Of a stretch of 64,000 nt of DNA, positions 1 to 64,000 are shown one piece after another. The position numbers were made by a program, and so were the translations under genes. A model generated the notes under the pieces. It did not search any database and was not told the origin of the DNA. It saw only the letters and a program-made list of their open reading frames with translations. This stretch comes from a bacterium (GTDB lineage Bacteria; Patescibacteriota; Andersenbacteria; UBA10190; CAIZMI01): positions 15,532 through 79,531 of the forward strand of contig JAUSJG010000027.1 in assembly GCA_030647555.1 (NCBI GenBank). Reading direction: 5' to 3'. Numbering within the stretch: position 1 is the first letter of the stretch; every line of letters starts with the position of its first letter.

Positions 1-73
1 GAGCGACGGGGGATATTCATTGTCGGCCAATCAGGGTCCGACCCTGTTCTGCAGGGACGGACCCTGCTCGCCC
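1..73. repeat. REP-like GC-rich hairpin cluster with GGTCCGACC / GGACGGACC arms; the first 20 nt (agcgacgggggata) recur at 60262-60285
   Basis: Small inverted repeats cagggtc-c-gaccctg and caggg-acgga-ccctg read directly. Same arm motif family as 12437-12610 and 55076-55178. Confidence 0.5.
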
Positions 74-2635
74 CTACACGGTGACTTTTTGTTTTTGTTC
101 TTTTTTTATTTCTATGGGTTCGATTTTGGTTTTACCTTCAGACCAAACGACATTGAATTTGTTTCCTTCCGGAAGGGAACCTTCGATGATGCCTTGCGCG
201 ACCGGATCTTCGATTAATTCTTGGACAAACTGGCGAATTGGGCGCGCGCCTTCACCGCTATTAAAGGCGCGTTCGGCGATTTGGTCGCGGACTTCGTTGG
301 AAATTGAAGCTTCCAGGCGTTGCTTGCGGAGACGTTCCTTTAGTTCTTCTAAGTTTAGGGCGGTGATGCGACGCAGTTCCGGTAGGCCTAATGGTCGAAA
401 CACGACGATTTGATCGATACGGGAAAGTAGTTCCGGGGCCATTTCTTCGCGTAGATTACCCATCACGCGCCGTTTTACTTCATCGTAGCGTTCTTGGGAT
501 TCTTTTTTCGCGGTTTCGTCGGTGATGCCAAAACCCATCTTGGCTTCTTTGGCAAGCTCGGCTGATCCGATATTGGAAGTGAGAATGATAATTGTGTTGC
601 GGAAGTTAGCCTTTTTACCGTGCGTGTCGGTAAGTTCTCCTTCTTCCATGATTTGCAGAAGAATGTTGAAAACGTCGTGGTGGGCTTTTTCGATTTCATC
701 GAACAGAACGATAGAGTAGGGGCGACGACGAATTTTTTCTGTCAGTTTGCCACCATCTTCATAGCCGACATAGCCGGCGGGGGCGCCAATGAGACGCGAC
801 ACGGCGTGTGCTTCCATAAATTCGGACATATCCACGCGGATCAACGCATCTTCATCTTCATAGATTTCGCGCGCCAAAACTTTAGCCAGTTCGGTTTTTC
901 CAACGCCAGTTGGGCCCAAGAAAATAAACGAGCCGACCGGACGGTTTGGATTGGCGATGCCGGAACGGGAACGACGGATAAAGCGAGCCACGTTATTAAT
1001 TGCTTCTTTTTGGCCGACAATGCGACTGCCCATGGTGCGTTCGAGGTGTAGCAATTTCTTTTCTTCGGCTTTCAGGAGGCGCGTGGTGGGAATACCGGTC
1101 ATTTCGGCGATAACGGCCGCGATATCTTCACGCGTAATCGAATGGACGTGATTTTTTTCTTTTGGCATTGTGTGCAACAAATGAATTTTTTCTTCCAGAC
1201 GTTTTTCTTCTTTTTTCAAAACCAATGCTTCTTCATAGCGTTCTTCTTCAATCGCGTGATTTTTTTGCGATTGTATTTCTTGTAGTTCTTCTTTGGTTTC
1301 TTGTAGTTCGCTGGTATCGGTTTTGGATTCTGTGCCGAGTTTTAAGCGGGCAAGGGAAGCGGCTTCATCAAGTAAATCCAAAGCCTTATCCGGCAAAAAA
1401 CGCTCGGTGATGTAGCGCGTAGAAAGGGTGACGGCGGCTTCAATAGCGTCATCGGTAACTTCCAGGCCGTGATGTGTTTCATAGGCTTCGCGAACACCTT
1501 TTAAAATAGTAATTGATTCTTCTTCGGTTGATTCGCGTACTACGATTGGTTGGAAACGTCTTTCCAGGGCGGCGTCTTTTTCGATGTGTTTGCGGTATTC
1601 GTCCAGTGTTGTGGCGCCGACTACTTGTAATTCGCCGTTTGACAGAGCAGGTTTGAGGATATTGGCCGCGTCGAGTGAACCGCCGGCAGAACCGGCACCA
1701 ACAATCGTGTGCAGTTCATCAATGAAGAGTAAAACATTTGGTGTTTCTTTAACTTCGCGAAGAATTTCTTTTAAGCGTTCTTCAAATTCGCCACGGAATG
1801 TGGTGCCGGCCAAAATGGCCGCTAAATCCAAGGAAAGAATGCGTTTTTCGGCGAGATTTCCCGGCACTTTTCCACTGGCGATGCGTTGCGCGAGGCCGAT
1901 GGCAATGGCGGTTTTGCCAACGCCGGGATCGCCAATTAAGACAGGATTGTTTTTTGATTTGCGCGAAAGAATACTCATCATACGCATAATTTCTTTGTCG
2001 CGACCAATTACCGGGTCAAACTTTTTTTGCCTCGCTTGTTCCGTAAAATCGGTGCTGAAATAATCCAAACCCGGTGTTTTGGATTTAGATTTTTTTATTT
2101 GCGGTTCGGTGCCTTTGGGCATCTGGATTGGCATATTGGGCAAGCTGTTCATTCCGGAAAGGAAATTGGAGAGGTCGGGGAAATGGGCGGTGTTTTGCAA
2201 GACTGTTTTTACTTGGCGTAAGAGGGCCTTTATATCTGCCGGAGAACGTTCTAAAATGTGATAAGCGGTATTATCTTTTTGCGAAATGATGCCAAAAAGT
2301 AAATGTTCCGTGCCGATATAGCGGTGTTGGTGCTCGAAAGCTATACGCGCGGCTTTTTCAAACGCTTTTTCCGCTTGGTCGGATAATACCTCACGGAAAC
2401 CTGTTTTACGGGGGAGGGTTTCCAGTTCGGTTCTTATGTATTCCGGAGTAATATTGAATTTGCGCAAAATAGTGGCGGCAATGGAACCGGTTTCTTTGGT
2501 CATTCCGTAAAGCAGATGTTCGGTATCAATTTCTCCATGTTGAAGATCGTTCGATACTTGCGAGGCGGTCGCGAGAACATGTTTTAAACGAGTTGTAAGT
2601 TTGTCTTGGATTGGAAAATTTTTCATGTTGTGCAA
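74..2635 (-). CDS. clpC: ClpC/ClpB-family AAA+ chaperone/unfoldase (two Clp-N repeats, two nucleotide-binding domains, short coiled-coil middle domain, MGFG loop)
   Basis: 853 aa. Walker A motifs [11 protein letters not shown] and [13 protein letters not shown]-terminal Clp_N repeats ([10 protein letters not shown] / [10 protein letters not shown]). Linker of ~70 aa between NBD1 and NBD2 is ClpC-like rather than ClpB-like. MGFG tripeptide resembles the ClpP-docking loop. Confidence 0.85.
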
Positions 2636-2807
2636 AAGTCTTTTTAAAAGTGTAACATATGTGGGATGATAATTGCTACGAAGTTATTGTAGGGGCAATT
2701 CCAGCCGTCGCTACCCACTTCACTAAAGCTTCGAGGGTCAAGAAAGCTAAGGCCGGCAGGCATGAATTGCCCCAATAGTGACAGATAATACTTATTAATC
2801 TCGTTCA

Positions 2808-3302
2808 ATGACAAAAAATCCCATGAAAAAACGCGATAATTCTTGGTACGTGGCGACAATGCTTTTGGGTGTGCGACCGCGCTCGGTGGCGGAATTATTT
2901 GGACGGTTATCGGATAAAGGGTTTCCTCTGGACGAGGTGCAAAGAACGGTAGATAAGTGCCGAGAATTGGGTTATCTCAATGATAGGGAATTTGCCGTTG
3001 GTGTCTGTGACCAGTTGTTGGCGCGTAAAACCATGGGAAAAAAGAAGCTGTATGTGAAGTTGCGCTGGTTTGGTTTGAAGGAAGATTTAATTTCGGAAAT
3101 TATGGCGGAAAAATTGCCACCGGAAAAAGAATTAGAGATGGCGCAATATGCGGGAAATAAAAAGAAACAGCAACTGATTAAGCGAGGAACACCGAAAGAA
3201 AAATGGTACCAAAAGATCAGTCAATACTTACTTGGTCGCGGATTTTCAGGGGAAGTAGTTGGAACAACTGTGAGCGGTTTATTAAAAATGAATGATGATT
3301 GA
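2808..3302 (+). CDS. recX: RecX-like regulatory protein
   Basis: 164 aa. Pattern R..SV.EL..RL..KG...D....I.....ELGYLNDREFA and three-repeat helical layout resemble RecX. Assignment by eye only. Confidence 0.5.
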   Translation: MTKNPMKKRDNSWYVATMLLGVRPRSVAELFGRLSDKGFPLDEVQRTVDKCRELGYLNDREFAVGVCDQLLARKTMGKKKLYVKLRWFGLKEDLISEIMAEKLPPEKELEMAQYAGNKKKQQLIKRGTPKEKWYQKISQYLLGRGFSGEVVGTTVSGLLKMNDD

Positions 3303-3620
3303 TGATTTATGAACTAGAACAAATGCGGCGTCGTTCCTCCTCATCATTCATAAATCATTATTCATCATTCCATCACGCGTAATCGCTCACAGGTTAAGGA
3401 AATAGCCATAGCGATCGCTTCGGCGTTGTCAATCCGTGTTTGCGCTAACCAACACCGATCACGGAACGGAGCAACCTTGCTCCGTTCCGTGATCGGACGC
3501 GATGGTTATTCCTTAACCTGTGAGCGCGTACCATCACGCTGTTTGACAGCGTGATTCGTGTGTTTTATTATGCAGTGTTCCTGTGTTTCGTGTTCCTTTT
3601 ATCATGAAAGCGAGTAGTTT

Positions 3621-4292
3621 ATGTTTGAACGTTTCACTGATCAGGCACGGAAGGTTATGCAACTGGCCAACAGGCATGCACAACGGATGAATCTCGAATA
3701 CGTCGGCACCGAGCATATTTTACTCGGTTTGATTGAAGAAGGTTGGGGGTTGGCGGCTGTCGTGTTGAAGAATTTCGGCGTCGATTTGGGTAGGACTCGA
3801 TTGGAGGTGGAGAAGTTGGTCAAATCCGGACCCGAGATGGTCACCATTGGAAAACTGCCCCAGACGCCCAGCGCCAAGAAGGTGATCGAGTACGCGATGG
3901 AAGAGGCTCGCAATCTGAACCACAATTACATTGGCACCGAGCATATCCTGTTGGGATTGTTGCGGGAAAACGAGGGAGTTGCTGCCCAGGTGCTAATGAA
4001 CCTGGGGGTGAAGATTGGGGATGTTCGCGCGGAGGTTCTCAATGTGCTTGGACATGGCCCGGAAATCAAGAAAGAATTCCAAAAAGATTCCGCTCCCGAC
4101 GCGAATACTGTTTTGGAAGAACTCCTTGTTGCCGCCGGTAAGAAGCGCGAGGACTTGCCCGCTTTGTTGAGGGGGTTAGACAACAAAGAAAGCGATATTA
4201 GGGCTTTCATTACTTTTGTTCTGAAGCTAAGTGTCTTCAAGGAGTCTGAAATTAAAAAAGAAAATTCGGCCTCGGTTTCGGAGCAAAAGTGA
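3621..4292 (+). CDS. Stand-alone Clp N-terminal-domain protein (two Clp_N repeats, no ATPase domain)
   Basis: 223 aa. VGTEHILLGLIEEG and IGTEHILLGLLREN repeats match Clp_N. No Walker motifs. Strong hairpin plus T-run terminator immediately downstream. Confidence 0.6.
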   Translation: MFERFTDQARKVMQLANRHAQRMNLEYVGTEHILLGLIEEGWGLAAVVLKNFGVDLGRTRLEVEKLVKSGPEMVTIGKLPQTPSAKKVIEYAMEEARNLNHNYIGTEHILLGLLRENEGVAAQVLMNLGVKIGDVRAEVLNVLGHGPEIKKEFQKDSAPDANTVLEELLVAAGKKREDLPALLRGLDNKESDIRAFITFVLKLSVFKESEIKKENSASVSEQK

Positions 4293-4314
4293 TCAATTCG
4301 GGTAACCACCCCAC

Positions 4315-4343
4315 CCAGGCTTTGCAGAGCCTGGTTTTTTTTG
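4315..4343 (+). terminator. Rho-independent terminator of the Clp_N gene
   Basis: ccaggctttgcagagcctgg followed by tttttttt. Confidence 0.6.
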
Positions 4344-4371
4344 TTTTATTTTGCCGAAGCAAAATAAAACA

Positions 4372-4403
4372 ATCCCCCGTAGCTCATCAGAGCGAAGGGG
4401 GAT
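4372..4403 (-). terminator. Rho-independent terminator of htpX (minus strand)
   Basis: Hairpin atccccc-ttcgctctgatgagctac-gggggat followed on the minus strand by TTGTTTTATTTT. Confidence 0.5.
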
Positions 4404-4415
4404 GATGTGTCTTTC

Positions 4416-5303
4416 TCACCCCATTTTTTCGAGCACCGAGATGCGTTCTTCGATTGGTGGATGCGTGGAAAAAAGTTTACTGACCATTCTCCCTGAAAGG
4501 GGGTTTGTTAGGTAAAGATGAGCGGTGGCGGTATTGGCCTGGGTGACCGGCAACTGTTCTTGTTGGATTTTGCGAAAGGCGGAAATTAAGCCTTCCGGGT
4601 AGCGGGTGAGCAAGACACCCGATGCATCTGCCAGAAATTCCCGGCGTCTAGAAACGGCGAGTTGGATTAGTTGGGCGATAACAGGGGAGAGCAAGATTAG
4701 AACGACGCCGATTATTGCGAGAATTGCGCCGGCGTTGCCTTCGTTGTTATTACTGCGACGGCCACCAAATAGACGGGCGCGTAAAAATAAATCGGAAACC
4801 AAGGCGATTGTGCCCACGAAAATTGCCACAACCGTCAATAAACGAATGTCGTAATTGCCGATATGGGAAAATTCGTGGGCCAAAACTCCTTCCAACTCTT
4901 GCTTGTCCAGTTTGGCGAGCATTCCTTCGGTTACGGCGATTGATGCGTGTTTGGGATCACGTCCGGTGGCAAAGGCGTTTATTGCCGGCGAAGGGATAAT
5001 ATAGACGGCAGGAGTGGGGATTCCGGCTGTGATCGCGAGGTTTTCTACAATACGATAGAGTTCCGGCGAATCACTTTTGTTAATTTGCACGGCGGAATTG
5101 GCGGATAAGGCAATTTTGTCCCCGGCGTAGTAGCCGGTAAGAGAAGAAATGATTGAAATAATAATGGCAATTGGGAAAATTGCTGTTCCGCCTCCCTGGG
5201 TTTGATCAATGATGAAACCGAGGAGAAGGATGAACACTATAAAAAAGATAATCAATACCGCTGATCGGCGTTTATTGGAAGAGATGGAAGTGTAAACTGT
5301 CAT
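4416..5303 (-). CDS. htpX: HtpX-family M48 zinc metalloprotease, membrane-bound
   Basis: 295 aa. HEFSHI (HExxH) zinc motif. N-terminal TM helices. Classic lemA-htpX pairing. Confidence 0.8.
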   Translation of the reverse strand: MTVYTSISSNKRRSAVLIIFFIVFILLLGFIIDQTQGGGTAIFPIAIIISIISSLTGYYAGDKIALSANSAVQINKSDSPELYRIVENLAITAGIPTPAVYIIPSPAINAFATGRDPKHASIAVTEGMLAKLDKQELEGVLAHEFSHIGNYDIRLLTVVAIFVGTIALVSDLFLRARLFGGRRSNNNEGNAGAILAIIGVVLILLSPVIAQLIQLAVSRRREFLADASGVLLTRYPEGLISAFRKIQQEQLPVTQANTATAHLYLTNPLSGRMVSKLFSTHPPIEERISVLEKMG

Positions 5304-5317
5304 AATAGTTATTAATT

Positions 5318-5450
5318 TTCAATTATCAATTCCCAATTTTCAAACAATTATCAATTATTTAATTGTCAAAAGTTGCGCGTTTTGGAAAATTGAAATTTGA
5401 AAATTAATTGATAATTGGTCATTGAAAATTGATAATTTTAAATTTTAAAA
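5318..5450. promoter_or_regulatory. AT-rich upstream element of htpX; shares ~30-nt blocks (ttcaattatcaatt..., aattggtcattgaaaattga.aatttt) with the region upstream of the dsbA-like gene at 37456-37600
   Basis: Direct sequence comparison of the two intergenic regions. Both lie immediately 5' of minus-strand envelope-quality-control genes. Confidence 0.45.
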
Positions 5451-5461
5451 TCCTGTGGATT

Positions 5462-6013
5462 TTAAAATTTAACTTGTGGTACCTCTTTTTCCGCCACGTC
5501 GTCTAATTCAAAGAAAGCACGCTGTTTGAAATTGAAAGTGGAGGCGATAAAATTGCCTGGAAATACTTGCATTGCGGAGTTCATATCGCGTACATTGCCA
5601 TTGTAGAAACGACGGGAGGCTTGGATTTTGTTTTCCGTGTCGGAAAGTTCGCGCTGTAGCTCAAGAAAATTCGTATTGGCTTTCAGGTCCGGGTAGTTTT
5701 CCGCAACGGCAAAAAGCGATTTTAGGGTACCGGTTAGGGCGTTTTCCGCTTTTGCTTGGTCTTCCTGGCTTCCACTTTGCATAGCCTTTGTTCTGGCTTC
5801 AGTAACGGCCGTGAGAACACCGCTTTCGTGCGCCACGTAGCCCTTGACGGTTTCAATCAGATTGGGAATAAGATCGTGGCGACGTTTCAGTTGAACGTCA
5901 ATATCCGACCAGGCTTCGTCGGTGTTGTTTTTAAGACGGATAAAACCGTTATAGGTTATTACAACCCAAAGAACGATAGCGACGACGATTACCAGGAGGA
6001 TTAGCAACAACAT
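5462..6013 (-). CDS. lemA: LemA-family membrane protein
   Basis: 183 aa. N-terminal TM helix, then IRLKNNTDEAWSDIDVQLKRRHDLIPNLIETVKGYVAHE, typical of LemA. Confidence 0.8.
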   Translation of the reverse strand: MLLLILLVIVVAIVLWVVITYNGFIRLKNNTDEAWSDIDVQLKRRHDLIPNLIETVKGYVAHESGVLTAVTEARTKAMQSGSQEDQAKAENALTGTLKSLFAVAENYPDLKANTNFLELQRELSDTENKIQASRRFYNGNVRDMNSAMQVFPGNFIASTFNFKQRAFFELDDVAEKEVPQVKF

Positions 6014-6228
6014 ATGTTTGTATAAGGATAATGTCTATAATGTATACCGTTTTTGCAAAGGAGCAAGGAGTTGCTAATTTCTAATTTGCAATTTCTAATT
6101 TTTTCGGCATTGGGGACTGACGTAAATAACCTGTTCATATTTTGTTTAAGTACGCTTAAGAATAAGATTACTATGATTGAACAACGTAAAGTTGCGTGAC
6201 CACGTGGTTTTACGCGATGGTCGTCTAA

Positions 6229-6273
6229 AGGTATCAGGTACTTTTTTACCGGATAAAAAAGTACCTGATACCT
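6229..6273. promoter_or_regulatory. Perfect 19-bp-stem inverted repeat in the leader of the giant-protein gene
   Basis: aggtatcaggtactttttt-accggat-aaaaaagtacctgatacct, 40 bp upstream of the ATG at 6312. Also the palindrome gtgaccacgtggt at 6196-6208. Confidence 0.4.
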
Positions 6274-6311
6274 TTCGTTCTGTGCTACAATAATCCAGAA
6301 TACAAATACGT

Positions 6312-9300
6312 ATGTTAAGAACTTTTAAATCGGTCTTCCCTGGTATCCTGACTGTTGTTTTATTTATGGGTTGGTTTAGTCTTGCCACGCCGAAGCTTTT
6401 TGCGGAGGAGGGGGTTGCTTCATCACAAGAGACCAGTACCACTCCCGAAGTGGACCCGTTGGCCACTTCGGGAGTGGTACTGGGTGAAGCAACTCCCGCT
6501 TCAACACCGACACCCACTTCTGATCCAACACCAACACCAAATTCAACACCGCTACCCACTCCCGATCCCACGCCCGCTGTCACTCCCCCAATTACCCCTG
6601 TTCCTAATCCCAGTCCCACGGCTACACCGGAGGGAACTGATCCCGAGAACGAAAAACCAAATATCACCAAGACGGAAGAAGATACGGATACGGGGAAACT
6701 AGTCACTCTTTCCGCGCCGGACGAGACGGTAAATAATCAAAACGTCGTCACCGGCACCGAGATCCCCGAGATCTACAAAGTCGGTCAAGAAGGAAGAATC
6801 CAAATCAAGTGGAAAAACAACAACGATCAGGCAATGCAATTCAAGGCCGAAGATAAAAACAACAACGGCAAGCTTGATTACGTCGAGTGGACCGTTCCTC
6901 ATCTCTCCACCCAAGTCTTTGAAATCATCTACATCAGCAAAGCCTTCCAATTAGACGAGAACAAAGAAATAATCAGTGACATCTACGATAAGGTAAAGAC
7001 CCAAGATAACAACTGGGCAACAGTAAAAGATGGCCAATCTGTCCGTGTAACCTTCCAACAAGTATTGGATAATACGAAAGATATCACGATTCACGCCAGA
7101 CCAAAACAGAATCCTTTACTTTCTCTTTTTCAAGCCAAACCAAAAATCGAAGTTTATCCTGTTTATTCCACCACCCCTGAGACATCGGGGGTCCAAGCGT
7201 CCGAACCAATCGCCACGTTTCAAAGTATCGACAAAGAAAACACTTATCAAATCCTTCTCAAAGACTTAAAGACCCCTACCGATCAGTTTGATCTAAGAGT
7301 TATCAATGGCGACATTGATTTTGATTACATCGTAGATCCAGTAGGCTGGCTGACAAACTGGACTCACAGAAAGAAGATCACCATTGCCAACACCAATGTG
7401 GATGCGGATTTAACGGATTTTCCGGCACTGGTGAGCATTACTGCTGATGCGGATTTGGCAACCGCACTGGCAACTGGCTACGACATCAGGTTCACGGATT
7501 CCGGCGGAAGCACTTTGCTTTCCTACGAACGAGAATCTTGGTCAGGAGGCGCAGGCGCCAGCGCCACAGGAATCTTCTGGGTCAAAGTGCCAACCATCGA
7601 CGACACCGTGGACACCGACATTTATGTGTACTACGGCAAAAGTGACGCCGTCGACGGCCAATCGGCCGTCAATGTGTGGGATAGCAATTACAAAGGCGTG
7701 TGGCACATGGACGACGGGGCAGACACAAGCCACATTAACGATTCGACTTCCAATGGAAAAACCGGAACAAAGGAGGGGGCAGCAACACCTTCGCAAACAA
7801 CAGGATTGATCGGAAAGGCACAAAGCTTTGCCGCGCAACAAATCTCCACATCGAATATCGGGGTTTCTACGGTCGCTGGCGATAAAACAACGGTAGATTT
7901 TTGGATGAAGTGGGACGGAACGGACGAAGTGATGCCGTTCGGATTCGCGGCCTACGACCTGTATATGCATTTATCCGGCATAGGATTCAATTCCGCGCAA
8001 GGCGATGTATATGGCATCCCGACGACCGGATTCTCCGGGAACTGGAAGCACATAACGGCTGTGTTTTTTAACGGAGCATACACGGGGAATACGAAGATCT
8101 ATGTCAACGGAGTCTCCCAAACACTGACGCAGCTGTTTGGAGGCGCAGGAAGCGCGACCGTCAGCGTCAATCCTATGATCAGTGGCTGGGGATATAATTC
8201 GGGGTATAAATTTTCCGGATTATTGGATGACGTGAGAATATCGAATCTTGAGCGCTCTGCGGAGTGGATTAAGTTTGAATATTATAATCAAAGCTCGGCA
8301 AATGCAGAACTTACTTTTGCAAGCCAAGAAAACAATGTAAGCTGGTTGGCTGGCTGGAGCAATAGAAAGAAAATCACTATTGATCATACTAAAGTTGGTG
8401 GAGGCACTGAAACCCAAACCAACTTCCCGGTTCTTATTTCCCTCACAGGCTTATCCGGCATCAATGCCAATGGCACCGACATCAGATTCACTGCTGATGA
8501 TGGTGGAACATATCTTGCCCGCGAAATTGAAAGTTATTCCGCCGGCGCCCTTACCGCCTGGGTGAAAATTCCAACATTATCCCACACCGCAGACACCGTG
8601 ATTTATATGTACTATGGCAATAGTAGCGCTACCGAGCCCGCCGCCAATTCCACGTATGGAAGCCAAAATGTGTGGGACAGCAGTTTTAAAGGCGTGTGGC
8701 ATTTGAAGGAAGCAACAGGAGTAAACAATGCCGACTCAACCAGCAACGCCAACACAGGAACGCCAACGAATGGTCCAGTGCAAGCCACAGGGAAAGTTGA
8801 TGGCTCATTGAGCTTTGATGGGGGGGATGATTATGTAAATGTAGGAACTATTATTAATGTCGGCAACACGTTTAGCGTCGATGCTTGGTTCAACGCCAAT
8901 GAAGTAAAGACAGCCGGTTTAGTTTCAGTAATTGATTCAGGTGGGGACGGTCACTATGGCATTTGGACGAGAAACGACGGCACTGTTGAACTAATACTAG
9001 ACTGGTCGACTGGATGGACAAGTGTATCAACCACATATAGCACAAACAATTGGATACATATTATTGGCACATTTGATGGTACAACACTTCGTCTTTACAA
9101 AAATGGAATACTAGCGATTTCAAATACACCATCTGGTACTCCGATAAATGCTTCCAACAACTTAGTAATTGGAGCGATAACGGCAGCGAGCTTTCCATTC
9201 AACGGTCTCCTCGATGACACTCGCGTTTCCTCCACCGCTCGCTCCGCAGGTTGGATTGCTACCGAGTATGCCAACCAAAACTCTCCGGGGACTTTTTATG

Positions 9301-12300
9301 CAACCGATGATACCGGCGGAACCAGCAACAACATTGTTTGGACAGATGGTTCGGGAGACAACTTGTGGAGCACCGCCGGCAACTGGCAAGGCGGAGTAGT
9401 CCCAACCGCCAGTGACACCGCGGTGTTTAATTCCTCTGCCACCGGAAACGTCACCATAGACACAAATGCCAGCGTCAAAGGCATCAACATTGCCAGCGGT
9501 TACACCGGAACTATCACGCAATCTGCAAGTTACACCGTCACTATAGGAACCAGCGGTTTTACCCAAGCCGACGGCGTGTTTTCCGCCGGAGCCGGAGCCT
9601 TCACCGTGTCCGGCAATTGGGCGCACTCCGCAGGAACATTTACCGCCAACTCCGGCACGGTCACGCTCAATGGCACCGCTCAAACCATCTCCGGCAGCAC
9701 CACTTTCTACAACCTCACCAAGTCCGTAGCCTCTGCCGACACCCTCACATTTACCGCAGGAACAACACAGACAATTACCAACACCCTCACTCTCAACGGC
9801 GCCAGCGGACAACTGCTCTCGCTTCGTTCTTCCTCAACGCCAACGCAATGGAGCATCGATCCCCAAGGCACGAAATCATTCTCCTACCTGGATATCCAAG
9901 ACTCCAATAATATTAACGCCGTCAAAGCCAACGCTGGTTCCACCTCCATCTCTTCCGGTAACAATACCAACTGGTTCTTTGATGACACACTTCCGACAAT
10001 CCAATCCGTCTCTTCCGATAAAGCCAATAACACATACACGACCGGTACCGTCATCGATATCGACCTCACGTTCTCCGAACCCGTTACCTTAACCGGTACC
10101 GGCACGATCACCCTCGAAACAGGGACAACAGATCAAACCTGCGATTTTCAAGTTACCGACTCCGCTACAACAACCTGCAACTATACCGTGCAAACAGGAG
10201 ACACCAGCAGTGATCTCACTGTTAAAACAGTGGAAGGAACAATCAAAGATTCAGCAGAGAATCAAATGACCAATTTTGTGCCCGCCTCCAACCTCGCCGT
10301 AAACAAACAAATTGTAATCGATACTTTCCCCACCGCACCCTCTAATCTAACCGCCACCGTTCTTTCTTCTTCTTCCATTAAGTGGGACTGGACGGATAAC
10401 AGCAGTAACGAAGCCGGTTTTAAGTTGTACTCCTCCACAGGGACGCTTCTTGCGACCGTTTCTACAGGGGTAACCACATATACCGAGACAACGCTCACGG
10501 AAAACACCACATACAATCGCAAAGTCGTTTCATACAACAACGCCGGCAATTCTGCTTATTCTTCCACCGTTTCCGCGCTCACCAAACTAAACGCGCCATC
10601 GCTACTTTCCGGTCTCGCCATCTCTTCTACCAGTATTACCTGGAGCTGGACAGACAACAGTGGTGATGAAACAGGGTTCAAATTGTATGATGAAAATAAT
10701 GATTTGGTTGCTACGATTTCGACAGTCAATCGAACATACTACACCGAAACAAGTCTCACCAAAGGAACCAGTTACACCCGCAAGGTTGCTTCCTATAACG
10801 ATGATGGCACGTCAAGTTATTCCAACACCGTCACCGTCCAAACCCTCGCCCTCGCTCCCGCTTCACCAAAGCTTTTCACACCTGTTCCCGGCGCAGAGTT
10901 GGACACGCTCACGCCGACCTTCTCCTTTGGCCGTGTCTCCACCCTAGACGGCATCAAGTCGTACACCCTGCTAATCTACACAGAAGGAAGCACAACTAAG
11001 TCATACACGATTACTGATCTCCCTGATGGTTCCGTCGTCAACAACTCCGACTACACCGCCGAAGGTAATCAAGATTCCATAACCATCACCCTGAAAACAG
11101 AAGCCGGTCTTGTCAAAGGTCCCCACACATGGAAGGTGCGGGCCACGGACAACAACAACGCAACGGGAGACTCCGACTTCGCTTCCTTCACCATTGTCCT
11201 TACCGAAACCACCGCCGTCATCTCTCAACCCACTCCCACCGCGACCAGCAGTCCCGCTCCGTTGGAAGAACTGGCCGTTAAACCTCTTACTCCCGCCGAA
11301 GTAACCAAGCAGTACCAAGCAGGGAAGACTCCCTCCCGTACCAGTCCCTCACTCTGGCTTGATAACCTGGAGAAACAAGCGCAGATCAGAGCGGATAAGC
11401 AAACGGAGAATATGGATCAGCTGTTAAGCAAGTTTATTCCATTTGAGAAGATCCAAGCTTTTAATAACCGCCTGCAAGCCTTTATGCAAAGTCTCCAACA
11501 AAAATTAGCCAGTTTCTTTAATACAATGAAGAATCAAATAATCGCCTTCTTCACTAACACAACGCCTTCCAGTGTTCAACGTTTCTTCGCTTTCCTTTCT
11601 TCCTTCTTCCAAAACACAAGCAATTGGTGGGCGGAGCTGATGCAACAGGGCCGAGCGAACAGACTGGCGCTCGCGGAACAGGGAACAAACATCTTTGTCG
11701 TTTCGTTTAATCCCGTGAACAAAGTGGTGTCAAGTATGCAAGCGGGTGTGTTTAACATTATTGAGAAGTTCCAAGGCATCAACACGCCCAAAGATGCCAT
11801 CCTTGCCGATATCACGGCCAACCAGACCGCGCTTAAGCAATCTACCAATCGTCTGGTCGAAGGTACCGTCGATTTCTTCGGCCGACAGTTTAACGCGACG
11901 AAGAAAATCGCCATCTCCCTCTTCGCGGGGGCGCACACCACGTTCCGTTATAAGGTTTTGGCGGGAACGGGCGTAATTATAAGGAATACCGGTACTTGGC
12001 TTCACAATCTAATGAGTCAAGGCCGAGAGAACCGATTGGCGCTGGCGGGGAGTGGAACGAAGGTAGTAAACACCATCATTGATCCTGTACAGAGAGTGAG
12101 AAAAGCCGCCTGGCTTGGTTCCATTCAAGCATTGGAAGTTCTGGAAGGCAAAGACCAACTGAAACTCGCCATCGCCGACGTCCATCTTTCTGAGATACTA
12201 AACAACGAAGCCACGCTTAATTGGTCCACCAATCGTGTGACTTACGCCAAAGTCAACTACGGCGAATCCCTGATGTATGGCGAAGAAGTATTTATCAACG

Positions 12301-12434
12301 ACTATCAAAATAAACAAACAATAAAGTTGCCAAACCTAAAACCCAACACGAAGTATTATTTCGAGATTATTGTTACCGATCTGCAAAAAGAACAAGCGTA
12401 CGACGCGTATTATAGTTTTGTGACGAAAGAGTAG
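6312..12434 (+). CDS. Giant (2040-aa) secreted/anchored surface protein: signal anchor, Pro/Thr linker, two tandem DUF2341-like + LamG/ConA-like modules, beta-helix-like Thr/Gly-rich region, Ig-like and two FN3-like domains, duplicated C-terminal helical region, terminal FN3-like domain
   Basis: N-terminal hydrophobic segment, then TPTPTSDPTPTP linker. Two copies of W..RKKITI...FP.L....G..DIRFT module. Each copy followed by LLDDVRISN..RSAEWI / LLDDTRVSSTARSAGWI (LamG signature). Two FN3-like repeats (W.WTDNS..E.GFKLY...Y.R.V.SYN..G.S.YS). Internal duplicate QGRxNRLALAxxGT. Domain names assigned by motif recognition only. Confidence 0.75.
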   Translation: MLRTFKSVFPGILTVVLFMGWFSLATPKLFAEEGVASSQETSTTPEVDPLATSGVVLGEATPASTPTPTSDPTPTPNSTPLPTPDPTPAVTPPITPVPNPSPTATPEGTDPENEKPNITKTEEDTDTGKLVTLSAPDETVNNQNVVTGTEIPEIYKVGQEGRIQIKWKNNNDQAMQFKAEDKNNNGKLDYVEWTVPHLSTQVFEIIYISKAFQLDENKEIISDIYDKVKTQDNNWATVKDGQSVRVTFQQVLDNTKDITIHARPKQNPLLSLFQAKPKIEVYPVYSTTPETSGVQASEPIATFQSIDKENTYQILLKDLKTPTDQFDLRVINGDIDFDYIVDPVGWLTNWTHRKKITIANTNVDADLTDFPALVSITADADLATALATGYDIRFTDSGGSTLLSYERESWSGGAGASATGIFWVKVPTIDDTVDTDIYVYYGKSDAVDGQSAVNVWDSNYKGVWHMDDGADTSHINDSTSNGKTGTKEGAATPSQTTGLIGKAQSFAAQQISTSNIGVSTVAGDKTTVDFWMKWDGTDEVMPFGFAAYDLYMHLSGIGFNSAQGDVYGIPTTGFSGNWKHITAVFFNGAYTGNTKIYVNGVSQTLTQLFGGAGSATVSVNPMISGWGYNSGYKFSGLLDDVRISNLERSAEWIKFEYYNQSSANAELTFASQENNVSWLAGWSNRKKITIDHTKVGGGTETQTNFPVLISLTGLSGINANGTDIRFTADDGGTYLAREIESYSAGALTAWVKIPTLSHTADTVIYMYYGNSSATEPAANSTYGSQNVWDSSFKGVWHLKEATGVNNADSTSNANTGTPTNGPVQATGKVDGSLSFDGGDDYVNVGTIINVGNTFSVDAWFNANEVKTAGLVSVIDSGGDGHYGIWTRNDGTVELILDWSTGWTSVSTTYSTNNWIHIIGTFDGTTLRLYKNGILAISNTPSGTPINASNNLVIGAITAASFPFNGLLDDTRVSSTARSAGWIATEYANQNSPGTFYATDDTGGTSNNIVWTDGSGDNLWSTAGNWQGGVVPTASDTAVFNSSATGNVTIDTNASVKGINIASGYTGTITQSASYTVTIGTSGFTQADGVFSAGAGAFTVSGNWAHSAGTFTANSGTVTLNGTAQTISGSTTFYNLTKSVASADTLTFTAGTTQTITNTLTLNGASGQLLSLRSSSTPTQWSIDPQGTKSFSYLDIQDSNNINAVKANAGSTSISSGNNTNWFFDDTLPTIQSVSSDKANNTYTTGTVIDIDLTFSEPVTLTGTGTITLETGTTDQTCDFQVTDSATTTCNYTVQTGDTSSDLTVKTVEGTIKDSAENQMTNFVPASNLAVNKQIVIDTFPTAPSNLTATVLSSSSIKWDWTDNSSNEAGFKLYSSTGTLLATVSTGVTTYTETTLTENTTYNRKVVSYNNAGNSAYSSTVSALTKLNAPSLLSGLAISSTSITWSWTDNSGDETGFKLYDENNDLVATISTVNRTYYTETSLTKGTSYTRKVASYNDDGTSSYSNTVTVQTLALAPASPKLFTPVPGAELDTLTPTFSFGRVSTLDGIKSYTLLIYTEGSTTKSYTITDLPDGSVVNNSDYTAEGNQDSITITLKTEAGLVKGPHTWKVRATDNNNATGDSDFASFTIVLTETTAVISQPTPTATSSPAPLEELAVKPLTPAEVTKQYQAGKTPSRTSPSLWLDNLEKQAQIRADKQTENMDQLLSKFIPFEKIQAFNNRLQAFMQSLQQKLASFFNTMKNQIIAFFTNTTPSSVQRFFAFLSSFFQNTSNWWAELMQQGRANRLALAEQGTNIFVVSFNPVNKVVSSMQAGVFNIIEKFQGINTPKDAILADITANQTALKQSTNRLVEGTVDFFGRQFNATKKIAISLFAGAHTTFRYKVLAGTGVIIRNTGTWLHNLMSQGRENRLALAGSGTKVVNTIIDPVQRVRKAAWLGSIQALEVLEGKDQLKLAIADVHLSEILNNEATLNWSTNRVTYAKVNYGESLMYGEEVFINDYQNKQTIKLPNLKPNTKYYFEIIVTDLQKEQAYDAYYSFVTKE

Positions 12435-12436
12435 AC

Positions 12437-12610
12437 GGACTGCCAGGGTCGGATATCGGGTCGGACTGCTGTAGCGGTCCGACCCGCATTGGTCGGCGAC
12501 ACGTTGCCGCCAATCAAGGTCGGACCGCTCGGCAGTCCGACCTTACGCAGACGGGTCCGACCCTGAACCCAACGTGGTTCAGGGGTCCGACCTTAATGCG
12601 TCGTCTAATT
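12437..12610. repeat. REP-like cluster of at least four hairpins with GGTCGGAC/GTCCGACC arms
   Basis: ggtcggac-tgctgtagcg-gtccgacc; ggtcggac-cgctcggca-gtccgacc; gggtccgaccctgaacc-caacg-tggttcaggggtccgacc. Same family at 1-73 and 55076-55178. Confidence 0.6.
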
Positions 12611-12742
12611 CAGTCCCCTAAATGACGATTTTAGAAATTAGATATTAGTAATTGGAAATTTTTAAAACGATATGATTTTGTCATATCTGCTATTTAGCGT
12701 TATACTATCTTTATCAAAAAACAAACTAACATTTCGTAACAC

Positions 12743-13960
12743 ATGTCCCTATTTTCCAGAAAAGAATCTTATATCGGTTTAGATATTGGTACGTCTTCAA
12801 TAAAGATTGTTGAATTGAAGCGAGAGGGGAAGGATCAAATAAGATTAGTTACCTATGCGTCCGCGAAGAGCGCGGAGTCTTTGGCGAGTGATCAAAACAA
12901 TTCAGCCGTCGCGCATGTTGCGACAATCGCGCACGAGATATTACGGCGCGCGGGGGTGACTTCTTCGGAAGTGGTAGCCGCGCTTCCCAGTTTGTCTGTT
13001 TTTTCTGCTGTACTTTCTCTCCCTGATATGAGTGAACGTGATTTGGAAAAGGCGGTTGTTTTGGCGGCCAAAAATTATGTACCATCGCCATTAAAGGATG
13101 TTGTTTTGGGTTGGACGGTGATGAAGGAGGGTATTTCGTCAAAACCGGCATTGCCTGTGGATAAATCCAATAATCAGATGCAGTCGGTTGTAGGTGCCGT
13201 GGGAAAATTTGTTGATTTGAAAAAAAATGAAAATTCGGGCCAAGAGAAGCAAATTGTTCCGGTTGTTCCCGAAGATAGCGCCGAATTGAAAGTGCGTCGC
13301 CCTCTTGCGAAGAAAAACTCGGAAATATTTTTGACGGCTGCTCCCAAGGAATTGGTGCAACGCTATTCGGCGGTGATTGATCGATTGAATTTGAGCTTGG
13401 TTGCGTTGGAAGTCGAATCTTTTCCACTTTCACGTTCTCTTTTGGGGAACGCGAAGGAACCGGCGTTATTGGTGGATATTGGCGATTTGGCGACAAATTT
13501 TTCGATTGTGGATAACGGTTATTTGCGCATCAACCAGAGTGTCGATATTGGCGGAGCCGTATTAACCAAGGCTGTTGTCTCAAAATTTGGTGTTTCGTTG
13601 GAAGTGGCGGAAGCGCGCAAGTTTTCCTTTGGTTTAACTTCGGAAAAAGATAATGAAAGTACGGCAATGGCTTTAAAACCGGTAGTAAAAGATATTATTG
13701 ATCGAAGTATTAATCTAAAACGTATTTTTGAAAGAAAAAGCAATAAGGTTGTTGGTCGCGTGGTATTGATTGGCGGGGGGGCGAACCTAAAAGGTCTTGC
13801 GCAATTTTGGCAAGAAACATCGGGGATGTTTACCGAGGTGGGAAATCCATGGAAAGGCGTGCGGGTTCCGCTCACTTTAACTAATAAGTTAATTGCAAAC
13901 GGGCCTTCTTTCGCGGTGGCGGTTGGTTTGGCATTGCGCGAATTGGAACTTGGGGACTGA
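12743..13960 (+). CDS. pilM: Type IV pilus assembly protein PilM (actin-like ATPase fold)
   Basis: 405 aa. N-terminal YIGLDIGTSSIKIVEL actin-fold phosphate-1 motif. C-terminal VVLIGGGANLKGL. Sits at the head of the pilN/O/B cluster. Confidence 0.85.
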   Translation: MSLFSRKESYIGLDIGTSSIKIVELKREGKDQIRLVTYASAKSAESLASDQNNSAVAHVATIAHEILRRAGVTSSEVVAALPSLSVFSAVLSLPDMSERDLEKAVVLAAKNYVPSPLKDVVLGWTVMKEGISSKPALPVDKSNNQMQSVVGAVGKFVDLKKNENSGQEKQIVPVVPEDSAELKVRRPLAKKNSEIFLTAAPKELVQRYSAVIDRLNLSLVALEVESFPLSRSLLGNAKEPALLVDIGDLATNFSIVDNGYLRINQSVDIGGAVLTKAVVSKFGVSLEVAEARKFSFGLTSEKDNESTAMALKPVVKDIIDRSINLKRIFERKSNKVVGRVVLIGGGANLKGLAQFWQETSGMFTEVGNPWKGVRVPLTLTNKLIANGPSFAVAVGLALRELELGD

Positions 13961-14129
13961 CGTAAATAAACTATCCATCTTATGTCCACTACATCTCTGA
14001 CTACAATTACTACTCAATCACAAAATCTCTCACCGTACTTACAGTACGCCTCAAGATTTTGTTCAATCGTAGTAACCGTATTCAGAGCGTATTGAACAGA
14101 ATATGGACAGGTTATTTACGTCAGTCCCC
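13952..14129. repeat. 178-bp element bounded by 27-bp terminal inverted repeats (ggggactgacgtaaataaactatccat ... atggacaggttatttacgtcagtcccc); left TIR overlaps the pilM stop codon; a third TIR copy at 6102-6128
   Basis: Inverted repeats read directly. Reverse complement of the right arm is ggggactgacgtaaataacctgtccat. Near-identical 27-mer at 6102-6128. Confidence 0.55.
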
Positions 14130-14192
14130 AAAGCGAGTAAAATAGAATAAGTTATTCACAGGAGAGATATACACACTAAACAAAACACTACA

Positions 14193-14843
14193 ATGCCGAA
14201 AATAAATCTAGCTCAAGAAACAATGCGAAACCAAGCCATTGCGCGACGACGCAAGGTTGTGTATTTATTTTCGATTGTCGTCTTGGTGATTGTTGGTGCG
14301 TTTTATTTTGGCGTTTTGTTGCTAACAAAAAATTCTGAGGGAAAAGTGGCCGAAGTTGATAAACGTATCAAGGGTTTGGAACAACAAATTAAATCGCGCG
14401 AAGTCTCGGCAAAACAGATCAAGGCGTTTAGTATGCGTTTAGTTAATGTGGAGAGTCTTCTGAAAAACCATACGCGCTGGTCAACGACTTTGAGTGAGCT
14501 GGAGCGCCTAGTTTTGCCATCTGTTAGCATCCTTGGATTAAATGGCGGTGCGGATACCAAAGAGATCACGATGGATGTTTCGGCGCCAACAATCGAAACC
14601 GCGGCCGATCTTGTCGTGTCGCTAGAATCGGAGGCAAAAAATAATGAAACATTTTTCAGTAACGTTATTGCGTCATCATTGGGTTCGAGTAGTTCGAGCA
14701 GTTCAACGCCTAACGCAAGTACTGTTTTTGCTACAAAGCTTAAGTTTATAGTTAAACCGGAAGGGTTTCTTGATAAGAACATTTCCGTTTCTTCAGCCGA
14801 GTCTCCGGCTGTGGCGACGCCCGTTAATCCATTAATTCCCTAA
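14193..14843 (+). CDS. pilN: PilN-like type IV pilus inner-membrane assembly protein
   Basis: 216 aa. Single N-terminal TM helix then coiled-coil. Positioned after pilM. Confidence 0.55.
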   Translation: MPKINLAQETMRNQAIARRRKVVYLFSIVVLVIVGAFYFGVLLLTKNSEGKVAEVDKRIKGLEQQIKSREVSAKQIKAFSMRLVNVESLLKNHTRWSTTLSELERLVLPSVSILGLNGGADTKEITMDVSAPTIETAADLVVSLESEAKNNETFFSNVIASSLGSSSSSSSTPNASTVFATKLKFIVKPEGFLDKNISVSSAESPAVATPVNPLIP

Positions 14844-14847
14844 TCTT

Positions 14848-15495
14848 ATGGCACGCGCAACAACTGGTCTTTCTTACCTAACATTTGGTGTTGTAGTTTT
14901 GGGCTCATTAGTCTTTGGTGTTTTCGTCTTAATTCCGCAATTTGGACAATACAATTCGGCAAACGCGCAATTGGCACAGGCGTTAACGCAAGAACAAAAT
15001 AACCAAGCCTTCTTGGATAATTTGGATCTGCGAACTGAAGAGTTGAAAAAATATAGTGCTGATGCGAAAGCGCTTAGTGTGGTTTTGCCGGATAGATTTA
15101 TGCAGAGCAGTTTTTGGGTAAATATTAATGATTTGGCCATAAAGGCGGGAGTAGTGGTAAACACGATAAGTGATTCAAAAAAAGAAGCTGTTCCGCAAAG
15201 TAATACAAATCAACCAGTGGTGACCGCAAAATCCGTGTTGGCGAGTGACGGCACTCCGGTTGTTCAGGAAAATATTGTTTCGTCTCCAACCTCGAGATTG
15301 GAAAAATGGGTGACGTCTATTCAGGTTAAAGGTAACTATTCGCAGATTAGGGCGTTTATCAAGAATTTAGAGAGTTCTCTTATTCTTTCGGATTTGAAGG
15401 AGCTTAAGTTGTCTCCGGGAGCGTCTTCCGATAAAAGTACCGTAGTGGATATGCTTTCGGCCGACATGACGATTCGAACATATGTTCAACCTTAG
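14848..15495 (+). CDS. pilO: PilO-like type IV pilus assembly protein
   Basis: 215 aa. N-terminal TM then coiled-coil (AQLAQALTQEQNNQAFLDNLDLRTEELKK). Gene order pilMNO. Confidence 0.5.
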   Translation: MARATTGLSYLTFGVVVLGSLVFGVFVLIPQFGQYNSANAQLAQALTQEQNNQAFLDNLDLRTEELKKYSADAKALSVVLPDRFMQSSFWVNINDLAIKAGVVVNTISDSKKEAVPQSNTNQPVVTAKSVLASDGTPVVQENIVSSPTSRLEKWVTSIQVKGNYSQIRAFIKNLESSLILSDLKELKLSPGASSDKSTVVDMLSADMTIRTYVQP

Positions 15496-15512
15496 TTCAT
15501 AATACCGATACC

Positions 15513-15806
15513 ATGAATTCACAAAATATCAGAGTTGTCGCTTATAGTGCAGTGGGGGTATTAGTATTAGTGCTTGTTGGTATTGTTAGTTACATTTATT
15601 TATCCGGCCGACAGCCGGCGGGTTTACAGCAGGTTGCGCGTTTAAATGTGGGCGGTGTTTCGTCGAATGAGGCTAATAGTCCCTTTAATGTCGCGGTGTT
15701 AAACAGTGGTGCGTATAAAGCGCTGGATAAGTCCTTGCTTGATGCGGATAAGTTGCCCGTAAAAGTGCCGGAAAACAGAGGTAAAGCCAATCTTTTTGGA
15801 ATATAG
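15513..15806 (+). CDS. Small single-TM protein; possible PilP-like component
   Basis: 97 aa. One TM helix. Position between pilO and pilB only. Confidence 0.3.
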   Translation: MNSQNIRVVAYSAVGVLVLVLVGIVSYIYLSGRQPAGLQQVARLNVGGVSSNEANSPFNVAVLNSGAYKALDKSLLDADKLPVKVPENRGKANLFGI

Positions 15807-15853
15807 TTTTAATGAGAGGAGAATGAGTGAAGAAATATTCAGGGCGGTAACGC

Positions 15854-17626
15854 TTGAGTAATTTGCGATTTTTAAAAAATATGGCTCAATATAATCAAGG
15901 TTCAATCGAAGATGTCTTAGAAGAATGGGGTTTTCTTGCGACTGATCAAAAAGAAACACTTAGGGATACGGCGATTAAAAGTGGTCGCACGATCGATGAG
16001 ATTTTGTTGAGTGAAAGAGTTGTTCCCGAAGAGCAGTTTTATCGTGCCAAAGGAAAAGTACTTGGTATTCCATACATCAATTTGGCAGATTTAGAGATAC
16101 AACCGGACGCCGTTTCAGTTATTGCCGCGGATGTGGCAAAGAATTATAATTTTTTAGCTTTTGCTAAAGACGGGACGACATTGCATGTGGCAATGGCCCA
16201 ACCGGACGACTTTCAGGCGTTGGAAGCATTAAAATTTCTAACAAAAAATACGGGCTTAAAAACGGAAATTCATATCGCTTCGGCCACATCTGTTTTGGAC
16301 GCGCTTTCAAAGATTTCCGGTGGCTTGACCGGGGAAGTGCAGAGCGCGATCAGAGAGTTTAATGAGGAATTGGAAGATGTTCGAAAGGATGTAAGGGGCG
16401 GTGACAGAGATGTGGAAAAAATAGTCGGCGAAGCGCCCGTTACAAAAGCGGTGGCGGTTATTTTACGCCACGGCATTGAAGGAAAGGCGTCGGATGTACA
16501 CATTGAACCAAGCGCGGAAAATTTGCGCGTCAGATTTCGTGTTGATGGGTTGCTATATACGAGCCTTCTTTTGCCGTTAAAACTGCATAATCCGTTAACA
16601 TCGCGTATTAAAATTTTAAGTAATTTAAAAATAGACGAACAGAGATTGCCACAAGACGGTCGGTTTTCCACAAGCGCCGGTGGGCATGAATATGACATCC
16701 GTGTCTCTATTTTGCCAACGGTCTACGGTGAAAAAATTGTTTTACGTATTTTGGACAAATCGCAAGGGGCGGTACCGTTTGAAAAACTTGGTTATACCGG
16801 TGTGCGCTTGGAACACTTCAAAGCATCTTTAGCTAAGCCACACGGATTAATATTGATCACCGGCCCAACCGGTTCTGGAAAATCAACAACGTTATACACA
16901 GCTATTGATAGCATCTGTGATTCAACTCTTAATGTTGTTACTCTCGAAGATCCTGTTGAATATCGTATCGCGGGCACCAATCAGTCACAAATTAATTCGG
17001 ATATTAATTTTTCTTTTGCTAATGGTTTACGAAGTATTTTGCGTCAAGATCCCGATATAATTATGGTTGGAGAAATTCGTGACAAAGAAACGGCCGAATT
17101 GGCGGTACATGCCGCGTTAACCGGTCATTTGGTGTTGTCTACGTTGCATACCAATGACGCAATCGGCGCAATTCCGCGCTTGATCGACATGGGACTTGAA
17201 CCGTTTTTGTTGGCTGCCGTGTTTCGCGTGGTTGGCGCGCAACGTTTGGTTAGACGTCTTTGTGAAGCGTGTAAAAAAGAAGTTCCCATTCCAATGGAAT
17301 TTCGTGATATAATAACCAATGTAATCGCAACTGTTCCTGATTCAGAAAAAACGGAAGCAAATCAGAAAGATCCTAAGGTTCTTTATGAAGCCGAGGGATG
17401 TAAGGATTGTGGTGGCAAGGGCACGAGCGGGCGTATCGCTGTCGTGGAAGTTATCCCAATTACAGAGGATTTAAGGCAGGCGATGATGTTGCGTAAATCG
17501 CAAGCGGATATGTATAAGATTGTTGTAAAGGAAAGAATTCTTTCAATGCGTCAAGACGGTTTTCTTAAAGCGTTACTCGGAGTAGTATCATTAAGAGAGG
17601 TTCTCGAAGTTACGTCAGAGGATTAG
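15854..17626 (+). CDS. pilB: Type IV pilus assembly ATPase PilB (GspE family)
   Basis: 590 aa. N-terminal GSPII_E N-domain. Walker A GPTGSGKSTTLY. Asp box and His box. Tetracysteine CEACKK...CKDCGGKG zinc motif. Confidence 0.9.
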   Translation: MSNLRFLKNMAQYNQGSIEDVLEEWGFLATDQKETLRDTAIKSGRTIDEILLSERVVPEEQFYRAKGKVLGIPYINLADLEIQPDAVSVIAADVAKNYNFLAFAKDGTTLHVAMAQPDDFQALEALKFLTKNTGLKTEIHIASATSVLDALSKISGGLTGEVQSAIREFNEELEDVRKDVRGGDRDVEKIVGEAPVTKAVAVILRHGIEGKASDVHIEPSAENLRVRFRVDGLLYTSLLLPLKLHNPLTSRIKILSNLKIDEQRLPQDGRFSTSAGGHEYDIRVSILPTVYGEKIVLRILDKSQGAVPFEKLGYTGVRLEHFKASLAKPHGLILITGPTGSGKSTTLYTAIDSICDSTLNVVTLEDPVEYRIAGTNQSQINSDINFSFANGLRSILRQDPDIIMVGEIRDKETAELAVHAALTGHLVLSTLHTNDAIGAIPRLIDMGLEPFLLAAVFRVVGAQRLVRRLCEACKKEVPIPMEFRDIITNVIATVPDSEKTEANQKDPKVLYEAEGCKDCGGKGTSGRIAVVEVIPITEDLRQAMMLRKSQADMYKIVVKERILSMRQDGFLKALLGVVSLREVLEVTSED

Positions 17627-17665
17627 TAAGTGTAAAATTTTTTATCATTAGCAAACCATCTGATT

Positions 17666-18055
17666 ATGGATCCAGCCAAAGCAAAAATATTACTAGTTGA
17701 AGATGATACGTTCATTTCGGGCATGTACCAAACAAAACTTTCGATGCTTGGCTATTCAGTGCGGGTTGCTTCTGACGGTGAAGCAGGGTGGGCAGAGTTG
17801 CAAAAAGAGGCACCGAATATTGTTTTGCTGGATATTGTTCTTCCCAAAAAAGATGGCTTTGAGATTCTTAGTGAAATCAGAGCAAGCGCGACTTTAAAGA
17901 ATTTGCCGGTAATTTTATTAACAAACCTTGGTCAAAAACCGGACGTTCAGAAAGGTTTGGAATTAGGCGCCGATGACTATATTATTAAGGCGCATTTCAC
18001 GCCAACTGAAGTTGTGGAAAAGATTGAAAAAATGTTAGCCAAAAAAATAGCCTGA
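17666..18055 (+). CDS. Stand-alone CheY-like response-regulator receiver domain (PilH-like)
   Basis: 129 aa. ILLVEDD ... LLDIVLPKKDG ... K residues of the receiver fold. No output domain. Confidence 0.8.
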   Translation: MDPAKAKILLVEDDTFISGMYQTKLSMLGYSVRVASDGEAGWAELQKEAPNIVLLDIVLPKKDGFEILSEIRASATLKNLPVILLTNLGQKPDVQKGLELGADDYIIKAHFTPTEVVEKIEKMLAKKIA

Positions 18056-18084
18056 AGTAGTAGCAGATTTAATAACATAAAAAA

Positions 18085-19182
18085 ATGATCGGACGAACAC
18101 CGGAAAATCTTCTTAAAGACCTTTTCGAGCATGTAATTAGTCGTAATGCGTCTGATTTGCACTTGTCGGTGGGGAGACCGCCCGTAATTCGTATCGATGG
18201 GAAACTTTTTTCGGTTCCGGAGGTTGGTGTGTTAACAAAAATTGATTTAAATGAGGTGTTTAAGGCGATTGGTGGAGAAGAAAGGGCCAAGAAATTTGAT
18301 CAAGGTCAACAAGAGGTGGATTTTGCCTTTGCGCATGAAAGCGGTTTCCGCTTCCGTGTTAATGTCTATTTAACTTCTCAGGCGATAACAATCGCCATGC
18401 GGACAATTCCTCGCGACATTCGTACCTTGGATGAATTAAGTCTTCCGCACGAATTAGAGCAGTTTGCAAAACCGTCGCAAGGTTTTGTTTTAATTACCGG
18501 CCCAACTGGACACGGAAAAACAACTACCATGACGGCGATTGTGAATATAATTAATCGATCGAAAGTTGCTCATGTTATTACTATTGAAGATCCTGTGGAA
18601 TATGTTTACGTGGAAGATAAATGCCTGATTCATCAACGGGAAATTGGTCGTGATACCGAATCATTCTCGCAGGCGCTGAAAATGGCTTTTCGTGAAGACC
18701 CGAATGTCGTAGTGGTTGGTGAAATGCGTGATTTGGATAGCATTGCTACGGCTTTAACTATCGCGGAAACCGGTCACATGGTGTTTGCCACTTTGCACAC
18801 CAACAATTCCGCGCAAACCATCGACCGTATCGTTGATGTTTTTCCTGTCGGGCAACAGGCCCAAATTAGAACGCAGTTGGCGGGAACATTAACAGGGATT
18901 GTTTCACAGCGGTTAGTGCCGGCCAAGAACGGTGGTCGCTTACCGGCAGTTGAATTGCTTTTGGCCACACCAGCCGTTCGAAACTTAATTCGTGAGGGTG
19001 AAACGGCGCAAATTCCAGGGGTAATTCAAACTAGCGCCTCCCAAGGGATGATTCCTTTGGAAAGATCACTTAAATCGTTGGTTGATCAGAACCTTGTAAC
19101 AGTAGAGGAAGCAATGGTTTTTGCTTCCGACCCGTCGCTTCTTGGGTATAGCGATTTTGCGATGGGCAGTTCTATGGTATAA
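18085..19182 (+). CDS. pilT: Twitching-motility/retraction ATPase PilT
   Basis: 365 aa. Walker A GPTGHGKTTT. PilT-type His box. No N-terminal GSPII_E_N extension. Confidence 0.9.
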   Translation: MIGRTPENLLKDLFEHVISRNASDLHLSVGRPPVIRIDGKLFSVPEVGVLTKIDLNEVFKAIGGEERAKKFDQGQQEVDFAFAHESGFRFRVNVYLTSQAITIAMRTIPRDIRTLDELSLPHELEQFAKPSQGFVLITGPTGHGKTTTMTAIVNIINRSKVAHVITIEDPVEYVYVEDKCLIHQREIGRDTESFSQALKMAFREDPNVVVVGEMRDLDSIATALTIAETGHMVFATLHTNNSAQTIDRIVDVFPVGQQAQIRTQLAGTLTGIVSQRLVPAKNGGRLPAVELLLATPAVRNLIREGETAQIPGVIQTSASQGMIPLERSLKSLVDQNLVTVEEAMVFASDPSLLGYSDFAMGSSMV

Positions 19183-19205
19183 TTTAGTCACACAAATAAA
19201 CACAC

Positions 19206-20414
19206 ATGGCGGACTATCAATATCGCGTACGTAATCGGCAGGGAAACATTTCACGGGGTGTTATTAAAGCATCATCGGAAGAAGAGGCTGTTGAGATGTT
19301 GGGACAACACGGGCTCGTGCCGATTGAAATCCGTGATTCTAAAGATACATCTTTTTTCAGCAAAGAATTAACACTCAAAAACGTATCGGTGCGCGATCGC
19401 GCGATATTCTCGCGTCAATTGGCGACGATGATTTCTTCCGGTATTCCTATTTTACAGGCCCTGCGTATTCTGGTTTCTCAAACGGAAAATTCCAAGCTCG
19501 CCGATATTTTGAGAGAAGCTACATACGATATTGAAGGCGGGGAATCGTTGAGCAATGCGTTAGAAAAATATCCGCACCAATTTTCTGAATTCTTTATTAG
19601 TATGGTACGCAGTGGCGAGCAAAGTGGACGCGTGGCGGAGGCGTTGGAACGATTGGCAGACAACGAGGAAAGGAACTATTCCCTTATTAGCAAAGTGAGA
19701 GGCGCTCTGATTTATCCCGCCTTCGTTATTTCCGCCATGCTGGTAATGGGTCTATTGATGGTGGTGTTTGTTATTCCGCAATTAACGGGGCTGTTTGATC
19801 AGTCGGATGTTGAATTGCCGTTTATCACAAAAGTATTGATGGGAAGTTCCACGGTCATTGGGACTTATTGGTGGTTTATTCTGCTTTTTATAATCGTTGC
19901 AGGTGTTTTAATTTCGTTCTATGTGCGTACAACGGAGGGTAGGTATAATATGCACGCGATAATGTTGCGATTGCCAATTGCCGGTCGGTTACTTCAGAAA
20001 ATGTACCTCGCGCAGTTTACCGGAGCGATGGAAGTGCTGGTGAAAAGTGAAATTCCCGTGGTGCAGGCCTTGATGGTGGCGCGTGATATCATGGGTAATA
20101 AAATTTATCGTCAAATCATTGACGAAACGGCCGAAGAGGTTAAAAACGGTTCAACCATTTCTTCTGCTTTTGAAAAATATCCGGAAATTCCAATGATGGT
20201 TTCGCAGATGATCAGTGTTGGTGAGCGTAGCGGTGAATTGGGCAAGTCTTTAAGTTCCGTGAATCGTTTTTATCAAAGAGAAGTGAACGATGCTGTGCAA
20301 AACATAACGCAATTAATTGAACCGGTTGTTATCGTAGTTCTTGGTGTTGGTGTGGCCGTAATGATTATGGCGGTGTTGATGCCAATTTATCAGTTGGTAA
20401 ATGTGATACAATGA
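19206..20414 (+). CDS. pilC: Type IV pilus platform protein PilC (two T2SS-F domains)
   Basis: 402 aa. Duplicated T2SSF-type helical domains, three TM segments. Confidence 0.85.
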   Translation: MADYQYRVRNRQGNISRGVIKASSEEEAVEMLGQHGLVPIEIRDSKDTSFFSKELTLKNVSVRDRAIFSRQLATMISSGIPILQALRILVSQTENSKLADILREATYDIEGGESLSNALEKYPHQFSEFFISMVRSGEQSGRVAEALERLADNEERNYSLISKVRGALIYPAFVISAMLVMGLLMVVFVIPQLTGLFDQSDVELPFITKVLMGSSTVIGTYWWFILLFIIVAGVLISFYVRTTEGRYNMHAIMLRLPIAGRLLQKMYLAQFTGAMEVLVKSEIPVVQALMVARDIMGNKIYRQIIDETAEEVKNGSTISSAFEKYPEIPMMVSQMISVGERSGELGKSLSSVNRFYQREVNDAVQNITQLIEPVVIVVLGVGVAVMIMAVLMPIYQLVNVIQ

Positions 20415-20507
20415 GGGTAGCTTTTAGGTTAATTTTGAACTTAGAAGCAAGATGGGCCTTGAAGAATAACTGGTTTATTTACGCCCAAAATTACCAATGT
20501 CCAATTA

Positions 20508-20541
20508 CCAATTTCCAATGAAATTTCAAATTCCAAAAACG
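20508..20541. promoter_or_regulatory. CCAATTTCCAA...CCAATGAAAT motif upstream of the pilin gene (also at 48612-48637 and 59351-59394)
   Basis: Three copies, each in the 5' region of a plus-strand gene. Confidence 0.35.
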
Positions 20542-20645
20542 TCGTCTTTGCGCCTGCCGGCCGTAGCTTTAGCGAAGGCTGGAGCCAATCTCCTGAACTT
20601 TCGTATTGAAAACATTACTATTTTATCGAGAGGAGGTGATCGCGT

Positions 20646-21056
20646 GTGAAAAAGTTAAATAACAAAGGTTTTACCCTCATCGAATTGTTGGTTGTTATTG
20701 CGATCATCGGATTGCTAGCATCAATGGTTTTGGTGGCGGTATCAACAGCAAGAGCAAAGGCGAAGGATGCCCGCGTTAAAGCTGATGTTCAACAAATTAG
20801 GGTTCTTGCGGAAGCTTCGGCGAGTGATTCTGGTTCTTACTCAGACACGACTAGTTGGCCTACAGCAGCACAAACATCTTACGGAACACTTTCTGGTGAT
20901 ATTGGATCTCAAGGAGGTACGGTTACAAAAAATGTTAATGGAACAACCTCGTTCTGTATTAGTTCAACTTTGCCATCTGATAGTACTAAGAGTTTTTGTT
21001 TGGCGACTACAGGCAAAACTGGTACCGTTGCGTGTGGAACAGGAGATTGTCCGTAA
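20646..21056 (+). CDS. pilA: Type IV (major) pilin, class-III signal peptide (GTG start)
   Basis: 136 aa. KG|FTLIELLVVIAIIGLLA prepilin cleavage/N-methylation motif. AGGAGG Shine-Dalgarno 8 nt upstream. Confidence 0.85.
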   Translation: MKKLNNKGFTLIELLVVIAIIGLLASMVLVAVSTARAKAKDARVKADVQQIRVLAEASASDSGSYSDTTSWPTAAQTSYGTLSGDIGSQGGTVTKNVNGTTSFCISSTLPSDSTKSFCLATTGKTGTVACGTGDCP

Positions 21057-21060
21057 AGAT

Positions 21061-21145
21061 ACAAATGGAAAAAAACAACGCGGAAAATCCCGCGTTGTTT
21101 TGTATTGTAGTTTTCCCCGACTTCGTGCCTACTCTCTGTTTAGTT
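21061..21145. repeat. 85-bp module containing a bidirectional rho-independent terminator (copy 1, terminates pilin gene)
   Basis: aaaaaaacaacgcggaaaatcccgcgttgtttt hairpin with flanking A-run and T-run. Identical 85-mer at 21432-21516. Confidence 0.65.
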
Positions 21146-21431
21146 CCCGACTTCGGAGGTGTTTGACATAACAATAAAATATGATTTATTAATCAGCTTG
21201 CATTGGCCAATTATGTGATTTTCAACATATGAAAAAACGCACTAACGCGACGTTTTTTTCACTTTTTTGTCTTTGACAAATTCTAAAATATTTAACTTAA
21301 TAATTAGCTTATACTAGCTAATTATTTTTGATTTACACCAGTAAAAAACTTTTTTCAAAGGATTGCAAAAAATTGTTTTATTTTCGTACATGAGTGTTTA
21401 TAAAGAAACGCACTAAACCTCCGAACTCAGG

Positions 21432-21516
21432 ACAAATGGAAAAAAACAACGCGGAAAATCCCGCGTTGTTTTGTATTGTAGTTTTCCCCGACTTCGTGCC
21501 TACTCTCTGTTTAGTT
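21432..21516. repeat. Second identical copy of the 85-bp terminator module, abutting the stop codon of the minus-strand GT-C gene
   Basis: Exact 85/85 identity with 21061-21145. Confidence 0.65.
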
Positions 21517-22739
21517 TATAGGTGGGTTTGTGTTGATTTTTTTTCTAGTGATGCCGTAACAAATATTAAGACGATAATGTAAAAGATAATTATTCGGGAG
21601 AACCATAGCGCAAGGTTGCTAAACGATGGGACAAACAGCGCAAGTAATTGTAATGGCAGGATTGTAAATAACGCGAGATAAAAAATTTGTCGGGCATATA
21701 AATTAAATTTGATAAACAATTTTTCATACAAAATATCCATCGTAAACAGCGAAAGAAAGATGTGCAGAATAAAAATTATTTGATAAAAGAACCGTAAATT
21801 ATTCATTGATGATTTTAAGAGCAAGACCGTTGTTACACTTATGGTTAAAAATAAGGCCATTAGAAACAGTCTTGGAATTGTTAATTTATGCTTTAAGGTA
21901 ATGAGGAAAGAAAGAGAAATAAACGCGATAAAGGTAAGCGGTGCGTCTAAAATGAAACTGCTAAAAGTCACTTCTCGAAAATAGTAGGCGGGTATAATGT
22001 TTGTAGCGATATCGGTATCGATTAAGCTTGTAGTTCCCAAAAGTGATGAGCTCAAGAACGAAAAAGGGGAGTGCCAAAGATAGGGATCGGTTAGAAAAAA
22101 TACAGCAATAGCAATTATTGCTAGAATAATCATGTTTTTGAATGAGTGATAATACCAGATCAGAACGGGTATAAATACGGCCAGCATTAGGGTCATATGG
22201 ATTCTCGAAGCAAGTGCTAGCCCAATGCAAACACCAATGAATAAGGTGTCTAATGGGAGTGTTTTTCTTTCTTTAACGTGATAAAGCGTGATAATCCAGG
22301 CTAATCCAAGCAATTTAGCGGTGATTATATCGGAAGGGTTGGTGAAAAGCGCATAGTCGCTACCCAGTAAAATTGCAATCCAAACAAGCCACCAGAGATT
22401 GTTTCTGTATATTTTAAAAACATAGAAAAGGATAAAAAACGTCGCAAAAGAGTCTATAATTACACACGCTAAGCGAATACTGCGCAGTGGTGAAAACAGA
22501 TTTGAAGGAAAAAGATTTGATACCAACAAAGGAAATGTTCCCGGGTGCGTGGAATGGATACTCGGATTAAAGTCGAAACTATGCGTCCGCAGGTCGTTTA
22601 CTAGTTGGATTTTCTTTCCAACCCAGTAGCCCCCGTCAGCAATACCTGCGGTATTCCAAAGAAAAAGAGAAATTAAAAATATAGCCAGAAAGATGATGGG
22701 AAAGCAACGAATGGGGTTTATTTGGCTAATTTTGTACAT
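21516..22739 (-). CDS. Polytopic membrane protein, GT-C-fold glycosyltransferase-like (ArnT/PMT/O-antigen-ligase-like); candidate pilin glycosyltransferase
   Basis: 407 aa, at least 10 predicted TM helices. Periplasmic loops with Asp-rich motif near the N-terminus. Function inferred from topology and location between the two pilin genes. Confidence 0.45.
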   Translation of the reverse strand: MYKISQINPIRCFPIIFLAIFLISLFLWNTAGIADGGYWVGKKIQLVNDLRTHSFDFNPSIHSTHPGTFPLLVSNLFPSNLFSPLRSIRLACVIIDSFATFFILFYVFKIYRNNLWWLVWIAILLGSDYALFTNPSDIITAKLLGLAWIITLYHVKERKTLPLDTLFIGVCIGLALASRIHMTLMLAVFIPVLIWYYHSFKNMIILAIIAIAVFFLTDPYLWHSPFSFLSSSLLGTTSLIDTDIATNIIPAYYFREVTFSSFILDAPLTFIAFISLSFLITLKHKLTIPRLFLMALFLTISVTTVLLLKSSMNNLRFFYQIIFILHIFLSLFTMDILYEKLFIKFNLYARQIFYLALFTILPLQLLALFVPSFSNLALWFSRIIIFYIIVLIFVTASLEKKSTQTHL

Positions 22740-22886
22740 TAGGGCTTATTTTGTGGATTTATTATTTTATTTAGCTAGTAAAGTGTAAGGTACAGATTTT
22801 GGTTATGAACCGCAACTATAGGTTGTATTGTGTGCTATAATTAAAAAAGTGATTAATGGGGGGATAATTCTTATTAGCGAATCTAA

Positions 22887-23324
22887 ATGAAAATAAATAC
22901 ACAGAAAAACAAAAAAGGGTTTACGATGATAGAGTTGTTGGTTGTAATATCGGTGATTGCTTTACTTGTCGCCCTCGTGCTTGTTGCAGTCTCAATGGCT
23001 AGGGTGAAGGCAAATAATTCTCGGATTAAGGGCGATATGGACCAGTTGCGGAAGCAAGCAGAAGTGATATACGTAGCAAATGGAATGACAACATATTGTA
23101 AGGGCGTAGTTGCGGGGGATTGTTTTAGTAATGGTCAGAACCCTCAGGTAATTTTGCTTCGTGATGATATTGTGAAAAGAAGTTATGCTGCAGCTTATCC
23201 AAATCTGATCGCAAATGATATTGGATATTGCATTTCATCAAAAATGGCAAATAATAATAGGCTTTGTTATGATTCTTCGGGCAAACAAACGACGGGTATG
23301 TGTTCGGGCATCGTGTGCCAATAA
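22887..23324 (+). CDS. Second type IV pilin (class-III signal peptide)
   Basis: 145 aa. KKG|FTMIELLVVISVIALLVALV. C-terminal cysteines (CYDSSGKQTTGMCSGIVC) suggest a disulfide-bonded loop. Confidence 0.85.
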   Translation: MKINTQKNKKGFTMIELLVVISVIALLVALVLVAVSMARVKANNSRIKGDMDQLRKQAEVIYVANGMTTYCKGVVAGDCFSNGQNPQVILLRDDIVKRSYAAAYPNLIANDIGYCISSKMANNNRLCYDSSGKQTTGMCSGIVCQ

Positions 23325-24079
23325 TGTTGGTAGTAATTGTTGGGGTTGCCCTTATCATTGGTAGTTTTTTGACGGTCGCTTCGGAAGACCCGGATGGGTT
23401 TGATTGGTTGACGCGAAAACGGTCGAAATGCATGGAATGTGGGCATGTTTTGGATTTTTATGATCTTTTTCCGGTTTTTAGTTACTTGTGGTTGAAGGGA
23501 AAATGTCGCTATTGTGGAAAACTTATTGCTCCATATCATTTGATCACCGAATTAACGACTGTTTTCGTTTTTGTATTAGCTTATTTAGTTACTCCGAAAC
23601 CGCTACAAATAGGTTTTGTTTTTTTGTTAGTGATGCTGACACTATTATTGGTGCTTACTTTAACAGATCTGAAGTTTTGGACGCTACCGGATATCTTCGT
23701 CGGTCTATTGGCGCTTGTTGGTATTATTCGCGCCATAGTTATACACAGGCCGGATATAAAAGACTGTCTGGCGGGTGCGGTTGTGGGTTTTTTGTTGCTC
23801 GGTGGTATTCACTATTTTTCAAAAGGGAAGGCAATGGGCTTTGGGGACGTAAAACTGGCCGCCGCCATGGGGGTTGTACTGGGACTAGGACAAGTTGTTC
23901 TGGCCTTAATGATTGCTTTTGTCTTGGGAGGCATTGTTGGCGCTGTGCTTATGGCTCTAAAGAAGGCAACCGCAAAAAGCATGGTGCCGTTTGGGCCGTT
24001 TCTCACAATTGCAACGGCACTATTGTTGTTATTTCCACAGTTATATGGACGTATTCTTCTTTTTTACGGTCTGATGTAA
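23300..24079 (+). CDS. pilD: Prepilin peptidase PilD (A24 family); likely true start at the ATG at 23324 overlapping the pilin stop (TAATG)
   Basis: 259 aa. CMECGHVL...CRYCGK tetracysteine zinc motif. Multiple TM helices. Conserved catalytic Asp residues context. Confidence 0.85.
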   Translation: MFGHRVPIMLVVIVGVALIIGSFLTVASEDPDGFDWLTRKRSKCMECGHVLDFYDLFPVFSYLWLKGKCRYCGKLIAPYHLITELTTVFVFVLAYLVTPKPLQIGFVFLLVMLTLLLVLTLTDLKFWTLPDIFVGLLALVGIIRAIVIHRPDIKDCLAGAVVGFLLLGGIHYFSKGKAMGFGDVKLAAAMGVVLGLGQVVLALMIAFVLGGIVGAVLMALKKATAKSMVPFGPFLTIATALLLLFPQLYGRILLFYGLM

Positions 24080-24094
24080 GATATAGACAGACAC

Positions 24095-24715
24095 ATGTTA
24101 CGGCAAAAACAAACAATAACTAAAAATTCCGGCTTTACGCTGATTGAAGCCATTGTGACGATAATAATAATGTTGTTATTAATGGGTATTCTTTTATCCG
24201 GTTATAGTCAGGCCAAACAGCGTTTCTTGGTACGTGATTCAGCTCAACAGTTTGCCGATGTAATTAGGCAGACAATCGCTGACACAAAAAACGGCATAAG
24301 GGTTGTACCCGTTGCACCCATTACTTGTGTGCCTGACACCTCAAACCCTGCTACCGCAGATTATCGTCAATGTTCTAATTATAAAATAAGAGCCACCTCA
24401 GTGGATGACGCAGGTGTTACATTTAATAAATATGATAAATATGTAATAGGTACGGGAGTAAAGTACGCAAATGATCCAATGAATCATCCGTTGCTGGTTG
24501 GGACGGCTTTTTTGGGGGAATTAAATCTTGATTTTACTTATTCTACCGGGACATTTCCGCTTGTATCTATTGGTATGACGGGTAATGGTGGTAGTGTTAC
24601 GTCGAACGAGACAATTCAGCTGACGATAATAAGCTTGAGCGATGGAAATATAAAAACTAATATTTGTATTATGAAGTCAGGTTCTGTGTTGGTTCAAGCA
24701 GATCCTTGTAACTAG
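24095..24715 (+). CDS. Minor pilin / pseudopilin with prepilin-type N-terminus
   Basis: 206 aa. NSG|FTLIEAIVTIIIMLLL. Confidence 0.75.
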   Translation: MLRQKQTITKNSGFTLIEAIVTIIIMLLLMGILLSGYSQAKQRFLVRDSAQQFADVIRQTIADTKNGIRVVPVAPITCVPDTSNPATADYRQCSNYKIRATSVDDAGVTFNKYDKYVIGTGVKYANDPMNHPLLVGTAFLGELNLDFTYSTGTFPLVSIGMTGNGGSVTSNETIQLTIISLSDGNIKTNICIMKSGSVLVQADPCN

Positions 24716-24723
24716 AAAAATTT

Positions 24724-25440
24724 ATGAAAAAATATAAATTTTTAAAATCAAACATAAAACAGAGAGGGTTTTCCTTGGTTGGTGTTTTGGTGGCGGCATT
24801 TATCGCGCTCCTTGTTCTTACGGCGCTTCTTTCAATGCTTTCGCAAATTTTAGCACTGGGAAGGGTTTCTAAAAACAAGTTCGTGGCCGTCAATCTGGCA
24901 AAAGAAGGGATTGAGCTGGTTCGCAATATGCGAGACAGTAACTGGTTGTATTATCCAGTCGTGAGTGGGACATCGGTACAAGCGATGCAATGGCGGGGAT
25001 GTCAAGGTGGTGGTACTGCTACAGATTGCGTGAAATTAAAAAGTTTGTGCAATGGGGGGCCATATACAGTCGATGCTTTGGATGATGACCTTATTTTGAA
25101 AAGTGCCCCCAACCTCACCGATAGAGAGTTGAAACAGGTTACTTATGGAGGGGCAAAAGTGTTTACACATCAAGCAGGTGGCACTACTAACCCCATCTTT
25201 AGTCGGTCAATAACAATTGGTTCGGCGGACATAGAACCCTCTGAATTGTCTGAAGATTATTTACCAGTCTTGCTTGGTTGTGGCGAAACGGCTGATTTCT
25301 CGAGCACTAATTCTTTAAAAATAAAACCAAGAGGTATTGTTGTTACTTCGAGGGTTGAGTGGCTTGAACCGGGGACTGGCACACCTAAGAATGTCGAGTT
25401 GACGGGAATTTTATATGATTGGTTAACACAAAGGCCATGA
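24724..25440 (+). CDS. Minor pilin-like protein (PilV/PilW-like N-terminus)
   Basis: 238 aa. QRG|FSLVGVLVAAFIALLVL. Confidence 0.6.
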   Translation: MKKYKFLKSNIKQRGFSLVGVLVAAFIALLVLTALLSMLSQILALGRVSKNKFVAVNLAKEGIELVRNMRDSNWLYYPVVSGTSVQAMQWRGCQGGGTATDCVKLKSLCNGGPYTVDALDDDLILKSAPNLTDRELKQVTYGGAKVFTHQAGGTTNPIFSRSITIGSADIEPSELSEDYLPVLLGCGETADFSSTNSLKIKPRGIVVTSRVEWLEPGTGTPKNVELTGILYDWLTQRP

Positions 25441-26045
25441 GGTATCAAGAAAAAAATAGCGGTTTTTCGTTGATTGAATTAATGGTGGCCGGTTCAATCT
25501 TTATACTTGTCTTGGGCTTTGTGGGTGGAATATTTTCAATGTTTGTTAGTCGACAGAAGCAACAGGTTGATACACAGTTACTACAGCAGGAAGTGCAGAA
25601 CTTTTTGGAAGTTATCGAACGTGACGTTAGGACAGCGTACGGAGAAAAGTTTAATGATCCGAATGCATCATCAAATCAATCGATTTCATTTATGAATCAA
25701 GAGCAAAAGTTTACGCTCCCTGTTAGTGAGCGAGTTGAACATCAATATTCTTTAAAGACCGATATGGTCGAAAATTGGATAGGGCGAGTATATTATAATG
25801 ACGGCAGTGGATCATTATCTATGCCTATTCCTATTACATCCGATAAAATTAATGTAACAAACCTAGAGTTCAAATGGAATAAAGGGAAGTTCGCGACAGA
25901 CAGTAGTGGTAACCATTATCTAACCGGAGTTCCTTTACGGCTAACTATCGCGCTTGAGGTGTGTAGACGAGATGATCTAACCTCGTGCCTGCAAACTCAG
26001 GCCACGATTGCTTCTCGTCAAACTAAGCCGATAGATGAAAAATAA
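25437..26045 (+). CDS. Minor pilin with prepilin-type N-terminus (start chosen at ATG overlapping upstream stop, ATGA; longest ORF would start 25419)
   Basis: NSG|FSLIELMVAGSIFILVL. Confidence 0.7.
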   Translation: MRYQEKNSGFSLIELMVAGSIFILVLGFVGGIFSMFVSRQKQQVDTQLLQQEVQNFLEVIERDVRTAYGEKFNDPNASSNQSISFMNQEQKFTLPVSERVEHQYSLKTDMVENWIGRVYYNDGSGSLSMPIPITSDKINVTNLEFKWNKGKFATDSSGNHYLTGVPLRLTIALEVCRRDDLTSCLQTQATIASRQTKPIDEK

Positions 26046-26491
26046 TGCTTAAATATATTTTACAAAAAAACAACAATAAGGGGGAAGTGGCGCTAATTTA
26101 TGTTTTCATTATTTTGTCGATACTGATTGTAAGCGCATTTACTCTTTCCGCGATCGCTATAAGTACAATTAAGGGGTCCGGGACCGCCGAATATGTTGCC
26201 CGTGCTCAAGTCGCCTCCGACAGTTATCTTGAAAAAGCGATGTTTCAATTTCATTGGTCAAAACTCACAGACAGTCGATGCTTGAATACGGTAACACCCG
26301 TTGACGGTGATGGCACGAAGGTTACTGTAATGGTGGACAATGGTGAAAAAGGAGTGTGCCCATCGCTTGATGGTGTTGTTACAAAAAAAGATGAAAAGCT
26401 CTGTGTGTATTCATTTGCTGAAAATCACGGCGTTCAGAAAAAGGGATCGGCCGGAGCGGGTGACCCTACAAAGGGTTGCGAAGTGAGATAG
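26045..26491 (+). CDS. Pilus-associated hypothetical protein with N-terminal hydrophobic helix (PilX-like?)
   Basis: 148 aa. TAATG coupling to upstream gene. N-terminal membrane helix. Several cysteines. Confidence 0.4.
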   Translation: MLKYILQKNNNKGEVALIYVFIILSILIVSAFTLSAIAISTIKGSGTAEYVARAQVASDSYLEKAMFQFHWSKLTDSRCLNTVTPVDGDGTKVTVMVDNGEKGVCPSLDGVVTKKDEKLCVYSFAENHGVQKKGSAGAGDPTKGCEVR

Positions 26492-26528
26492 GATTTGAGA
26501 GATCTTAGCTACTGCTAAAAGGTCCAGC

Positions 26529-28541
26529 TTGCTTTATGATTCATCTATGGACAAAAGCAGTGCTAAAAAACGTATAATCAAACTTCGTGAGGAAATTGAG
26601 TATCATCGTCACCTTTATCATGTTTTAGATAAGCAGGAGATTTCGGATTCTGCGTTGGATTCGCTTAAGCACGAGCTTTACGGGCTAGAACAGCAGTTTC
26701 CTGACCTAATTACAAAAGACTCTCCAACACAGCGCGTGGGCGGGGAGCCGTTGAAAGAGTTTAAAGAAGTTCAGCATCAATCCCAAATGCTTTCTTTGGA
26801 GGATGTTTTTTTGGCGGAAGAATTGACCGACTGGGAAGAACGCAATCGTAAAATTTTTCCACAAGGTAAATACAATTATTATTGCGAATTGAAAATCGAC
26901 GGCTTGGCAATCGAATTACGATATCGTGACGGAGTATTGTTTGAAGCATCAACCAGAGGTGATGGAAAAACCGGTGAGAACGTTACGGAAAATATAAAGA
27001 CCATCGAAAGTATTCCTTTGAGAATTATTGGTAAGGCACCCAAAGAACTAACAGTGCGTGGCGAGGTGTATATGAATCAAGACCAGTTTGACGCGCTAAA
27101 CAAGGAACAGGAAAAACTTGGGAAACCGCTTTATGCTAATCCGCGTAACGTGGCGGCGGGCAGTATTCGTCAGTTGGATTCGAAAATTACCGCCAGCCGA
27201 AAATTGCATTGTGTGACATATGACATTGTTGATGATCAGTCGTTTGCAAAGCATCATGAAGAACATTTGGCATTGAAAAAATATGGTTTTCGGACAAGCG
27301 CGCAAACGGAAGAATGTGCTGATCTTGCGATCGTGGCCAAATATCACGCGAGGTGGCAACAAAAACGCGATTTATTACCGCACTGGATTGATGGGGTGGT
27401 GGTTTTCATTGATGACAATGAGACATTTCGTCGTCTGGGTGTGGCTGGAAAAACTCCACGCGGGGCAGTGGCATTTAAGTTCCCGGCCGAAGAAGCGACA
27501 ACGGTTGTGGAAGATATTCTCGTTCAGGTGGGTCGCACGGGTGCTCTTACTCCTGTTGCGGTTCTACGGCCTGTTTCTGTGGCAGGAACGACGGTCAGCA
27601 GGGCAACACTACATAACGAAGATGAAATTCATCGAAAAGATGTACGCGTGGGTGATACTGTTGTGATTCACAAAGCCGGCGATATTATTCCGGAAGTGGT
27701 ACGCGTTTTGCCAAAGTTGCGTCCGAACAAGACTAAGGAGTTTAGAATGCCCGTCAAGTGTCCAATTTGTGATGCTAGGGTGGAAAAAGAAAAGGATGGT
27801 GCGATTTCGCGTTGTACAAACAAACAGTGTTCCGCCCAGCAACTTGAGGGACTCATTCATTTTGTCTCGAGAACAGCAACAGACATGGAAGGTGTTGGTC
27901 CGAAATTGATTGAAAAATTGGTGGAGATTGGATTAGTGCGTGATTCTGCGGATTTGTACGGATTAAAAAAAACGGATGTGGTTAGTCTTGAACGTTTCGC
28001 GGAGAAATCAGCCGACAATGTGATTGAATCTATTCAGGGCCGGAAAAATCTTTCGCTGGGAAGATTCATTTATGCGCTTGGGATACAGCATGTAGGTAAT
28101 GTTACGGCCGTAGCATTGGCGGAGAAGTTTTCAACTCTGACAAATATTCAAAAAGCGTCCGAAGAAGAATTGTCTGCCGTGGATGGCGTGGGTGACGTGG
28201 TGGGAAAAAGTATTTATGAATTTTTTCAGTCGAAGCACGCCGGGGAATTATTGAAAAAATTTGAGAAAAATGGAGTGGTGGTAGAAAAAGCAGTGGTAAT
28301 AAAGAGAACAGGCATTTTTTCAGGAAAAACAGTTGTGGTAACAGGCAGTTTAGGTGATTTAACACGCGATGAAGTATGGGAAGAAATTCGCAAGCGTGGA
28401 GGAAAAATCACGGAAACAGTTTCTAAAAAAACCGGCTTATTGATAGTGGGGGAAGAACCGGGATCAAAGGTGGTAAAAGCGCAGAAGTTGGGAGTAGAGA
28501 TAATGGACGCGAAAGAATTTTTGAAAAAAATAAAAGAATGA
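26529..28541 (+). CDS. ligA: NAD+-dependent DNA ligase
   Basis: 670 aa. Adenylation motif ELKIDGLAIEL (KxDG). Zn-finger CPICDARVEKEKDGAISRCTNKQC. HhH and C-terminal BRCT. Confidence 0.95.
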   Translation: MLYDSSMDKSSAKKRIIKLREEIEYHRHLYHVLDKQEISDSALDSLKHELYGLEQQFPDLITKDSPTQRVGGEPLKEFKEVQHQSQMLSLEDVFLAEELTDWEERNRKIFPQGKYNYYCELKIDGLAIELRYRDGVLFEASTRGDGKTGENVTENIKTIESIPLRIIGKAPKELTVRGEVYMNQDQFDALNKEQEKLGKPLYANPRNVAAGSIRQLDSKITASRKLHCVTYDIVDDQSFAKHHEEHLALKKYGFRTSAQTEECADLAIVAKYHARWQQKRDLLPHWIDGVVVFIDDNETFRRLGVAGKTPRGAVAFKFPAEEATTVVEDILVQVGRTGALTPVAVLRPVSVAGTTVSRATLHNEDEIHRKDVRVGDTVVIHKAGDIIPEVVRVLPKLRPNKTKEFRMPVKCPICDARVEKEKDGAISRCTNKQCSAQQLEGLIHFVSRTATDMEGVGPKLIEKLVEIGLVRDSADLYGLKKTDVVSLERFAEKSADNVIESIQGRKNLSLGRFIYALGIQHVGNVTAVALAEKFSTLTNIQKASEEELSAVDGVGDVVGKSIYEFFQSKHAGELLKKFEKNGVVVEKAVVIKRTGIFSGKTVVVTGSLGDLTRDEVWEEIRKRGGKITETVSKKTGLLIVGEEPGSKVVKAQKLGVEIMDAKEFLKKIKE

Positions 28542-28547
28542 TTACCT

Positions 28548-28601
28548 GCACCACATTCCAAGTGGAGCAAGCTTGCTCCACTTGGAATGTGGTGCAGGCT
28601 T
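28548..28601. terminator. 54-bp perfect palindrome downstream of ligA (cctgcaccacattccaagtggagcaagc|gcttgctccacttggaatgtggtgcagg)
   Basis: Read directly. No T-run, so function as terminator is uncertain. Confidence 0.4.
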
Positions 28602-28640
28602 AAGGTTGCGCAGGATCCCAAAAATCGCTAGGGTATAGGA

Positions 28641-28931
28641 ATGGAAGAAGTGCAAAAAGAAACTATTGTTCCTCATTTGGCTGATTTGGCGCGTATTGAG
28701 CTCACGGCAGAAGAACAGGTTCGTTATGAACGAGATATTACCGAGATCATCGAATTTGTCGGCAAAATTGCCAATGTCAAAGTATCGTCGCAACCGTTAA
28801 CAACAACAATTTCTGGTGTCAGTCAGGTGATGCGGGCGGATCAGGTGGAGCAATCTGATTTAGCAGATAGTCTTTTGGCGCAAGCGCCGAAAACGCGTAA
28901 TCGGTTAGTTTTGGTTCCAAAAATTCTATAA
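28641..28931 (+). CDS. gatC: Glu-tRNA(Gln)/Asp-tRNA(Asn) amidotransferase subunit C
   Basis: 96 aa. LADLARIELTAEEQVRYERDITEIIEFV typical of GatC. Immediately upstream of gatA. Confidence 0.8.
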   Translation: MEEVQKETIVPHLADLARIELTAEEQVRYERDITEIIEFVGKIANVKVSSQPLTTTISGVSQVMRADQVEQSDLADSLLAQAPKTRNRLVLVPKIL

Positions 28932-28932
28932 T

Positions 28933-30354
28933 ATGCAATCGGAAATAAAAAACCTTGCGGAAAAATTGCAATCCGGTGAAACAACCGCCGTTCGATTATT
29001 GGATTCGGCTTACAAAATAATTGAAGAAAAAGAACCCAAAATCAATGCTTTTATCAGTCTTATGAAAGAACAGGCGCAAAGACAAGCGGAAGAGATTGAT
29101 GGGCGGCGAAAAGCCGGTGAAAAATTATCGGTATTGGCTGGAATTCCTTGCGCGATTAAAGACATGATTTGTATTGCCGAAACAAAAACTACTGCCGCTT
29201 CAAAGATGCTGGAAAATTTTGTGCCACCCTATGACGCGGAAGTAATTACGCGTTTGCGAAATAATGGCGCTGTTTTTGTTGGAAAAACCAATTTGGATGA
29301 ATTCGCGATGGGATCCTCCACTGAATTTTCGATTGTCGGACCGACGCATAATCCACTGGATAATCGTCTGGTGGCTGGTGGTAGTTCCGGTGGTAGCGCG
29401 GCGGCCGTTGCATCCGGAATGGTGCCATACGCGCTAGGAACAGATACCGGCGGGTCGATTCGCGAGCCGGCGAGTTTTTGCGGGATAGTGGGTTTTAAAC
29501 CGACGTATGGCAGAATTAGTCGCTCCGGTGTGATTGCTTACGCTTCTTCTTTTGATCAAGTTGGGCCTCTGGCACGGACGGTGGAAGATACAGCCTTGGT
29601 TTATGAAGCGATTGCGGGGCCAGATCCAAAAGATTCGACGACGCTTCCGGCGTCAGTGCCGTCGGTTTTGCCGACGATGCGTGATGGCGTAAAAGGTCTG
29701 CGTATTGGTGTGCCGAAAGAGTTTTTTAGCGAAGGTGTGGATAAAGAAGTAGCCACTACTGTAAAAAAGGCAATTGATGAACTGCAAGAAAAAGGTGCAA
29801 TTATTACCGAAGTTTCCTTGCCGTTAACCGATGTGGCGCTTGCCGTTTATCTTATTCTTACTCGCGCGGAGGCGTCGACAAATTTGGCACGATATGATGG
29901 AGTTCGTTTCGGATTGCGTTCCGACGGAAAAACAATGGAAGAAATTTACCGCAAAACACGGGGCGCGGGGTTTGGGGTGGAAGTGAAACAGCGTATTATG
30001 TTGGGTACGTTTGCGCTTTCTTCCGGTTATGCCGATAAGTATTACCGACAAGCGACGGCGGTGCGTAGAGAAATTGCGTTGGAATATGCCAGGATTTTTG
30101 AACAAGTTGATGTTTTGGTTGGTCCCGCGACGCCAGAGGTCGCGTTTCCAATCGGTTCGAAAACCAATGATCCATTGCGAATGTACGCGGCGGACGTTCT
30201 GACTGTTCCGGTAAACGTGGCCGGTGTGCCGGCGATTGTTGTTCCGTGTGGCAAAGCGCATGATCTGCCAGTTGGTCTGCAGATTATTGCCGCGCAAGGT
30301 AGGGAAGATTTATGTTTTCGTGTTGCCGCGTCAGCTGAAGCGTCCAATGGTTAA
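28933..30354 (+). CDS. gatA: Glu-tRNA(Gln) amidotransferase subunit A (amidase)
   Basis: 473 aa. Amidase signature GGSSGGSAAAVASG. Ser-cisSer-Lys triad context. Confidence 0.95.
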   Translation: MQSEIKNLAEKLQSGETTAVRLLDSAYKIIEEKEPKINAFISLMKEQAQRQAEEIDGRRKAGEKLSVLAGIPCAIKDMICIAETKTTAASKMLENFVPPYDAEVITRLRNNGAVFVGKTNLDEFAMGSSTEFSIVGPTHNPLDNRLVAGGSSGGSAAAVASGMVPYALGTDTGGSIREPASFCGIVGFKPTYGRISRSGVIAYASSFDQVGPLARTVEDTALVYEAIAGPDPKDSTTLPASVPSVLPTMRDGVKGLRIGVPKEFFSEGVDKEVATTVKKAIDELQEKGAIITEVSLPLTDVALAVYLILTRAEASTNLARYDGVRFGLRSDGKTMEEIYRKTRGAGFGVEVKQRIMLGTFALSSGYADKYYRQATAVRREIALEYARIFEQVDVLVGPATPEVAFPIGSKTNDPLRMYAADVLTVPVNVAGVPAIVVPCGKAHDLPVGLQIIAAQGREDLCFRVAASAEASNG

Positions 30355-32875
30355 GGCTAAGGAAATTGCAAAAAGAAAAGCGACAACGTTCGAATTTATT
30401 TCCGCAAAGTTTAACAAGGTCACAAGAGAGGCTCAATTTAACTATCGAGTTTGTTTTGAGAATTTAGAAGAACTAAATTTTGTTGAAACATTAATCTTTC
30501 CCCAGGAGCGAGATATTGTCATCGGGGATGATGATTTAATTCAGACAGCATTATCGGATTTACATCTAGTTTTGGGAGTCAGTTATTACAAACTTTATTG
30601 TCCGTCAGATGTTGTTTTGAAACGGAAACTCACGCTTGAGCAAGCTTCTTTTTGGACAAAACTATACACCGAAGGGATGGGGGAATTTTATTTTCGAAAT
30701 CAGTTAGATCCAAAAAAGTTTCAAGGTTTTAAGGGGGAGCCGGGATTGAAAGCAAAGAGTTGGTCTGTTAGTAGAAGTGCCAGGAGTTTGGTTGGTGTTG
30801 GTGGCGGTAAGGAGTCGGCTGTTGCCGTAGAGCTTATGAAAGAACACGCGCATGATGTGACCGCTTTTGTCCTGGAAGCCAGACCATCCACCATCGTGGA
30901 TGAATCGATTAGGGTGATGAGTGTTCCGTCATTGCGTGTTCAAAGGGTGTTAGATCCTAAATTGTTTGGGGGATTGAGCGATACATATAACGGTCATGTG
31001 CCCGTGTCGGCAATCATTGCGTTTGCCGGGTATTTTGCGGCGCTTCTGTATGGTTTTAGAGAAGTTGTTGTGGGCAATGAATTCAGTAGTAATTTTGGCA
31101 ATGTTGATTATAAAGGAATCGCGGTAAATCACCAATGGAGCAAATCGCAAGTTTTTGAGAGTGCGTTTCAAAAATATACGCGAGAAAATATCTCGCCGGA
31201 TGTAGAATATTTTTCTTTATTACGTCCGTTTTATGAAATCAGGATTGCGCAAATGTTTTCCAAATACAAACAATATTTTTCGGTATTTTCCAGTTGTAAT
31301 CGAAATTTCAAGATAAAAGAAACAACGGAAAAGAAGTGGTGTGGCGAGTGTGCAAAATGTGTGTTTGTTTTTACGTTGCTGTCCGCATTTCTCACAAAAA
31401 AAGAATTGGTTGGAATTTTTGGCGCGAATCTTTATGACAACAAAAAATTATTGCCGATCTTTCGCGATCTGTTAGGGATTGGAAGAATGAAGCCGTTTGA
31501 TTGCGTGGGAACATTTACAGAGACGCGAGTTGCTTTTGAAATGTCGGCAAAAAAATATGGTAAAACACCGGTGCAAAAAGCGTTGTTGGGAGAATTTAAG
31601 GTGACAGGTCAAGAGCGTAGTGAAGTAATGCAAATGCAAAAAACTGAACTACAACCGCCCTATTTGCTTTATGGTGTAAATAATATTCTTCTGGTTGGCT
31701 ATGCGCGTGAGGGTGTGGAGTCGGAAAAATTTCTCAAAAAACATTTTCCTAAAATAAAACTCGGTATTGCCGATAAAAAATTTGGCGATGATTATTTAGC
31801 TAAACAAAATGATTTTGATTTGGTAATTAAAACCGCAGGTATGCCGGGCCGTTTGATTAAAATTCCGTATACAACGGCTACAAATTTATTTTTTGCCAAC
31901 GTTGATCGCAGGAAAGTTATTGGTGTTACCGGCACAAAAGGAAAGAGTACAACAGCCACTTTAATTGCGTGGATTATTGAACAAAGTGGTCGACCGGTGC
32001 AGTTGCTGGGAAATATCGGCAAACCGATGTTGCATGCCCTCGACAAACCCTTGGTGGAAAATGAGCTGGTTGTTTTGGAATTATCCAGTTACCAACTGGA
32101 GGATCTGCAATTTTCACCGCACATTGCCGTCGTTACCAATCTTTTTCCGGAACATATGGATTATCACGGCGATGTTAAAAAATATTATCATGCTAAGAAA
32201 CAAATTATTACAACGCAAACAAGCGATGATTTGTTTGTTTACAATGCGGATGATGAGCGTTTGGTCGGGTGGGCGAAAAAGAGTAGGGCAAAAACGGAGA
32301 AGTTTGTCGTCAAACTACCACTAAAAGATAAGGAGATTCCGTTGCTTGGTGAGCATAATAAAAGAAATGTGCGAACGGCGGTAACCGTGGCTCGTCATCT
32401 TGGAATTAATGATGCTGTTATCGCACAAGCAATTAAAACATTTACTCCGCTTAAGCATCGCCTACAATTCGTGGGAGAATATCATGGTATTAAGTTTTAC
32501 GATGATGCTATTTCCACCACTCCGGAATCAACTATTCAGGCGTTGGAAACTTTAAAGAAAGTGGCAACAATCTTTTTGGGTGGCCAAGATCGCGGTTACG
32601 ATTTTTCAGAATTGCGAAAAAGCTTAAAAAAATATGGCGTAAAAAATGTTGTGTTGTTTCCTGACAGCGGGGAAAAAATTATCGATTCCGCGAAAGGTTT
32701 TGAAAACGTCCTGAAAACCTCAAGTATGAAAGAAGCGGTTAAATTCGCATATAAATTTACCAAGCCGGGTGAAATCTGTCTGTTGTCCTGTGCGTCACCC
32801 AGTTACAGTATCTGGAAAGACTTTGAAGAAAAGGGCGATTTGTTTCAGGAGGAAGTGAAAAAACAAGCGAAGTAG
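30347..32875 (+). CDS. murD: Fusion protein: N-terminal ~450-aa domain with PP-loop-like motif (VGGGKESAV) and CGECAKC cysteine cluster, fused to C-terminal MurD-like Mur ligase (UDP-MurNAc-L-Ala:D-Glu ligase family). Start set at the ATG overlapping the gatA stop (ATGGTTAA); longest ORF begins 30224.
   Basis: C-terminal half: GVTGTKGKSTTATLIAW (Mur ligase P-loop), MurD-like N-domain KTAGMP...IPYTTATNLFFANVD, C-terminal FLGGQDRGYDF. N-terminal half has no recognisable Mur motifs. Continuous reading frame, no stop. Confidence 0.6.
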   Translation: MVKAKEIAKRKATTFEFISAKFNKVTREAQFNYRVCFENLEELNFVETLIFPQERDIVIGDDDLIQTALSDLHLVLGVSYYKLYCPSDVVLKRKLTLEQASFWTKLYTEGMGEFYFRNQLDPKKFQGFKGEPGLKAKSWSVSRSARSLVGVGGGKESAVAVELMKEHAHDVTAFVLEARPSTIVDESIRVMSVPSLRVQRVLDPKLFGGLSDTYNGHVPVSAIIAFAGYFAALLYGFREVVVGNEFSSNFGNVDYKGIAVNHQWSKSQVFESAFQKYTRENISPDVEYFSLLRPFYEIRIAQMFSKYKQYFSVFSSCNRNFKIKETTEKKWCGECAKCVFVFTLLSAFLTKKELVGIFGANLYDNKKLLPIFRDLLGIGRMKPFDCVGTFTETRVAFEMSAKKYGKTPVQKALLGEFKVTGQERSEVMQMQKTELQPPYLLYGVNNILLVGYAREGVESEKFLKKHFPKIKLGIADKKFGDDYLAKQNDFDLVIKTAGMPGRLIKIPYTTATNLFFANVDRRKVIGVTGTKGKSTTATLIAWIIEQSGRPVQLLGNIGKPMLHALDKPLVENELVVLELSSYQLEDLQFSPHIAVVTNLFPEHMDYHGDVKKYYHAKKQIITTQTSDDLFVYNADDERLVGWAKKSRAKTEKFVVKLPLKDKEIPLLGEHNKRNVRTAVTVARHLGINDAVIAQAIKTFTPLKHRLQFVGEYHGIKFYDDAISTTPESTIQALETLKKVATIFLGGQDRGYDFSELRKSLKKYGVKNVVLFPDSGEKIIDSAKGFENVLKTSSMKEAVKFAYKFTKPGEICLLSCASPSYSIWKDFEEKGDLFQEEVKKQAK

Positions 32876-32879
32876 CGAT

Positions 32880-32915
32880 ACCCTCCCTTATTCAAGGGAG
32901 GGCGAGGGTGGGTTT
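32880..32915. repeat. Hairpin-family repeat ccctcccttattcaagggagggcgagggtggg (partial copy of the CCTCCCTTT..AAAGGGAGG family)
   Basis: Read directly. Related copies at 44255, 48726, 53100 and 61237. Confidence 0.5.
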
Positions 32916-33111
32916 TGTGTGTGTATATTTTATTTTTGGTAAACGGTATAGGTATTTAGGCTTGTTCATCATAGCTTCGTCTTCGTTTGTATCGATATAT
33001 CGATACAAGGTTTTGGAAATTTTGAATTTCATTAGAAATTAGATATTAGTAATTAGTCATTTTGGGCGTCGATAAAACAGTATTAGCAGAGTTAAACAAG
33101 ATGTTTATATT

Positions 33112-34707
33112 TTAGACCAAACTGCGCAATATACTCATCGCTGTCATTTGCGGGGGTTGTGGAATTTGCATTATTTCCAAGACTGTTGGCCCGATGTCGG
33201 CCAGGCAACCAATTGGGGTGGAGAGCACTTGCATTACCATTTCTTCTTCCTTTGGGGGGTCTTGTTTGTTGTTGGCGGTTATATAAATAACAGGCACAGG
33301 GTTGGCGGTGTGGTCTTTCGAGATTTGGTGTGTGGTTGGATTCAACATCTCCTCGGCATTTCCATGATCGGCGGTGATAAGTACCGCGCCGTCTTTGGCT
33401 ATTGTGACATCAATTATTTTTTTCATTTCCTTATCCAGAAACTGCAATGATTCAACCGTGGCATCGTATTCTCCCGTATGACCAATCATGTCGGGGTTGG
33501 CAAAGTTCATTATGATGAGGTCGTATTTGTCTTTATTGATTTCTTTTACAACATGGTCGGCGATCACCTTCGCGCTCATTTCGGGAGTATCGGAATAATT
33601 TTTAACATTCGGTGAGGGGACCATGACGCGGTCTTCGCCTGGAAAAGATATTTCACGTCCACTGTTAAAATAATATGTGACGTGCGCGTATTTTTCTGTT
33701 TCGGCAATACGGAGCTGTGTTTTTCCGGCATCGGAAACAACACGGCCGGTGGGAAATTCTGCTTGTTCTTCGGGGAAGGCGACTGTAACCGGTAAATCCT
33801 TTTGGTATTCGGACATGGTGACAAATTCCAGGTCCGTCCAGTTTTGCACGGGGAAATCGTTAAAGCCTTTTGTTGTAAAAGCATAAGTCAGTTGGCGAGC
33901 GCGGTCCGGGCGAAAGTTAAAGAAGATAACAGTATCGCCATCTTGGATTTTACGTAACGGTTCGCCGTGTTTGGTAATTACGTAGGCCGTGACAGTTTCG
34001 TCGGTTTCTTTTTTCTCATAAGCGCTTTCGAGCGCATCTTTCCAACTGTCGGTATGTTCGCCAATTCCGTCGGTCAGTAAATCGTATGCGACCTTCGTGC
34101 GGTCCCAATTATTGTTACGGTCCATTGCAAAGTAGCGACCAACGAGAGAAGCGATTCCACCACTTTTTGTGTGATCGATGGCTTCTTGTACTTTTTTCAG
34201 ATACGATCCGGCGCTTATAGCGGGAGTATCACGGCCGTCCAAAAACGCGTGGACAAATGTTCTATTGCTCACTCCTTCTTTTTTTGCGAGTTGTAATATG
34301 GCAAGAAGGTGGTCGACGTGACTGTGTACTCCGCCGTCGCTAACACAACCAATCAGGTGTAACGCGGAATTGGGACGTTCTTTGACGTGATTCGTGGCTG
34401 CTACAAATGCGGGGTTTTTGAAAAAGGATTTATTTTCGATGGACATCGTAATCTGAGGGAGAGGTTGGTAAATGATGCGTCCCGAACCCATGTTTTTGTG
34501 ACCAACCTCGGAATTTCCCGATTCGCCCCACGGTAAACCAACTTCAATCCCTGAAGCTTTTATTACAGCGGATGGATACTCACGTACCCAACGTTCAAAA
34601 TTTTCCATTTTAGCGGCATAAATCGCGTTGCCTTCCTGCAGGAAGGAGATACCAAACCCATCGAGAATCATTAAAACTAACGGTCGAGGAATTTTTATAT
34701 CGGACAT
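33112..34707 (-). CDS. gpmI: 2,3-bisphosphoglycerate-independent phosphoglycerate mutase
   Basis: 531 aa. LVLMILDGFGI N-terminus, metal-binding Asp/His/Ser context, alkaline-phosphatase-like core. Confidence 0.95.
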   Translation of the reverse strand: MSDIKIPRPLVLMILDGFGISFLQEGNAIYAAKMENFERWVREYPSAVIKASGIEVGLPWGESGNSEVGHKNMGSGRIIYQPLPQITMSIENKSFFKNPAFVAATNHVKERPNSALHLIGCVSDGGVHSHVDHLLAILQLAKKEGVSNRTFVHAFLDGRDTPAISAGSYLKKVQEAIDHTKSGGIASLVGRYFAMDRNNNWDRTKVAYDLLTDGIGEHTDSWKDALESAYEKKETDETVTAYVITKHGEPLRKIQDGDTVIFFNFRPDRARQLTYAFTTKGFNDFPVQNWTDLEFVTMSEYQKDLPVTVAFPEEQAEFPTGRVVSDAGKTQLRIAETEKYAHVTYYFNSGREISFPGEDRVMVPSPNVKNYSDTPEMSAKVIADHVVKEINKDKYDLIIMNFANPDMIGHTGEYDATVESLQFLDKEMKKIIDVTIAKDGAVLITADHGNAEEMLNPTTHQISKDHTANPVPVIYITANNKQDPPKEEEMVMQVLSTPIGCLADIGPTVLEIMQIPQPPQMTAMSILRSLV

Positions 34708-34819
34708 GAGTAATAGTATACACTGGGATGGGGGAAGCAGGAATGAAGAGTTTTTACGTTTGACTAACAGTGTCGTTGAGAGTAATCTATTTTCAGCTGA
34801 ATAAGTTCAGCTTTAATGA

Positions 34820-34893
34820 CGCGGGGAAGAGCAGCCCGGTCGCTCGCATGGCTCATAACCATGAGGTCGCAGGTTCGAATCCTGCCCCCGCTA
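34820..34893 (+). tRNA. tRNA(CAU), initiator-like (C1/U72 mismatch, A11:U24)
   Basis: Cloverleaf folded by hand: acceptor cgcgggg/ccccgct, D-stem gagc/gctc, anticodon stem catgg/ccatg with loop ctCATaa, T-arm gcagg-ttcgaat-cctgc, discriminator A. No encoded CCA. Confidence 0.7.
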
Positions 34894-34935
34894 CTATTAC
34901 TAAAAAGACCCCTGTGGGGTCTTTTTAGTAATAGA
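34894..34935. terminator. Perfect hairpin after the tRNA (ctattactaaaaagacccc-tgt-ggggtctttttagtaatag)
   Basis: 19-bp stem read directly. Similar aaaatacccctgtggggtatttt hairpin at 35044-35066. Confidence 0.45.
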
Positions 34936-34940
34936 ATGTG

Positions 34941-35375
34941 TGCAGGATTCGAACGGTTCATATTTTCGTCGCACGAAAACATGAACCGGTGGCCAGAATT
35001 ATGCAATATCAATTGCATAATTCGAGGCCAAATCCTGCCCACAAAATACCCCTGTGGGGTATTTTTATTGTTATGATCGAGTGCAGGATTTGAACGGTAT
35101 CGTTGTTTCGTAAAACAACGATACCGGTGGCCAGAATTATGCAATATCAATTGCATAATTCGAGGCCAAATCCTGCCCCCTGCGTGGCTCGTGTTTTATT
35201 TATAAAATTTCGCAAAGCGAAATGACAATAATGACGAGCGATATCTTCGAACCAATACTATTGGTTCGAAGATATCGCTCGGATTTGAACGCCGGAGCAT
35301 ATTTTGCGAAGCAAAATGCGAGGCGGTGGCCAGAAACTTTCGTGTCAACGAAAGTTTCGAGGCCAAATCCTGCCC
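34941..35375. repeat. Three tandem ~95-100-nt structured elements (34941-35040, 35083-35178, 35281-35375). Conserved scaffold: gcaggatTYgaac-[hairpin1]-ggtggccaga-[hairpin2]-tcgaggccaaatcctgccc. Candidate structured ncRNAs or tRNA-end-derived miniature elements.
   Basis: Scaffold termini pair (gcaggatt/aatcctgc). tggcc/ggcca encloses hairpin 2. Hairpin 1 differs completely in sequence among the three units yet keeps a 13-14-bp stem. Hairpin 2 is aattatgcaat-atca-attgcataatt in units 1-2 but aaactttcg-tgtcaa-cgaaagttt in unit 3 (compensatory changes). The 3' end aatcctgccc equals the 3' T-arm/acceptor of the adjacent tRNA. Confidence 0.6.
35262..35306. repeat. Perfect inverted repeat gagcgatatcttcgaacc-aatactatt-ggttcgaagatatcgctc between structured units 2 and 3
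   Basis: 18-bp stem read directly. Confidence 0.45.
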
Positions 35376-35518
35376 AGCGCGTAAATCAGAAATCGGGAGT
35401 GGAAATCGGAGATGACGTCTTGTCCATTTACAAATGCAAAAAATTTAGTAGTATTACTCTAGTTTGGGAAGTCGGATGGATCCGACCACCGACTATCTGA
35501 TTTCCGATTTCCGCGTTT

Positions 35519-35591
35519 GGCTGGATAGCTCAGCGGTTAGAGCAATGGCATCATAAGCCATGGGTCGCAGGTTCGAATCCTGCTCCAGCTA
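35519..35591 (+). tRNA. tRNA(CAU), elongator-type (Met or Ile2/lysidine)
   Basis: Acceptor ggctgga/tccagct (G1-U72). D-stem gctc/gagc. Anticodon stem atggc/gccat with loop atCATaa. T-arm gcagg-ttcgaat-cctgc identical to the first tRNA. Discriminator A. Confidence 0.75.
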
Positions 35592-35617
35592 CAAATTATT
35601 CGTAGGGTATTTGTACA

Positions 35618-36583
35618 TTGTTCGCAAAACGTACGGATACGGTATATAATAGTAGCATGAGAGCAAAAGTTGTGGAAAAGTCGCGGGCAATTCAATTGCG
35701 TAAAAACGGTTTAAGTGTGAAACAGATTGCTCAAAAATTAAGCGTCAGCAAGGGTAGTGTCAGTCCTTGGGTGAAGCTGGTTGTTGTTCCGAAAGAAAAG
35801 AGAAAAAAGATCCGCGAAAGAATGTTAATGGGCGGAGAGAAGGGGAGAAAGAAAATTTTGCGAGGTTGGGATGAATATCGAATATTGCATCCAAAACCGC
35901 CACCATATGTTAAACCAGTCCGTTTAATTGACACTTTTTTTGACAAGTGGTCGCCCGAAATGGCGTATGTGCTGGGCTATTTTGCAGCGGACGGCTGTAT
36001 GTTTCGAAACAAGCGTGGGTCTTATTATATCGAATTTACCTCCACAGACATTGAGTTGATTGCATGTGTAAAAAGTATTTTGGAATCAACAAACAAACTT
36101 GAACGATACAAGCTTAAAAACCCAAAATATAAAATCAGGTATAATATTCAGCTTGGGAGTAAAAGTGCTTTCTTGTCGCTTAATAAACTTGGTTTAACAC
36201 CAAATAAGAGTTTAATAATCAAGTTTCCAGCTGTGCCTGATGAGTATTTGGGGCATTTTTTGCGTGGTAACCTTGATGGCGACGGCTGTGTTACTTTCAC
36301 AAATTATTTTCGAAAAGACAGGGGAAAAAGATATTTGAGTTTAATGATCCGTTTCACCAGTGGAAGTAGAGTGTTTTTAGTCGGGATGAAAAATAGGATT
36401 GAACAAAAAATACCGAATATCGGTGGAAGTTTGATATTATACACTCCAAGGCACCATGTTTTGGCGTATTGCACGTCAAGTGCTAGACAACTGTATAAGA
36501 TAATGTATCCTAATAAATTAGTGCCCTGTCTAAAGCGTAAACGTGACATTTTTCTTAGGGCATTTGAGATTTTGGACCCGTAG
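35618..36583 (+). CDS. Free-standing double-motif LAGLIDADG homing endonuclease with N-terminal helix-turn-helix domain
   Basis: 321 aa. Motif 1 MAYVLGYFAADGCMF and motif 2 LGHFLRGNLDGDGCV (LAGLIDADG consensus). N-terminal LSVKQIAQKLSVSKGSVSPW HTH-like. Last two codons plus stop overlap the 5' acceptor of tRNA-Asp. Confidence 0.85.
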   Translation: MFAKRTDTVYNSSMRAKVVEKSRAIQLRKNGLSVKQIAQKLSVSKGSVSPWVKLVVVPKEKRKKIRERMLMGGEKGRKKILRGWDEYRILHPKPPPYVKPVRLIDTFFDKWSPEMAYVLGYFAADGCMFRNKRGSYYIEFTSTDIELIACVKSILESTNKLERYKLKNPKYKIRYNIQLGSKSAFLSLNKLGLTPNKSLIIKFPAVPDEYLGHFLRGNLDGDGCVTFTNYFRKDRGKRYLSLMIRFTSGSRVFLVGMKNRIEQKIPNIGGSLILYTPRHHVLAYCTSSARQLYKIMYPNKLVPCLKRKRDIFLRAFEILDP

Positions 36584-36648
36584 TTTAATCGGTAAAACAC
36601 CTGCTTGTCACGCAGGAGACAGCGAGTTCGATCCTCGTCGGGTCCGCC
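36574..36648 (+). tRNA. tRNA-Asp(GUC) with encoded CCA
   Basis: Acceptor ggacccg/cgggtcc. D-stem gttt/aaac. Anticodon stem cctgc/gcagg with loop ttGTCac. T-arm gcgag-ttcgatc-ctcgt. Discriminator G then CCA. Confidence 0.8.
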
Positions 36649-36677
36649 AAAAAATACGCCTTTCGGCGTATTTTTCG
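36649..36677. terminator. Bidirectional rho-independent terminator (aaaaaatacgcc-tttc-ggcgtattttt) serving tRNA-Asp and the convergent dsbA-like gene
   Basis: Symmetric hairpin flanked by A-run and T-run. Confidence 0.6.
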
Positions 36678-36694
36678 ATGTTCTACGAAATCTG

Positions 36695-37384
36695 TTACTT
36701 AACCGAATTGACCACTTTTGCCAACTGGTCGGCACCAACAGCGCCCCTTATCGGTGTTGCACCTTTTGGTCCGATAATAATCGAAGTTGGCGTGCCGGTG
36801 ATTTTTGCAACGCGGGCGGCGTCAAGATAGATTTGGGTTTTCGATCCGTATTTGTCCGAGCTTAAACATTGAGAGAACACTGTTCCGTCTAAACCTAAAT
36901 CTGTGCCGATTTTTGCTAAACGGGCCGGATCGATAATGTTTTCCGTGTCGGTGGAAGTATAAATTGCGTCAAGATATTCCCAGTATTTTCCTTGGTCATT
37001 TGCGCAATCCATCGCTTTTTCTTCCACTTGTCCTGTGGGCTTAAACGGAGTTGGACGATAAACAAGACGGACATCCGGGTTTTCGGATAGAACCTTTTTT
37101 AACTCCGGGTAGAAAACACGGCAATATGGACATTGAGTATCCGAATAGAGAACAATTGTTGTGGTCGCTGTCGCAGAACCTTTAATGTAGTCTTGGGCTG
37201 ATACAGCGGGAATAGAGGCTGGATCGAATGGTGGTTCTGTTGGCGCGCTACCGGCTTGTTGAACAGCTGGCTTTGTTGCTGGTGGCACTTTTGCTTTAGT
37301 AAGCAAAAAACCCACGACAACCACAATAACAACTAAAACGATGATTGCCGGTAATGTTGATTTGTTTGATATGTTTTCTTCCAT
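36695..37384 (-). CDS. dsbA: DsbA-family thioredoxin-fold thiol:disulfide oxidoreductase, membrane-anchored
   Basis: 229 aa. N-terminal TM helix. CPYC active-site motif (DTQCPYCRVF). Confidence 0.8.
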   Translation of the reverse strand: MEENISNKSTLPAIIVLVVIVVVVGFLLTKAKVPPATKPAVQQAGSAPTEPPFDPASIPAVSAQDYIKGSATATTTIVLYSDTQCPYCRVFYPELKKVLSENPDVRLVYRPTPFKPTGQVEEKAMDCANDQGKYWEYLDAIYTSTDTENIIDPARLAKIGTDLGLDGTVFSQCLSSDKYGSKTQIYLDAARVAKITGTPTSIIIGPKGATPIRGAVGADQLAKVVNSVK

Positions 37385-37455
37385 AATGATTGATTGAAGT
37401 GTTAGATCTATATGATGAGCATATAGAAAGGATGGAGGAGAAGCAAGCGCAAATT

Positions 37456-37600
37456 TTCAATTATCAATTTTGCAATTTTCAAATAATTTTCAATGATTTA
37501 ATTATTTGATAGCGTCACCATCTTTGAGAATTAGAAGAATTGATAATTATTTGAAAATTGGTCATTGAAAATTGAAAATTTTGTATAATTATTCATATAA
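37456..37600. promoter_or_regulatory. AT-rich divergent promoter region sharing conserved blocks with the htpX upstream region (5318-5450)
   Basis: ttcaattatcaatt...ttttcaa and aaaattggtcattgaaaattgaaaatttt present in both. Confidence 0.45.
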
Positions 37601-37657
37601 ATTCTATATTGGAGATTATGGCTTTTATTTACTGGGATTTTTCTCTATAATGTTCCC

Positions 37658-38167
37658 ATGGGCTTACATGAACAACGAATCGAAAACTTAACACGGGAGA
37701 TATTACTCGTTTTAGACGAGCTGGTGTCGAAAGGCGCGGGCATTCCACGGCCGATTATCGGTCTAAGTAAAGAAATGCCTTTTTTCTTGCCGGTGCAACA
37801 GCGTTGCGTGGCGAAATTAAGGAAGATAGCGCAAGACAATAAGGCGGAATTTCATCCGGCAGTCATTATGATGACGGTGCATCCATATCAGGATCCATCA
37901 AGCAAACGTGTTGCTCAAGTAGCTTTTCCGTATAACGAATTGGTTACGGGTGACGTTATTGATCGTTTGGATGATGAGTCAGAGGTTAAGCTGGCAAAAA
38001 TTGTTATGAAAGACGTGCCGAAGGATTGGGAAAGCGAGCGCGTACTCGATTTACGTATGCAGGCAATCAGTAAGCACGTTCGTTATGGGGAAGTAATGGC
38101 AACAGCAAAAAATGTAAACTTACGCGTTCCGCGAGTAGCGATTCCAGGCAAAGAGTCCGGGGTTTAG
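37658..38167 (+). CDS. Hypothetical protein
   Basis: 169-aa ORF, good coding appearance, no recognisable motif. Confidence 0.4.
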   Translation: MGLHEQRIENLTREILLVLDELVSKGAGIPRPIIGLSKEMPFFLPVQQRCVAKLRKIAQDNKAEFHPAVIMMTVHPYQDPSSKRVAQVAFPYNELVTGDVIDRLDDESEVKLAKIVMKDVPKDWESERVLDLRMQAISKHVRYGEVMATAKNVNLRVPRVAIPGKESGV

Positions 38168-38178
38168 AAGCTATTTGA

Positions 38179-38562
38179 ATGACACTACGCAGTTCACTGG
38201 TAATATTTGGAATTTGGACGGCGTTAGCGCTGGCAACGCTTGTTTTTGTGATTACGTCGGTAGCGCCGGGGGCTAATGGGCTTTATGCGGAAGCCTTTTT
38301 CTTTGGGGCGCTCTTTTTGGCGACAACTGGTGCTATAACAATATTGGGTGTATTTGGTCGTTTGCGTAATTCAACAGAACTTCCGGCAAATCAGCTGGCC
38401 CCCGCATTTAGGCAGGGGATATTGATTGCTATTGCACTTGTGACCGTATTGCTTTTGCAGAGATTTAGAATTTTGCAATGGTGGAACATCCTTTTGCTGG
38501 GAATAATTCTGGTTTTGATCGATTTGGTGTTCGCGAGCACAAAGAGGAGGTCTAAGGTTTAG
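38179..38562 (+). CDS. Hypothetical small membrane protein (four predicted TM helices)
   Basis: 127 aa, hydrophobic segments throughout. Confidence 0.45.
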   Translation: MTLRSSLVIFGIWTALALATLVFVITSVAPGANGLYAEAFFFGALFLATTGAITILGVFGRLRNSTELPANQLAPAFRQGILIAIALVTVLLLQRFRILQWWNILLLGIILVLIDLVFASTKRRSKV

Positions 38563-38605
38563 ATTGCGCGTTGTGGTTTTTTTGTTTTTAGCATAAAATT
38601 GGGCG

Positions 38606-39616
38606 GTGATGACATTAAACGAAGAGCTCTACAAAATCGAACAGGATGCGCAGAAAGCGCTGGAAGAAGCCAAGACAACTGAATATTTGGAGGCCTTCAA
38701 ATTGGAATATCTTAGTCGTCATGGTGTTTTGTCGACTTTTTTAAGGGGAATTAAGGATGCTTCGATTGATGAAAAGCGTACTGTAGGAAGTCGTGCGAAT
38801 ACACTGCGCGCGGAATTGGAACAAAAATATGAATCAAAATTGTCTGTATTAAACAAAGGTTCGGTCAGAAAAATCGATGTCACAGTTCCCGGGAAACGTC
38901 CGGCACAAGGACACTTGCACCCGCTCACGATCGTGCGCCGTGAAATTGAAGATATTTTTTTGAGTATGGGTTTTGAAATTGCTGATACGCCGGAAGTGGA
39001 AGAAGCAAAATTTAATTTCGACTTGGTTAATATGCCGAAAGATCATCCCGCCCGGGATTTGATGGATACTTTTTGGTTAGCAGATGGACGTTTATTGCGT
39101 GCTCATACTTCCGCTGGACAGGGAAGAGTGATGACGGGAAGAAAACCGCCACTTCGTATACTTATTCCTGGACGCGTTTTTCGTAATGAAGCGACAGATG
39201 CTTCGCACGAGTCCACTTTTCATCAATTCGAAGGAATGATGGTTGATAAGGATATTTCCATGGCCGATTTGAAGGGTGTTATTGAGGTAGTGTTAAAGAA
39301 GATATTAAATCGTGATGATGCCAAGCTTCGATTTCGTCCAACGTACTTTCCATTTGTTGAACCGGGCATTGAAACACACGTCTCCTGTTTGTTTTGCAAG
39401 TCTGGTTGTGCGACATGTAAATATTCCGGTTGGATAGAAATTTTGCCGGCTGGGATGATCCATCCCAATGTTTTGCGCAATGTGGGTATTGATTCCACAA
39501 AATATCGCGGTTTTGCCTTTGGTGGCAGTATCGATCGCCTGGCGATGTTGAGGTTTGGTATTAGCGATATTCGCTTGCTTTGGAGTGGAGATCCGTCTTT
39601 CTTAAAACAATTTTAA
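38606..39616 (+). CDS. pheS: Phenylalanine--tRNA ligase alpha subunit
   Basis: 336 aa. Class II motifs. FRPTYFPFVEPG motif 2/3 context. Confidence 0.95.
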   Translation: MMTLNEELYKIEQDAQKALEEAKTTEYLEAFKLEYLSRHGVLSTFLRGIKDASIDEKRTVGSRANTLRAELEQKYESKLSVLNKGSVRKIDVTVPGKRPAQGHLHPLTIVRREIEDIFLSMGFEIADTPEVEEAKFNFDLVNMPKDHPARDLMDTFWLADGRLLRAHTSAGQGRVMTGRKPPLRILIPGRVFRNEATDASHESTFHQFEGMMVDKDISMADLKGVIEVVLKKILNRDDAKLRFRPTYFPFVEPGIETHVSCLFCKSGCATCKYSGWIEILPAGMIHPNVLRNVGIDSTKYRGFAFGGSIDRLAMLRFGISDIRLLWSGDPSFLKQF

Positions 39617-39694
39617 TGGAAATTGTTTTAGGGATTTTCCTTTCGCAGGAGAATCCCTAAAACGGGAGCTTATTGAATAGACTATAAAAATATT

Positions 39695-42037
39695 ATGAAA
39701 ATATCCTATAACTGGCTAAAAGAATACGTAGATTTACCCGTTAATCCGGAGGAAATTGCACGTCTTCTGACCGAACATTCGTATGAAGCGTCGGTTGTTG
39801 GTAACGGGCCTTTAGTTGATTTAAAGCGGATCGTTGTCGGTGAAGTCGTAGAAACCGCGAAACACCCAAACGCCGATCGATTGTCTTTAACAAGAACAAA
39901 AGTCGGTAACAAAGTTTATGAAATCATTTGTGGTGCATCCAACGTGAGAACTGGATTAAAGGTGGCCGTCGCGTTTCCGGGTGTGCAAGTTTTGGATAAA
40001 GAGGGGAATTTGGCAACTTTGGAAAAGGCGGTAATTCGCGGAATCGCCAGTGAAGGAATGTTGTGTTCTGAACGCGAGTTGGGACTTGGGGACAGTCACA
40101 GTGGAATCATGGAATTGCCGGTCGAAACAAAGAATGGCTTAACACTGGACAAATTGTTTGCGCCAAATGTTGTTTTGGATATCGATTTGCTTCCCGATCG
40201 GGCGCCAGATAGCTCATCATATTTTGGTGTTGCGCGTGAAGTTGGCGCCTTGCTACAAAAAAAGACAAAACTACCAAAGGTTTCATTGAAACTTTCAAAA
40301 AAGAATTCTTCCGCGATCAAATTAAATATCGAGAACAAGAATCATTGTCTTCGTTATATAGCGATGGAAATCGACGGAATCAAAAATGGTCCTTCGCCGG
40401 AATGGCTTCAGGATGATCTGCGTTCGCAAGGTATCAAGCCACAAAATCTTATCGTGGACGTTACGAATTTTGTGTTGTGGGAATTGGGTCAACCAACACA
40501 TGCGTTTGATGCGACGGCCATAAACGGACAAATTGGTGTGCGTCAAAGCAAAGCCGGCGAAAAATTGGTTACGTTGGATGACGTGGAACGAGTTTTGCCT
40601 AAAGGCACGTTAATTATTACTTCTAATGATTTGCCGGTGGCAATTGCCGGTGTAATGGGCGGTAAGGCAAGTGCGGTAAAACCTGATACAAGTAAAATTG
40701 TTTTAGAGGCAGCTATTTTCGCGCAACCGATTATCAGACAATTTGTAAATAAAACAAATGTTCGCACTGATGCATCCGATCGGTTTACGCGCGGATTAAC
40801 ACTTGATCATGCCGCTGCTGGAGCAAATCGCGTGATCGAGTTACTTGTTAAGTACGGTGGCGGAAAAGTGGTTGCACAGCAGGAATTTTCCGTAAAGCAA
40901 GAAAAGACAAAATCCGTCACTGTTACGCACCAACAAATAGAAGATGTTTTGGGCACAAAAGTTAAACCGTCTGAAGTTATAAGTATTTTAAAAAGATTGC
41001 AGTTTTCTGTTTCGGAAAAAGCAAAAAAATATGTCGTGAAAGCGCCCTTATTCCGTCGTGATATCGAAATTCCCGAAGATGTAATTGAAGAAGTGGGAAG
41101 AGTACTTGGATACAATAATCTTCCAAGCAGACTTCCGGAAGCACCACTTACACCAACACAGTTGCCCCAGTTAGCAAAAGATATTCGCGTTCTGCAAAAC
41201 GTTCTGCGTGGCGCCGGTTTTCTTGAGGCTTATTTCTATTCAGTCGTTAAAGATAATATTGCGAACATTCTTGAGGTAAACGTCGACGAAAGTTTGGTTG
41301 TGGTTAATCCACTTCGCAGTGATGAAAAATTACTGCGTCAAAGTTTATTGCCGAATATCTTGGGTGCTTCGGAAAATATCGTAAAAAAAGAACTATTGAC
41401 AAGGATTTTCGAAATCGGGCATGTCTATGCGAAGGACTCCTCGGAAAAAAGTTTCTTGGCCGGCGCGATTGTGCGTCGCGGAACAGCAGAAACACAAGAT
41501 TTTTTTGAATTGAAGGGAATTGTTGAATACCTATTGGAACAGTTGGATTTACCGGAGATTACGTTCAAACCACTTGCATCTTGGAATCTTGGTACGGCTG
41601 GTGCATCCATTTCTGTTGGAAAAACAGTGGTAGGAGCAATTGGATTAATCGACCAAGAAATTTTAGGTAAGCTCAAGGTGCGGGGTGGTATCGTGGCATT
41701 TGAAATAGATTTGTCATTAGTCGAAAAATTACAGCGTGAACAAACGACGTATAATCCGCCCTTGCCATATCCAACCGTCGAGCGCGATATAACACTTGTC
41801 TTTCCGGAACAGGTTTTGGTGGATGCGGTGCAAACAATGATTATGACAGCTGGTGGTAAAAATGTTCAGGATGTGGATTTTGTCGATCAGTATGATGATG
41901 AAAAACAGCGTAGCGTGACATTGCGAATCCTATACGGATCATCTGAAAAAACGCTGACCGATGGGGAAGTAAATAGTCTTCAAAAAAATATTTTGTCCGA
42001 ACTGGCAGAAAAACTTGGTGTAAAAGAAAAAGGATAG
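39695..42037 (+). CDS. pheT: Phenylalanine--tRNA ligase beta subunit
   Basis: 780 aa. N-terminal tRNA-binding (EMAP-like) domain with HPNADRLSL. B3/B4 and C-terminal anticodon-binding domains. Confidence 0.9.
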   Translation: MKISYNWLKEYVDLPVNPEEIARLLTEHSYEASVVGNGPLVDLKRIVVGEVVETAKHPNADRLSLTRTKVGNKVYEIICGASNVRTGLKVAVAFPGVQVLDKEGNLATLEKAVIRGIASEGMLCSERELGLGDSHSGIMELPVETKNGLTLDKLFAPNVVLDIDLLPDRAPDSSSYFGVAREVGALLQKKTKLPKVSLKLSKKNSSAIKLNIENKNHCLRYIAMEIDGIKNGPSPEWLQDDLRSQGIKPQNLIVDVTNFVLWELGQPTHAFDATAINGQIGVRQSKAGEKLVTLDDVERVLPKGTLIITSNDLPVAIAGVMGGKASAVKPDTSKIVLEAAIFAQPIIRQFVNKTNVRTDASDRFTRGLTLDHAAAGANRVIELLVKYGGGKVVAQQEFSVKQEKTKSVTVTHQQIEDVLGTKVKPSEVISILKRLQFSVSEKAKKYVVKAPLFRRDIEIPEDVIEEVGRVLGYNNLPSRLPEAPLTPTQLPQLAKDIRVLQNVLRGAGFLEAYFYSVVKDNIANILEVNVDESLVVVNPLRSDEKLLRQSLLPNILGASENIVKKELLTRIFEIGHVYAKDSSEKSFLAGAIVRRGTAETQDFFELKGIVEYLLEQLDLPEITFKPLASWNLGTAGASISVGKTVVGAIGLIDQEILGKLKVRGGIVAFEIDLSLVEKLQREQTTYNPPLPYPTVERDITLVFPEQVLVDAVQTMIMTAGGKNVQDVDFVDQYDDEKQRSVTLRILYGSSEKTLTDGEVNSLQKNILSELAEKLGVKEKG

Positions 42038-42060
42038 GGCAAGAAAACAGGATACAGGAT

Positions 42061-44202
<2,142 letters not shown>

Positions 44203-44212
44203 AGGTTTTTGT

Positions 44213-44405
44213 GGATCACACGCGATAATGGGTCATTTGAGGTAGGCGTAGCGATTCCTCCCTTTTTCAAAGGTTGCACACGCATCGGCGGTGTTACCCT
44301 GATGGGTTAAAGGCGGGGAGGGATTGTGAAGATAAGCACAGTCTAAGCTTCTTATCTTAATCCACCCTCGCCCTCCTTTAAATAAAGGAGGGAAACGACG
44401 GCGTC
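44213..44405. repeat. Composite ~190-bp structured element E1 (left hairpin cctcccttt...aaagg interrupted by a 37-bp segment, middle arms ggcggggagggatt/aatccaccctcgccc, right hairpin ccctcctttaaataaaggaggg)
   Basis: Near-identical modules to E2 at 53056-53246. The 37-bp segment ttgcacacgcatcggcggtgttaccctgatgggttaa (44274-44310) is present in E2 as its reverse complement at 53181-53217. Confidence 0.6.
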
Positions 44406-44517
44406 TTCTTTTTTAATTTGACGTAATTCTGCGTGTACTGCTATCCCGCTATTGCGTGTGATCCGTTTTTGTGTTGTTTATCGTAAAAACTTTGTTTTGT
44501 TGTGTTATCATATACGG

Positions 44518-46263
44518 ATGAATGACCAACAAGATAAAAATCTAATAAGTGAACCTATTAAACCGCCAGTTGTGAATAATCCTATTCCTCAAACAAAGGT
44601 AGTTTCTGACATTATTCCGGAAGTTGATAAAAGTCTTTTGATAAAACCGAATGACCAGCTTTTGAATATAGATCTTCAGTCCAAAGAAAAGATTGCGGAA
44701 GTGAAGCAAAAAAACGACTTTAAAGTGCTAACAGCTGTGCCATTGGTTGTCGATAATAATGCCAGCTCGATACTACTGGGGATTGAAGAGAAAAAACCGT
44801 TTAATCGGTTGTTTATCATTACTCCTTTTTTTCTATTGGTACTTGCCGGTTTTGCCGTGGCTTTCTATAGCGGAGTTCTGCCGTTGCCATTTTGGGGTTT
44901 GACGCATGAACAAGTCATAGAAAAAATGTTTGACGCTATCCCCAATATTCGTTCCGGTCGTTTTGGGATGGAAATCAATTTTAAATCCTCGGCAAGACAA
45001 GCGGGAATGCAAGGATATGATTTATCTCCAATGTTGGGTGGGGCGGGAAACGGCGCGTCGGTTGATGGTGCCGGCGAAAGAGATCGTGTACGGCTTAACG
45101 CAACTAGTGATATTGCGACCGCCTTGGAAGCTTATAAAAAACAGAATGGTAAATATCCGCAATTTCTTAATGATATAAAAATCGTCACTCCTGATATTAT
45201 CCTTGATCCGGCTTCAAAAAACCAATTTGGTTATCGACAAGAAAAGGGCGGAATGGATTTCACACTGCATATACAGATGGAGACCGATCAAGGAATCAAT
45301 AATTTTCGAAATGCCGTGTTGGTAATTCCTTCCGCATCTCTGCAAACTGTCGAGGATAAGTTGGCGGTGGTGCATGCTGATACGCCAAAACTTAAGAAAC
45401 AAAACGTATCGTCTGTTTCAGCAAATACAACACCGGCATATGACCCAACGGTTGTTCTTCAAAATTTACCGTCCGAAATTGACGCAAATCTTCGTTTTTC
45501 CGGTTTAGCTAAACAAGGTATCGCTGGTAGTGACGCGCTTTTGAATATTGACGGTAGTTTAAAATTGAGTGGAATGAGTTTTTCCGCCGGTTTGGGATTG
45601 ATAAAAAAAGGCGATATTGTTTATGGGAAAGTTAAAGAGGTTCCAACGTTGGGTTTCTTTGATCTTGCTGTGCTTAGAGATAAATGGGTCAAGTTGGAGA
45701 AGGCCGATTTAAGCAAATTAGGGTTTAAAGACGCGGATCAGCAGTTACAACAGGAAAATATGGCAAAGTATCTTGTGTTGGCGAAAACATACTTGCAAAT
45801 TCTAAAAGAAGAAAAAGTCTTTTCAGTTGTTAAAGAGTTGCCGAAGACGAAAGATAAAAATGACACTTATTATCATTACGCGGTGAATATTAATAGTGAT
45901 AAAATAGCGGTTATTTACGAAAGATTAAACGCCGAAATAAAGAAGCAATTTGGCGGTAAAGGTGACTATATCAGCGCTGATTTGATCGCTTATCTTCGTG
46001 GTTCGGAATACGCCAAAATCAATAAAATTTCTCAACAAAACACGCAAATAGAGATCTGGATCGATACAAAGAATTTTTGGCCGCATAAATTCACTTCAAA
46101 CTCGGTCTTTGTACCACCGGATAATATTCAAAAATTGAAAGACAAACAGTACCTTGCGCAGGTGACCTTTGATCTATTTGACGTAAATAAGCCAATTGTT
46201 GTCGACGCGCCCACAGAATTTATTTCTCTCGATGATGCGCAGAAACTGGTGACGGGGAAATAG
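44518..46263 (+). CDS. Membrane-anchored hypothetical protein with a pilin-fold-like segment (ATALEAYKKQNGKYP)
   Basis: 582 aa from the ATG at 44518. One TM helix at ~aa 100-125. Motif resembling the conserved alpha-beta loop region of type IV pilins and pseudopilins. Confidence 0.45.
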   Translation: MNDQQDKNLISEPIKPPVVNNPIPQTKVVSDIIPEVDKSLLIKPNDQLLNIDLQSKEKIAEVKQKNDFKVLTAVPLVVDNNASSILLGIEEKKPFNRLFIITPFFLLVLAGFAVAFYSGVLPLPFWGLTHEQVIEKMFDAIPNIRSGRFGMEINFKSSARQAGMQGYDLSPMLGGAGNGASVDGAGERDRVRLNATSDIATALEAYKKQNGKYPQFLNDIKIVTPDIILDPASKNQFGYRQEKGGMDFTLHIQMETDQGINNFRNAVLVIPSASLQTVEDKLAVVHADTPKLKKQNVSSVSANTTPAYDPTVVLQNLPSEIDANLRFSGLAKQGIAGSDALLNIDGSLKLSGMSFSAGLGLIKKGDIVYGKVKEVPTLGFFDLAVLRDKWVKLEKADLSKLGFKDADQQLQQENMAKYLVLAKTYLQILKEEKVFSVVKELPKTKDKNDTYYHYAVNINSDKIAVIYERLNAEIKKQFGGKGDYISADLIAYLRGSEYAKINKISQQNTQIEIWIDTKNFWPHKFTSNSVFVPPDNIQKLKDKQYLAQVTFDLFDVNKPIVVDAPTEFISLDDAQKLVTGK

Positions 46264-46467
46264 GGTGGTAGATCAGTTGTTGAAGTCTTGATTAGCCCTC
46301 TTCGTTATTGATTTTATTTTTTGATCCAGATTTGTATATAGTATTTGGTATGTTGTATATGGGGAAGATGGGCTTGCTACGCTCCATATACTATATACCA
46401 TATACTATATACAAAAGGTCATATCATTTTGGGGTGGGTTACAAGAAAAGGTTCTAAATGCGTGTTG

Positions 46468-46496
46468 ACACCATAAGATATGCCTGTTATTATCCT
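46468..46496 (+). promoter_or_regulatory. Sigma70-like promoter (TTGACA-17 bp-TATTAT) for the secE-nusG-rplK-rplA cluster
   Basis: ttgacaccataagatatgcctgttattat read directly, ~55 bp upstream of the secE ATG. Confidence 0.5.
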
Positions 46497-46552
46497 CATG
46501 AGGTCTCACCGACGCGCAATGCTAATTTTTACCCCGGTGAGCCGAGCACACT

Positions 46553-46768
46553 ATGAATTACATATCCAATATCACCAAACTCCCCCAAGGAGTTGTGTCC
46601 TATATTCGTGATTCACGAACGGAATTAAAGAACGTCCAATGGCCCACTAGGGCCGAGACGATTCGTTATACGATCCTGATTTTGGCTGTTTCGCTGGCTG
46701 TGGCTATTGCCACTGGTGCAGTTGATGCCGGTCTCACCTATGTTATCCAAAAATTCGTCCTTAAATAA
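46553..46768 (+). CDS. secE: Preprotein translocase subunit SecE
   Basis: 71 aa. Single C-terminal TM helix preceded by the NVQWPTRAET-like motif. Confidence 0.85.
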   Translation: MNYISNITKLPQGVVSYIRDSRTELKNVQWPTRAETIRYTILILAVSLAVAIATGAVDAGLTYVIQKFVLK

Positions 46769-46774
46769 CAAACG

Positions 46775-47320
46775 ATGCCTAAACAGATATCTAGCGGAGA
46801 AAAATCTTGGTTCGTCCTTCACACCTATTCAGGTTACGAAGATAATGTTGCGCGCAATTTAAAGCAACGTATTGAGTCGATGGGAATGGAAGATAAGATT
46901 TTCAATGTTTTGGTGCCACGCGAAAAGAAAATCAAGATCAAGAACGGCAAACGTCGCACGGTTGAGGAACGTCTTTTCCCCGGTTATGTGATGGTCGAAA
47001 TGATTGTGACGGACGATTCTTGGTATGTTGTGCGCAATACGCCAAATGTCACCGGTTTCGTTGGTTCCGGTACCACGCCGACTCCCGTTTCTGAAGACGA
47101 AATGAAGCATTTAATGGAGCGAATGGGCCAAGACGAACCGAAGTACACGATGGACATCAAGATTGGCGAAACCGTCAAAATTATTGATGGGCACTTCAAA
47201 GAATTCGATGGTAAAATCTCCGAAGTTAACGAGCAAAAGGGCAAAATCAAGGTTTTGATCAATATGTTTGGTCGCGAAACGCCACTAGAATTGGACTTTT
47301 TGCAGGTTAAGAAAGTATGA
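46775..47320 (+). CDS. nusG: Transcription termination/antitermination factor NusG
   Basis: 181 aa. NGN domain (WFVLHTYSGYE) and C-terminal KOW (GETVKIIDGHFKEFDGKI). Confidence 0.95.
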   Translation: MPKQISSGEKSWFVLHTYSGYEDNVARNLKQRIESMGMEDKIFNVLVPREKKIKIKNGKRRTVEERLFPGYVMVEMIVTDDSWYVVRNTPNVTGFVGSGTTPTPVSEDEMKHLMERMGQDEPKYTMDIKIGETVKIIDGHFKEFDGKISEVNEQKGKIKVLINMFGRETPLELDFLQVKKV

Positions 47321-47459
47321 GATAGTAGTCTTTGCGAGGCACATCAGTGCCGACCCTGCGAGGGTTACCGATAAAGCAATCTCCTTTCTAGTAAAGCCAC
47401 TCGCAATGACGGTCGACATTGGACAAAATTAAGCAAATAATATATCTTTTAAACTCATC

Positions 47460-47882
47460 ATGGCTAAAGAAATAATAAAAAATATAAAGTTGCAAATTCC
47501 CGGTGGTCGGGCAAACCCGGCTCCACCTGTGGCTACTGCGCTCGGGCCCCACGGTATTAATATGCAGGATTTCTGCGCGAAGTTTAACGAGAAGACAAAG
47601 GAAAAGAATGGGGAAGTAACGCCTGTTATCGTTACTATTTATAAAGATCGTACTTTCACTTTTGTTCTTAAATCGCCACCGGCTGCGGAACTTTTAAAGA
47701 AGGCCGCTAGGGTTGAAAAAGGTTCCAGTGAACCTAATAAGAATAAGGTTGGTACAGTCACAAAAGAACAAATTCGTGCCATTGCCGAACAAAAAATGGA
47801 AGACTTGAATGCTTTCGATGTTGATCAAGCAATGAAAATGGTGGAAGGAACAGCACGCTCAATGGGAATTTTAGTTAAATAA
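47460..47882 (+). CDS. rplK: 50S ribosomal protein L11
   Basis: 140 aa. [27 protein letters not shown]. Confidence 0.95.
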
Positions 47883-47898
47883 TTTTTGAATCAATCTT

Positions 47899-48576
47899 AT
47901 GACAGGAAAGCGAACAGCGGAAATTGAAAAGACTAAACCGGCGACAACTGTTTCTATTAAAGAAGCGGCGGCGTTTGTAAAAGAACACGCCAAAGCCAAG
48001 TTTGACGAAACGGTAGAAATTCATATGCACCTCGGTGTTGATCCAAAGCAATCCGATCAAACAGTCCGTGGCACGGTTTCGTTGCCACATGGTTCACCTC
48101 GATCAATTAAGGTTGCTGTTTTTACTGACAATACCGCCTTACAAGAAAAAGCTAAAGAAGCTGGCGCCGACATTGTTGGTGGTGTTGAATTGGTCAATGA
48201 AATTGCGGCTAAGAAATCTTTTGCCGCCGACGTTGCAGTGACTACTCCGGACATGATGAAGGAATTGGCGAAGATTGCGAAAGTATTAGGTCCACGCGGA
48301 TTAATGCCAAATCCAAAGACCAGCACAATTGGTCCTGATCCGGCTGTCCTCGTAAAATCATTAAAGGCCGGCAAAGTGAGCTTCAAAATGGACGAATCCG
48401 CCAACATTCACGTTGGTGTGGCCAAAGCGTCTTGGGACGCGGATAAAATTGCCGATAACGCACGCGCAGTAGTAGATGCCGTCCGCCAGGCCCGCCCGCA
48501 AACAGCGAAAGGGGAATATATTTTGTCAGGGACTCTTACTTCAACTATGGGAGTAGGTCTGAAAGTCCAACTGTAA
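47899..48576 (+). CDS. rplA: 50S ribosomal protein L1
   Basis: 225 aa. Typical L1 motifs (KFDETVEIHMHLGVDPK, LGPRGLMPNPK). Confidence 0.95.
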   Translation: MTGKRTAEIEKTKPATTVSIKEAAAFVKEHAKAKFDETVEIHMHLGVDPKQSDQTVRGTVSLPHGSPRSIKVAVFTDNTALQEKAKEAGADIVGGVELVNEIAAKKSFAADVAVTTPDMMKELAKIAKVLGPRGLMPNPKTSTIGPDPAVLVKSLKAGKVSFKMDESANIHVGVAKASWDADKIADNARAVVDAVRQARPQTAKGEYILSGTLTSTMGVGLKVQL

Positions 48577-48579
48577 CGG

Positions 48580-48975
48580 TATTTGAAACTTGGGCGACAG
48601 AATGCCCAATACCCAATTTCCAATAACCAATGAAATGTTCGAATGTTCAATTCGGGCATTTTTGTAAAGGAGGGCAGTCTTTGCGAGCCATCGCTCGAAG
48701 CGAGGCGAAGCAATCTCTCGCGTTTCCTCCCTTTATTCAAAGGGAGGAGGGGAGGGATTTTAGGCGAGTGTAAGGCAAAAACAACCAACACATATATTAT
48801 AGTAAGCGCTCACAGGTTGAGGAAATAGCCGTAGTGGCCACATCGAAGGTGGTGCTTCAGCACTTCCTCGGGAGTGGATGCAGGTTAGCGACGAACGAAC
48901 CCACACCACCTTCGAGGAAGCCGTGAGCGGCCACCTCGAAGGTGGTCACTTATCAAAATATTTTGTAACATAAAC
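48580..48975. repeat. Repeat-rich structured intergenic region combining members of several families (CCAATTTCCAA motif, cctccctttattcaaagggagg hairpin, cgctcacaggttRaggaaatagccRtag motif, ccaccttcgagg/cctcgaaggtgg palindromes)
   Basis: Motifs read directly. The cgctcacaggtt...aggaaatagcc 29-mer also occurs at 3396-3424. Confidence 0.5.
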
Positions 48976-48977
48976 TC

Positions 48978-49700
48978 ATGCATAAAGGTCTACTCCTCGT
49001 CAACGAAGGTCCGGATGGTTCCGGCAAAGAAACGCAGACACGACTACTTTGCGACTATTTGGAAGGAGAAGGGTATAATCTCGTAAAATTTTCGTTTCCT
49101 ACATACAAGCAAGATCCGGTGGCGGACTTGATTCGGTTTATGTTGCACGAGGCCAAGGATGATTGGAACACACGCGATTGGCGTTCTAAAGCGGTTTTAT
49201 ATGCATCGAACAGGTTACGCTTCGCGCCAGAGATGCGCGCAGCATTAGAAGTTCCGGGGAACGTTGTTATATGTGATCGGTTTGTTTCCAGTAACCAAGG
49301 CCATATGGGCGCGTTGGCGGAAGATCCGACCGAGCGCTTACAACGCTACGCCTGGATTGATCATTTGGAATTTGAAATGATGGGCCTGCCAAGACCGGAC
49401 GTTGTTTTATTACACACGATGCCGAGTGAAATGCGGGCTCAGCTTCTAATGAAACGCGAAAACGGAAATCCGGACGCGCACGAAGGAAATTCCGCATATC
49501 TAGACCTTGTCGAACAAAGTTACTACGAACTGATGGATTTTTACCCGGAAGTTTGGCGACACATTCCGGCGGACATGGACGGAAGGTTGCAGACGCCGGA
49601 TGAAGTGCACGGACGTGTGAAGCAAGCACTTCTGGGACATCAAAATTGGATTGAATTTGTAGAACAACGAGAGCCGGCTGGCATTCAATTTGAAATTTGA
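48978..49700 (+). CDS. tmk: Thymidylate kinase-family protein (dTMP kinase)
   Basis: 240 aa. P-loop EGPDGSGKETQ. DRF motif (CDRFVSSNQGHMGA). Lid region. Confidence 0.75.
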   Translation: MHKGLLLVNEGPDGSGKETQTRLLCDYLEGEGYNLVKFSFPTYKQDPVADLIRFMLHEAKDDWNTRDWRSKAVLYASNRLRFAPEMRAALEVPGNVVICDRFVSSNQGHMGALAEDPTERLQRYAWIDHLEFEMMGLPRPDVVLLHTMPSEMRAQLLMKRENGNPDAHEGNSAYLDLVEQSYYELMDFYPEVWRHIPADMDGRLQTPDEVHGRVKQALLGHQNWIEFVEQREPAGIQFEI

Positions 49701-49868
49701 AATTTTTAATTTGAAATCAATTTTTAATATTTAAATTTGAAATAACGACGCGCGGTTTTCAAATTAAGATATTTAACTATTTCAAATTGATTAAAAATTT
49801 CAAATTTCAAATTAAAAATTGGCAGTCAACTAGGTGACAAACCACACGTTTTCTTTTAATCTGAGCTT

Positions 49869-51353
49869 ATGGAACTAGAACCAGTAATAGGCTTAGAGAT
49901 CCACGTTCATCTCAACACCCAATCGAAAATGTTCTGCGGGTGTAAAAACGTATCTGAAGCAGAAGAACCCAACCGTTTTGTCTGTCCGATCTGTATGGGT
50001 TTTCCGGGGCAGCTGCCCGTTTTGAATGCCAAGGCGGTGGAGTGGGCAATCAAAGTTGGCTTGGCTCTAAACTGCAAAATTGCCTCGCATACGACATTTT
50101 CCCGCAAAAGCTACTTCTATCCCGATTTGCCAAAGGGTTATCAGATTTCGCAATACGACGAACCGATTTGTTATGAAGGAAAAGTAAAAGTATTCGTAAA
50201 TAACGAAGAAAAAGAAATTGGAATTACACGTGCGCACATGGAAGAAGACGCTGCAAAAAACATTCATGACGGTGGAACGCTTGTTGATTACACCCGTTCA
50301 GGGACTCCACTGGTAGAAATTGTGACCGAGCCGGACATCAAAACTCCACAAGAGGCCAAGATATTTTTGGAAGATTTACAGCGCACGATTCGCTACATTG
50401 GCGTATCTAATGCGGATATGGAAAATGGCGACTTGCGGGTTGATGCCAATATTTCGATGCGCGAAAAAGGTGGCAAATTAAATCCAAAAACGGAATGTAA
50501 AAATCTGAATTCATTCAAAGCCGTGGAACGCGCACTGACTTATGAAATTGCACGTCAGACAGAACTCTGGAAACAGGGCAATCCGCCAATGAAACAAAGC
50601 ACGCGTGGTTGGAATGATGCAACCCAAGAAACAGTTGAACAGCGTGTGAAAGAAGATGAAGCGGATTATCGTTATTTTCCGGAACCGGATGTACCGCCAC
50701 TAAGAATTGATGAAGAGTTGATTCAACGGATGCGTGAGGCATTGCCGGAATTACCTCATGACAAAGAAGCTCGTTTCATTAGTCAGTTTCAACTTCCTGA
50801 TGAGCAGGTGCGGATTATGGTGGAAGATCGAATGTTGGCCGCTTATACCGAGGATGTATTCTCAGAGATTTTGGCATGGAACGAACAACGTTCAGACGTT
50901 GAAAAGAGAGACAGTGTCCGCTTGTATAAATTGGCATCAAACTATTTACTCGGTGATTTTCGTAATATTCTTGCCGAAGAAAAAACGGATTTTAGTCATA
51001 CAAAAGTAAGTCCGGAGAATTTTGCCGAATTGATTGTAATGTTGCATCGCGAGGAAGTGAATCGCAACGCGATGCCGGAAGTTTTGCGAATTATGCAACA
51101 AACAGGCGGTGACCCATCAAACATCGTTGCCGATAAAGGATTGGGGCAGGTGAGTGATGATGATCAGTTGCGTCGGATTGTTCAAGACATGTTGAACGCT
51201 AATCCTGCCGAGGTGGATAAGGCGCGAGCCGGAAAAGTCCAAGTAATTCAATTCTTGATGGGCAAAGTAATGGCAGAAACGAAAGGTCGTGCCAATCCGC
51301 AAAAAGTGCAGGAGATGATTCGCGATGAATTAGGATTGACGAATAATGAATGA
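49869..51353 (+). CDS. gatB: Asp-tRNA(Asn)/Glu-tRNA(Gln) amidotransferase subunit B
   Basis: 494 aa. IGLEIHVHLNTQSKMFCGC N-terminus. C-terminal YqeY-like domain. Confidence 0.95.
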   Translation: MELEPVIGLEIHVHLNTQSKMFCGCKNVSEAEEPNRFVCPICMGFPGQLPVLNAKAVEWAIKVGLALNCKIASHTTFSRKSYFYPDLPKGYQISQYDEPICYEGKVKVFVNNEEKEIGITRAHMEEDAAKNIHDGGTLVDYTRSGTPLVEIVTEPDIKTPQEAKIFLEDLQRTIRYIGVSNADMENGDLRVDANISMREKGGKLNPKTECKNLNSFKAVERALTYEIARQTELWKQGNPPMKQSTRGWNDATQETVEQRVKEDEADYRYFPEPDVPPLRIDEELIQRMREALPELPHDKEARFISQFQLPDEQVRIMVEDRMLAAYTEDVFSEILAWNEQRSDVEKRDSVRLYKLASNYLLGDFRNILAEEKTDFSHTKVSPENFAELIVMLHREEVNRNAMPEVLRIMQQTGGDPSNIVADKGLGQVSDDDQLRRIVQDMLNANPAEVDKARAGKVQVIQFLMGKVMAETKGRANPQKVQEMIRDELGLTNNE

Positions 51354-51388
51354 TGAATCGACTACGCGATACGTTCATTATTCATTAA

Positions 51389-52384
51389 TCATAAATCATT
51401 ATTCATGTCCTGAATCCAATTAAGGACTTTAGTAGTAGCGTCTTCTTCACTATCAACCCAAACCACATTTGGCTCCTTCCGTAGCCACGTCAGTTGTCGT
51501 CTTGAGTATTGCCAGTTGGCGTTGATAATTTTTTGTCGTTCCTCTTCAAGAGATTCTTCACCTCTAAGAAACGGAAACAGTTCTCGATAAGCAATTGCTT
51601 GAAGGCCCGGCGCCTGTTCGCCGTATTTTTTGATCAACTCTCGGACTTCTTCGATGAGGCCTTGTTGAAGTTGTTTATCAACACGCTTAGTGATCAATTC
51701 GCGCAAATTGTCCGGTTGCCGGCGAATGGCGAGTTTGAGAATGTTGTAATTATTTGTATTCGCAACACGTTCGTCTTTGCGAGGTGCTTCAGCGCCGAAA
51801 CAATTTCCGTTCGGCAACGACGGGAGATTGCTTCGCTTTGCTCGCAATGACTCGGCGATTTCTAGTGCCCGAATGACCCGTCTTGGATTTTTCAAATCAA
51901 CACGCGTGGCTAACACGGGATCTTTTTTTAATAAATCATTGGCTAAAATTTCCACCGGTTGTTGGTCTGCCCAATCACGAAATGCAAAATCCGGTGGAAC
52001 TGACGCAAAATTTTTCTTTTCGGTTAACGCACGAATGTAAAATCCGGTACCGCCAATTACAATCGGCAAATGATTGTTCTCATGAATTTTTGTAATTACT
52101 TTTGTAGCGTCGTTTACGAAGTCTGCTGCTGAATAGGGTTGGTTCGGAGTAATTGTGTCGATTAGGTAGTGGGGAATTGAATTGTATTTAATCGACTCAA
52201 GTGGTGAATCTGCAATTTTTTTTCGCGAAACGATTTTATCCGTGCCAATATTCATACCAAAATAAACCTGGCGGGAATCGGCAGAGATAATTTCTCCGTT
52301 AAATTGCTTTGCCAATTTTAACGACAATTGAGTCTTTCCCGAGGCGGTGGGGCCCATGATGGCGAGGAGGGGGTTGGAAGGCAT
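51389..52384 (-). CDS. miaA: tRNA dimethylallyltransferase (start trimmed to MPSNPLL; longer ORF overlaps a repeat)
   Basis: P-loop GPTASGKT. DSRQVYFGMNIGTDK. Confidence 0.85.
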   Translation of the reverse strand: MPSNPLLAIMGPTASGKTQLSLKLAKQFNGEIISADSRQVYFGMNIGTDKIVSRKKIADSPLESIKYNSIPHYLIDTITPNQPYSAADFVNDATKVITKIHENNHLPIVIGGTGFYIRALTEKKNFASVPPDFAFRDWADQQPVEILANDLLKKDPVLATRVDLKNPRRVIRALEIAESLRAKRSNLPSLPNGNCFGAEAPRKDERVANTNNYNILKLAIRRQPDNLRELITKRVDKQLQQGLIEEVRELIKKYGEQAPGLQAIAYRELFPFLRGEESLEEERQKIINANWQYSRRQLTWLRKEPNVVWVDSEEDATTKVLNWIQDMNNDL

Positions 52385-52404
52385 AATGAAATTTTGGTTT
52401 ATCT

Positions 52405-52435
52405 GTGACCGACCCTGGCGTACAGGGACGGTCCC
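52405..52435. repeat. 31-nt element GTGACCGACCCTGGCGTACAGGGACGGTCCC in the miaA/52471 divergent region; inverted near-identical copy at 59414-59444
   Basis: 30/31 identity after reverse-complementing. Both copies sit in divergent promoter regions. Confidence 0.55.
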
Positions 52436-52470
52436 AGATATAAAGTAATTGATGTGATAGAATATGCAAT

Positions 52471-53040
52471 ATGAGGATAATTCGTTTGTTGATGTCACTT
52501 GTTGTTCTGTTTTTCCTTGTTTGGGTCATGCTTATTTGGGGGTTGCCTACGATAGTGGCCAATAGCACCTTTTTTTGTGAGCGGTGGAAAATGACCACTG
52601 GCATTTGTGCTCCTGACGCATTAAGTAAGGCGCAAGGAATAAGCAATTGGACAAAGAAGAATGTGCCACTATCGACGGATAATTTTGCGGGGAAAACTTT
52701 GAGTGATGCCTATGTCGGTTTGAATGTATTGGAGAATGCGGCACGTGACAAGCTAGGCAATGATAAAGTTAATCTGGCCTTGGATAATGTGGACAAAGGA
52801 ATTAAAAGCACGGAAATTGTGTTAAATAAACAGGGCTTTGGCAGTAAACTGCAAGATATTCCAAAAAACGCGCAAAATTTACTGACTGAAGCGCGCAAGG
52901 CACTTGAGCAACTGCGCGGTATATTTGATAAAACACAACGTCGCACCGAGGATGTTACGAATGCGGTAAATAATACCAAGAAAGCACTGGATGCTTTGTC
53001 GAGTGTTTTGCCGAGCGTGGTGCCGAGTCCGGGGAAGTAG
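52471..53040 (+). CDS. Hypothetical membrane-anchored/secreted protein
   Basis: 189 aa, N-terminal TM helix, no recognisable motif. Confidence 0.45.
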   Translation: MRIIRLLMSLVVLFFLVWVMLIWGLPTIVANSTFFCERWKMTTGICAPDALSKAQGISNWTKKNVPLSTDNFAGKTLSDAYVGLNVLENAARDKLGNDKVNLALDNVDKGIKSTEIVLNKQGFGSKLQDIPKNAQNLLTEARKALEQLRGIFDKTQRRTEDVTNAVNNTKKALDALSSVLPSVVPSPGK

Positions 53041-53055
53041 AGTACGGAAGATAAT

Positions 53056-53246
53056 GGATCACACGCAATAGTGGGTCATTTGTAGAAACCGCAACGTTTC
53101 CTCCCTTTTTCAAAGGGAGGCGGGGAGGGATTGTGATTATAAGGACATCGTAGCTTCTTAATTTAATCCACCCTCGCCCTTTAGCCCATCAGGGCAACAC
53201 CGCCGAAGCGTGTGCAACTTTGAATAAAGGAGGGTAACGGGGCGTC
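53056..53246. repeat. Composite structured element E2 (paralog of 44213-44405) with the 37-bp segment inverted and located in the right-hand hairpin
   Basis: See E1. Shared blocks ggatcacacgcRataRtgggtcatttg, ttcctccctttttcaaagg, ggcggggagggattgtga, agcttctta.tttaatccaccctcgccc, aataaaggaggg.aacgRcgRcgtc. Confidence 0.6.
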
Positions 53247-53259
53247 ATTTATTTATCGG

Positions 53260-55038
53260 TTACTCAAACGTGATTTTCTTCTCGGCGATATTTTTGGAAA
53301 GCAGAGAAATTGTATCTTCGATCGATAACACTCCGCCGTCTTTTTTGCCGTGCATGCGTAGGGCGATTGTTTTGGCTTGCATTTCGCGGTCACCGACCAC
53401 GGCAATCACCGGAACTTTTTTCATTTCATTGTCGCGAATTTTCTTGCCGATTTTTTCGTTACGTTCGTCGACCTGGGAGCGAATTCCTTGTTTTTTTAAT
53501 TCAACAGCCACTTGTTTTGCGTAATCCAATTGTGCTTCACCGATTGGAAGAACTGAAACTTGTACCGGGGCGAGCCAGAGAGGGAAATTACCGGCCAAAT
53601 GTTCGATGAGAATGGAAAGGAAACGCTCAATCGATCCCATGATCGCGGCATGAATCATGACGATACGTTCTTCTTTGCCCTCTTCGTTGTGGCAGAAAAG
53701 ATTAAAGCGTTCCGGCATATTAAGATCTAATTGGATTGTTGCTACTTGCCATTGGCGTCCCAAAGAATCCTGGGCCATGAAGTCTAATTTTGGTCCATAA
53801 AAAGCGGCTTCGCCCAAACCCTCAAACCAGTCTATTTTTTTCTCGGTGACGATTTCACGTAAAACCGTTTCGGCATATTCCCAGCGCTTTGCATCGCCAA
53901 GGTATTTTTCGGGATGTTTTGGATCATGAATGGAAAGACGGACACGTAGGTCAAAACCGAAGACGCCGTAAAATTCATGAACGATGTCCCAAATCTTGAG
54001 AAATTCCTCTTTGGCTTGCGATGAGCGACAGAAAACGTGCGCATCGTCTTGAGTAAAACTGCGGGCACGGGAAAGACCGGAAAGTTCGCCGGATTGTTCG
54101 TCGCGATAGCACATTGTGGTATTGGCGTAACGCTGTGGCAGTTCGCGGTAGCTCCAGGCCTTGCGAGCGTAGATTTGTGTGTGGTGCGGGCAGTTCATCG
54201 GCTTCATCGCAAACTCGTGTCCTTCACGCGTGGTAATGCGAAAAAGTTCGTCCTTGAATTTATCCCAGTGACCGCTCACTTCGTACAATTCTTTTTTGGT
54301 AATGTGGGGGATTTCTACTTTTTCATATCCGCGCGCGTCGCGCAACTTCCAAACGAAATTATCAAGGAGAGTGCGTACCATCATGCCGTTTGGTGTCCAG
54401 AGGGGTAGACCACTCCCAACCAAATCGGAGAAAACAAACAAGTCCAATTCACGGCCAAGTTTTTTATGGTCGCGTTTTTCCGCTTCTTCGAGCATCGTCA
54501 AGTACGTGTCCAATTCTTCTTTTGTTGCAAAAGCCACGCCGTAAATACGCGTGAGCATTTTATTCTTTTCATCACCGCGCCAATATGCGCCGGCGGTCTT
54601 AAGTAGTTTGAACGCGTCGGGATTGATTTCCTTGGTGGATTTTACGTGTGGACCACCACAAAGATTATCAAATGTACCGGAAAGATAGAAACTGACATTT
54701 TTTTCACCTTTTTCTTTTAATCCATTGATGAGCTCTGTTTTGTACGGATCGTTTTTGTAAGCTTTTAGTGCTTCATCAAATTCGACGTTGTGTTGTTTGA
54801 ATTCAATGTTTTCCGCGATCATTTCGCGCATTCTTTTTTCCAGTTTTGGAAAAATGTCTTGATTAATTGTTTCAGGAAGGTCGTAGTCTTGATAAAAACC
54901 GTTTTCGATTACAGGGCCAACACCCAAACCGACGGTTGGGTAAAGCTCTTGCACTGCCATGCTCATCAAGTGAGAGAGGGAGTGGCGAATAGGTTCGATT
55001 GGATTGGTTTCGTTTGGGTTGGATTGTTTGGAAGACAT
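53260..55038 (-). CDS. thrS: Threonine--tRNA ligase lacking the N-terminal TGS domain
   Basis: 592 aa. Begins at the editing-domain motif HSLSHLMSMAV. Class II core and C-terminal anticodon-binding domain. Confidence 0.9.
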   Translation of the reverse strand: MSSKQSNPNETNPIEPIRHSLSHLMSMAVQELYPTVGLGVGPVIENGFYQDYDLPETINQDIFPKLEKRMREMIAENIEFKQHNVEFDEALKAYKNDPYKTELINGLKEKGEKNVSFYLSGTFDNLCGGPHVKSTKEINPDAFKLLKTAGAYWRGDEKNKMLTRIYGVAFATKEELDTYLTMLEEAEKRDHKKLGRELDLFVFSDLVGSGLPLWTPNGMMVRTLLDNFVWKLRDARGYEKVEIPHITKKELYEVSGHWDKFKDELFRITTREGHEFAMKPMNCPHHTQIYARKAWSYRELPQRYANTTMCYRDEQSGELSGLSRARSFTQDDAHVFCRSSQAKEEFLKIWDIVHEFYGVFGFDLRVRLSIHDPKHPEKYLGDAKRWEYAETVLREIVTEKKIDWFEGLGEAAFYGPKLDFMAQDSLGRQWQVATIQLDLNMPERFNLFCHNEEGKEERIVMIHAAIMGSIERFLSILIEHLAGNFPLWLAPVQVSVLPIGEAQLDYAKQVAVELKKQGIRSQVDERNEKIGKKIRDNEMKKVPVIAVVGDREMQAKTIALRMHGKKDGGVLSIEDTISLLSKNIAEKKITFE

Positions 55039-55075
55039 ATAGGAGACTATAGCAAGTGGGAGACGATTAGAAAAG

Positions 55076-55178
55076 ACGGACGGGTAAGGTCGGACTGCCG
55101 GGCGGTCCGACCTTAACTGGTCGCGTCGCCGTCCAATGAGGGTCGGACCCCTCGAGGAGTCCGACCCTTTCTAGACAA
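55076..55178. repeat. REP-like hairpin cluster (GGTCGGAC arms)
   Basis: taaggtcggac-tgccgggcg-gtccgacctta and gagggtcggaccc-ctcgaggag-tccgaccct. Confidence 0.55.
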
Positions 55179-55249
55179 AATATCGTTTTGGGGGTACAAA
55201 GTGGGGTGGCGTTGGTTCTTTTCTGAAACTTTTACTTACAGGGTGACTT

Positions 55250-55555
55250 ATGGAAACGGACAACGATTTGTGCGAGTGGCGTGAGGAGGGATTGGGACAG
55301 AACAGACGAAACGGAACGAATCGTCGTGTGGTGTTGTGGGGACTAACGGCGGTCGGGCTTAAGAACCTAGTCTGTTACGTGTTTTTGGTCGCTCTCGCCC
55401 TTTCAAGTGTGTTTGCTACCATTGCTGTGAGCAAGATGCCCTCGTCCGATTTTTGCGAAAGAGTTACGAGCGTTTTGTGTGTTGTTGGTCTAGGGCAATT
55501 TGTTTTGTCCCTACTGTCCATTATTGCTGTATTCCATTTACCAACAAGGCGTTAG
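55250..55555 (+). CDS. Hypothetical small membrane protein
   Basis: 101-aa ORF with two hydrophobic segments. Weak. Confidence 0.3.
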   Translation: METDNDLCEWREEGLGQNRRNGTNRRVVLWGLTAVGLKNLVCYVFLVALALSSVFATIAVSKMPSSDFCERVTSVLCVVGLGQFVLSLLSIIAVFHLPTRR

Positions 55556-55714
55556 TACCGCCGCTCGTCGTCTGACGCGCGGTTTTTTTTAATTCATTTT
55601 TCTTGAAAGAAAAATGAATTAATCCCTCGAAGCTCGTCTCGCGAGACGAGCGAAGTGGGATATCTCCAACTTTAAGGGTCACCCCTAAAGTAAGCGCTAC
55701 TTTAGGGGTGACCC

Positions 55715-58700
55715 TTAAAGTTCTTCCTGTGCGGGTTCAAACTTGTGTTGAATTACCGGTTTCGCTTCTTCGACTTTGATGCAATTTGGTCCGAGAATGT
55801 TGCCAAATAGATTTTGCAGGAATGGCGTGTAAGTAATTAAATAGGATGTTTTGACGAGATCTTTTTGATTTTCCTTCTGGATTTCCAAGAAGACTGCGGT
55901 GCGGCCCTTGCCGACCTTTTCCAGAATTGCTTTCAAATCCATGAAGGTGCGTTTCGTCGCATTTACCGGAACACTGATTGTGATGCTAATCGGAGGTTTT
56001 TCGTCAAAAATAGCTTTGTTTTTTAGGGCCTTTGGTGGATTGGCCGGGTCGTATTCCGACGCGGAGTCGGCTAAAATTTTCGGTACGCCGTCCTTGTCGC
56101 TGACGCGTCCTTCAATAATTAAGACTTTATCTTCCAGCCACAGGTTTTGGGTGGTTTCCAGCAATTTTGCGAACACTAAAACCTCCAACGAACCGGAGCG
56201 GTCTTCAACAGTGGCGAAGGCCATGGCTTTTTGTGTGCGAGTGATAATTTTTTTGATGGTGGTAATTATACCGCCGATTTTCACTTTTTCGTTCGCATTA
56301 TGAATGGTGATGTCGGCAATTGGGGTTGTGGCTTCCGCGAGCGCTGGGGCGATATCCATCAATGGATGACCGGAAATAAATAATCCCAACAATTCTTTTT
56401 CCCAACTAAGGCGTTGCTTTTGCGTGGCCGGTTCAACGGCTTTTAGGGTTACTTTTGGTCGCGCCACTTCGGCGGGCATCATACCAAAAAGATTGGCCTG
56501 ATTAGTTAGCAATTGTTTGCCAATATCGCGGTTGAAATTCAAAAGTGTGTCGGTGTTTTCCAAAATTTGGTTGCGTTCGGCAAGTGTGTCAAAAGCGCCG
56601 GCCTTAGCTAGACTTTCGACAGACTTTTTATTCAGATCACGCGAATGCACGCGGGAGAAGAAATCTATGAGATCTTTGGACGAGCCGGCCTTCTCGCGTT
56701 CAGCGATAATTGCTTCTACAATATGTTCGCCGACATTTTTTACCGTGTGCAGTCCAAAACGGATTTCGTCTTTCGGAATTGAATCATTGGCTTTCAAGAC
56801 TGTAAAACCTTTATGTGAAAAATTTACATCCGGCGGTAACACGGGAATTTCCATCCGTTTACATTCGTTGATGATGATGGCAATTTTTTCGATATCGCCG
56901 GATTCGGCGGAAAGGACGGCGCACATATACTCGGCAGGGAAGTTGGCCTTCATGTAGGCAGTTTGGTAGGCAACACGTCCGTAACACGCGGCGTGTGCTT
57001 TGTTGAAACCGTAACCTTGGAAGGGTTCGAACAAATTCCAAATCGCTTCGGCTTGGTCTTTGGTTAAGTTGCTGTTTTTTTGACACCCATCAACGAAAAT
57101 AATATGTTGCTTTGCCATTTCTGCCGGAATCTTTTTTCCGATGGCTTTTCTAAACTTATCGACTGTTTCCCAGTTGTAGCCGGCTAGTTCCAGAGCGGTA
57201 AACATTAGGTCATCTTGATAAACTAAAATACCATAAGATTTGGCCAAGAAATTTTGTGCCTTCGGGTGGAAATATTTGATTGGACTGCGTCCAAGTTTAC
57301 GTGCGATATATTCCGGAATGTTATTCATTGGTCCCGGGCGATAGAGGGCCACCATGGCGTTGATGTCATGTATCGTAGTTGGCTTCAGATCCATTAAATG
57401 TTTTGTCATACCTTCGCCGTTTAGTTGAAACAATCCTTCCGTTTCGCCATTCGCCAACATTTCAAAAGTTTTTTTGTCATCGAACGGAATCCGTTCGATG
57501 TCTATTTTAATATTGTGGTGAAGTTTCACTAGGCGCACCGCGTCTTCCAGTATGGCCAAATTACGGATCCCTAAAAAGTCGAGTTTGGTTAGGCCGACGC
57601 CATCTTCGCCAACGGTGTACATGTCGTACTGGGTAATGCGTCGGTTGCCGTCTTTCGGATCAAGCTGAATTGGGACGTAATTAACAAGTGGTTGGGGAGC
57701 AATAACTACGCCGGCCGCGTGCACCGAAACATGGCGCATCGTGCCCTCCAGTTTGCGAGAAATATCCAGAATGTGTTTTATTTCCGGGTCAGTGTCATAT
57801 ATTTTTTTCAATTCCGGTTCAATTTCCATGGCGTGGTCGATAGTCATCGGAAAGCCTTGCGAGCCCATTGGGATCAGTTTGGCCACGCGGTCACCCAGTT
57901 CATATGGTTTATTTAACGCTCTGGCCACGTCACGCACCGCACCACGCGCCATCATCGTACCGAATGTGCCGATCTGGGCCACTTTATCATCGCCGTATTT
58001 TAGTTTGGCATAGTCAATTACTTCGCCTCGGCGATTATCCGCAAAATCCATATCGATATCGGGCGCGGACGGGCGGAAAGGATTTAAGAACCGTTCAAAA
58101 GGAAGTTGGAATTCGATTGGATTAACATTTGTGATTCCGGAAAGATAAGCAACCAGTGATCCGGCGGCGGATCCACGCACGGTGGTGTAAATATCCGATT
58201 TACGGGCGAAGCGTAATAAGTCGGCAACCACTAGAAAATAGGGGGCGTAGTTTTTTTGTTTGATAACATCCAGTTCGTATTTGCGTCTTTCTTCGGAAAC
58301 CTTATCTTCCGTTAGGCCATGGAAGTTCATCCCTTTTTGCGTAAGTTCGTCGAGCATTTGATCGGCGGTTTTTCCTTCTTCTAGCGCAAAGTCGGGGAAG
58401 ATAAATTTGCCTAGAGTCAGTTCGATGTTGCAACGATCCGCAATAACTTTTGTATTAGTGACAGCCTCGGGAATATCGGAAAACCATTCCATCGCTTCCT
58501 CGGTGGAAATAAAATGGTATTGGCCGGTGCCGGCAAAAATGCCGGTGTCGCCCACGTCGGTGTTGGTGGAAATGGCAACGAGTGTTTTGTGCGCTTCCGC
58601 ATCGTCGGGGCGCAAGTAATGAGAGTCTTGGGTGGCGACTAGCGGGATATTCAGTTCGCGCGAAAGTTCGATCAACATAAAGCGCCACTTTTCAAAATTG

Positions 58701-59245
58701 TCGACGTCCGGGTGGTGCATTATTTCCAGGTAATAATTTTCGGCGCCGAAAATGTCTTGATATTCACGGATGACTTCAATCGCTTTTTCTTTGCCACTGC
58801 CGGTGATGGCGCGCCCCACTTCACTTCCGATACAACCGGATAAAGCAATGATGCCCTCGTGATTTTCACGAAGCAGTTCTTTGTCGACGCGCGGTTTATA
58901 GTAATAACCTTCGAGGTGAGCCGAGGTGATTAATTTAATTAAATTTTTATAACCGGTCATGTTTTTGGCCAGTAGCGTTAGGTGGTAACGGCGATTATCA
59001 ATACCGGTTTCTTTTTGTTTGTGACTACGAACGGCGACATAAGTTTCTACACCAATTATCGGCTTAATCCCGTTTTTTTTGCAGGCGGAATAAAAATCAA
59101 TGATGCCGTACATCGCGCCGTGGTCGGTGAGACCGATGGCGGACATATTAAGTTCCTTGGCGCGTTTAACCATGTCGTCCACTTTCGAAAGACCATCCAG
59201 GAGGGAATAGTGGGAGTGGGTATGGAGGTGGATGAATTCTGCCAT
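55715..59245 (-). CDS. dnaE: DNA polymerase III alpha subunit (start trimmed to MAEFIHLHTHS)
   Basis: PHP domain HLHTHSHYSLLDG. Polymerase core (fingers GYGFNKAHAACY). OB-fold near the C-terminus. Confidence 0.95.
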   Translation of the reverse strand: MAEFIHLHTHSHYSLLDGLSKVDDMVKRAKELNMSAIGLTDHGAMYGIIDFYSACKKNGIKPIIGVETYVAVRSHKQKETGIDNRRYHLTLLAKNMTGYKNLIKLITSAHLEGYYYKPRVDKELLRENHEGIIALSGCIGSEVGRAITGSGKEKAIEVIREYQDIFGAENYYLEIMHHPDVDNFEKWRFMLIELSRELNIPLVATQDSHYLRPDDAEAHKTLVAISTNTDVGDTGIFAGTGQYHFISTEEAMEWFSDIPEAVTNTKVIADRCNIELTLGKFIFPDFALEEGKTADQMLDELTQKGMNFHGLTEDKVSEERRKYELDVIKQKNYAPYFLVVADLLRFARKSDIYTTVRGSAAGSLVAYLSGITNVNPIEFQLPFERFLNPFRPSAPDIDMDFADNRRGEVIDYAKLKYGDDKVAQIGTFGTMMARGAVRDVARALNKPYELGDRVAKLIPMGSQGFPMTIDHAMEIEPELKKIYDTDPEIKHILDISRKLEGTMRHVSVHAAGVVIAPQPLVNYVPIQLDPKDGNRRITQYDMYTVGEDGVGLTKLDFLGIRNLAILEDAVRLVKLHHNIKIDIERIPFDDKKTFEMLANGETEGLFQLNGEGMTKHLMDLKPTTIHDINAMVALYRPGPMNNIPEYIARKLGRSPIKYFHPKAQNFLAKSYGILVYQDDLMFTALELAGYNWETVDKFRKAIGKKIPAEMAKQHIIFVDGCQKNSNLTKDQAEAIWNLFEPFQGYGFNKAHAACYGRVAYQTAYMKANFPAEYMCAVLSAESGDIEKIAIIINECKRMEIPVLPPDVNFSHKGFTVLKANDSIPKDEIRFGLHTVKNVGEHIVEAIIAEREKAGSSKDLIDFFSRVHSRDLNKKSVESLAKAGAFDTLAERNQILENTDTLLNFNRDIGKQLLTNQANLFGMMPAEVARPKVTLKAVEPATQKQRLSWEKELLGLFISGHPLMDIAPALAEATTPIADITIHNANEKVKIGGIITTIKKIITRTQKAMAFATVEDRSGSLEVLVFAKLLETTQNLWLEDKVLIIEGRVSDKDGVPKILADSASEYDPANPPKALKNKAIFDEKPPISITISVPVNATKRTFMDLKAILEKVGKGRTAVFLEIQKENQKDLVKTSYLITYTPFLQNLFGNILGPNCIKVEEAKPVIQHKFEPAQEEL

Positions 59246-59306
59246 GGTCAGTAGATAGAAAATATATTTTGAAAAACAGTGTTCTGTGAAATCAATCGAC
59301 ACCACA

Positions 59307-59336
59307 AAATCCCAAATCCCAAATCCCAAATCCCAA
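59307..59336. repeat. Tandem heptamer (aaatccc) x4
   Basis: Read directly. Confidence 0.6.
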
Positions 59337-59413
59337 ATAATGCTCTAAATCCCAATTTCCAAAACGACACTTCGGTAATTAGTCCAATGAAATGTCGAAA
59401 TGACAAAAGATCA

Positions 59414-59444
59414 GGGACCGTCCCTGCACGCCAGGGTCGGTCAC
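59414..59444. repeat. Inverted copy of the 31-nt GTGACCGACCC... element
   Basis: See 52405-52435. Confidence 0.55.
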
Positions 59445-59601
59445 TGATAGTAGTGTTTTTTTGTTGGTTTCTCATGAATTTTCATCTTACCAAGCCACCC
59501 AAAAATGCACTATTGACAATTTGGGTGGTTTGGAGTATAATTATGGGTTGTTCTTGGAAAACTTGTGCGTTCTGTGGTCGCTTTTTGTGAAGGAGAATGT
59601 C

Positions 59602-60141
59602 ATGCAAGTTCGATTGTTGCAGGTTGTGATCGTGGTTCTGTGTCTGATTTCTCTTAGTCTTTGTGTTCTCAATCATAATTCGTCTGTTGCTCGCAAGAAA
59701 CAGGAACAGGCGCGGCATGTTGTTGGGGTCACCAAAGAACGTATTTTGCGTGAAAACCTCGGACTCGTGACGGATCTCACTCAAAAATATGCCTCGCGAG
59801 GCGAGTATGAGTGTTTGACTTCCGAACGAGATCTTGCTCGCGATGATGTAGACTGCGCGATCGTCTATCGGGAGTGCTTGCGGATTATTTCCGACGTCAA
59901 CAAGGGACCGGCGACGGACGCGAAGTACGGAGCCTTGAGACAGGAGAACAAAGATTTTGGTTTTTGCTTCAGCGTCCTTGAAGTTAAGAAAGATTTGGAA
60001 AATTTCTTGGACGGCTTGGACGAAGGTTCTCTCAGCGCCGATTTTGTCCTGAAGCATGCCGACAAGATTGAGGTGTCAATTCGCGTCAAAGCGACGGAAC
60101 TCAGGAAGGGGTTTTACGAGAGTCCGTTTGATCGACCGTAA
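59602..60141 (+). CDS. Hypothetical exported protein (start at ATG preceded by AAGGAG; longer ORF from 59461 runs through repeats)
   Basis: 179 aa, N-terminal signal/TM helix. SD aaggag 6 nt upstream. Strong terminator downstream. Confidence 0.45.
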   Translation: MQVRLLQVVIVVLCLISLSLCVLNHNSSVARKKQEQARHVVGVTKERILRENLGLVTDLTQKYASRGEYECLTSERDLARDDVDCAIVYRECLRIISDVNKGPATDAKYGALRQENKDFGFCFSVLEVKKDLENFLDGLDEGSLSADFVLKHADKIEVSIRVKATELRKGFYESPFDRP

Positions 60142-60174
60142 CAAAATAGAGTTCGTCATTCGGTAAACTGAATG

Positions 60175-60216
60175 GCCACCCACCCGGGCAACGTGTCGCG
60201 GGTGGTTTTTTAATTT
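60175..60216 (+). terminator. Rho-independent terminator (ccacccgggcaacgtgtcgcgggtgg + T6)
   Basis: Read directly. Confidence 0.6.
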
Positions 60217-60389
60217 TCTTCGCAAAGAAAATTATCCCCCATAGCTCCGCCAGCTGGCGGAAGCGACGGGGGATACTGTTTCCATATATTGAAACAAAAA
60301 CGACTTGTGTGGTGACACACAATCGGTGACCGACCCCGGCGTCCCCACTTCGCTAAAGCTACGCGGGGCAGGTCGGGGACGGTCCCCGA

Positions 60390-61229
60390 TTGCAGTGCAA
60401 GTTCATCTTTCCCCCAATATTTGCTAAGCTGTATCTAATGCTTCTCAAACACCGCACAGTAAAACAAATAGTCATCGCTTGTATCTTTTTTGGTTTCTGG
60501 ATTTCGCTGGGCGGTCTTATTTATTGGGCGACCTACACTCCACCGGACGCATTACCACCACCACCGAAAACCGCTTTGCCTTTGCAAGTGATTGCGACAA
60601 AAATTATTGCCACTACTCCCGGAAAAGGAGATTTGGTTGGAACACTGCGTAACCCAAATCCGAATGCCGGCGCGGTGCGCTTTAAATACAAGTTCACAAT
60701 TTCTGCTACTAATCAAAATCCGCAAGTTGTAACGGGTGAGTCGTTTGTTTTGCCGAGTGACCAAAAATATCTGACGGCGTTCAATAATGATATTCCGACA
60801 GGTGCAACGGCAAGTTTGGAAATAAGTAGTACGGAGTGGGCGTTTGTGGATAGCGGTTTCGCACCGCCGGAAATTGTGTTGATCAACAAGCCGACGAATA
60901 TTATTTCGGGTCCGACGATCGATACTTTTCAGTTGAAGGGTCTGCTCGCTAATCAAAGTAATGTTGACTATACACGTGTAGAAGTAACGGTGGTCGGCTT
61001 GGATGCGCAGGGCGAAATGATTGGTGTGAGTAAGACTTTTATGGGCTCATTCTTGTCGGCGGAACGGCGCGAGTTTACCGCGCAGTGGCCGTTGAATAAG
61101 GGCGAAATTGTTTCTGATTTCAAAGTTGTACCGGAGGTGAATGTGTTTTTGCCGGACGCGATTCAGCGGAGGCAGGGGATTCAGGATATTCGCGATTTGC
61201 AGTCGGTCGCAACACCGGCGGGGAATTAA
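60390..61229 (+). CDS. Hypothetical membrane-anchored protein (alternative start at 60438)
   Basis: 279 aa, one N-terminal TM helix. Beta-rich extracellular region. Confidence 0.45.
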   Translation: MQCKFIFPPIFAKLYLMLLKHRTVKQIVIACIFFGFWISLGGLIYWATYTPPDALPPPPKTALPLQVIATKIIATTPGKGDLVGTLRNPNPNAGAVRFKYKFTISATNQNPQVVTGESFVLPSDQKYLTAFNNDIPTGATASLEISSTEWAFVDSGFAPPEIVLINKPTNIISGPTIDTFQLKGLLANQSNVDYTRVEVTVVGLDAQGEMIGVSKTFMGSFLSAERREFTAQWPLNKGEIVSDFKVVPEVNVFLPDAIQRRQGIQDIRDLQSVATPAGN

Positions 61230-61236
61230 TAGCATT

Positions 61237-61343
61237 CCTCCCTTTATTTAAAGGGAGGCGGGGAGGGATTAAGTCAATAATCCTTTGATTGCCCAATAGA
61301 CATAACCCATCCCCGCCTTCCCTTGAATAAGGGAAGGAATGCG
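61237..61343. repeat. Compact (insert-free) copy of the composite element: cctccctttatttaaagggagg + ggcggggagggatt...aacccatccccgcc + ccttcccttgaataagggaagg
   Basis: Same three-module architecture as E1/E2. Confidence 0.5.
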
Positions 61344-61429
61344 ACGTCCGCGACCCTGACGTCCTGTTCCCTGTACCCTGATTTCTTTCGCGGTTGGTCA
61401 CAACCAAATTTGTGCGCTATTAATAGGGA

Positions 61430-62560
61430 GTGATTATTAGAGATGTTTTTCGACGAAGTGACCCCGTACTTTGGGGGAGCGCGTTACTTTTGGTGGTAAT
61501 TAGTTTGGTTCTATTGGGAACGGGAAGTGATTCCGCCAATCTTGGCTATTTTATGCGCCAGGGGGTGGCAGCCGGGTTAGGAATTTTGGTTATGTTTATT
61601 ATTGCGCGCACGCATTATACTTTTGCGCGTTCGTTTTCTTCCGTATTGTTTGTTGTGCTGATTTTCTTACTTTTGATTGTTTTGCAAGCAAGGATTATCA
61701 GAGGCGCCGCGTCGTGGTTGGTTTTTGGCGGGTTTCATCTACAGCCGGGCGAATTAGCAAAAGCAATTTTGGTTGTGGTATTGGCAAAAATTTTAGGTGA
61801 GAGTAAACAAGGCGTGGCATTAACACGGGTACTGTTTCGCACAATTCTCTATGCCGGTATTCCAATTATCTTGGTGATTTTACAGCCGGATTTCGGTACG
61901 GCGATGCTTTTGACGGCAATTTGGTTTGGTATGATTGCGGTGGCTGGGCTTACGCGCAAGCAGTTTTTGAGTTTGGCCGTGATTGCTGTTGTAGTTTTCG
62001 CCAGCGGTTGGGTATTTTTTCTTAAGCCTTACCAAAAGGATCGTGTCTTGGTTTTTTTAAATCCCGGTTCCGATCCGTTGGGACGTGGTTACACTGTTCT
62101 GCAGTCGGTCACGGCTTTTGGTTCCGGTGGTTTTTGGGGAAGAGGTCTTGGTTATGGTCCGCAGAGTCGTTTAAATTTTTTGCCGGAAAATAGGACCGAT
62201 TTTATCTTTGCCCGTATTGGCGAGGAATTGGGGTTGGTGGGTGTTTTGGGTGTGTTGTCTTTGTACGGGGTAATTCTTTGGCGCACATTGGTCGCAGCGT
62301 CAAAGACGACGGATTCGTTTGGACGGGCGATTGCGGTTGGGGCATTTGTGGCCTTGCTAAGTGGGATTGTAGTTAACGCGGGTATGAATATCGGTCTTTT
62401 GCCTGTCACCGGCGTGCCCTTACCATTCATTTCATACGGCGGGAGTAGCCTTTTGACAATGTTTATCATCATTGGTTTGGTGGAGAGTGTGATTATTCAC
62501 GGCGAAGCGTGGGAAGTTGATGATACAAGTGATGTAACGACGTTGTCGTTGGGAGGGTGA
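61430..62560 (+). CDS. ftsW: FtsW/RodA/SpoVE-family peptidoglycan glycosyltransferase (SEDS)
   Basis: 376 aa, about 10 TM helices. Conserved NFLPENRTDFIFARIGEELG and GLLPVTGVPLPFISYGGSS motifs. Confidence 0.9.
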   Translation: MIIRDVFRRSDPVLWGSALLLVVISLVLLGTGSDSANLGYFMRQGVAAGLGILVMFIIARTHYTFARSFSSVLFVVLIFLLLIVLQARIIRGAASWLVFGGFHLQPGELAKAILVVVLAKILGESKQGVALTRVLFRTILYAGIPIILVILQPDFGTAMLLTAIWFGMIAVAGLTRKQFLSLAVIAVVVFASGWVFFLKPYQKDRVLVFLNPGSDPLGRGYTVLQSVTAFGSGGFWGRGLGYGPQSRLNFLPENRTDFIFARIGEELGLVGVLGVLSLYGVILWRTLVAASKTTDSFGRAIAVGAFVALLSGIVVNAGMNIGLLPVTGVPLPFISYGGSSLLTMFIIIGLVESVIIHGEAWEVDDTSDVTTLSLGG

Positions 62561-62777
62561 GGAAGTGTGTGGGGAAGCACAAGCAATTTTTCACTTTCAA
62601 GCGTACACTCCGGTTAATGGCGAACTGCGCCATTAACCTCGCTCTGCACGCTTTTTGTTGCGACAAAAAGTCGTGAGGCCGCTTGAAAGCGAAAAATTAC
62701 TTGTGCTTCCGGTGGTAGAATAGTGCCGTTTGACAAAAAGCCACCTCTTAATTATTATCTACTCATAAACAAAGAAT

Positions 62778-63113
62778 ATGTTTGACGAAGCGAATCAATT
62801 AATCTCCCGTTGTCCGTTATGTAACGCGGGCTATCGGGTTGAGGACGCGCAAATCATCGAAACTACCGATGAATCTTCTAGCGTTTATGTAGAATGTCCG
62901 CGTTGCAAAAGTTCAATTATGGCCGTTGTGGCCATGAGTGGTATGGGTATGATTTCTCTCGGTATGGTAACGGATATGACCAGAGAAGATATAGAAAAGT
63001 TTCGCCTTACTCCAAGCGTGAGCGGAAATGAATTATTGGAGATGATCCAACTGTTGAAGCGTCAAGATAGATCCGTTGTTCGAGAATTAACTAAAGAAAC
63101 CGATGTCTACTAA
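62778..63113 (+). CDS. Hypothetical zinc-ribbon protein (CPLC...CPRC)
   Basis: 111 aa. Two CxxC pairs. Confidence 0.4.
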   Translation: MFDEANQLISRCPLCNAGYRVEDAQIIETTDESSSVYVECPRCKSSIMAVVAMSGMGMISLGMVTDMTREDIEKFRLTPSVSGNELLEMIQLLKRQDRSVVRELTKETDVY

Positions 63114-63855
63114 CAAAATCCATCAAATCGAAGCGCAACCCCGTGTCAAAGCGGGGCGTAAAGCAAAAAATGTCCGCATTGGCGGAGCTATTCCCGGTAT
63201 TCTTTATGGCAACGGCGTTGCCAATGTTCAAATTGCAATTAATCAAAAAGCGTTCGAAAAGATATTACCGGAGTTGACGCATAGCACGCTTATTAATCTT
63301 GTTATTGAAGGTGAAAAAGACGGTCGAGCGGTTTTGGTTTCGGAAGTACAACGCAACCCAATGACCGGCTTGCCACAACATATTGATTTTCATCAAGTTA
63401 ACTTGAAAGAAGAAATTGAAGCAACCGTGCCGTTGGTTTTTCATGGGGAATCATTCGCGGTGAAAGATTTGGCCGGAACTTTGGTCAAGAGTTTGAGCAA
63501 TATCAAAGTGCAAGCATTACCGCAAGATTTGCCGGAAAACATTATTGTTGATATTGGTGCGTTGAAAGATTTTGAAGCCCGTATCACAATTGCCGACTTG
63601 AATATCTCCGATAAAGTTAAAGTTTTGGATAATATGGAAGAAATTGTCGCGGTTGTCACGCCTCCTCGCTCGGAAGCCGAAATGGAAGAATTGAATAAGG
63701 AAGTGGAAGAAAATGCCGGTGAAGTAAAGACCGAAGCGGACGAAAAGAAAGCCGCCAAGGAAGCCGAAGCGGTTGCGGAAGGTACGCCGGCTGAAGGAGA
63801 GAAGGGCGAGAAGAAGGAAGTCAAGAAAGAAACGAAGAAAGAAGAGAAGAAATAA
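63103..63855 (+). CDS. rplY: 50S ribosomal protein L25 / general stress protein Ctc form with Lys/Glu-rich C-terminal tail
   Basis: 250 aa. N-terminal L25 beta-barrel motifs (RVKAGRKAKNVRIGGAIPGILYG). C-terminal extension typical of Ctc. Confidence 0.9.
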   Translation: MSTNKIHQIEAQPRVKAGRKAKNVRIGGAIPGILYGNGVANVQIAINQKAFEKILPELTHSTLINLVIEGEKDGRAVLVSEVQRNPMTGLPQHIDFHQVNLKEEIEATVPLVFHGESFAVKDLAGTLVKSLSNIKVQALPQDLPENIIVDIGALKDFEARITIADLNISDKVKVLDNMEEIVAVVTPPRSEAEMEELNKEVEENAGEVKTEADEKKAAKEAEAVAEGTPAEGEKGEKKEVKKETKKEEKK

Positions 63856-64000
63856 TAGTTTTACCGAAATATTGAACCAATTAATCCCCGCATAAGCGGG
63901 GATTTTGGTAAAGAAAAAACCAATCTTGGGTCGGTTGGGTTTAATCTCTGGAGTGGAACTAGTTTGCAACCAGGGACGGCCCCTTTTTCGGGGCCGTCCC

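Follow-up and report, generated by a model that had tools for sequence, protein, structure and literature searches.

The composite repeat downstream of gyrB (E1) and its counterpart beside thrS (E2) probably belong to a family of non-coding palindromic DNA, selfish or mobile, that is nested at three levels and includes a micro-insert of only 36 or 37 nt. Both lie in the window, the 64-kb stretch of a metagenome-assembled Patescibacteria genome that we analyzed as a whole. At the first level stands a REP-like unit of ~35 nt, a hairpin with a G-rich tail; at the second, an A and a B form of this unit are joined tail-to-tail around a 33-nt spacer, to which an E type of pair adds a 44-nt module, X; at the third, the micro-insert sits within the 3' arm of a unit hairpin, with which it is predicted to form a four-way junction. 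E1 as a whole is a complete MITE-like copy: X supplies an inverted repeat at either end, and 8 bp of target sequence are duplicated. Whether the micro-insert also moves by itself is a separate and more tentative matter.

Anatomy of E1, E2 and the repeat unit

The original prediction delimited E1 as 44213-44405. The left end of that interval is correct and the right end is not: a 15-nt word, GGATCACACGCRATA, at 44213-44227 (+) occurs again in inverted form at 44450-44464 (-) and extends the element to 44464. E1 thereby spans 252 bp (44213-44464) of non-coding DNA that no ORF covers, with the gyrB stop codon on one side and the ATG of the following gene on the other. A search for GGATCACACGCRATA returned 4 matches against 0.23 expected, and the two inverted repeats of E1 pair with each other in the minimum-free-energy fold. 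A perfect 8-bp GTTTTTGT directly abuts both of them, at 44205-44212 and 44465-44472. The features of E1, E2 and the remaining copies are as follows.

44205-44212: left 8-bp direct repeat GTTTTTGT, the target-site duplication of E1, identical to 44465-44472
44213-44256, + strand: X module of E1, 44 nt; nt 1-15 of it (44213-44227, GGATCACACGCGATA) make up the left terminal inverted repeat
44257-44325, + strand: A-type unit of E1 with insert, CCTCCCTTT-TTC-AAAGG-(37-mer)-AGG plus the tail CGGGGAGGGATT
44274-44310, + strand: 37-mer insert of E1 (T plus a 36-mer)
44326-44358, + strand: E-type spacer of E1, which forms the loop of the long helix and has homologues in E2, L010 and L005
44359-44405, - strand: intact B-type unit of E1, CCCTCCTTT-ATTT-AAAGGAGGG plus the tail CGAGGGTGGATT, with head flank GACGCCGTCGTT
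44406-44464, - strand: right inner segment of E1 and inverted start of X; the right inverted repeat, 44450-44464, is GGATCACACGCAATA
44465-44472: right 8-bp direct repeat GTTTTTGT
53056-53246: E2, with an X module on the left only
53056-53099, + strand: X module of E2
53100-53132, + strand: intact A-type unit of E2, CCTCCCTTT-TTC-AAAGGGAGG plus CGGGGAGGGATT
53133-53164, + strand: E-type spacer of E2, oriented like that of E1
53165-53246, - strand: B-type unit of E2 with insert, CCCTCCTTT-ATTC-AAAG-(37-mer)-AGGG plus CGAGGGTGGATT, together with the head flank
53181-53217, - strand: 37-mer copy of E2; 3 differences from the E1 copy, two of which make up a compensated change from an A-T to a G-C pair
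61235-61343, + strand: tail-to-tail pair of units, insert-free, with a spacer unrelated to that of E1 and E2
32879-32914, + strand: singlet unit that begins 2 nt past the stop codon of a Mur-ligase gene
48724-48759, + strand: singlet unit downstream of rplA
MAG Loc090907-8-6m_bin-405: insert copies L005 and L008
JGI metagenomes: insert copies L010, L011 and L012

The building block emerged from an alignment of the hairpin-plus-arm segments on both strands: a unit of about 35 nt in which a 9-bp hairpin is followed by a G-rich tail. It exists in an A form, CCTCCCTTT-loop-AAAGGGAGG-CGGGGAGGGATT, and a covarying B form, CCCTCCTTT-loop-AAAGGAGGG-CGAGGGTGGATT. An nhmmer profile of the unit found exactly eight units in the 64-kb window, all of them intergenic, six of them in inverted tail-to-tail pairs, namely E1, E2 and the 61-kb copy, and the other two as singlets; further doublets occur beyond the window at L005, L010 and L013. 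In a set of 11 distinct units, drawn from the window and from related loci, 98% of the cells in the stem are paired, and three of the nine stem pairs show compensatory double changes, a result equaled in 0 of 500 shuffles. Head tags are present in part of a set of ~18 units (GTAG in 3, CGTC in about 6) and lie 4-5 nt from the stem instead of adjoining it.

The doublets share one layout, an A unit, a 33-nt spacer and a B unit on the opposite strand, preceded in the E type by the 44-nt X. The three modules of the original prediction are real; their architecture is better read as this A-spacer-B layout, and the long middle helix is the pairing of the two unit tails. The A/B doublet is a REPIN/BIME-like heterodimer, predicted by folding to be able to adopt a long hairpin with two side hairpins.

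On direct reading, every block said to be shared by E1 and E2 is present. The 27-nt left block GGATCACACGCRATARTGGGTCATTTG occurs in the window at 44213 and 53056 only, and the G-rich arm GGCGGGGAGGGATT and its imperfect complement are found where they had been placed. The two backbones are colinear at 81% identity, with matching unit types on each side and a spacer that is not inverted. For E2, we looked for a right inverted repeat and a recognizable target duplication and neither is present; E2 is either truncated or arrived by a different route. The compact, segment-free copy reported at 61237-61343 exists with slightly different limits (61235-61343), and its spacer differs from that of E1 and E2, whereas the partial copies reported at 32880 and 48726 are real units, at 32879-32914 and 48724-48759. 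Three Logan contigs from SRR13727527 are each 100% identical to the window, and one of them, L025, matches 44286-47381 at 100% identity, so that E1 from inside the 37-mer rightwards is independently confirmed.

The micro-insert and its site

The 37-mer TTGCACACGCATCGGCGGTGTTACCCTGATGGGTTAA lies at 44274-44310 (+) and recurs with 3 mismatches at 53181-53217 (-); a 21-nt core is exact in both, and 100 shuffles yielded 0 matches for a recurrence of this kind. We searched one genome and one metagenome collection with patterns taken solely from within the 37-mer. The flanking context of the copies recovered is unbiased, because these patterns contained no flank sequence. In the genome collection, the 21-nt core hit 8 loci, 6 of which are chance matches in GC-rich genes of unrelated bacteria; the two genuine loci both belong to MAG bin-405. 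With the metagenomic copies this gives 7 inserts in total, two in the window and five in another MAG and in metagenomes. The five further copies always have AAAGG/CCTTT flanks, the context in which the original prediction had proposed to look for them, and the 37-mer is thus not confined to the two places in the window. Scans of viral contigs for the 37-mer, the X end and the unit gave no matches, and neither did a blastn search of plasmid and phage collections with E1.

When the copies are aligned in the orientation of their host units, all seven inserts can be superimposed, at one site and with one polarity. The order is always 5' arm, loop, AAAG(G)N, TGCACACGCNTCGGCGGTGTTRCCCTRATGGGYTAA, AGG(G) and tail. 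The host contexts are otherwise varied: the insert occupies the A unit of a doublet in E1 and L010, the B unit of a doublet in E2 and L005, a singlet in L008, a member of a head-to-head pair in L011, and an A-type unit at the extreme end of a contig in L012. It had been described as lying in opposite orientations and in different sub-hairpins of E1 and E2. The positions and strands are right; the flip is apparent only, because the host is palindromic, with the left unit filled in E1 and the right one in E2. The notion of an invertible module is contradicted by the single polarity relative to the host unit in 7/7 copies and by the colinear backbones of E1 and E2. The insert does not enter the loop, as had been proposed, and instead interrupts the 3' arm of the stem at AAAGG(G)^AGG. 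Its description as a small insertion at a fixed AAAGG/CCTTT hairpin target is consistent with every copy we found (7/7).

Two junctions are especially informative. AAAGGG-(36-mer)-AGG in L010 and AAGGG-(T+36-mer)-AGG in L008 are pure insertions, with no loss, no target duplication and no microhomology. In five of the seven copies, the left junction base is T or A instead of the expected G, and most copies are therefore not perfectly clean insertions. In B-type units the site is shifted by one base towards the start of the arm, to AAAG(G->T)^AGGG, which indicates that it follows the sequence G^AGG and not a fixed position in the stem. Insertion into a pre-existing hairpin is the parsimonious direction, because a perfect 9-bp hairpin is very unlikely to result from deletion of a segment. 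We also considered whether empty units had arisen from carriers by slippage between two AAAGG words; this would give AAAGGCGGGG, and what is observed is AAAGGGAGGCGGGG.

The host stem remains able to pair after insertion through its two halves, CCT/AGG and CCCTTT/AAAGGG. Within the insert, two mini-hairpins, GCAC(A)CGC-NTCG-GCGGTGT and RCCC-TGAT-GGGY, are predicted in most copies under both RNA and DNA parameters, and the full four-way junction is the predicted minimum-energy structure in a few of them. Variation among the seven copies is confined to the junction base, a single base in each loop and one compensated A-T/G-C pair, a pattern that lends little weight to the structure since the search patterns fixed most stem positions. 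Higher conservation of the 37-mer than of its host had suggested itself as a sign of recent spread, and we dropped this argument on account of the ascertainment bias that exact-match patterns introduce.

Occupied and empty sites, and competing explanations

Homologues of ThrS identify the lineage as Patescibacteria, and comparison with syntenic loci of relatives places E1 and E2 among sites that are filled in one genome and empty in another. The gap between gyrB and the next gene measures 315 nt in the window versus 32-66 nt at six loci from relatives (L018-L023), and in one of these, L019, a single unoccupied GTTTTTGT stands at the corresponding place. The gap 3' of thrS is without E2 in L013, L026 and L018, whose ThrS proteins are 93%, 94% and 80% identical, respectively; in two of the three, other palindromic repeats occupy it. 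In L013, an A/B doublet occupies the promoter gap of miaA, a place taken in the window by a different repeat, and the gap orthologous to that of the 61-kb doublet is without the doublet. Overall, E1 and E2 are absent from the orthologous gaps in every relative genome that we retrieved. Filled and empty orthologous sites are classical evidence for mobility. The earlier description of a mosaic, extragenic, mobile-looking family is supported.

The chief alternative account, which we regard as possible if rather unlikely, denies the 37-mer any mobility of its own: carriers would form a longer subfamily of the unit, and conversion or recombination would move the insert between A and B contexts. It draws on the fact that none of the seven copies found lies outside a unit, as a result of which independent mobility is not separable from co-propagation with the host, and on the four E-type pairs seen, all of which carry exactly one insert, three of them having been found via the insert search. 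The sample is also small (7 inserts, about 20 units), and sites 12 nt apart within the 37-mer show all four combinations; recurrent mutation is thus frequent, and a mismatch of insert variant with host type is therefore weak evidence against a subfamily. On the other hand, the carriers are of both A and B type, which differ on either side of the insert, and a conversion tract would have only ~5-10 nt of shared sequence to work with. Carriers moreover comprise singlets, tail-to-tail pairs and a head-to-head pair at non-orthologous sites in several assemblies, and the E-type backbones do not group by the side that bears the insert, all of which argues against this account.

We consider it improbable that the elements are structured-RNA genes or cis-elements, that is, 3'-UTR stabilizers, terminators or regulators that sequester the SD-like AAAGGAGG, with the 37-mer as an optional domain. 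Their folds are very stable (z-scores of -6.7, -4.7 and -8.8), the stems covary and the first mini-hairpin frequently has a C(UUCG)G loop, yet neither strand is favored in the folding of the doublet cores. Each of the five window copies closely follows the 3' end of a gene and shares its orientation, and the L008 unit places AAAGGGAGG 10 nt ahead of the atpB start codon; by contrast, the copies in L010 and L008 run antisense to the genes beside them, and those in L013 and L005 occupy divergent promoter gaps. The full E1 does fold better on the gene-sense strand (-105 versus -91 kcal/mol). Against a role as RNA, a search of the whole window with Rfam 15 at the gathering threshold returned tRNAs only, the best sub-threshold matches to E1 in an Rfam search at an E-value threshold have E of at least 1, and no consensus promoters or terminators were found around E1 and E2. 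The elements are missing at the orthologous sites of relatives with 80-94% identical ThrS and thus have no conserved gene-specific function attached to them, and the inverted repeats and target duplication of E1 indicate insertion at the DNA level. An RNA-level role is not needed to explain anything observed, and the earlier suggestion of a structured sRNA found no positive evidence, whether from Rfam, promoters, terminators or a consistent strand asymmetry of the core folds.

To a local duplication with rearrangement, or a segment inverted by a recombinase, we give next to no credence, as it is already contradicted. The window does hold only two 37-mer copies, 8.9 kb apart on opposite strands, but five more copies exist in other assemblies in identical host context. 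No inverted repeats belonging to the insert flank it, its polarity to the unit is invariant, and Pfam identified no recombinase or transposase, including no Y1_Tnp domain, among 30 ORFs of the window. E2 as an inverted E1 is ruled out by the backbones, which at 81% identity are colinear with an uninverted spacer.

Known parallels, a possible route and consequences

A nested family of mobile palindromes, the reading that we favor, combines traits of several known systems. Repetitive extragenic palindromes and their inverted doublets have been described as REPs, REPINs and BIMEs (Bertels & Rainey 2011, PMC3116915; Di Nocera et al. 2013, PMC3733652). Like these, the unit is a repeated extragenic palindrome of 20-40 nt, a hairpin with an unpaired tail, that is numerous and mostly located 3' of genes; it occurs as singlets and as tail-to-tail and head-to-head dimers folding into one large stem-loop, and it forms heterodimers of two variants with conserved spacers, which may be nested in other palindromes. 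It departs from the described REP families in its unrelated sequence, in having GTAG or CGTC close to the head in no more than about half of the units, and in its host, a Patescibacteria MAG. We found no RAYT gene in the 64-kb window or in the Pfam lists of the loci from syntenic relatives, and we do not assign the unit to the RAYT-associated REP families.

Bacterial MITEs such as Nezha and Chunjie are characterized by inverted repeats, direct repeats and filled and empty sites (Delihas 2011, PMC3184786). E1 resembles them in being small (below ~600 bp) and non-coding, in its 15-nt terminal inverted repeats and 8-bp target-site duplication, in its strong fold-back and in its filled and empty orthologous sites. 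It departs from them in that its interior is a REPIN-like doublet and no known parent IS has matching ends. E2, L010 and L005 are less typical of MITEs, as they have one X end only or a degenerate one.

The micro-insert has parallels of its own. Elements of the IS200/IS605 type make no target duplication, insert with fixed polarity beside a short target word and have matched end hairpins. The micro-insert likewise lacks inverted repeats and a duplication (L010 and L008 are clean in this respect), follows AAAG(G)(G) and precedes AGG; unlike those elements, its two hairpins differ in stems and loops, it has no coding capacity, and the window contains no Y1 transposase. IS1397 and ISKpn1 are said to target REP hairpins, and the micro-insert shares with them a sequence- and structure-specific insertion into extragenic palindromes. 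There is a further likeness to the SDR4-6 repeats of Nostoc, reportedly very small non-coding modules that are nested precisely within larger repeats, fit the secondary structure of the host and have no associated transposase gene. Our insert is similarly a tiny module with a recurrent, precise position in a larger repeat (7/7) and is compatible with the host structure. It differs from the SDRs in being 36-37 rather than 21-27 nt long, in residing in CPR bacteria rather than cyanobacteria and in targeting a REP-like stem. A tiny insert of single orientation in the mirror-image halves of a host is uncommon, with precedents; SDR5 has been described as inserted precisely inside HIP1 (PMC4390886).

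These parallels suggest a route by which the three levels may have come together. E1 would owe its insertion to a transposase that acts in trans and generates 8-bp duplications; no transposase appears in the Pfam lists for the loci of syntenic relatives. Doublets would propagate as wholes, since different assemblies agree in the A/B asymmetry and in the E spacer. The micro-insert would have reached A-type and B-type units by separate site-specific events, most plausibly through single-stranded hairpin DNA and with the help of an HUH/Y1-type or other enzyme, a route also suggested for other very small nested repeats. Because it is hairpin-directed, of fixed polarity and without target duplication, it is most reminiscent of HUH/Y1 transposition; by this analogy, HUH/Y1-like single-strand transposition may account for the micro-insert step, a proposal that we hold at most in even balance. 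Independent mobility of the insert is plausible. The stronger claim, that the 36/37-nt module, non-coding and made up of two mini-hairpins, is itself mobile, is among the smallest mobile elements known and inserts at G^AGG of a REP-like stem in one polarity and with no target duplication, presumably on single-stranded DNA by means of a trans-acting HUH-type or other enzyme, is one that we advance tentatively and with some doubt. Any effects on mRNA ends or on translation would be a by-product.

Patescibacteria (CPR) genomes have a reputation for being small and streamlined. The 64 kb examined here still hold several families of palindromic intergenic repeats, and these differ between relatives with 93-94% identical ThrS, a sign that selfish DNA in intergenic gaps turns over rapidly. 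If the module is mobile, a CPR genome of the ~1-Mb class would harbor parasitic DNA at three levels, a micro-insert in a REPIN-like doublet in a MITE. What is new here is the presence of REP/REPIN-like, MITE-like and nested micro-repeat-like elements in a lineage for which our literature search found no published description of REPs or MITEs; the kinds of element themselves are known. The nested 36/37-nt insert offers a tractable case for studying how repeats too short to contain conventional transposon ends are moved, a question concerning very small repeats that has stood since the cyanobacterial SDRs.

The repeats also have practical consequences. Judging from their sequence, they may affect expression through strong SD-like sequences and hairpins beside gene ends, and their stable folds could pass for sRNA genes. 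Such repeats also break short-read assemblies: one Logan contig, L025, ends within the 37-mer, where its first base falls, the typical mark of an assembly interrupted by a repeat.

Shine-Dalgarno-like arms and shared motifs

In every ~35-nt REP-like unit (a 9-bp hairpin with a G-rich tail), for instance those at 44371-44392 and 53100-53120, the 3' arm (AAAGGAGG/AAAGGGAGG) constitutes a strong Shine-Dalgarno sequence, and the 5' arm (CCTCCTTT) mimics the 3' end of 16S rRNA. The same applies to the unit at 1137-1165 of L008, a locus from MAG Loc090907-8-6m_bin-405, where AAAGGGAGG sits 10 nt 5' of the atpB start codon. The X module, the 44-nt segment that opens both composite elements, begins with TGGATCAC, which resembles the 16S tail (GGATCACCTCCTT).

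The X module (44213-44239 and 53056-53082) also has two motifs in common with the region of the 37-mer, the micro-insert in the hairpin's 3' arm (44274-44313): CACACGC followed by (A/G)TGGGT, in the same order but spaced by 4 nt in the X module versus 18 nt in the 37-mer. The additional bases of the 37-mer are mostly complements that make a hairpin of each motif. This sharing may reflect common descent, or else coincidence.

A Y-shaped array between tRNA-Met genes

An array of structured repeats lies between tRNA-Met genes at 34820-34894 and 35519-35592 and adjoins a LAGLIDADG/HTH ORF (35618-36583).

34931-35380, minus strand: Y-shaped structure array, 3 tandem copies of ~100 nt each

Each repeat is closed by a helix of GCAGGAUUU paired with AAAUCCUGC, encloses two long internal hairpins and contains a tRNA T-arm-like GTTCGAATCC; the sequence of the internal hairpins varies among the three copies, yet their pairing is kept, and the folding z-scores of the copies are -9.7, -8.6 and -5.1. 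The array drew neither a tRNA call from ARAGORN nor a family match in Rfam. Possible identities are a repeat derived from a tRNA and an ncRNA not yet described.

Other intergenic repeats and palindromes

The window also holds at least three other families of GC-rich palindromic intergenic repeats, not related to the ~35-nt unit, and many of its intergenic gaps carry AT-rich arrays of short AATTTTC/AATTATC-type words in either orientation, which TRF picked up in part. Long palindromes lie 3' of genes, and a direct repeat next to the pilin genes includes a terminator-like hairpin, AAAACAACGCGG-AAAA-CCCGCGTTGTTTT, in both copies.

30-69, 52400-52450, 59399-59449: GC-rich palindromic repeats
12510-12546, 55084-55120: GC-rich palindromic repeats
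6098-6149, 13950-13992, 14089-14143: GC-rich palindromic repeats
5314-5470, 12627-12686, 20469-20545, 33002-33081, 37450-37583, 49684-49829: AT-rich arrays
28545-28598: perfect or near-perfect long palindrome directly 3' of ligA
55668-55722: perfect or near-perfect long palindrome directly 3' of dnaE
46331-46415: TATAC-rich palindrome 3' of a 603-aa ORF
21061-21145 and 21432-21516: perfect 85-nt direct repeat, copies 371 nt apart

The TATAC-rich palindrome is similar in style to the element occupying the thrS gap of L013, a syntenic locus of a relative.

Differences from syntenic loci

In the miaA promoter gap, where the window has the GC-rich repeat at 52400-52450, L013 has an inverted A/B unit doublet instead. 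The 400-nt rplA-tmk gap (48577-48977) is a mosaic of a singlet unit, a repeat copy shared with 3379-3422 and further hairpins; L013 has a 211-aa ORF in its place. Repeats similar in style to those of this gap fill the thrS flank of L026, another syntenic locus. The gyrB of L019 (2207-5695), from a relative whose ThrS is 93% identical, encodes 1162 aa with an intein splicing domain, which is absent from the 710-aa gyrB ORF of the window (42070-44202).

Follow-up and report, generated by a model that had tools for sequence, protein, structure and literature searches.

The palindromic intergenic repeat E2, located at 53056-53246 of the window (the whole 64,000-nucleotide, or 64-kb, stretch of bacterial DNA analyzed here), is likely a right-truncated copy of a ~250-bp non-coding, near-fully palindromic, MITE-like mobile element that is found in a narrow Parcubacteria-like clade and carries a separate, inserted 36-nt cassette. 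Our sequence comparisons with its intact sister copy, E1, suggest that the palindromic repeat common to both is probably mobile. The whole element would have moved by transposition, the cassette would have arrived by an independent site-specific insertion into a hairpin target rather than by flipping between arms, and the host would be affected only passively or modestly, for instance through a stable 3' RNA hairpin serving both converging transcripts. The host is a Parcubacteria-like CPR MAG, and the best named homologues of its threonyl-tRNA synthetase (ThrRS) and GyrB come from Patescibacteria or Parcubacteria-group MAGs. Genomes of CPR/Patescibacteria are small and streamlined.

E2 and its intact sister copy E1

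Direct reading and self-comparison of the window revealed that E2 is a second copy of the E1 element, with the stretch from 53055 to ~53250 matching 44212-44465. The alignment is colinear, with a backbone identity of 85% outside a 37-nt segment and three common blocks in which 52/62, 27/30, and 27/29 positions are identical. These findings bear out the first-pass annotation, which had recorded E2 as a second copy of a composite element and whose limits of 53056-53246 are good. Its placement of E2 in a convergent gene gap was likewise correct: a 189-aa ORF without a Pfam match, synteny-conserved in relatives, ends on the + strand with its stop at 53040, while the facing gene, thrS, lies on the - strand and retains an intact stop codon at 53260-53262. 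Both E1 and E2, as had also been claimed, sit just downstream of gene ends.

E2 begins with an outer-left terminal module, TGGATCACACGCAATAGTGGGTCATTTG (53055..53082, + strand), whose sequence is homologous to the terminal inverted repeats at both ends of E1. It is followed by unit A (53095-53136, +; E=2.6e-12 with the nhmmer unit profile), which has no cassette and whose hairpin, as read from the sequence, consists of CCTCCCTTT (53100-53108), a TTC loop, and AAAGGGAGG (53112-53120), succeeded on the same strand by the G-rich tail CGGGGAGGGATT (53121-53132); a four-G-run motif is located at 53115-53129. Alignments and folds place the linker GTGATTATAAGGACATCGTAGCTTCTTAATTT (53133..53164, +) at the apex of the long hairpin and show that it is oriented like its counterpart in E1. 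Unit B (53162-53239, -) is interrupted by the cassette, with its tail at 53165-53180 and its head at 53218-53239, and was identified through partial nhmmer matches, a covariance model (R1) match of 95.1 bits (E=6e-23), and the alignment. The cassette itself (53181..53217, -) comprises a 36-nt core, TGCACACGCTTCGGCGGTGTTGCCCTGATGGGCTAA, and one junction T, and contains two small hairpins. The right side of E2 ends ~20 nt past unit B, directly at the thrS stop codon, which is abutted by a right-flank remnant, GGGCGTCATTTATTTATCGG (53240..53259, +), with weak homology to E1 44398-44420 in the alignments and no right terminal repeat. The terminal module is thus present in E2 on the left only (53056-53075), while E1 carries it at both ends as an inverted repeat, and E2 is therefore a right-truncated copy.

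The intact copy, E1 (44206..44471, +), was delineated together with its flanking repeats by alignments, pattern search, nhmmer, and DNA folding. Its left terminal repeat, GGATCACACGCGATAATGGG (44213-44232, +), recurs as the reverse complement on the right (44445-44464, -), and these 20-bp terminal inverted repeats (GGATCACACGC...) are exact over their first 11 bases. The pattern GGATCACACGCRATARTGGG, with a chance expectation of 0.01, matched only at 44213-44232 (+), 44445-44464 (-), and 53056-53075 (+). Outside the terminal repeats, and one base off them on each side, T-rich TTTTTG direct repeats (44206-44211 and 44466-44471) flank the element. Although the TTTTTG repeat could be due to chance, the terminal inverted repeats together with the direct repeats are the signature of TIRs with a candidate target duplication. 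Between the ends, the parts are ordered as unit A (44253-44330, +) containing the cassette (44274-44310), linker, bare unit B (44355-44397, -; nhmmer), right segment, and right terminal repeat.

The composite core therefore consists of unit A (+) facing unit B (-) across a 32-nt, partly palindromic linker, and forms one long branched hairpin. DNA folding yielded z values of -5.65 for E1, with its terminal repeats paired, and -3.4 for E2. The composites measure ~195-252 bp, have no conserved ORF, and are dispersed in multiple copies, as expected of MITEs: two in the window and two at different loci in other genomes or metagenomes, namely L008, located 3' of comEC (cassette in arm A), and L004 (cassette in arm B). 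Beyond the E1 and E2 sites, the GGATCACACGC ends were not matched in the window or in viral contigs, plasmids, or phages, and the window yielded no cognate IS sharing them. Likewise, E1 matched no plasmid or phage, and the unit, TIR, and cassette patterns had no match in viral contigs.

REP-like units within and outside the composites

The units belong to a dispersed family of ~38 nt, in which a 9-bp hairpin (C-rich strand, 3-4-nt loop, G-rich strand) is followed by a second G-rich tail. Two types can be distinguished, type A being TTCCTCCCTTTwTTCAAAGGGAGG-CGGGGAGGGATT and type B TTACCCTCCTTTATTyAAAGGAGGG-CGAGGGTGGATT, and a short, conserved CG(T/A)T precedes every unit hairpin on its 5' side. 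An nhmmer profile built from nine units identified eight in the 64-kb window (E 1e-12 to 1e-13) and none in shuffled sequences; all eight are intergenic and start 0-145 nt past a stop codon. They occur as solo units, one bare doublet, and the two composites. A B-like solo unit (32876-32918, +) with a canonical G3x4 motif directly follows the stop of a Mur-ligase-domain gene (30224-32875) in a convergent gap, and a type A solo unit (48721-48761, +) occupies the rplA-tmk gap. The bare doublet (61233-61341) combines nhmmer-detected units at 61233-61274 (+) and 61300-61341 (-) across a 25-nt spacer, and lacks both outer modules and cassette.

As extragenic imperfect palindromes in high copy that also form inverted doublets with a short spacer (61233-61341, E1, E2, and L013:12438-12533), the units have the properties of REP/REPIN sequences. 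Conceivably, then, the units and doublets are REP/REPIN elements in the strict sense, whose single-stranded DNA is mobilized by a single-copy RAYT (Y1 HUH) encoded elsewhere, and the composite is a BIME-like mosaic rather than a DDE-type MITE. In support of this notion, the units are 36-38-nt imperfect palindromes that lie outside genes, 3' of them, as singletons and as inverted doublets with spacers of 24-32 nt, all with the CG(T/A)T motif 5' of the hairpin. Types A and B alternate in orientation, with a head-to-head pair in L012 besides the usual tail-to-tail arrangement; the Y and Z palindromic units of E. coli BIMEs alternate similarly. The A/B arrangement also resembles that of REPINs (PMC3116915). 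Against this stands the structure of E1, since its terminal inverted repeats and candidate target duplication are absent from REPINs. Furthermore, neither the 64-kb window nor ~120 kb of syntenic relatives, which are a small part of each genome (~1 Mb for the host), contained a Y1_Tnp/RAYT gene, and our literature search returned no report of RAYTs in CPR bacteria. More broadly, no transposase, RAYT, or IS110-type gene was detected among the window ORFs (Pfam) or in the gene tables of the ~120 kb of relatives. On balance, we consider a strict REP/REPIN identity doubtful, and E2 is treated below as a copy of a MITE-like mobile element that contains REP-like units.

Turnover of the repeats among close relatives

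E1 and E2 appear to be lineage-specific, since both are absent from the same sites in relatives whose flanking genes are 80-95% identical. The thrS 3' gap, which measures 219 bp in the window and holds E2, spans 70 bp in lake strains (L013 and others; ThrRS 93% identical) and holds an unrelated GTATGCTGTATG hairpin there; it contains a different repeat in L018 (ThrRS 94%), is reduced to 35 bp in L022 (ThrRS 80%), and extends over 139 bp with other repeats in L021 (ThrRS 71%). The gyrB 3' gap behaves similarly: ~280 bp in the window, where it holds E1, ~60 bp in L020 (GyrB 95%), 35 bp in L022 (GyrB 87%), and other hairpins in L021 and L025 (GyrB 86-88%). The intergenic DNA of these relatives is too diverged for a base-exact empty site. 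L024 was considered as an empty site for the bare doublet and rejected as a synteny break or chimera because its downstream sequence is unrelated.

The units themselves show the same patchiness. The 93% relative L013 carries a bare B-24 nt-A doublet in its 186-aa/miaA gap, which is occupied by another repeat in the window, and L025 has a solo unit in the rplA-tmk gap, the same gap that is occupied in the window. No units were found in L020, L021, L022, or L026/L027. As judged from these comparisons, the family is confined to a narrow clade, within which copies are gained and lost between close relatives, which is the behavior of mobile DNA. The clade carries several fast-turning-over families of intergenic hairpin repeats, and a given gene gap is filled by different repeats from one close relative to the next.

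A 36-nt cassette at a fixed site in the unit hairpin

The segment TTGCACACGCwTCGGCGGTGTTrCCCTGATGGGyTAA is present in exactly two copies in the window, at 44274-44310 (+) and 53181-53217 (-), which are identical at 34/37 positions; 100 dinucleotide shuffles gave 0 matches. The first-pass annotation had described the 37-nt segment of E2 as inverted and located in the other hairpin arm with respect to E1, and the alignment confirms both points. In each case, the cassette is situated between AAAG(G) and AGG on the 3' strand of the unit hairpin, in unit A of E1 and unit B of E2, and its orientation relative to the unit is identical. An inversion (flip-flop) between the arms is excluded as the cause of this difference, as neither the linker nor the A/B-specific tails change direction from E1 to E2.

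Searching species-representative genomes and JGI metagenomes with 20-21-mers of the cassette revealed four further true copies, in L004 and L007 (both MAG CAIZMI01 'bin-405') and in L008 and L012 (metagenome contigs). The other matches (5/7 in genomes and 3/5 in metagenomes) fell in G+C-rich coding DNA, at about the chance expectation. All six copies reside in units and share one site and orientation; four are in type A and two in type B, including a solo A unit in L007 and a head-to-head pair in L012. Because four of the six were found by searching with the cassette, a rule of exactly one cassette per composite would be biased. Neither a cassette-only profile nor a covariance model for the unit with its cassette detected a further copy or a solitary cassette in ~209 kb. 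The core extends over 36 nt, from TGCAC... to ...CTAA; the right junction is invariant, in contrast to the base before the core (G, T, A, or GT), and the two ends are not inverted repeats of one another. A fixed target site and orientation with no terminal inverted repeats are also characteristic of IS200/IS605- or IS110-type elements.

The cassette is predicted to fold into two hairpins, GCAC-A-CGC[UUCG or AUCG]GCG-GUGU and (G/A)CCC[UGAU]GGG(C/U), which in E2 take the forms with UUCG and GCCC[UGAU]GGGC. At the closing pair of the second hairpin, a compensatory change from A-T to G-C affects one stem pair, a pattern that is consistent with selection for this hairpin. The six cassettes are identical at 33-36/36 positions (92-100%), compared with 65-85% for the backbones, and the host units, too, are much more diverged. 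An alternative reason for this excess conservation could be strong purifying selection acting on a functional cassette.

The sequences flanking the cassette together retain every nucleotide of the bare hairpin, which indicates that the bare unit is the uninterrupted state and the segment an insertion. For the same reason, namely that all nucleotides of the perfect 9-bp bare hairpin flank the cassette, a cassette-bearing ancestral form is unlikely, as deletion would have had to be base-exact many times over. A simple target-site duplication was also considered and rejected: AAAGG is found on both sides of the cassette, but the bare unit AAAGGGAGGCGGGG is not recovered when one copy is taken away, and the cassette is best regarded as 36 nt placed between AAAGG(G) and AGG, with a junction base that varies. 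No orthologous unit turned up in both a cassette-bearing and a cassette-free form; the site tried, the atpZ-atpB gap of an 88% relative, could not serve as a cassette-free unit, as it has no unit at all.

The relationships among the copies further point to the manner in which the cassette was acquired. Among the four composites, the backbones of E1 and E2 are 85% identical and those of all other pairs 65-76%. The cassette lies in arm A of E1 and L008 and in arm B of E2 and L004. Nevertheless, the E2 cassette is identical to that of the solo A unit in L007 (36/36), even though its own host unit is type B, and the E1 cassette is closest to that of L004 (35/36), so that cassette similarity cuts across both the backbone grouping and the arm grouping. 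In addition, the A/B-diagnostic bases located 1-5 nt from both cassette junctions are unchanged. Taken together, the fixed site and orientation, the conservation of the cassette, and the discordant pattern of similarity are most simply explained by independent insertion, and from these alignments of a small number of copies, four of the six identified through the cassette itself, we lean toward site- and orientation-specific insertion over transfer from arm to arm.

Such a transfer would have moved the cassette within one element, through hairpin-templated repair, template switching, or short-tract gene conversion, and would make the E1 and E2 types isomers. The geometry of the element lends itself to this process: the two arms share homology and pair together, leaving the cassette as the sole large branch outside the pairing, its positions in E1 and E2 are mirror images, and the two backbones are each other's closest (85%) despite the difference in arm. 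However, with the A/B-specific bases intact 1-5 nt from the junctions, the borders of a conversion tract would have to coincide exactly with those of the cassette. Moreover, the E1 and E2 cassettes differ at 3/36 positions, including the compensatory pair, and each is closer to a cassette from another genome; cassettes are also present in solo units that have no partner arm (L007), and the expected intermediate, a composite with cassettes in both arms, was not seen. We accordingly judge arm-to-arm transfer improbable and retain independent insertion of the cassette as our working explanation. GC skew is positive across the whole window, which places E1 and E2 on one replichore, and the opposite orientations of their cassettes thus do not fit a strict lagging-strand bias, a weak observation with n=2.

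A more far-reaching reading of the same data is that the 36-nt cassette constitutes an ultra-small non-autonomous mobile element, smaller than any described transposable unit. A site-specific recombinase that recognizes single strands or hairpins (HUH/RAYT-like or IS110-like) would place it at a single position within REP-like hairpins of CPR bacteria, and the cassette would sit in a unit that itself sits in a TIR element. We regard this reading as speculative and, at present, rather unlikely.

RNA structure and tests for a host function

The RNA of E2 is predicted to fold at -77.4 kcal/mol on the + strand (z = -4.3) and at -64.7 kcal/mol on the - strand (z = -3.1). If formed, the branched + strand hairpin of -77 kcal/mol could stall or stop transcription, stabilize transcripts, or block exonucleases. 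The first-pass annotation had proposed that both copies may double as terminators. This proposal found no support in our scans, as neither E1 nor E2 contains a canonical stem followed by a T-run on either strand: the terminator consensus returned 0 sites in 52800-53500 and 0 in 44000-44700, and the unit hairpins are followed by CGGGG or AAACG rather than by a T-run. Canonical-looking terminator hairpins do occur elsewhere in this genome (for example, at 21072-21101). Promoter scans found no promoter in E1 or E2.

Other classes of functional sequence were also examined. Rfam 15 identified three tRNAs only in the window, and at E up to 10 it returned chance-level matches of 15-17 bits for E1 and E2. 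No hammerhead was found by Rfam, despite a CUGAUG in the cassette, and ARAGORN detected no tRNA-like gene in the element. On direct reading, the RYYYAAC/GTTRRRY cores of integron attC sites are absent. CRISPR, DGR, and retron origins were set aside, as the elements are non-coding and have neither array spacing nor an RT gene.

These tests bear on the possibility that E1 and E2 are not selfish DNA and instead represent a cis-acting RNA selected by the host, acting as a terminator, a 3'-end stabilizer, or a small structured RNA derived from the cassette-bearing unit. The five loci in the window all start 0-145 nt past a stop codon, their unit A shares its strand with the gene upstream, and it is the + strand RNA that folds more strongly in both energy and z. 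Additional hints are provided by the C(UUCG)G tetraloop in 3/6 cassette copies, the compensatory change in the second hairpin, and the T-rich stretches downstream of the structure on the + strand (E1, 44413-44419; E2, 53248-53256). On the other hand, the scan detected no canonical terminator, and no Rfam family matched even at E up to 10. The elements are also missing at the same gene ends in close relatives, where unrelated hairpins or nearly no spacer are found instead, indicating that no specific element is required there. Copies were further identified in promoter-side gaps, namely a divergent gap in L013 and the position immediately upstream of atpB in L007. A host-selected RNA role therefore seems to us quite unlikely as the main explanation, and we continue to interpret E1 and E2 as copies of a MITE-like mobile element.

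Discussion

The E1/E2 family comprises three nested layers of small non-coding DNA: the unit, the TIR-bounded palindrome, and the 36-nt cassette. Provided that its insertion was indeed independent, the cassette would set a lower size limit for a mobilizable DNA module and would point to a hairpin-specific recombinase in CPR bacteria; as a mobile element in its own right, it would be a parasite of a parasite, three levels deep. On a practical level, such repeats probably break short-read assemblies of these genomes (the single contig obtained for the same strain from a Logan assembly is only 2.5 kb), and they could act as strain markers. In the literature searched by topic terms and sequence strings, nothing was found on REP- or MITE-type repeats in CPR bacteria.

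Several known systems resemble the family in part. The REP/REPIN elements of E. coli and Pseudomonas are short extragenic palindromes that occur as singletons and inverted doublets (PMC3116915, PMC3337134). Like REP, REPIN, and BIME sequences, the units are short imperfect palindromes that lie mostly 3' of genes, are dispersed in many copies, and form long hairpins as doublets; the two alternating subtypes, and the other short motifs between and beside the units, are particularly reminiscent of BIMEs. In contrast, no RAYT was found for the E1/E2 units, which combine a hairpin with a second G-rich tail into a four-G-run motif rather than forming a simple palindrome with a 5' GTAG. The composite is further set apart by its terminal inverted repeats and candidate target duplication, and the host by being a CPR bacterium.

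At the level of the whole composite, the closest counterparts are the Correia/NEMIS elements of Neisseria and the ERIC/IRU elements of enterobacteria, which are long-hairpin MITEs of 100-300 bp with TIRs and short flanking duplications. Bacterial MITEs with a long-hairpin structure have been reviewed (PMC3184786). The E1/E2 family shares with the Correia and ERIC MITEs an intergenic and often co-transcribed location, internal length variants at a fixed site, and frequent truncated copies. It differs in that no parent IS with the same ends is known for E1/E2, the interior units also circulate alone, and the length variant is a discrete 36-nt cassette that can occupy either arm.

For the cassette, the relevant comparison is with insertion sequences that target REP hairpins. 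IS1397/ISKpn1 and members of the IS110 family (ISPpu9/ISPpu10 and IS621) insert into REP hairpins in a site- and orientation-specific manner (PMC1525189, PMC12288879), in the same way that the cassette occupies a fixed position and orientation in a REP-like palindrome. Moreover, the non-coding ISPpu9 module ssr9 spreads alone into REPs by means of the IS transposase (PMC12288879), which makes it a direct precedent for a non-coding passenger that exploits REP targets. Unlike these insertion sequences, the cassette is far smaller at 36 nt and is non-coding, with no recognizable IS ends and no transposase seen. It also has no core duplication that would regenerate the empty unit, and a one-base variation (G, T, A, or GT) is seen at its left junction.

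A looser parallel is offered by the BOX elements of Streptococcus pneumoniae, modular non-coding intergenic repeats with a tandem A-Bn-C organization. Both systems are assembled from short boxes and contain a variable number of internal modules, but the modules are arranged in tandem in BOX and nested within a hairpin strand in E1/E2, and their sequences are unrelated. Overall, the element described here is not a new kind of system; it is of a known kind (MITE/REPIN), from whose other members it differs in its host, the 36-nt size of its cassette, and its three-level nesting.

G-runs of the repeat unit and variation of the cassette

Every bare unit of the window, that is, each copy of the ~38-nt REP-like repeat without the cassette, carries four closely spaced G-runs. 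These four-G-run motifs lie on the plus strand at 32896-32912 (the canonical GGGAGGGCGAGGGTGGG), 48742-48756, 53115-53129 and 61253-61267, and on the minus strand at 44362-44376 and 61306-61322. Since this arrangement is present in every bare unit, a switch between the unit hairpin and a G-quadruplex is conceivable from the sequence. Insertion of the cassette, a 36-nt two-hairpin segment, splits the four-G-run motif of the unit.

The six cassette copies, two in the window (44275-44310 and 53181-53216) and four elsewhere (L004 1992-2027, L007 1100-1135, L008 2760-2795 and L012 1128-1163), vary at a base in the loop of hairpin 1 (A or T) and at the pair that closes hairpin 2 (A-T or G-C). All four combinations of these two variants occur among the six copies, which implies that cassettes have recombined with one another or that the same changes have arisen more than once. 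The copy in L007, from the metagenome-assembled genome bin-405, belongs to a solo unit in the atpZ-atpB gap (L007 1084-1166). The GGGAGG of this unit precedes the ATG of atpB by ~10 nt, a position from which it could act as the ribosome-binding site of this gene or mask that site.

Other dispersed repeats in gene gaps

Besides the unit family, at least four further dispersed intergenic repeat or hairpin families were identified in the window. Paired sites were found at 52400-52450 and 59399-59449, at 12510-12546 and 55084-55120, and at 3379-3422 and 48802-48845, while another family occupies three sites (6098-6149, 13950-13992 and 14089-14143). Motifs related to these other families fill orthologous gaps of relatives (after thrS in L018, the thrS and rplA-tmk gaps of L021, and the gyrB gap of L025), and the repeat in a given gene gap differs from relative to relative. 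Many intergenic regions also contain AT-rich tracts of heptamer-like repeats such as AATTGAA, TTGGTCA and AAATTTT (window 5314-5440, 12631-12662, 33032-33063, 37450-37583 and 49684-49822; L026 9958-10000), some of which form long inverted repeats.

Two perfect palindromes are present in the window. The DNA ligase gene has the first (28545-28598; 27-nt arms, spacer 0) at its 3' end. The second (55668-55722; 25-nt arms, 5-nt spacer) is located at the 3' end of dnaE (ORF 55715-59329, minus strand) and not upstream of this gene, as the right arm of the palindrome extends into the final bases and the stop codon of the ORF.

Homing endonuclease-type ORF, intein and direct repeats

A 321-aa ORF with LAGLIDADG_3 and HTH_23 domains (35618-36583, plus strand), a homing-endonuclease type, is flanked by a tRNA-Met gene and by the predicted tRNA-Asp gene, which overlaps the 3' end of the ORF. 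The tRNA genes around it lie at 34820-34894, 35519-35592 and 36574-36649, two of the nearby genes being tRNA-Met, and the same region holds perfect 56-nt direct repeats (34985-35040 and 35123-35178). The GyrB of the window (42070-44202) lacks the PF14890 intein carried by the 1187-aa GyrB of a 95% identical relative (L020 2124-5687).

Within a type IV pilus cluster, a pilin-like gene with an N_methyl motif (20646-21056) is closely followed by a perfect 85-nt direct repeat (21061-21145 and 21432-21516). Both copies of the repeat include the hairpin AAAACAACGCGGAAAATCCCGCGTTGTTTT, which has the appearance of a bidirectional terminator.
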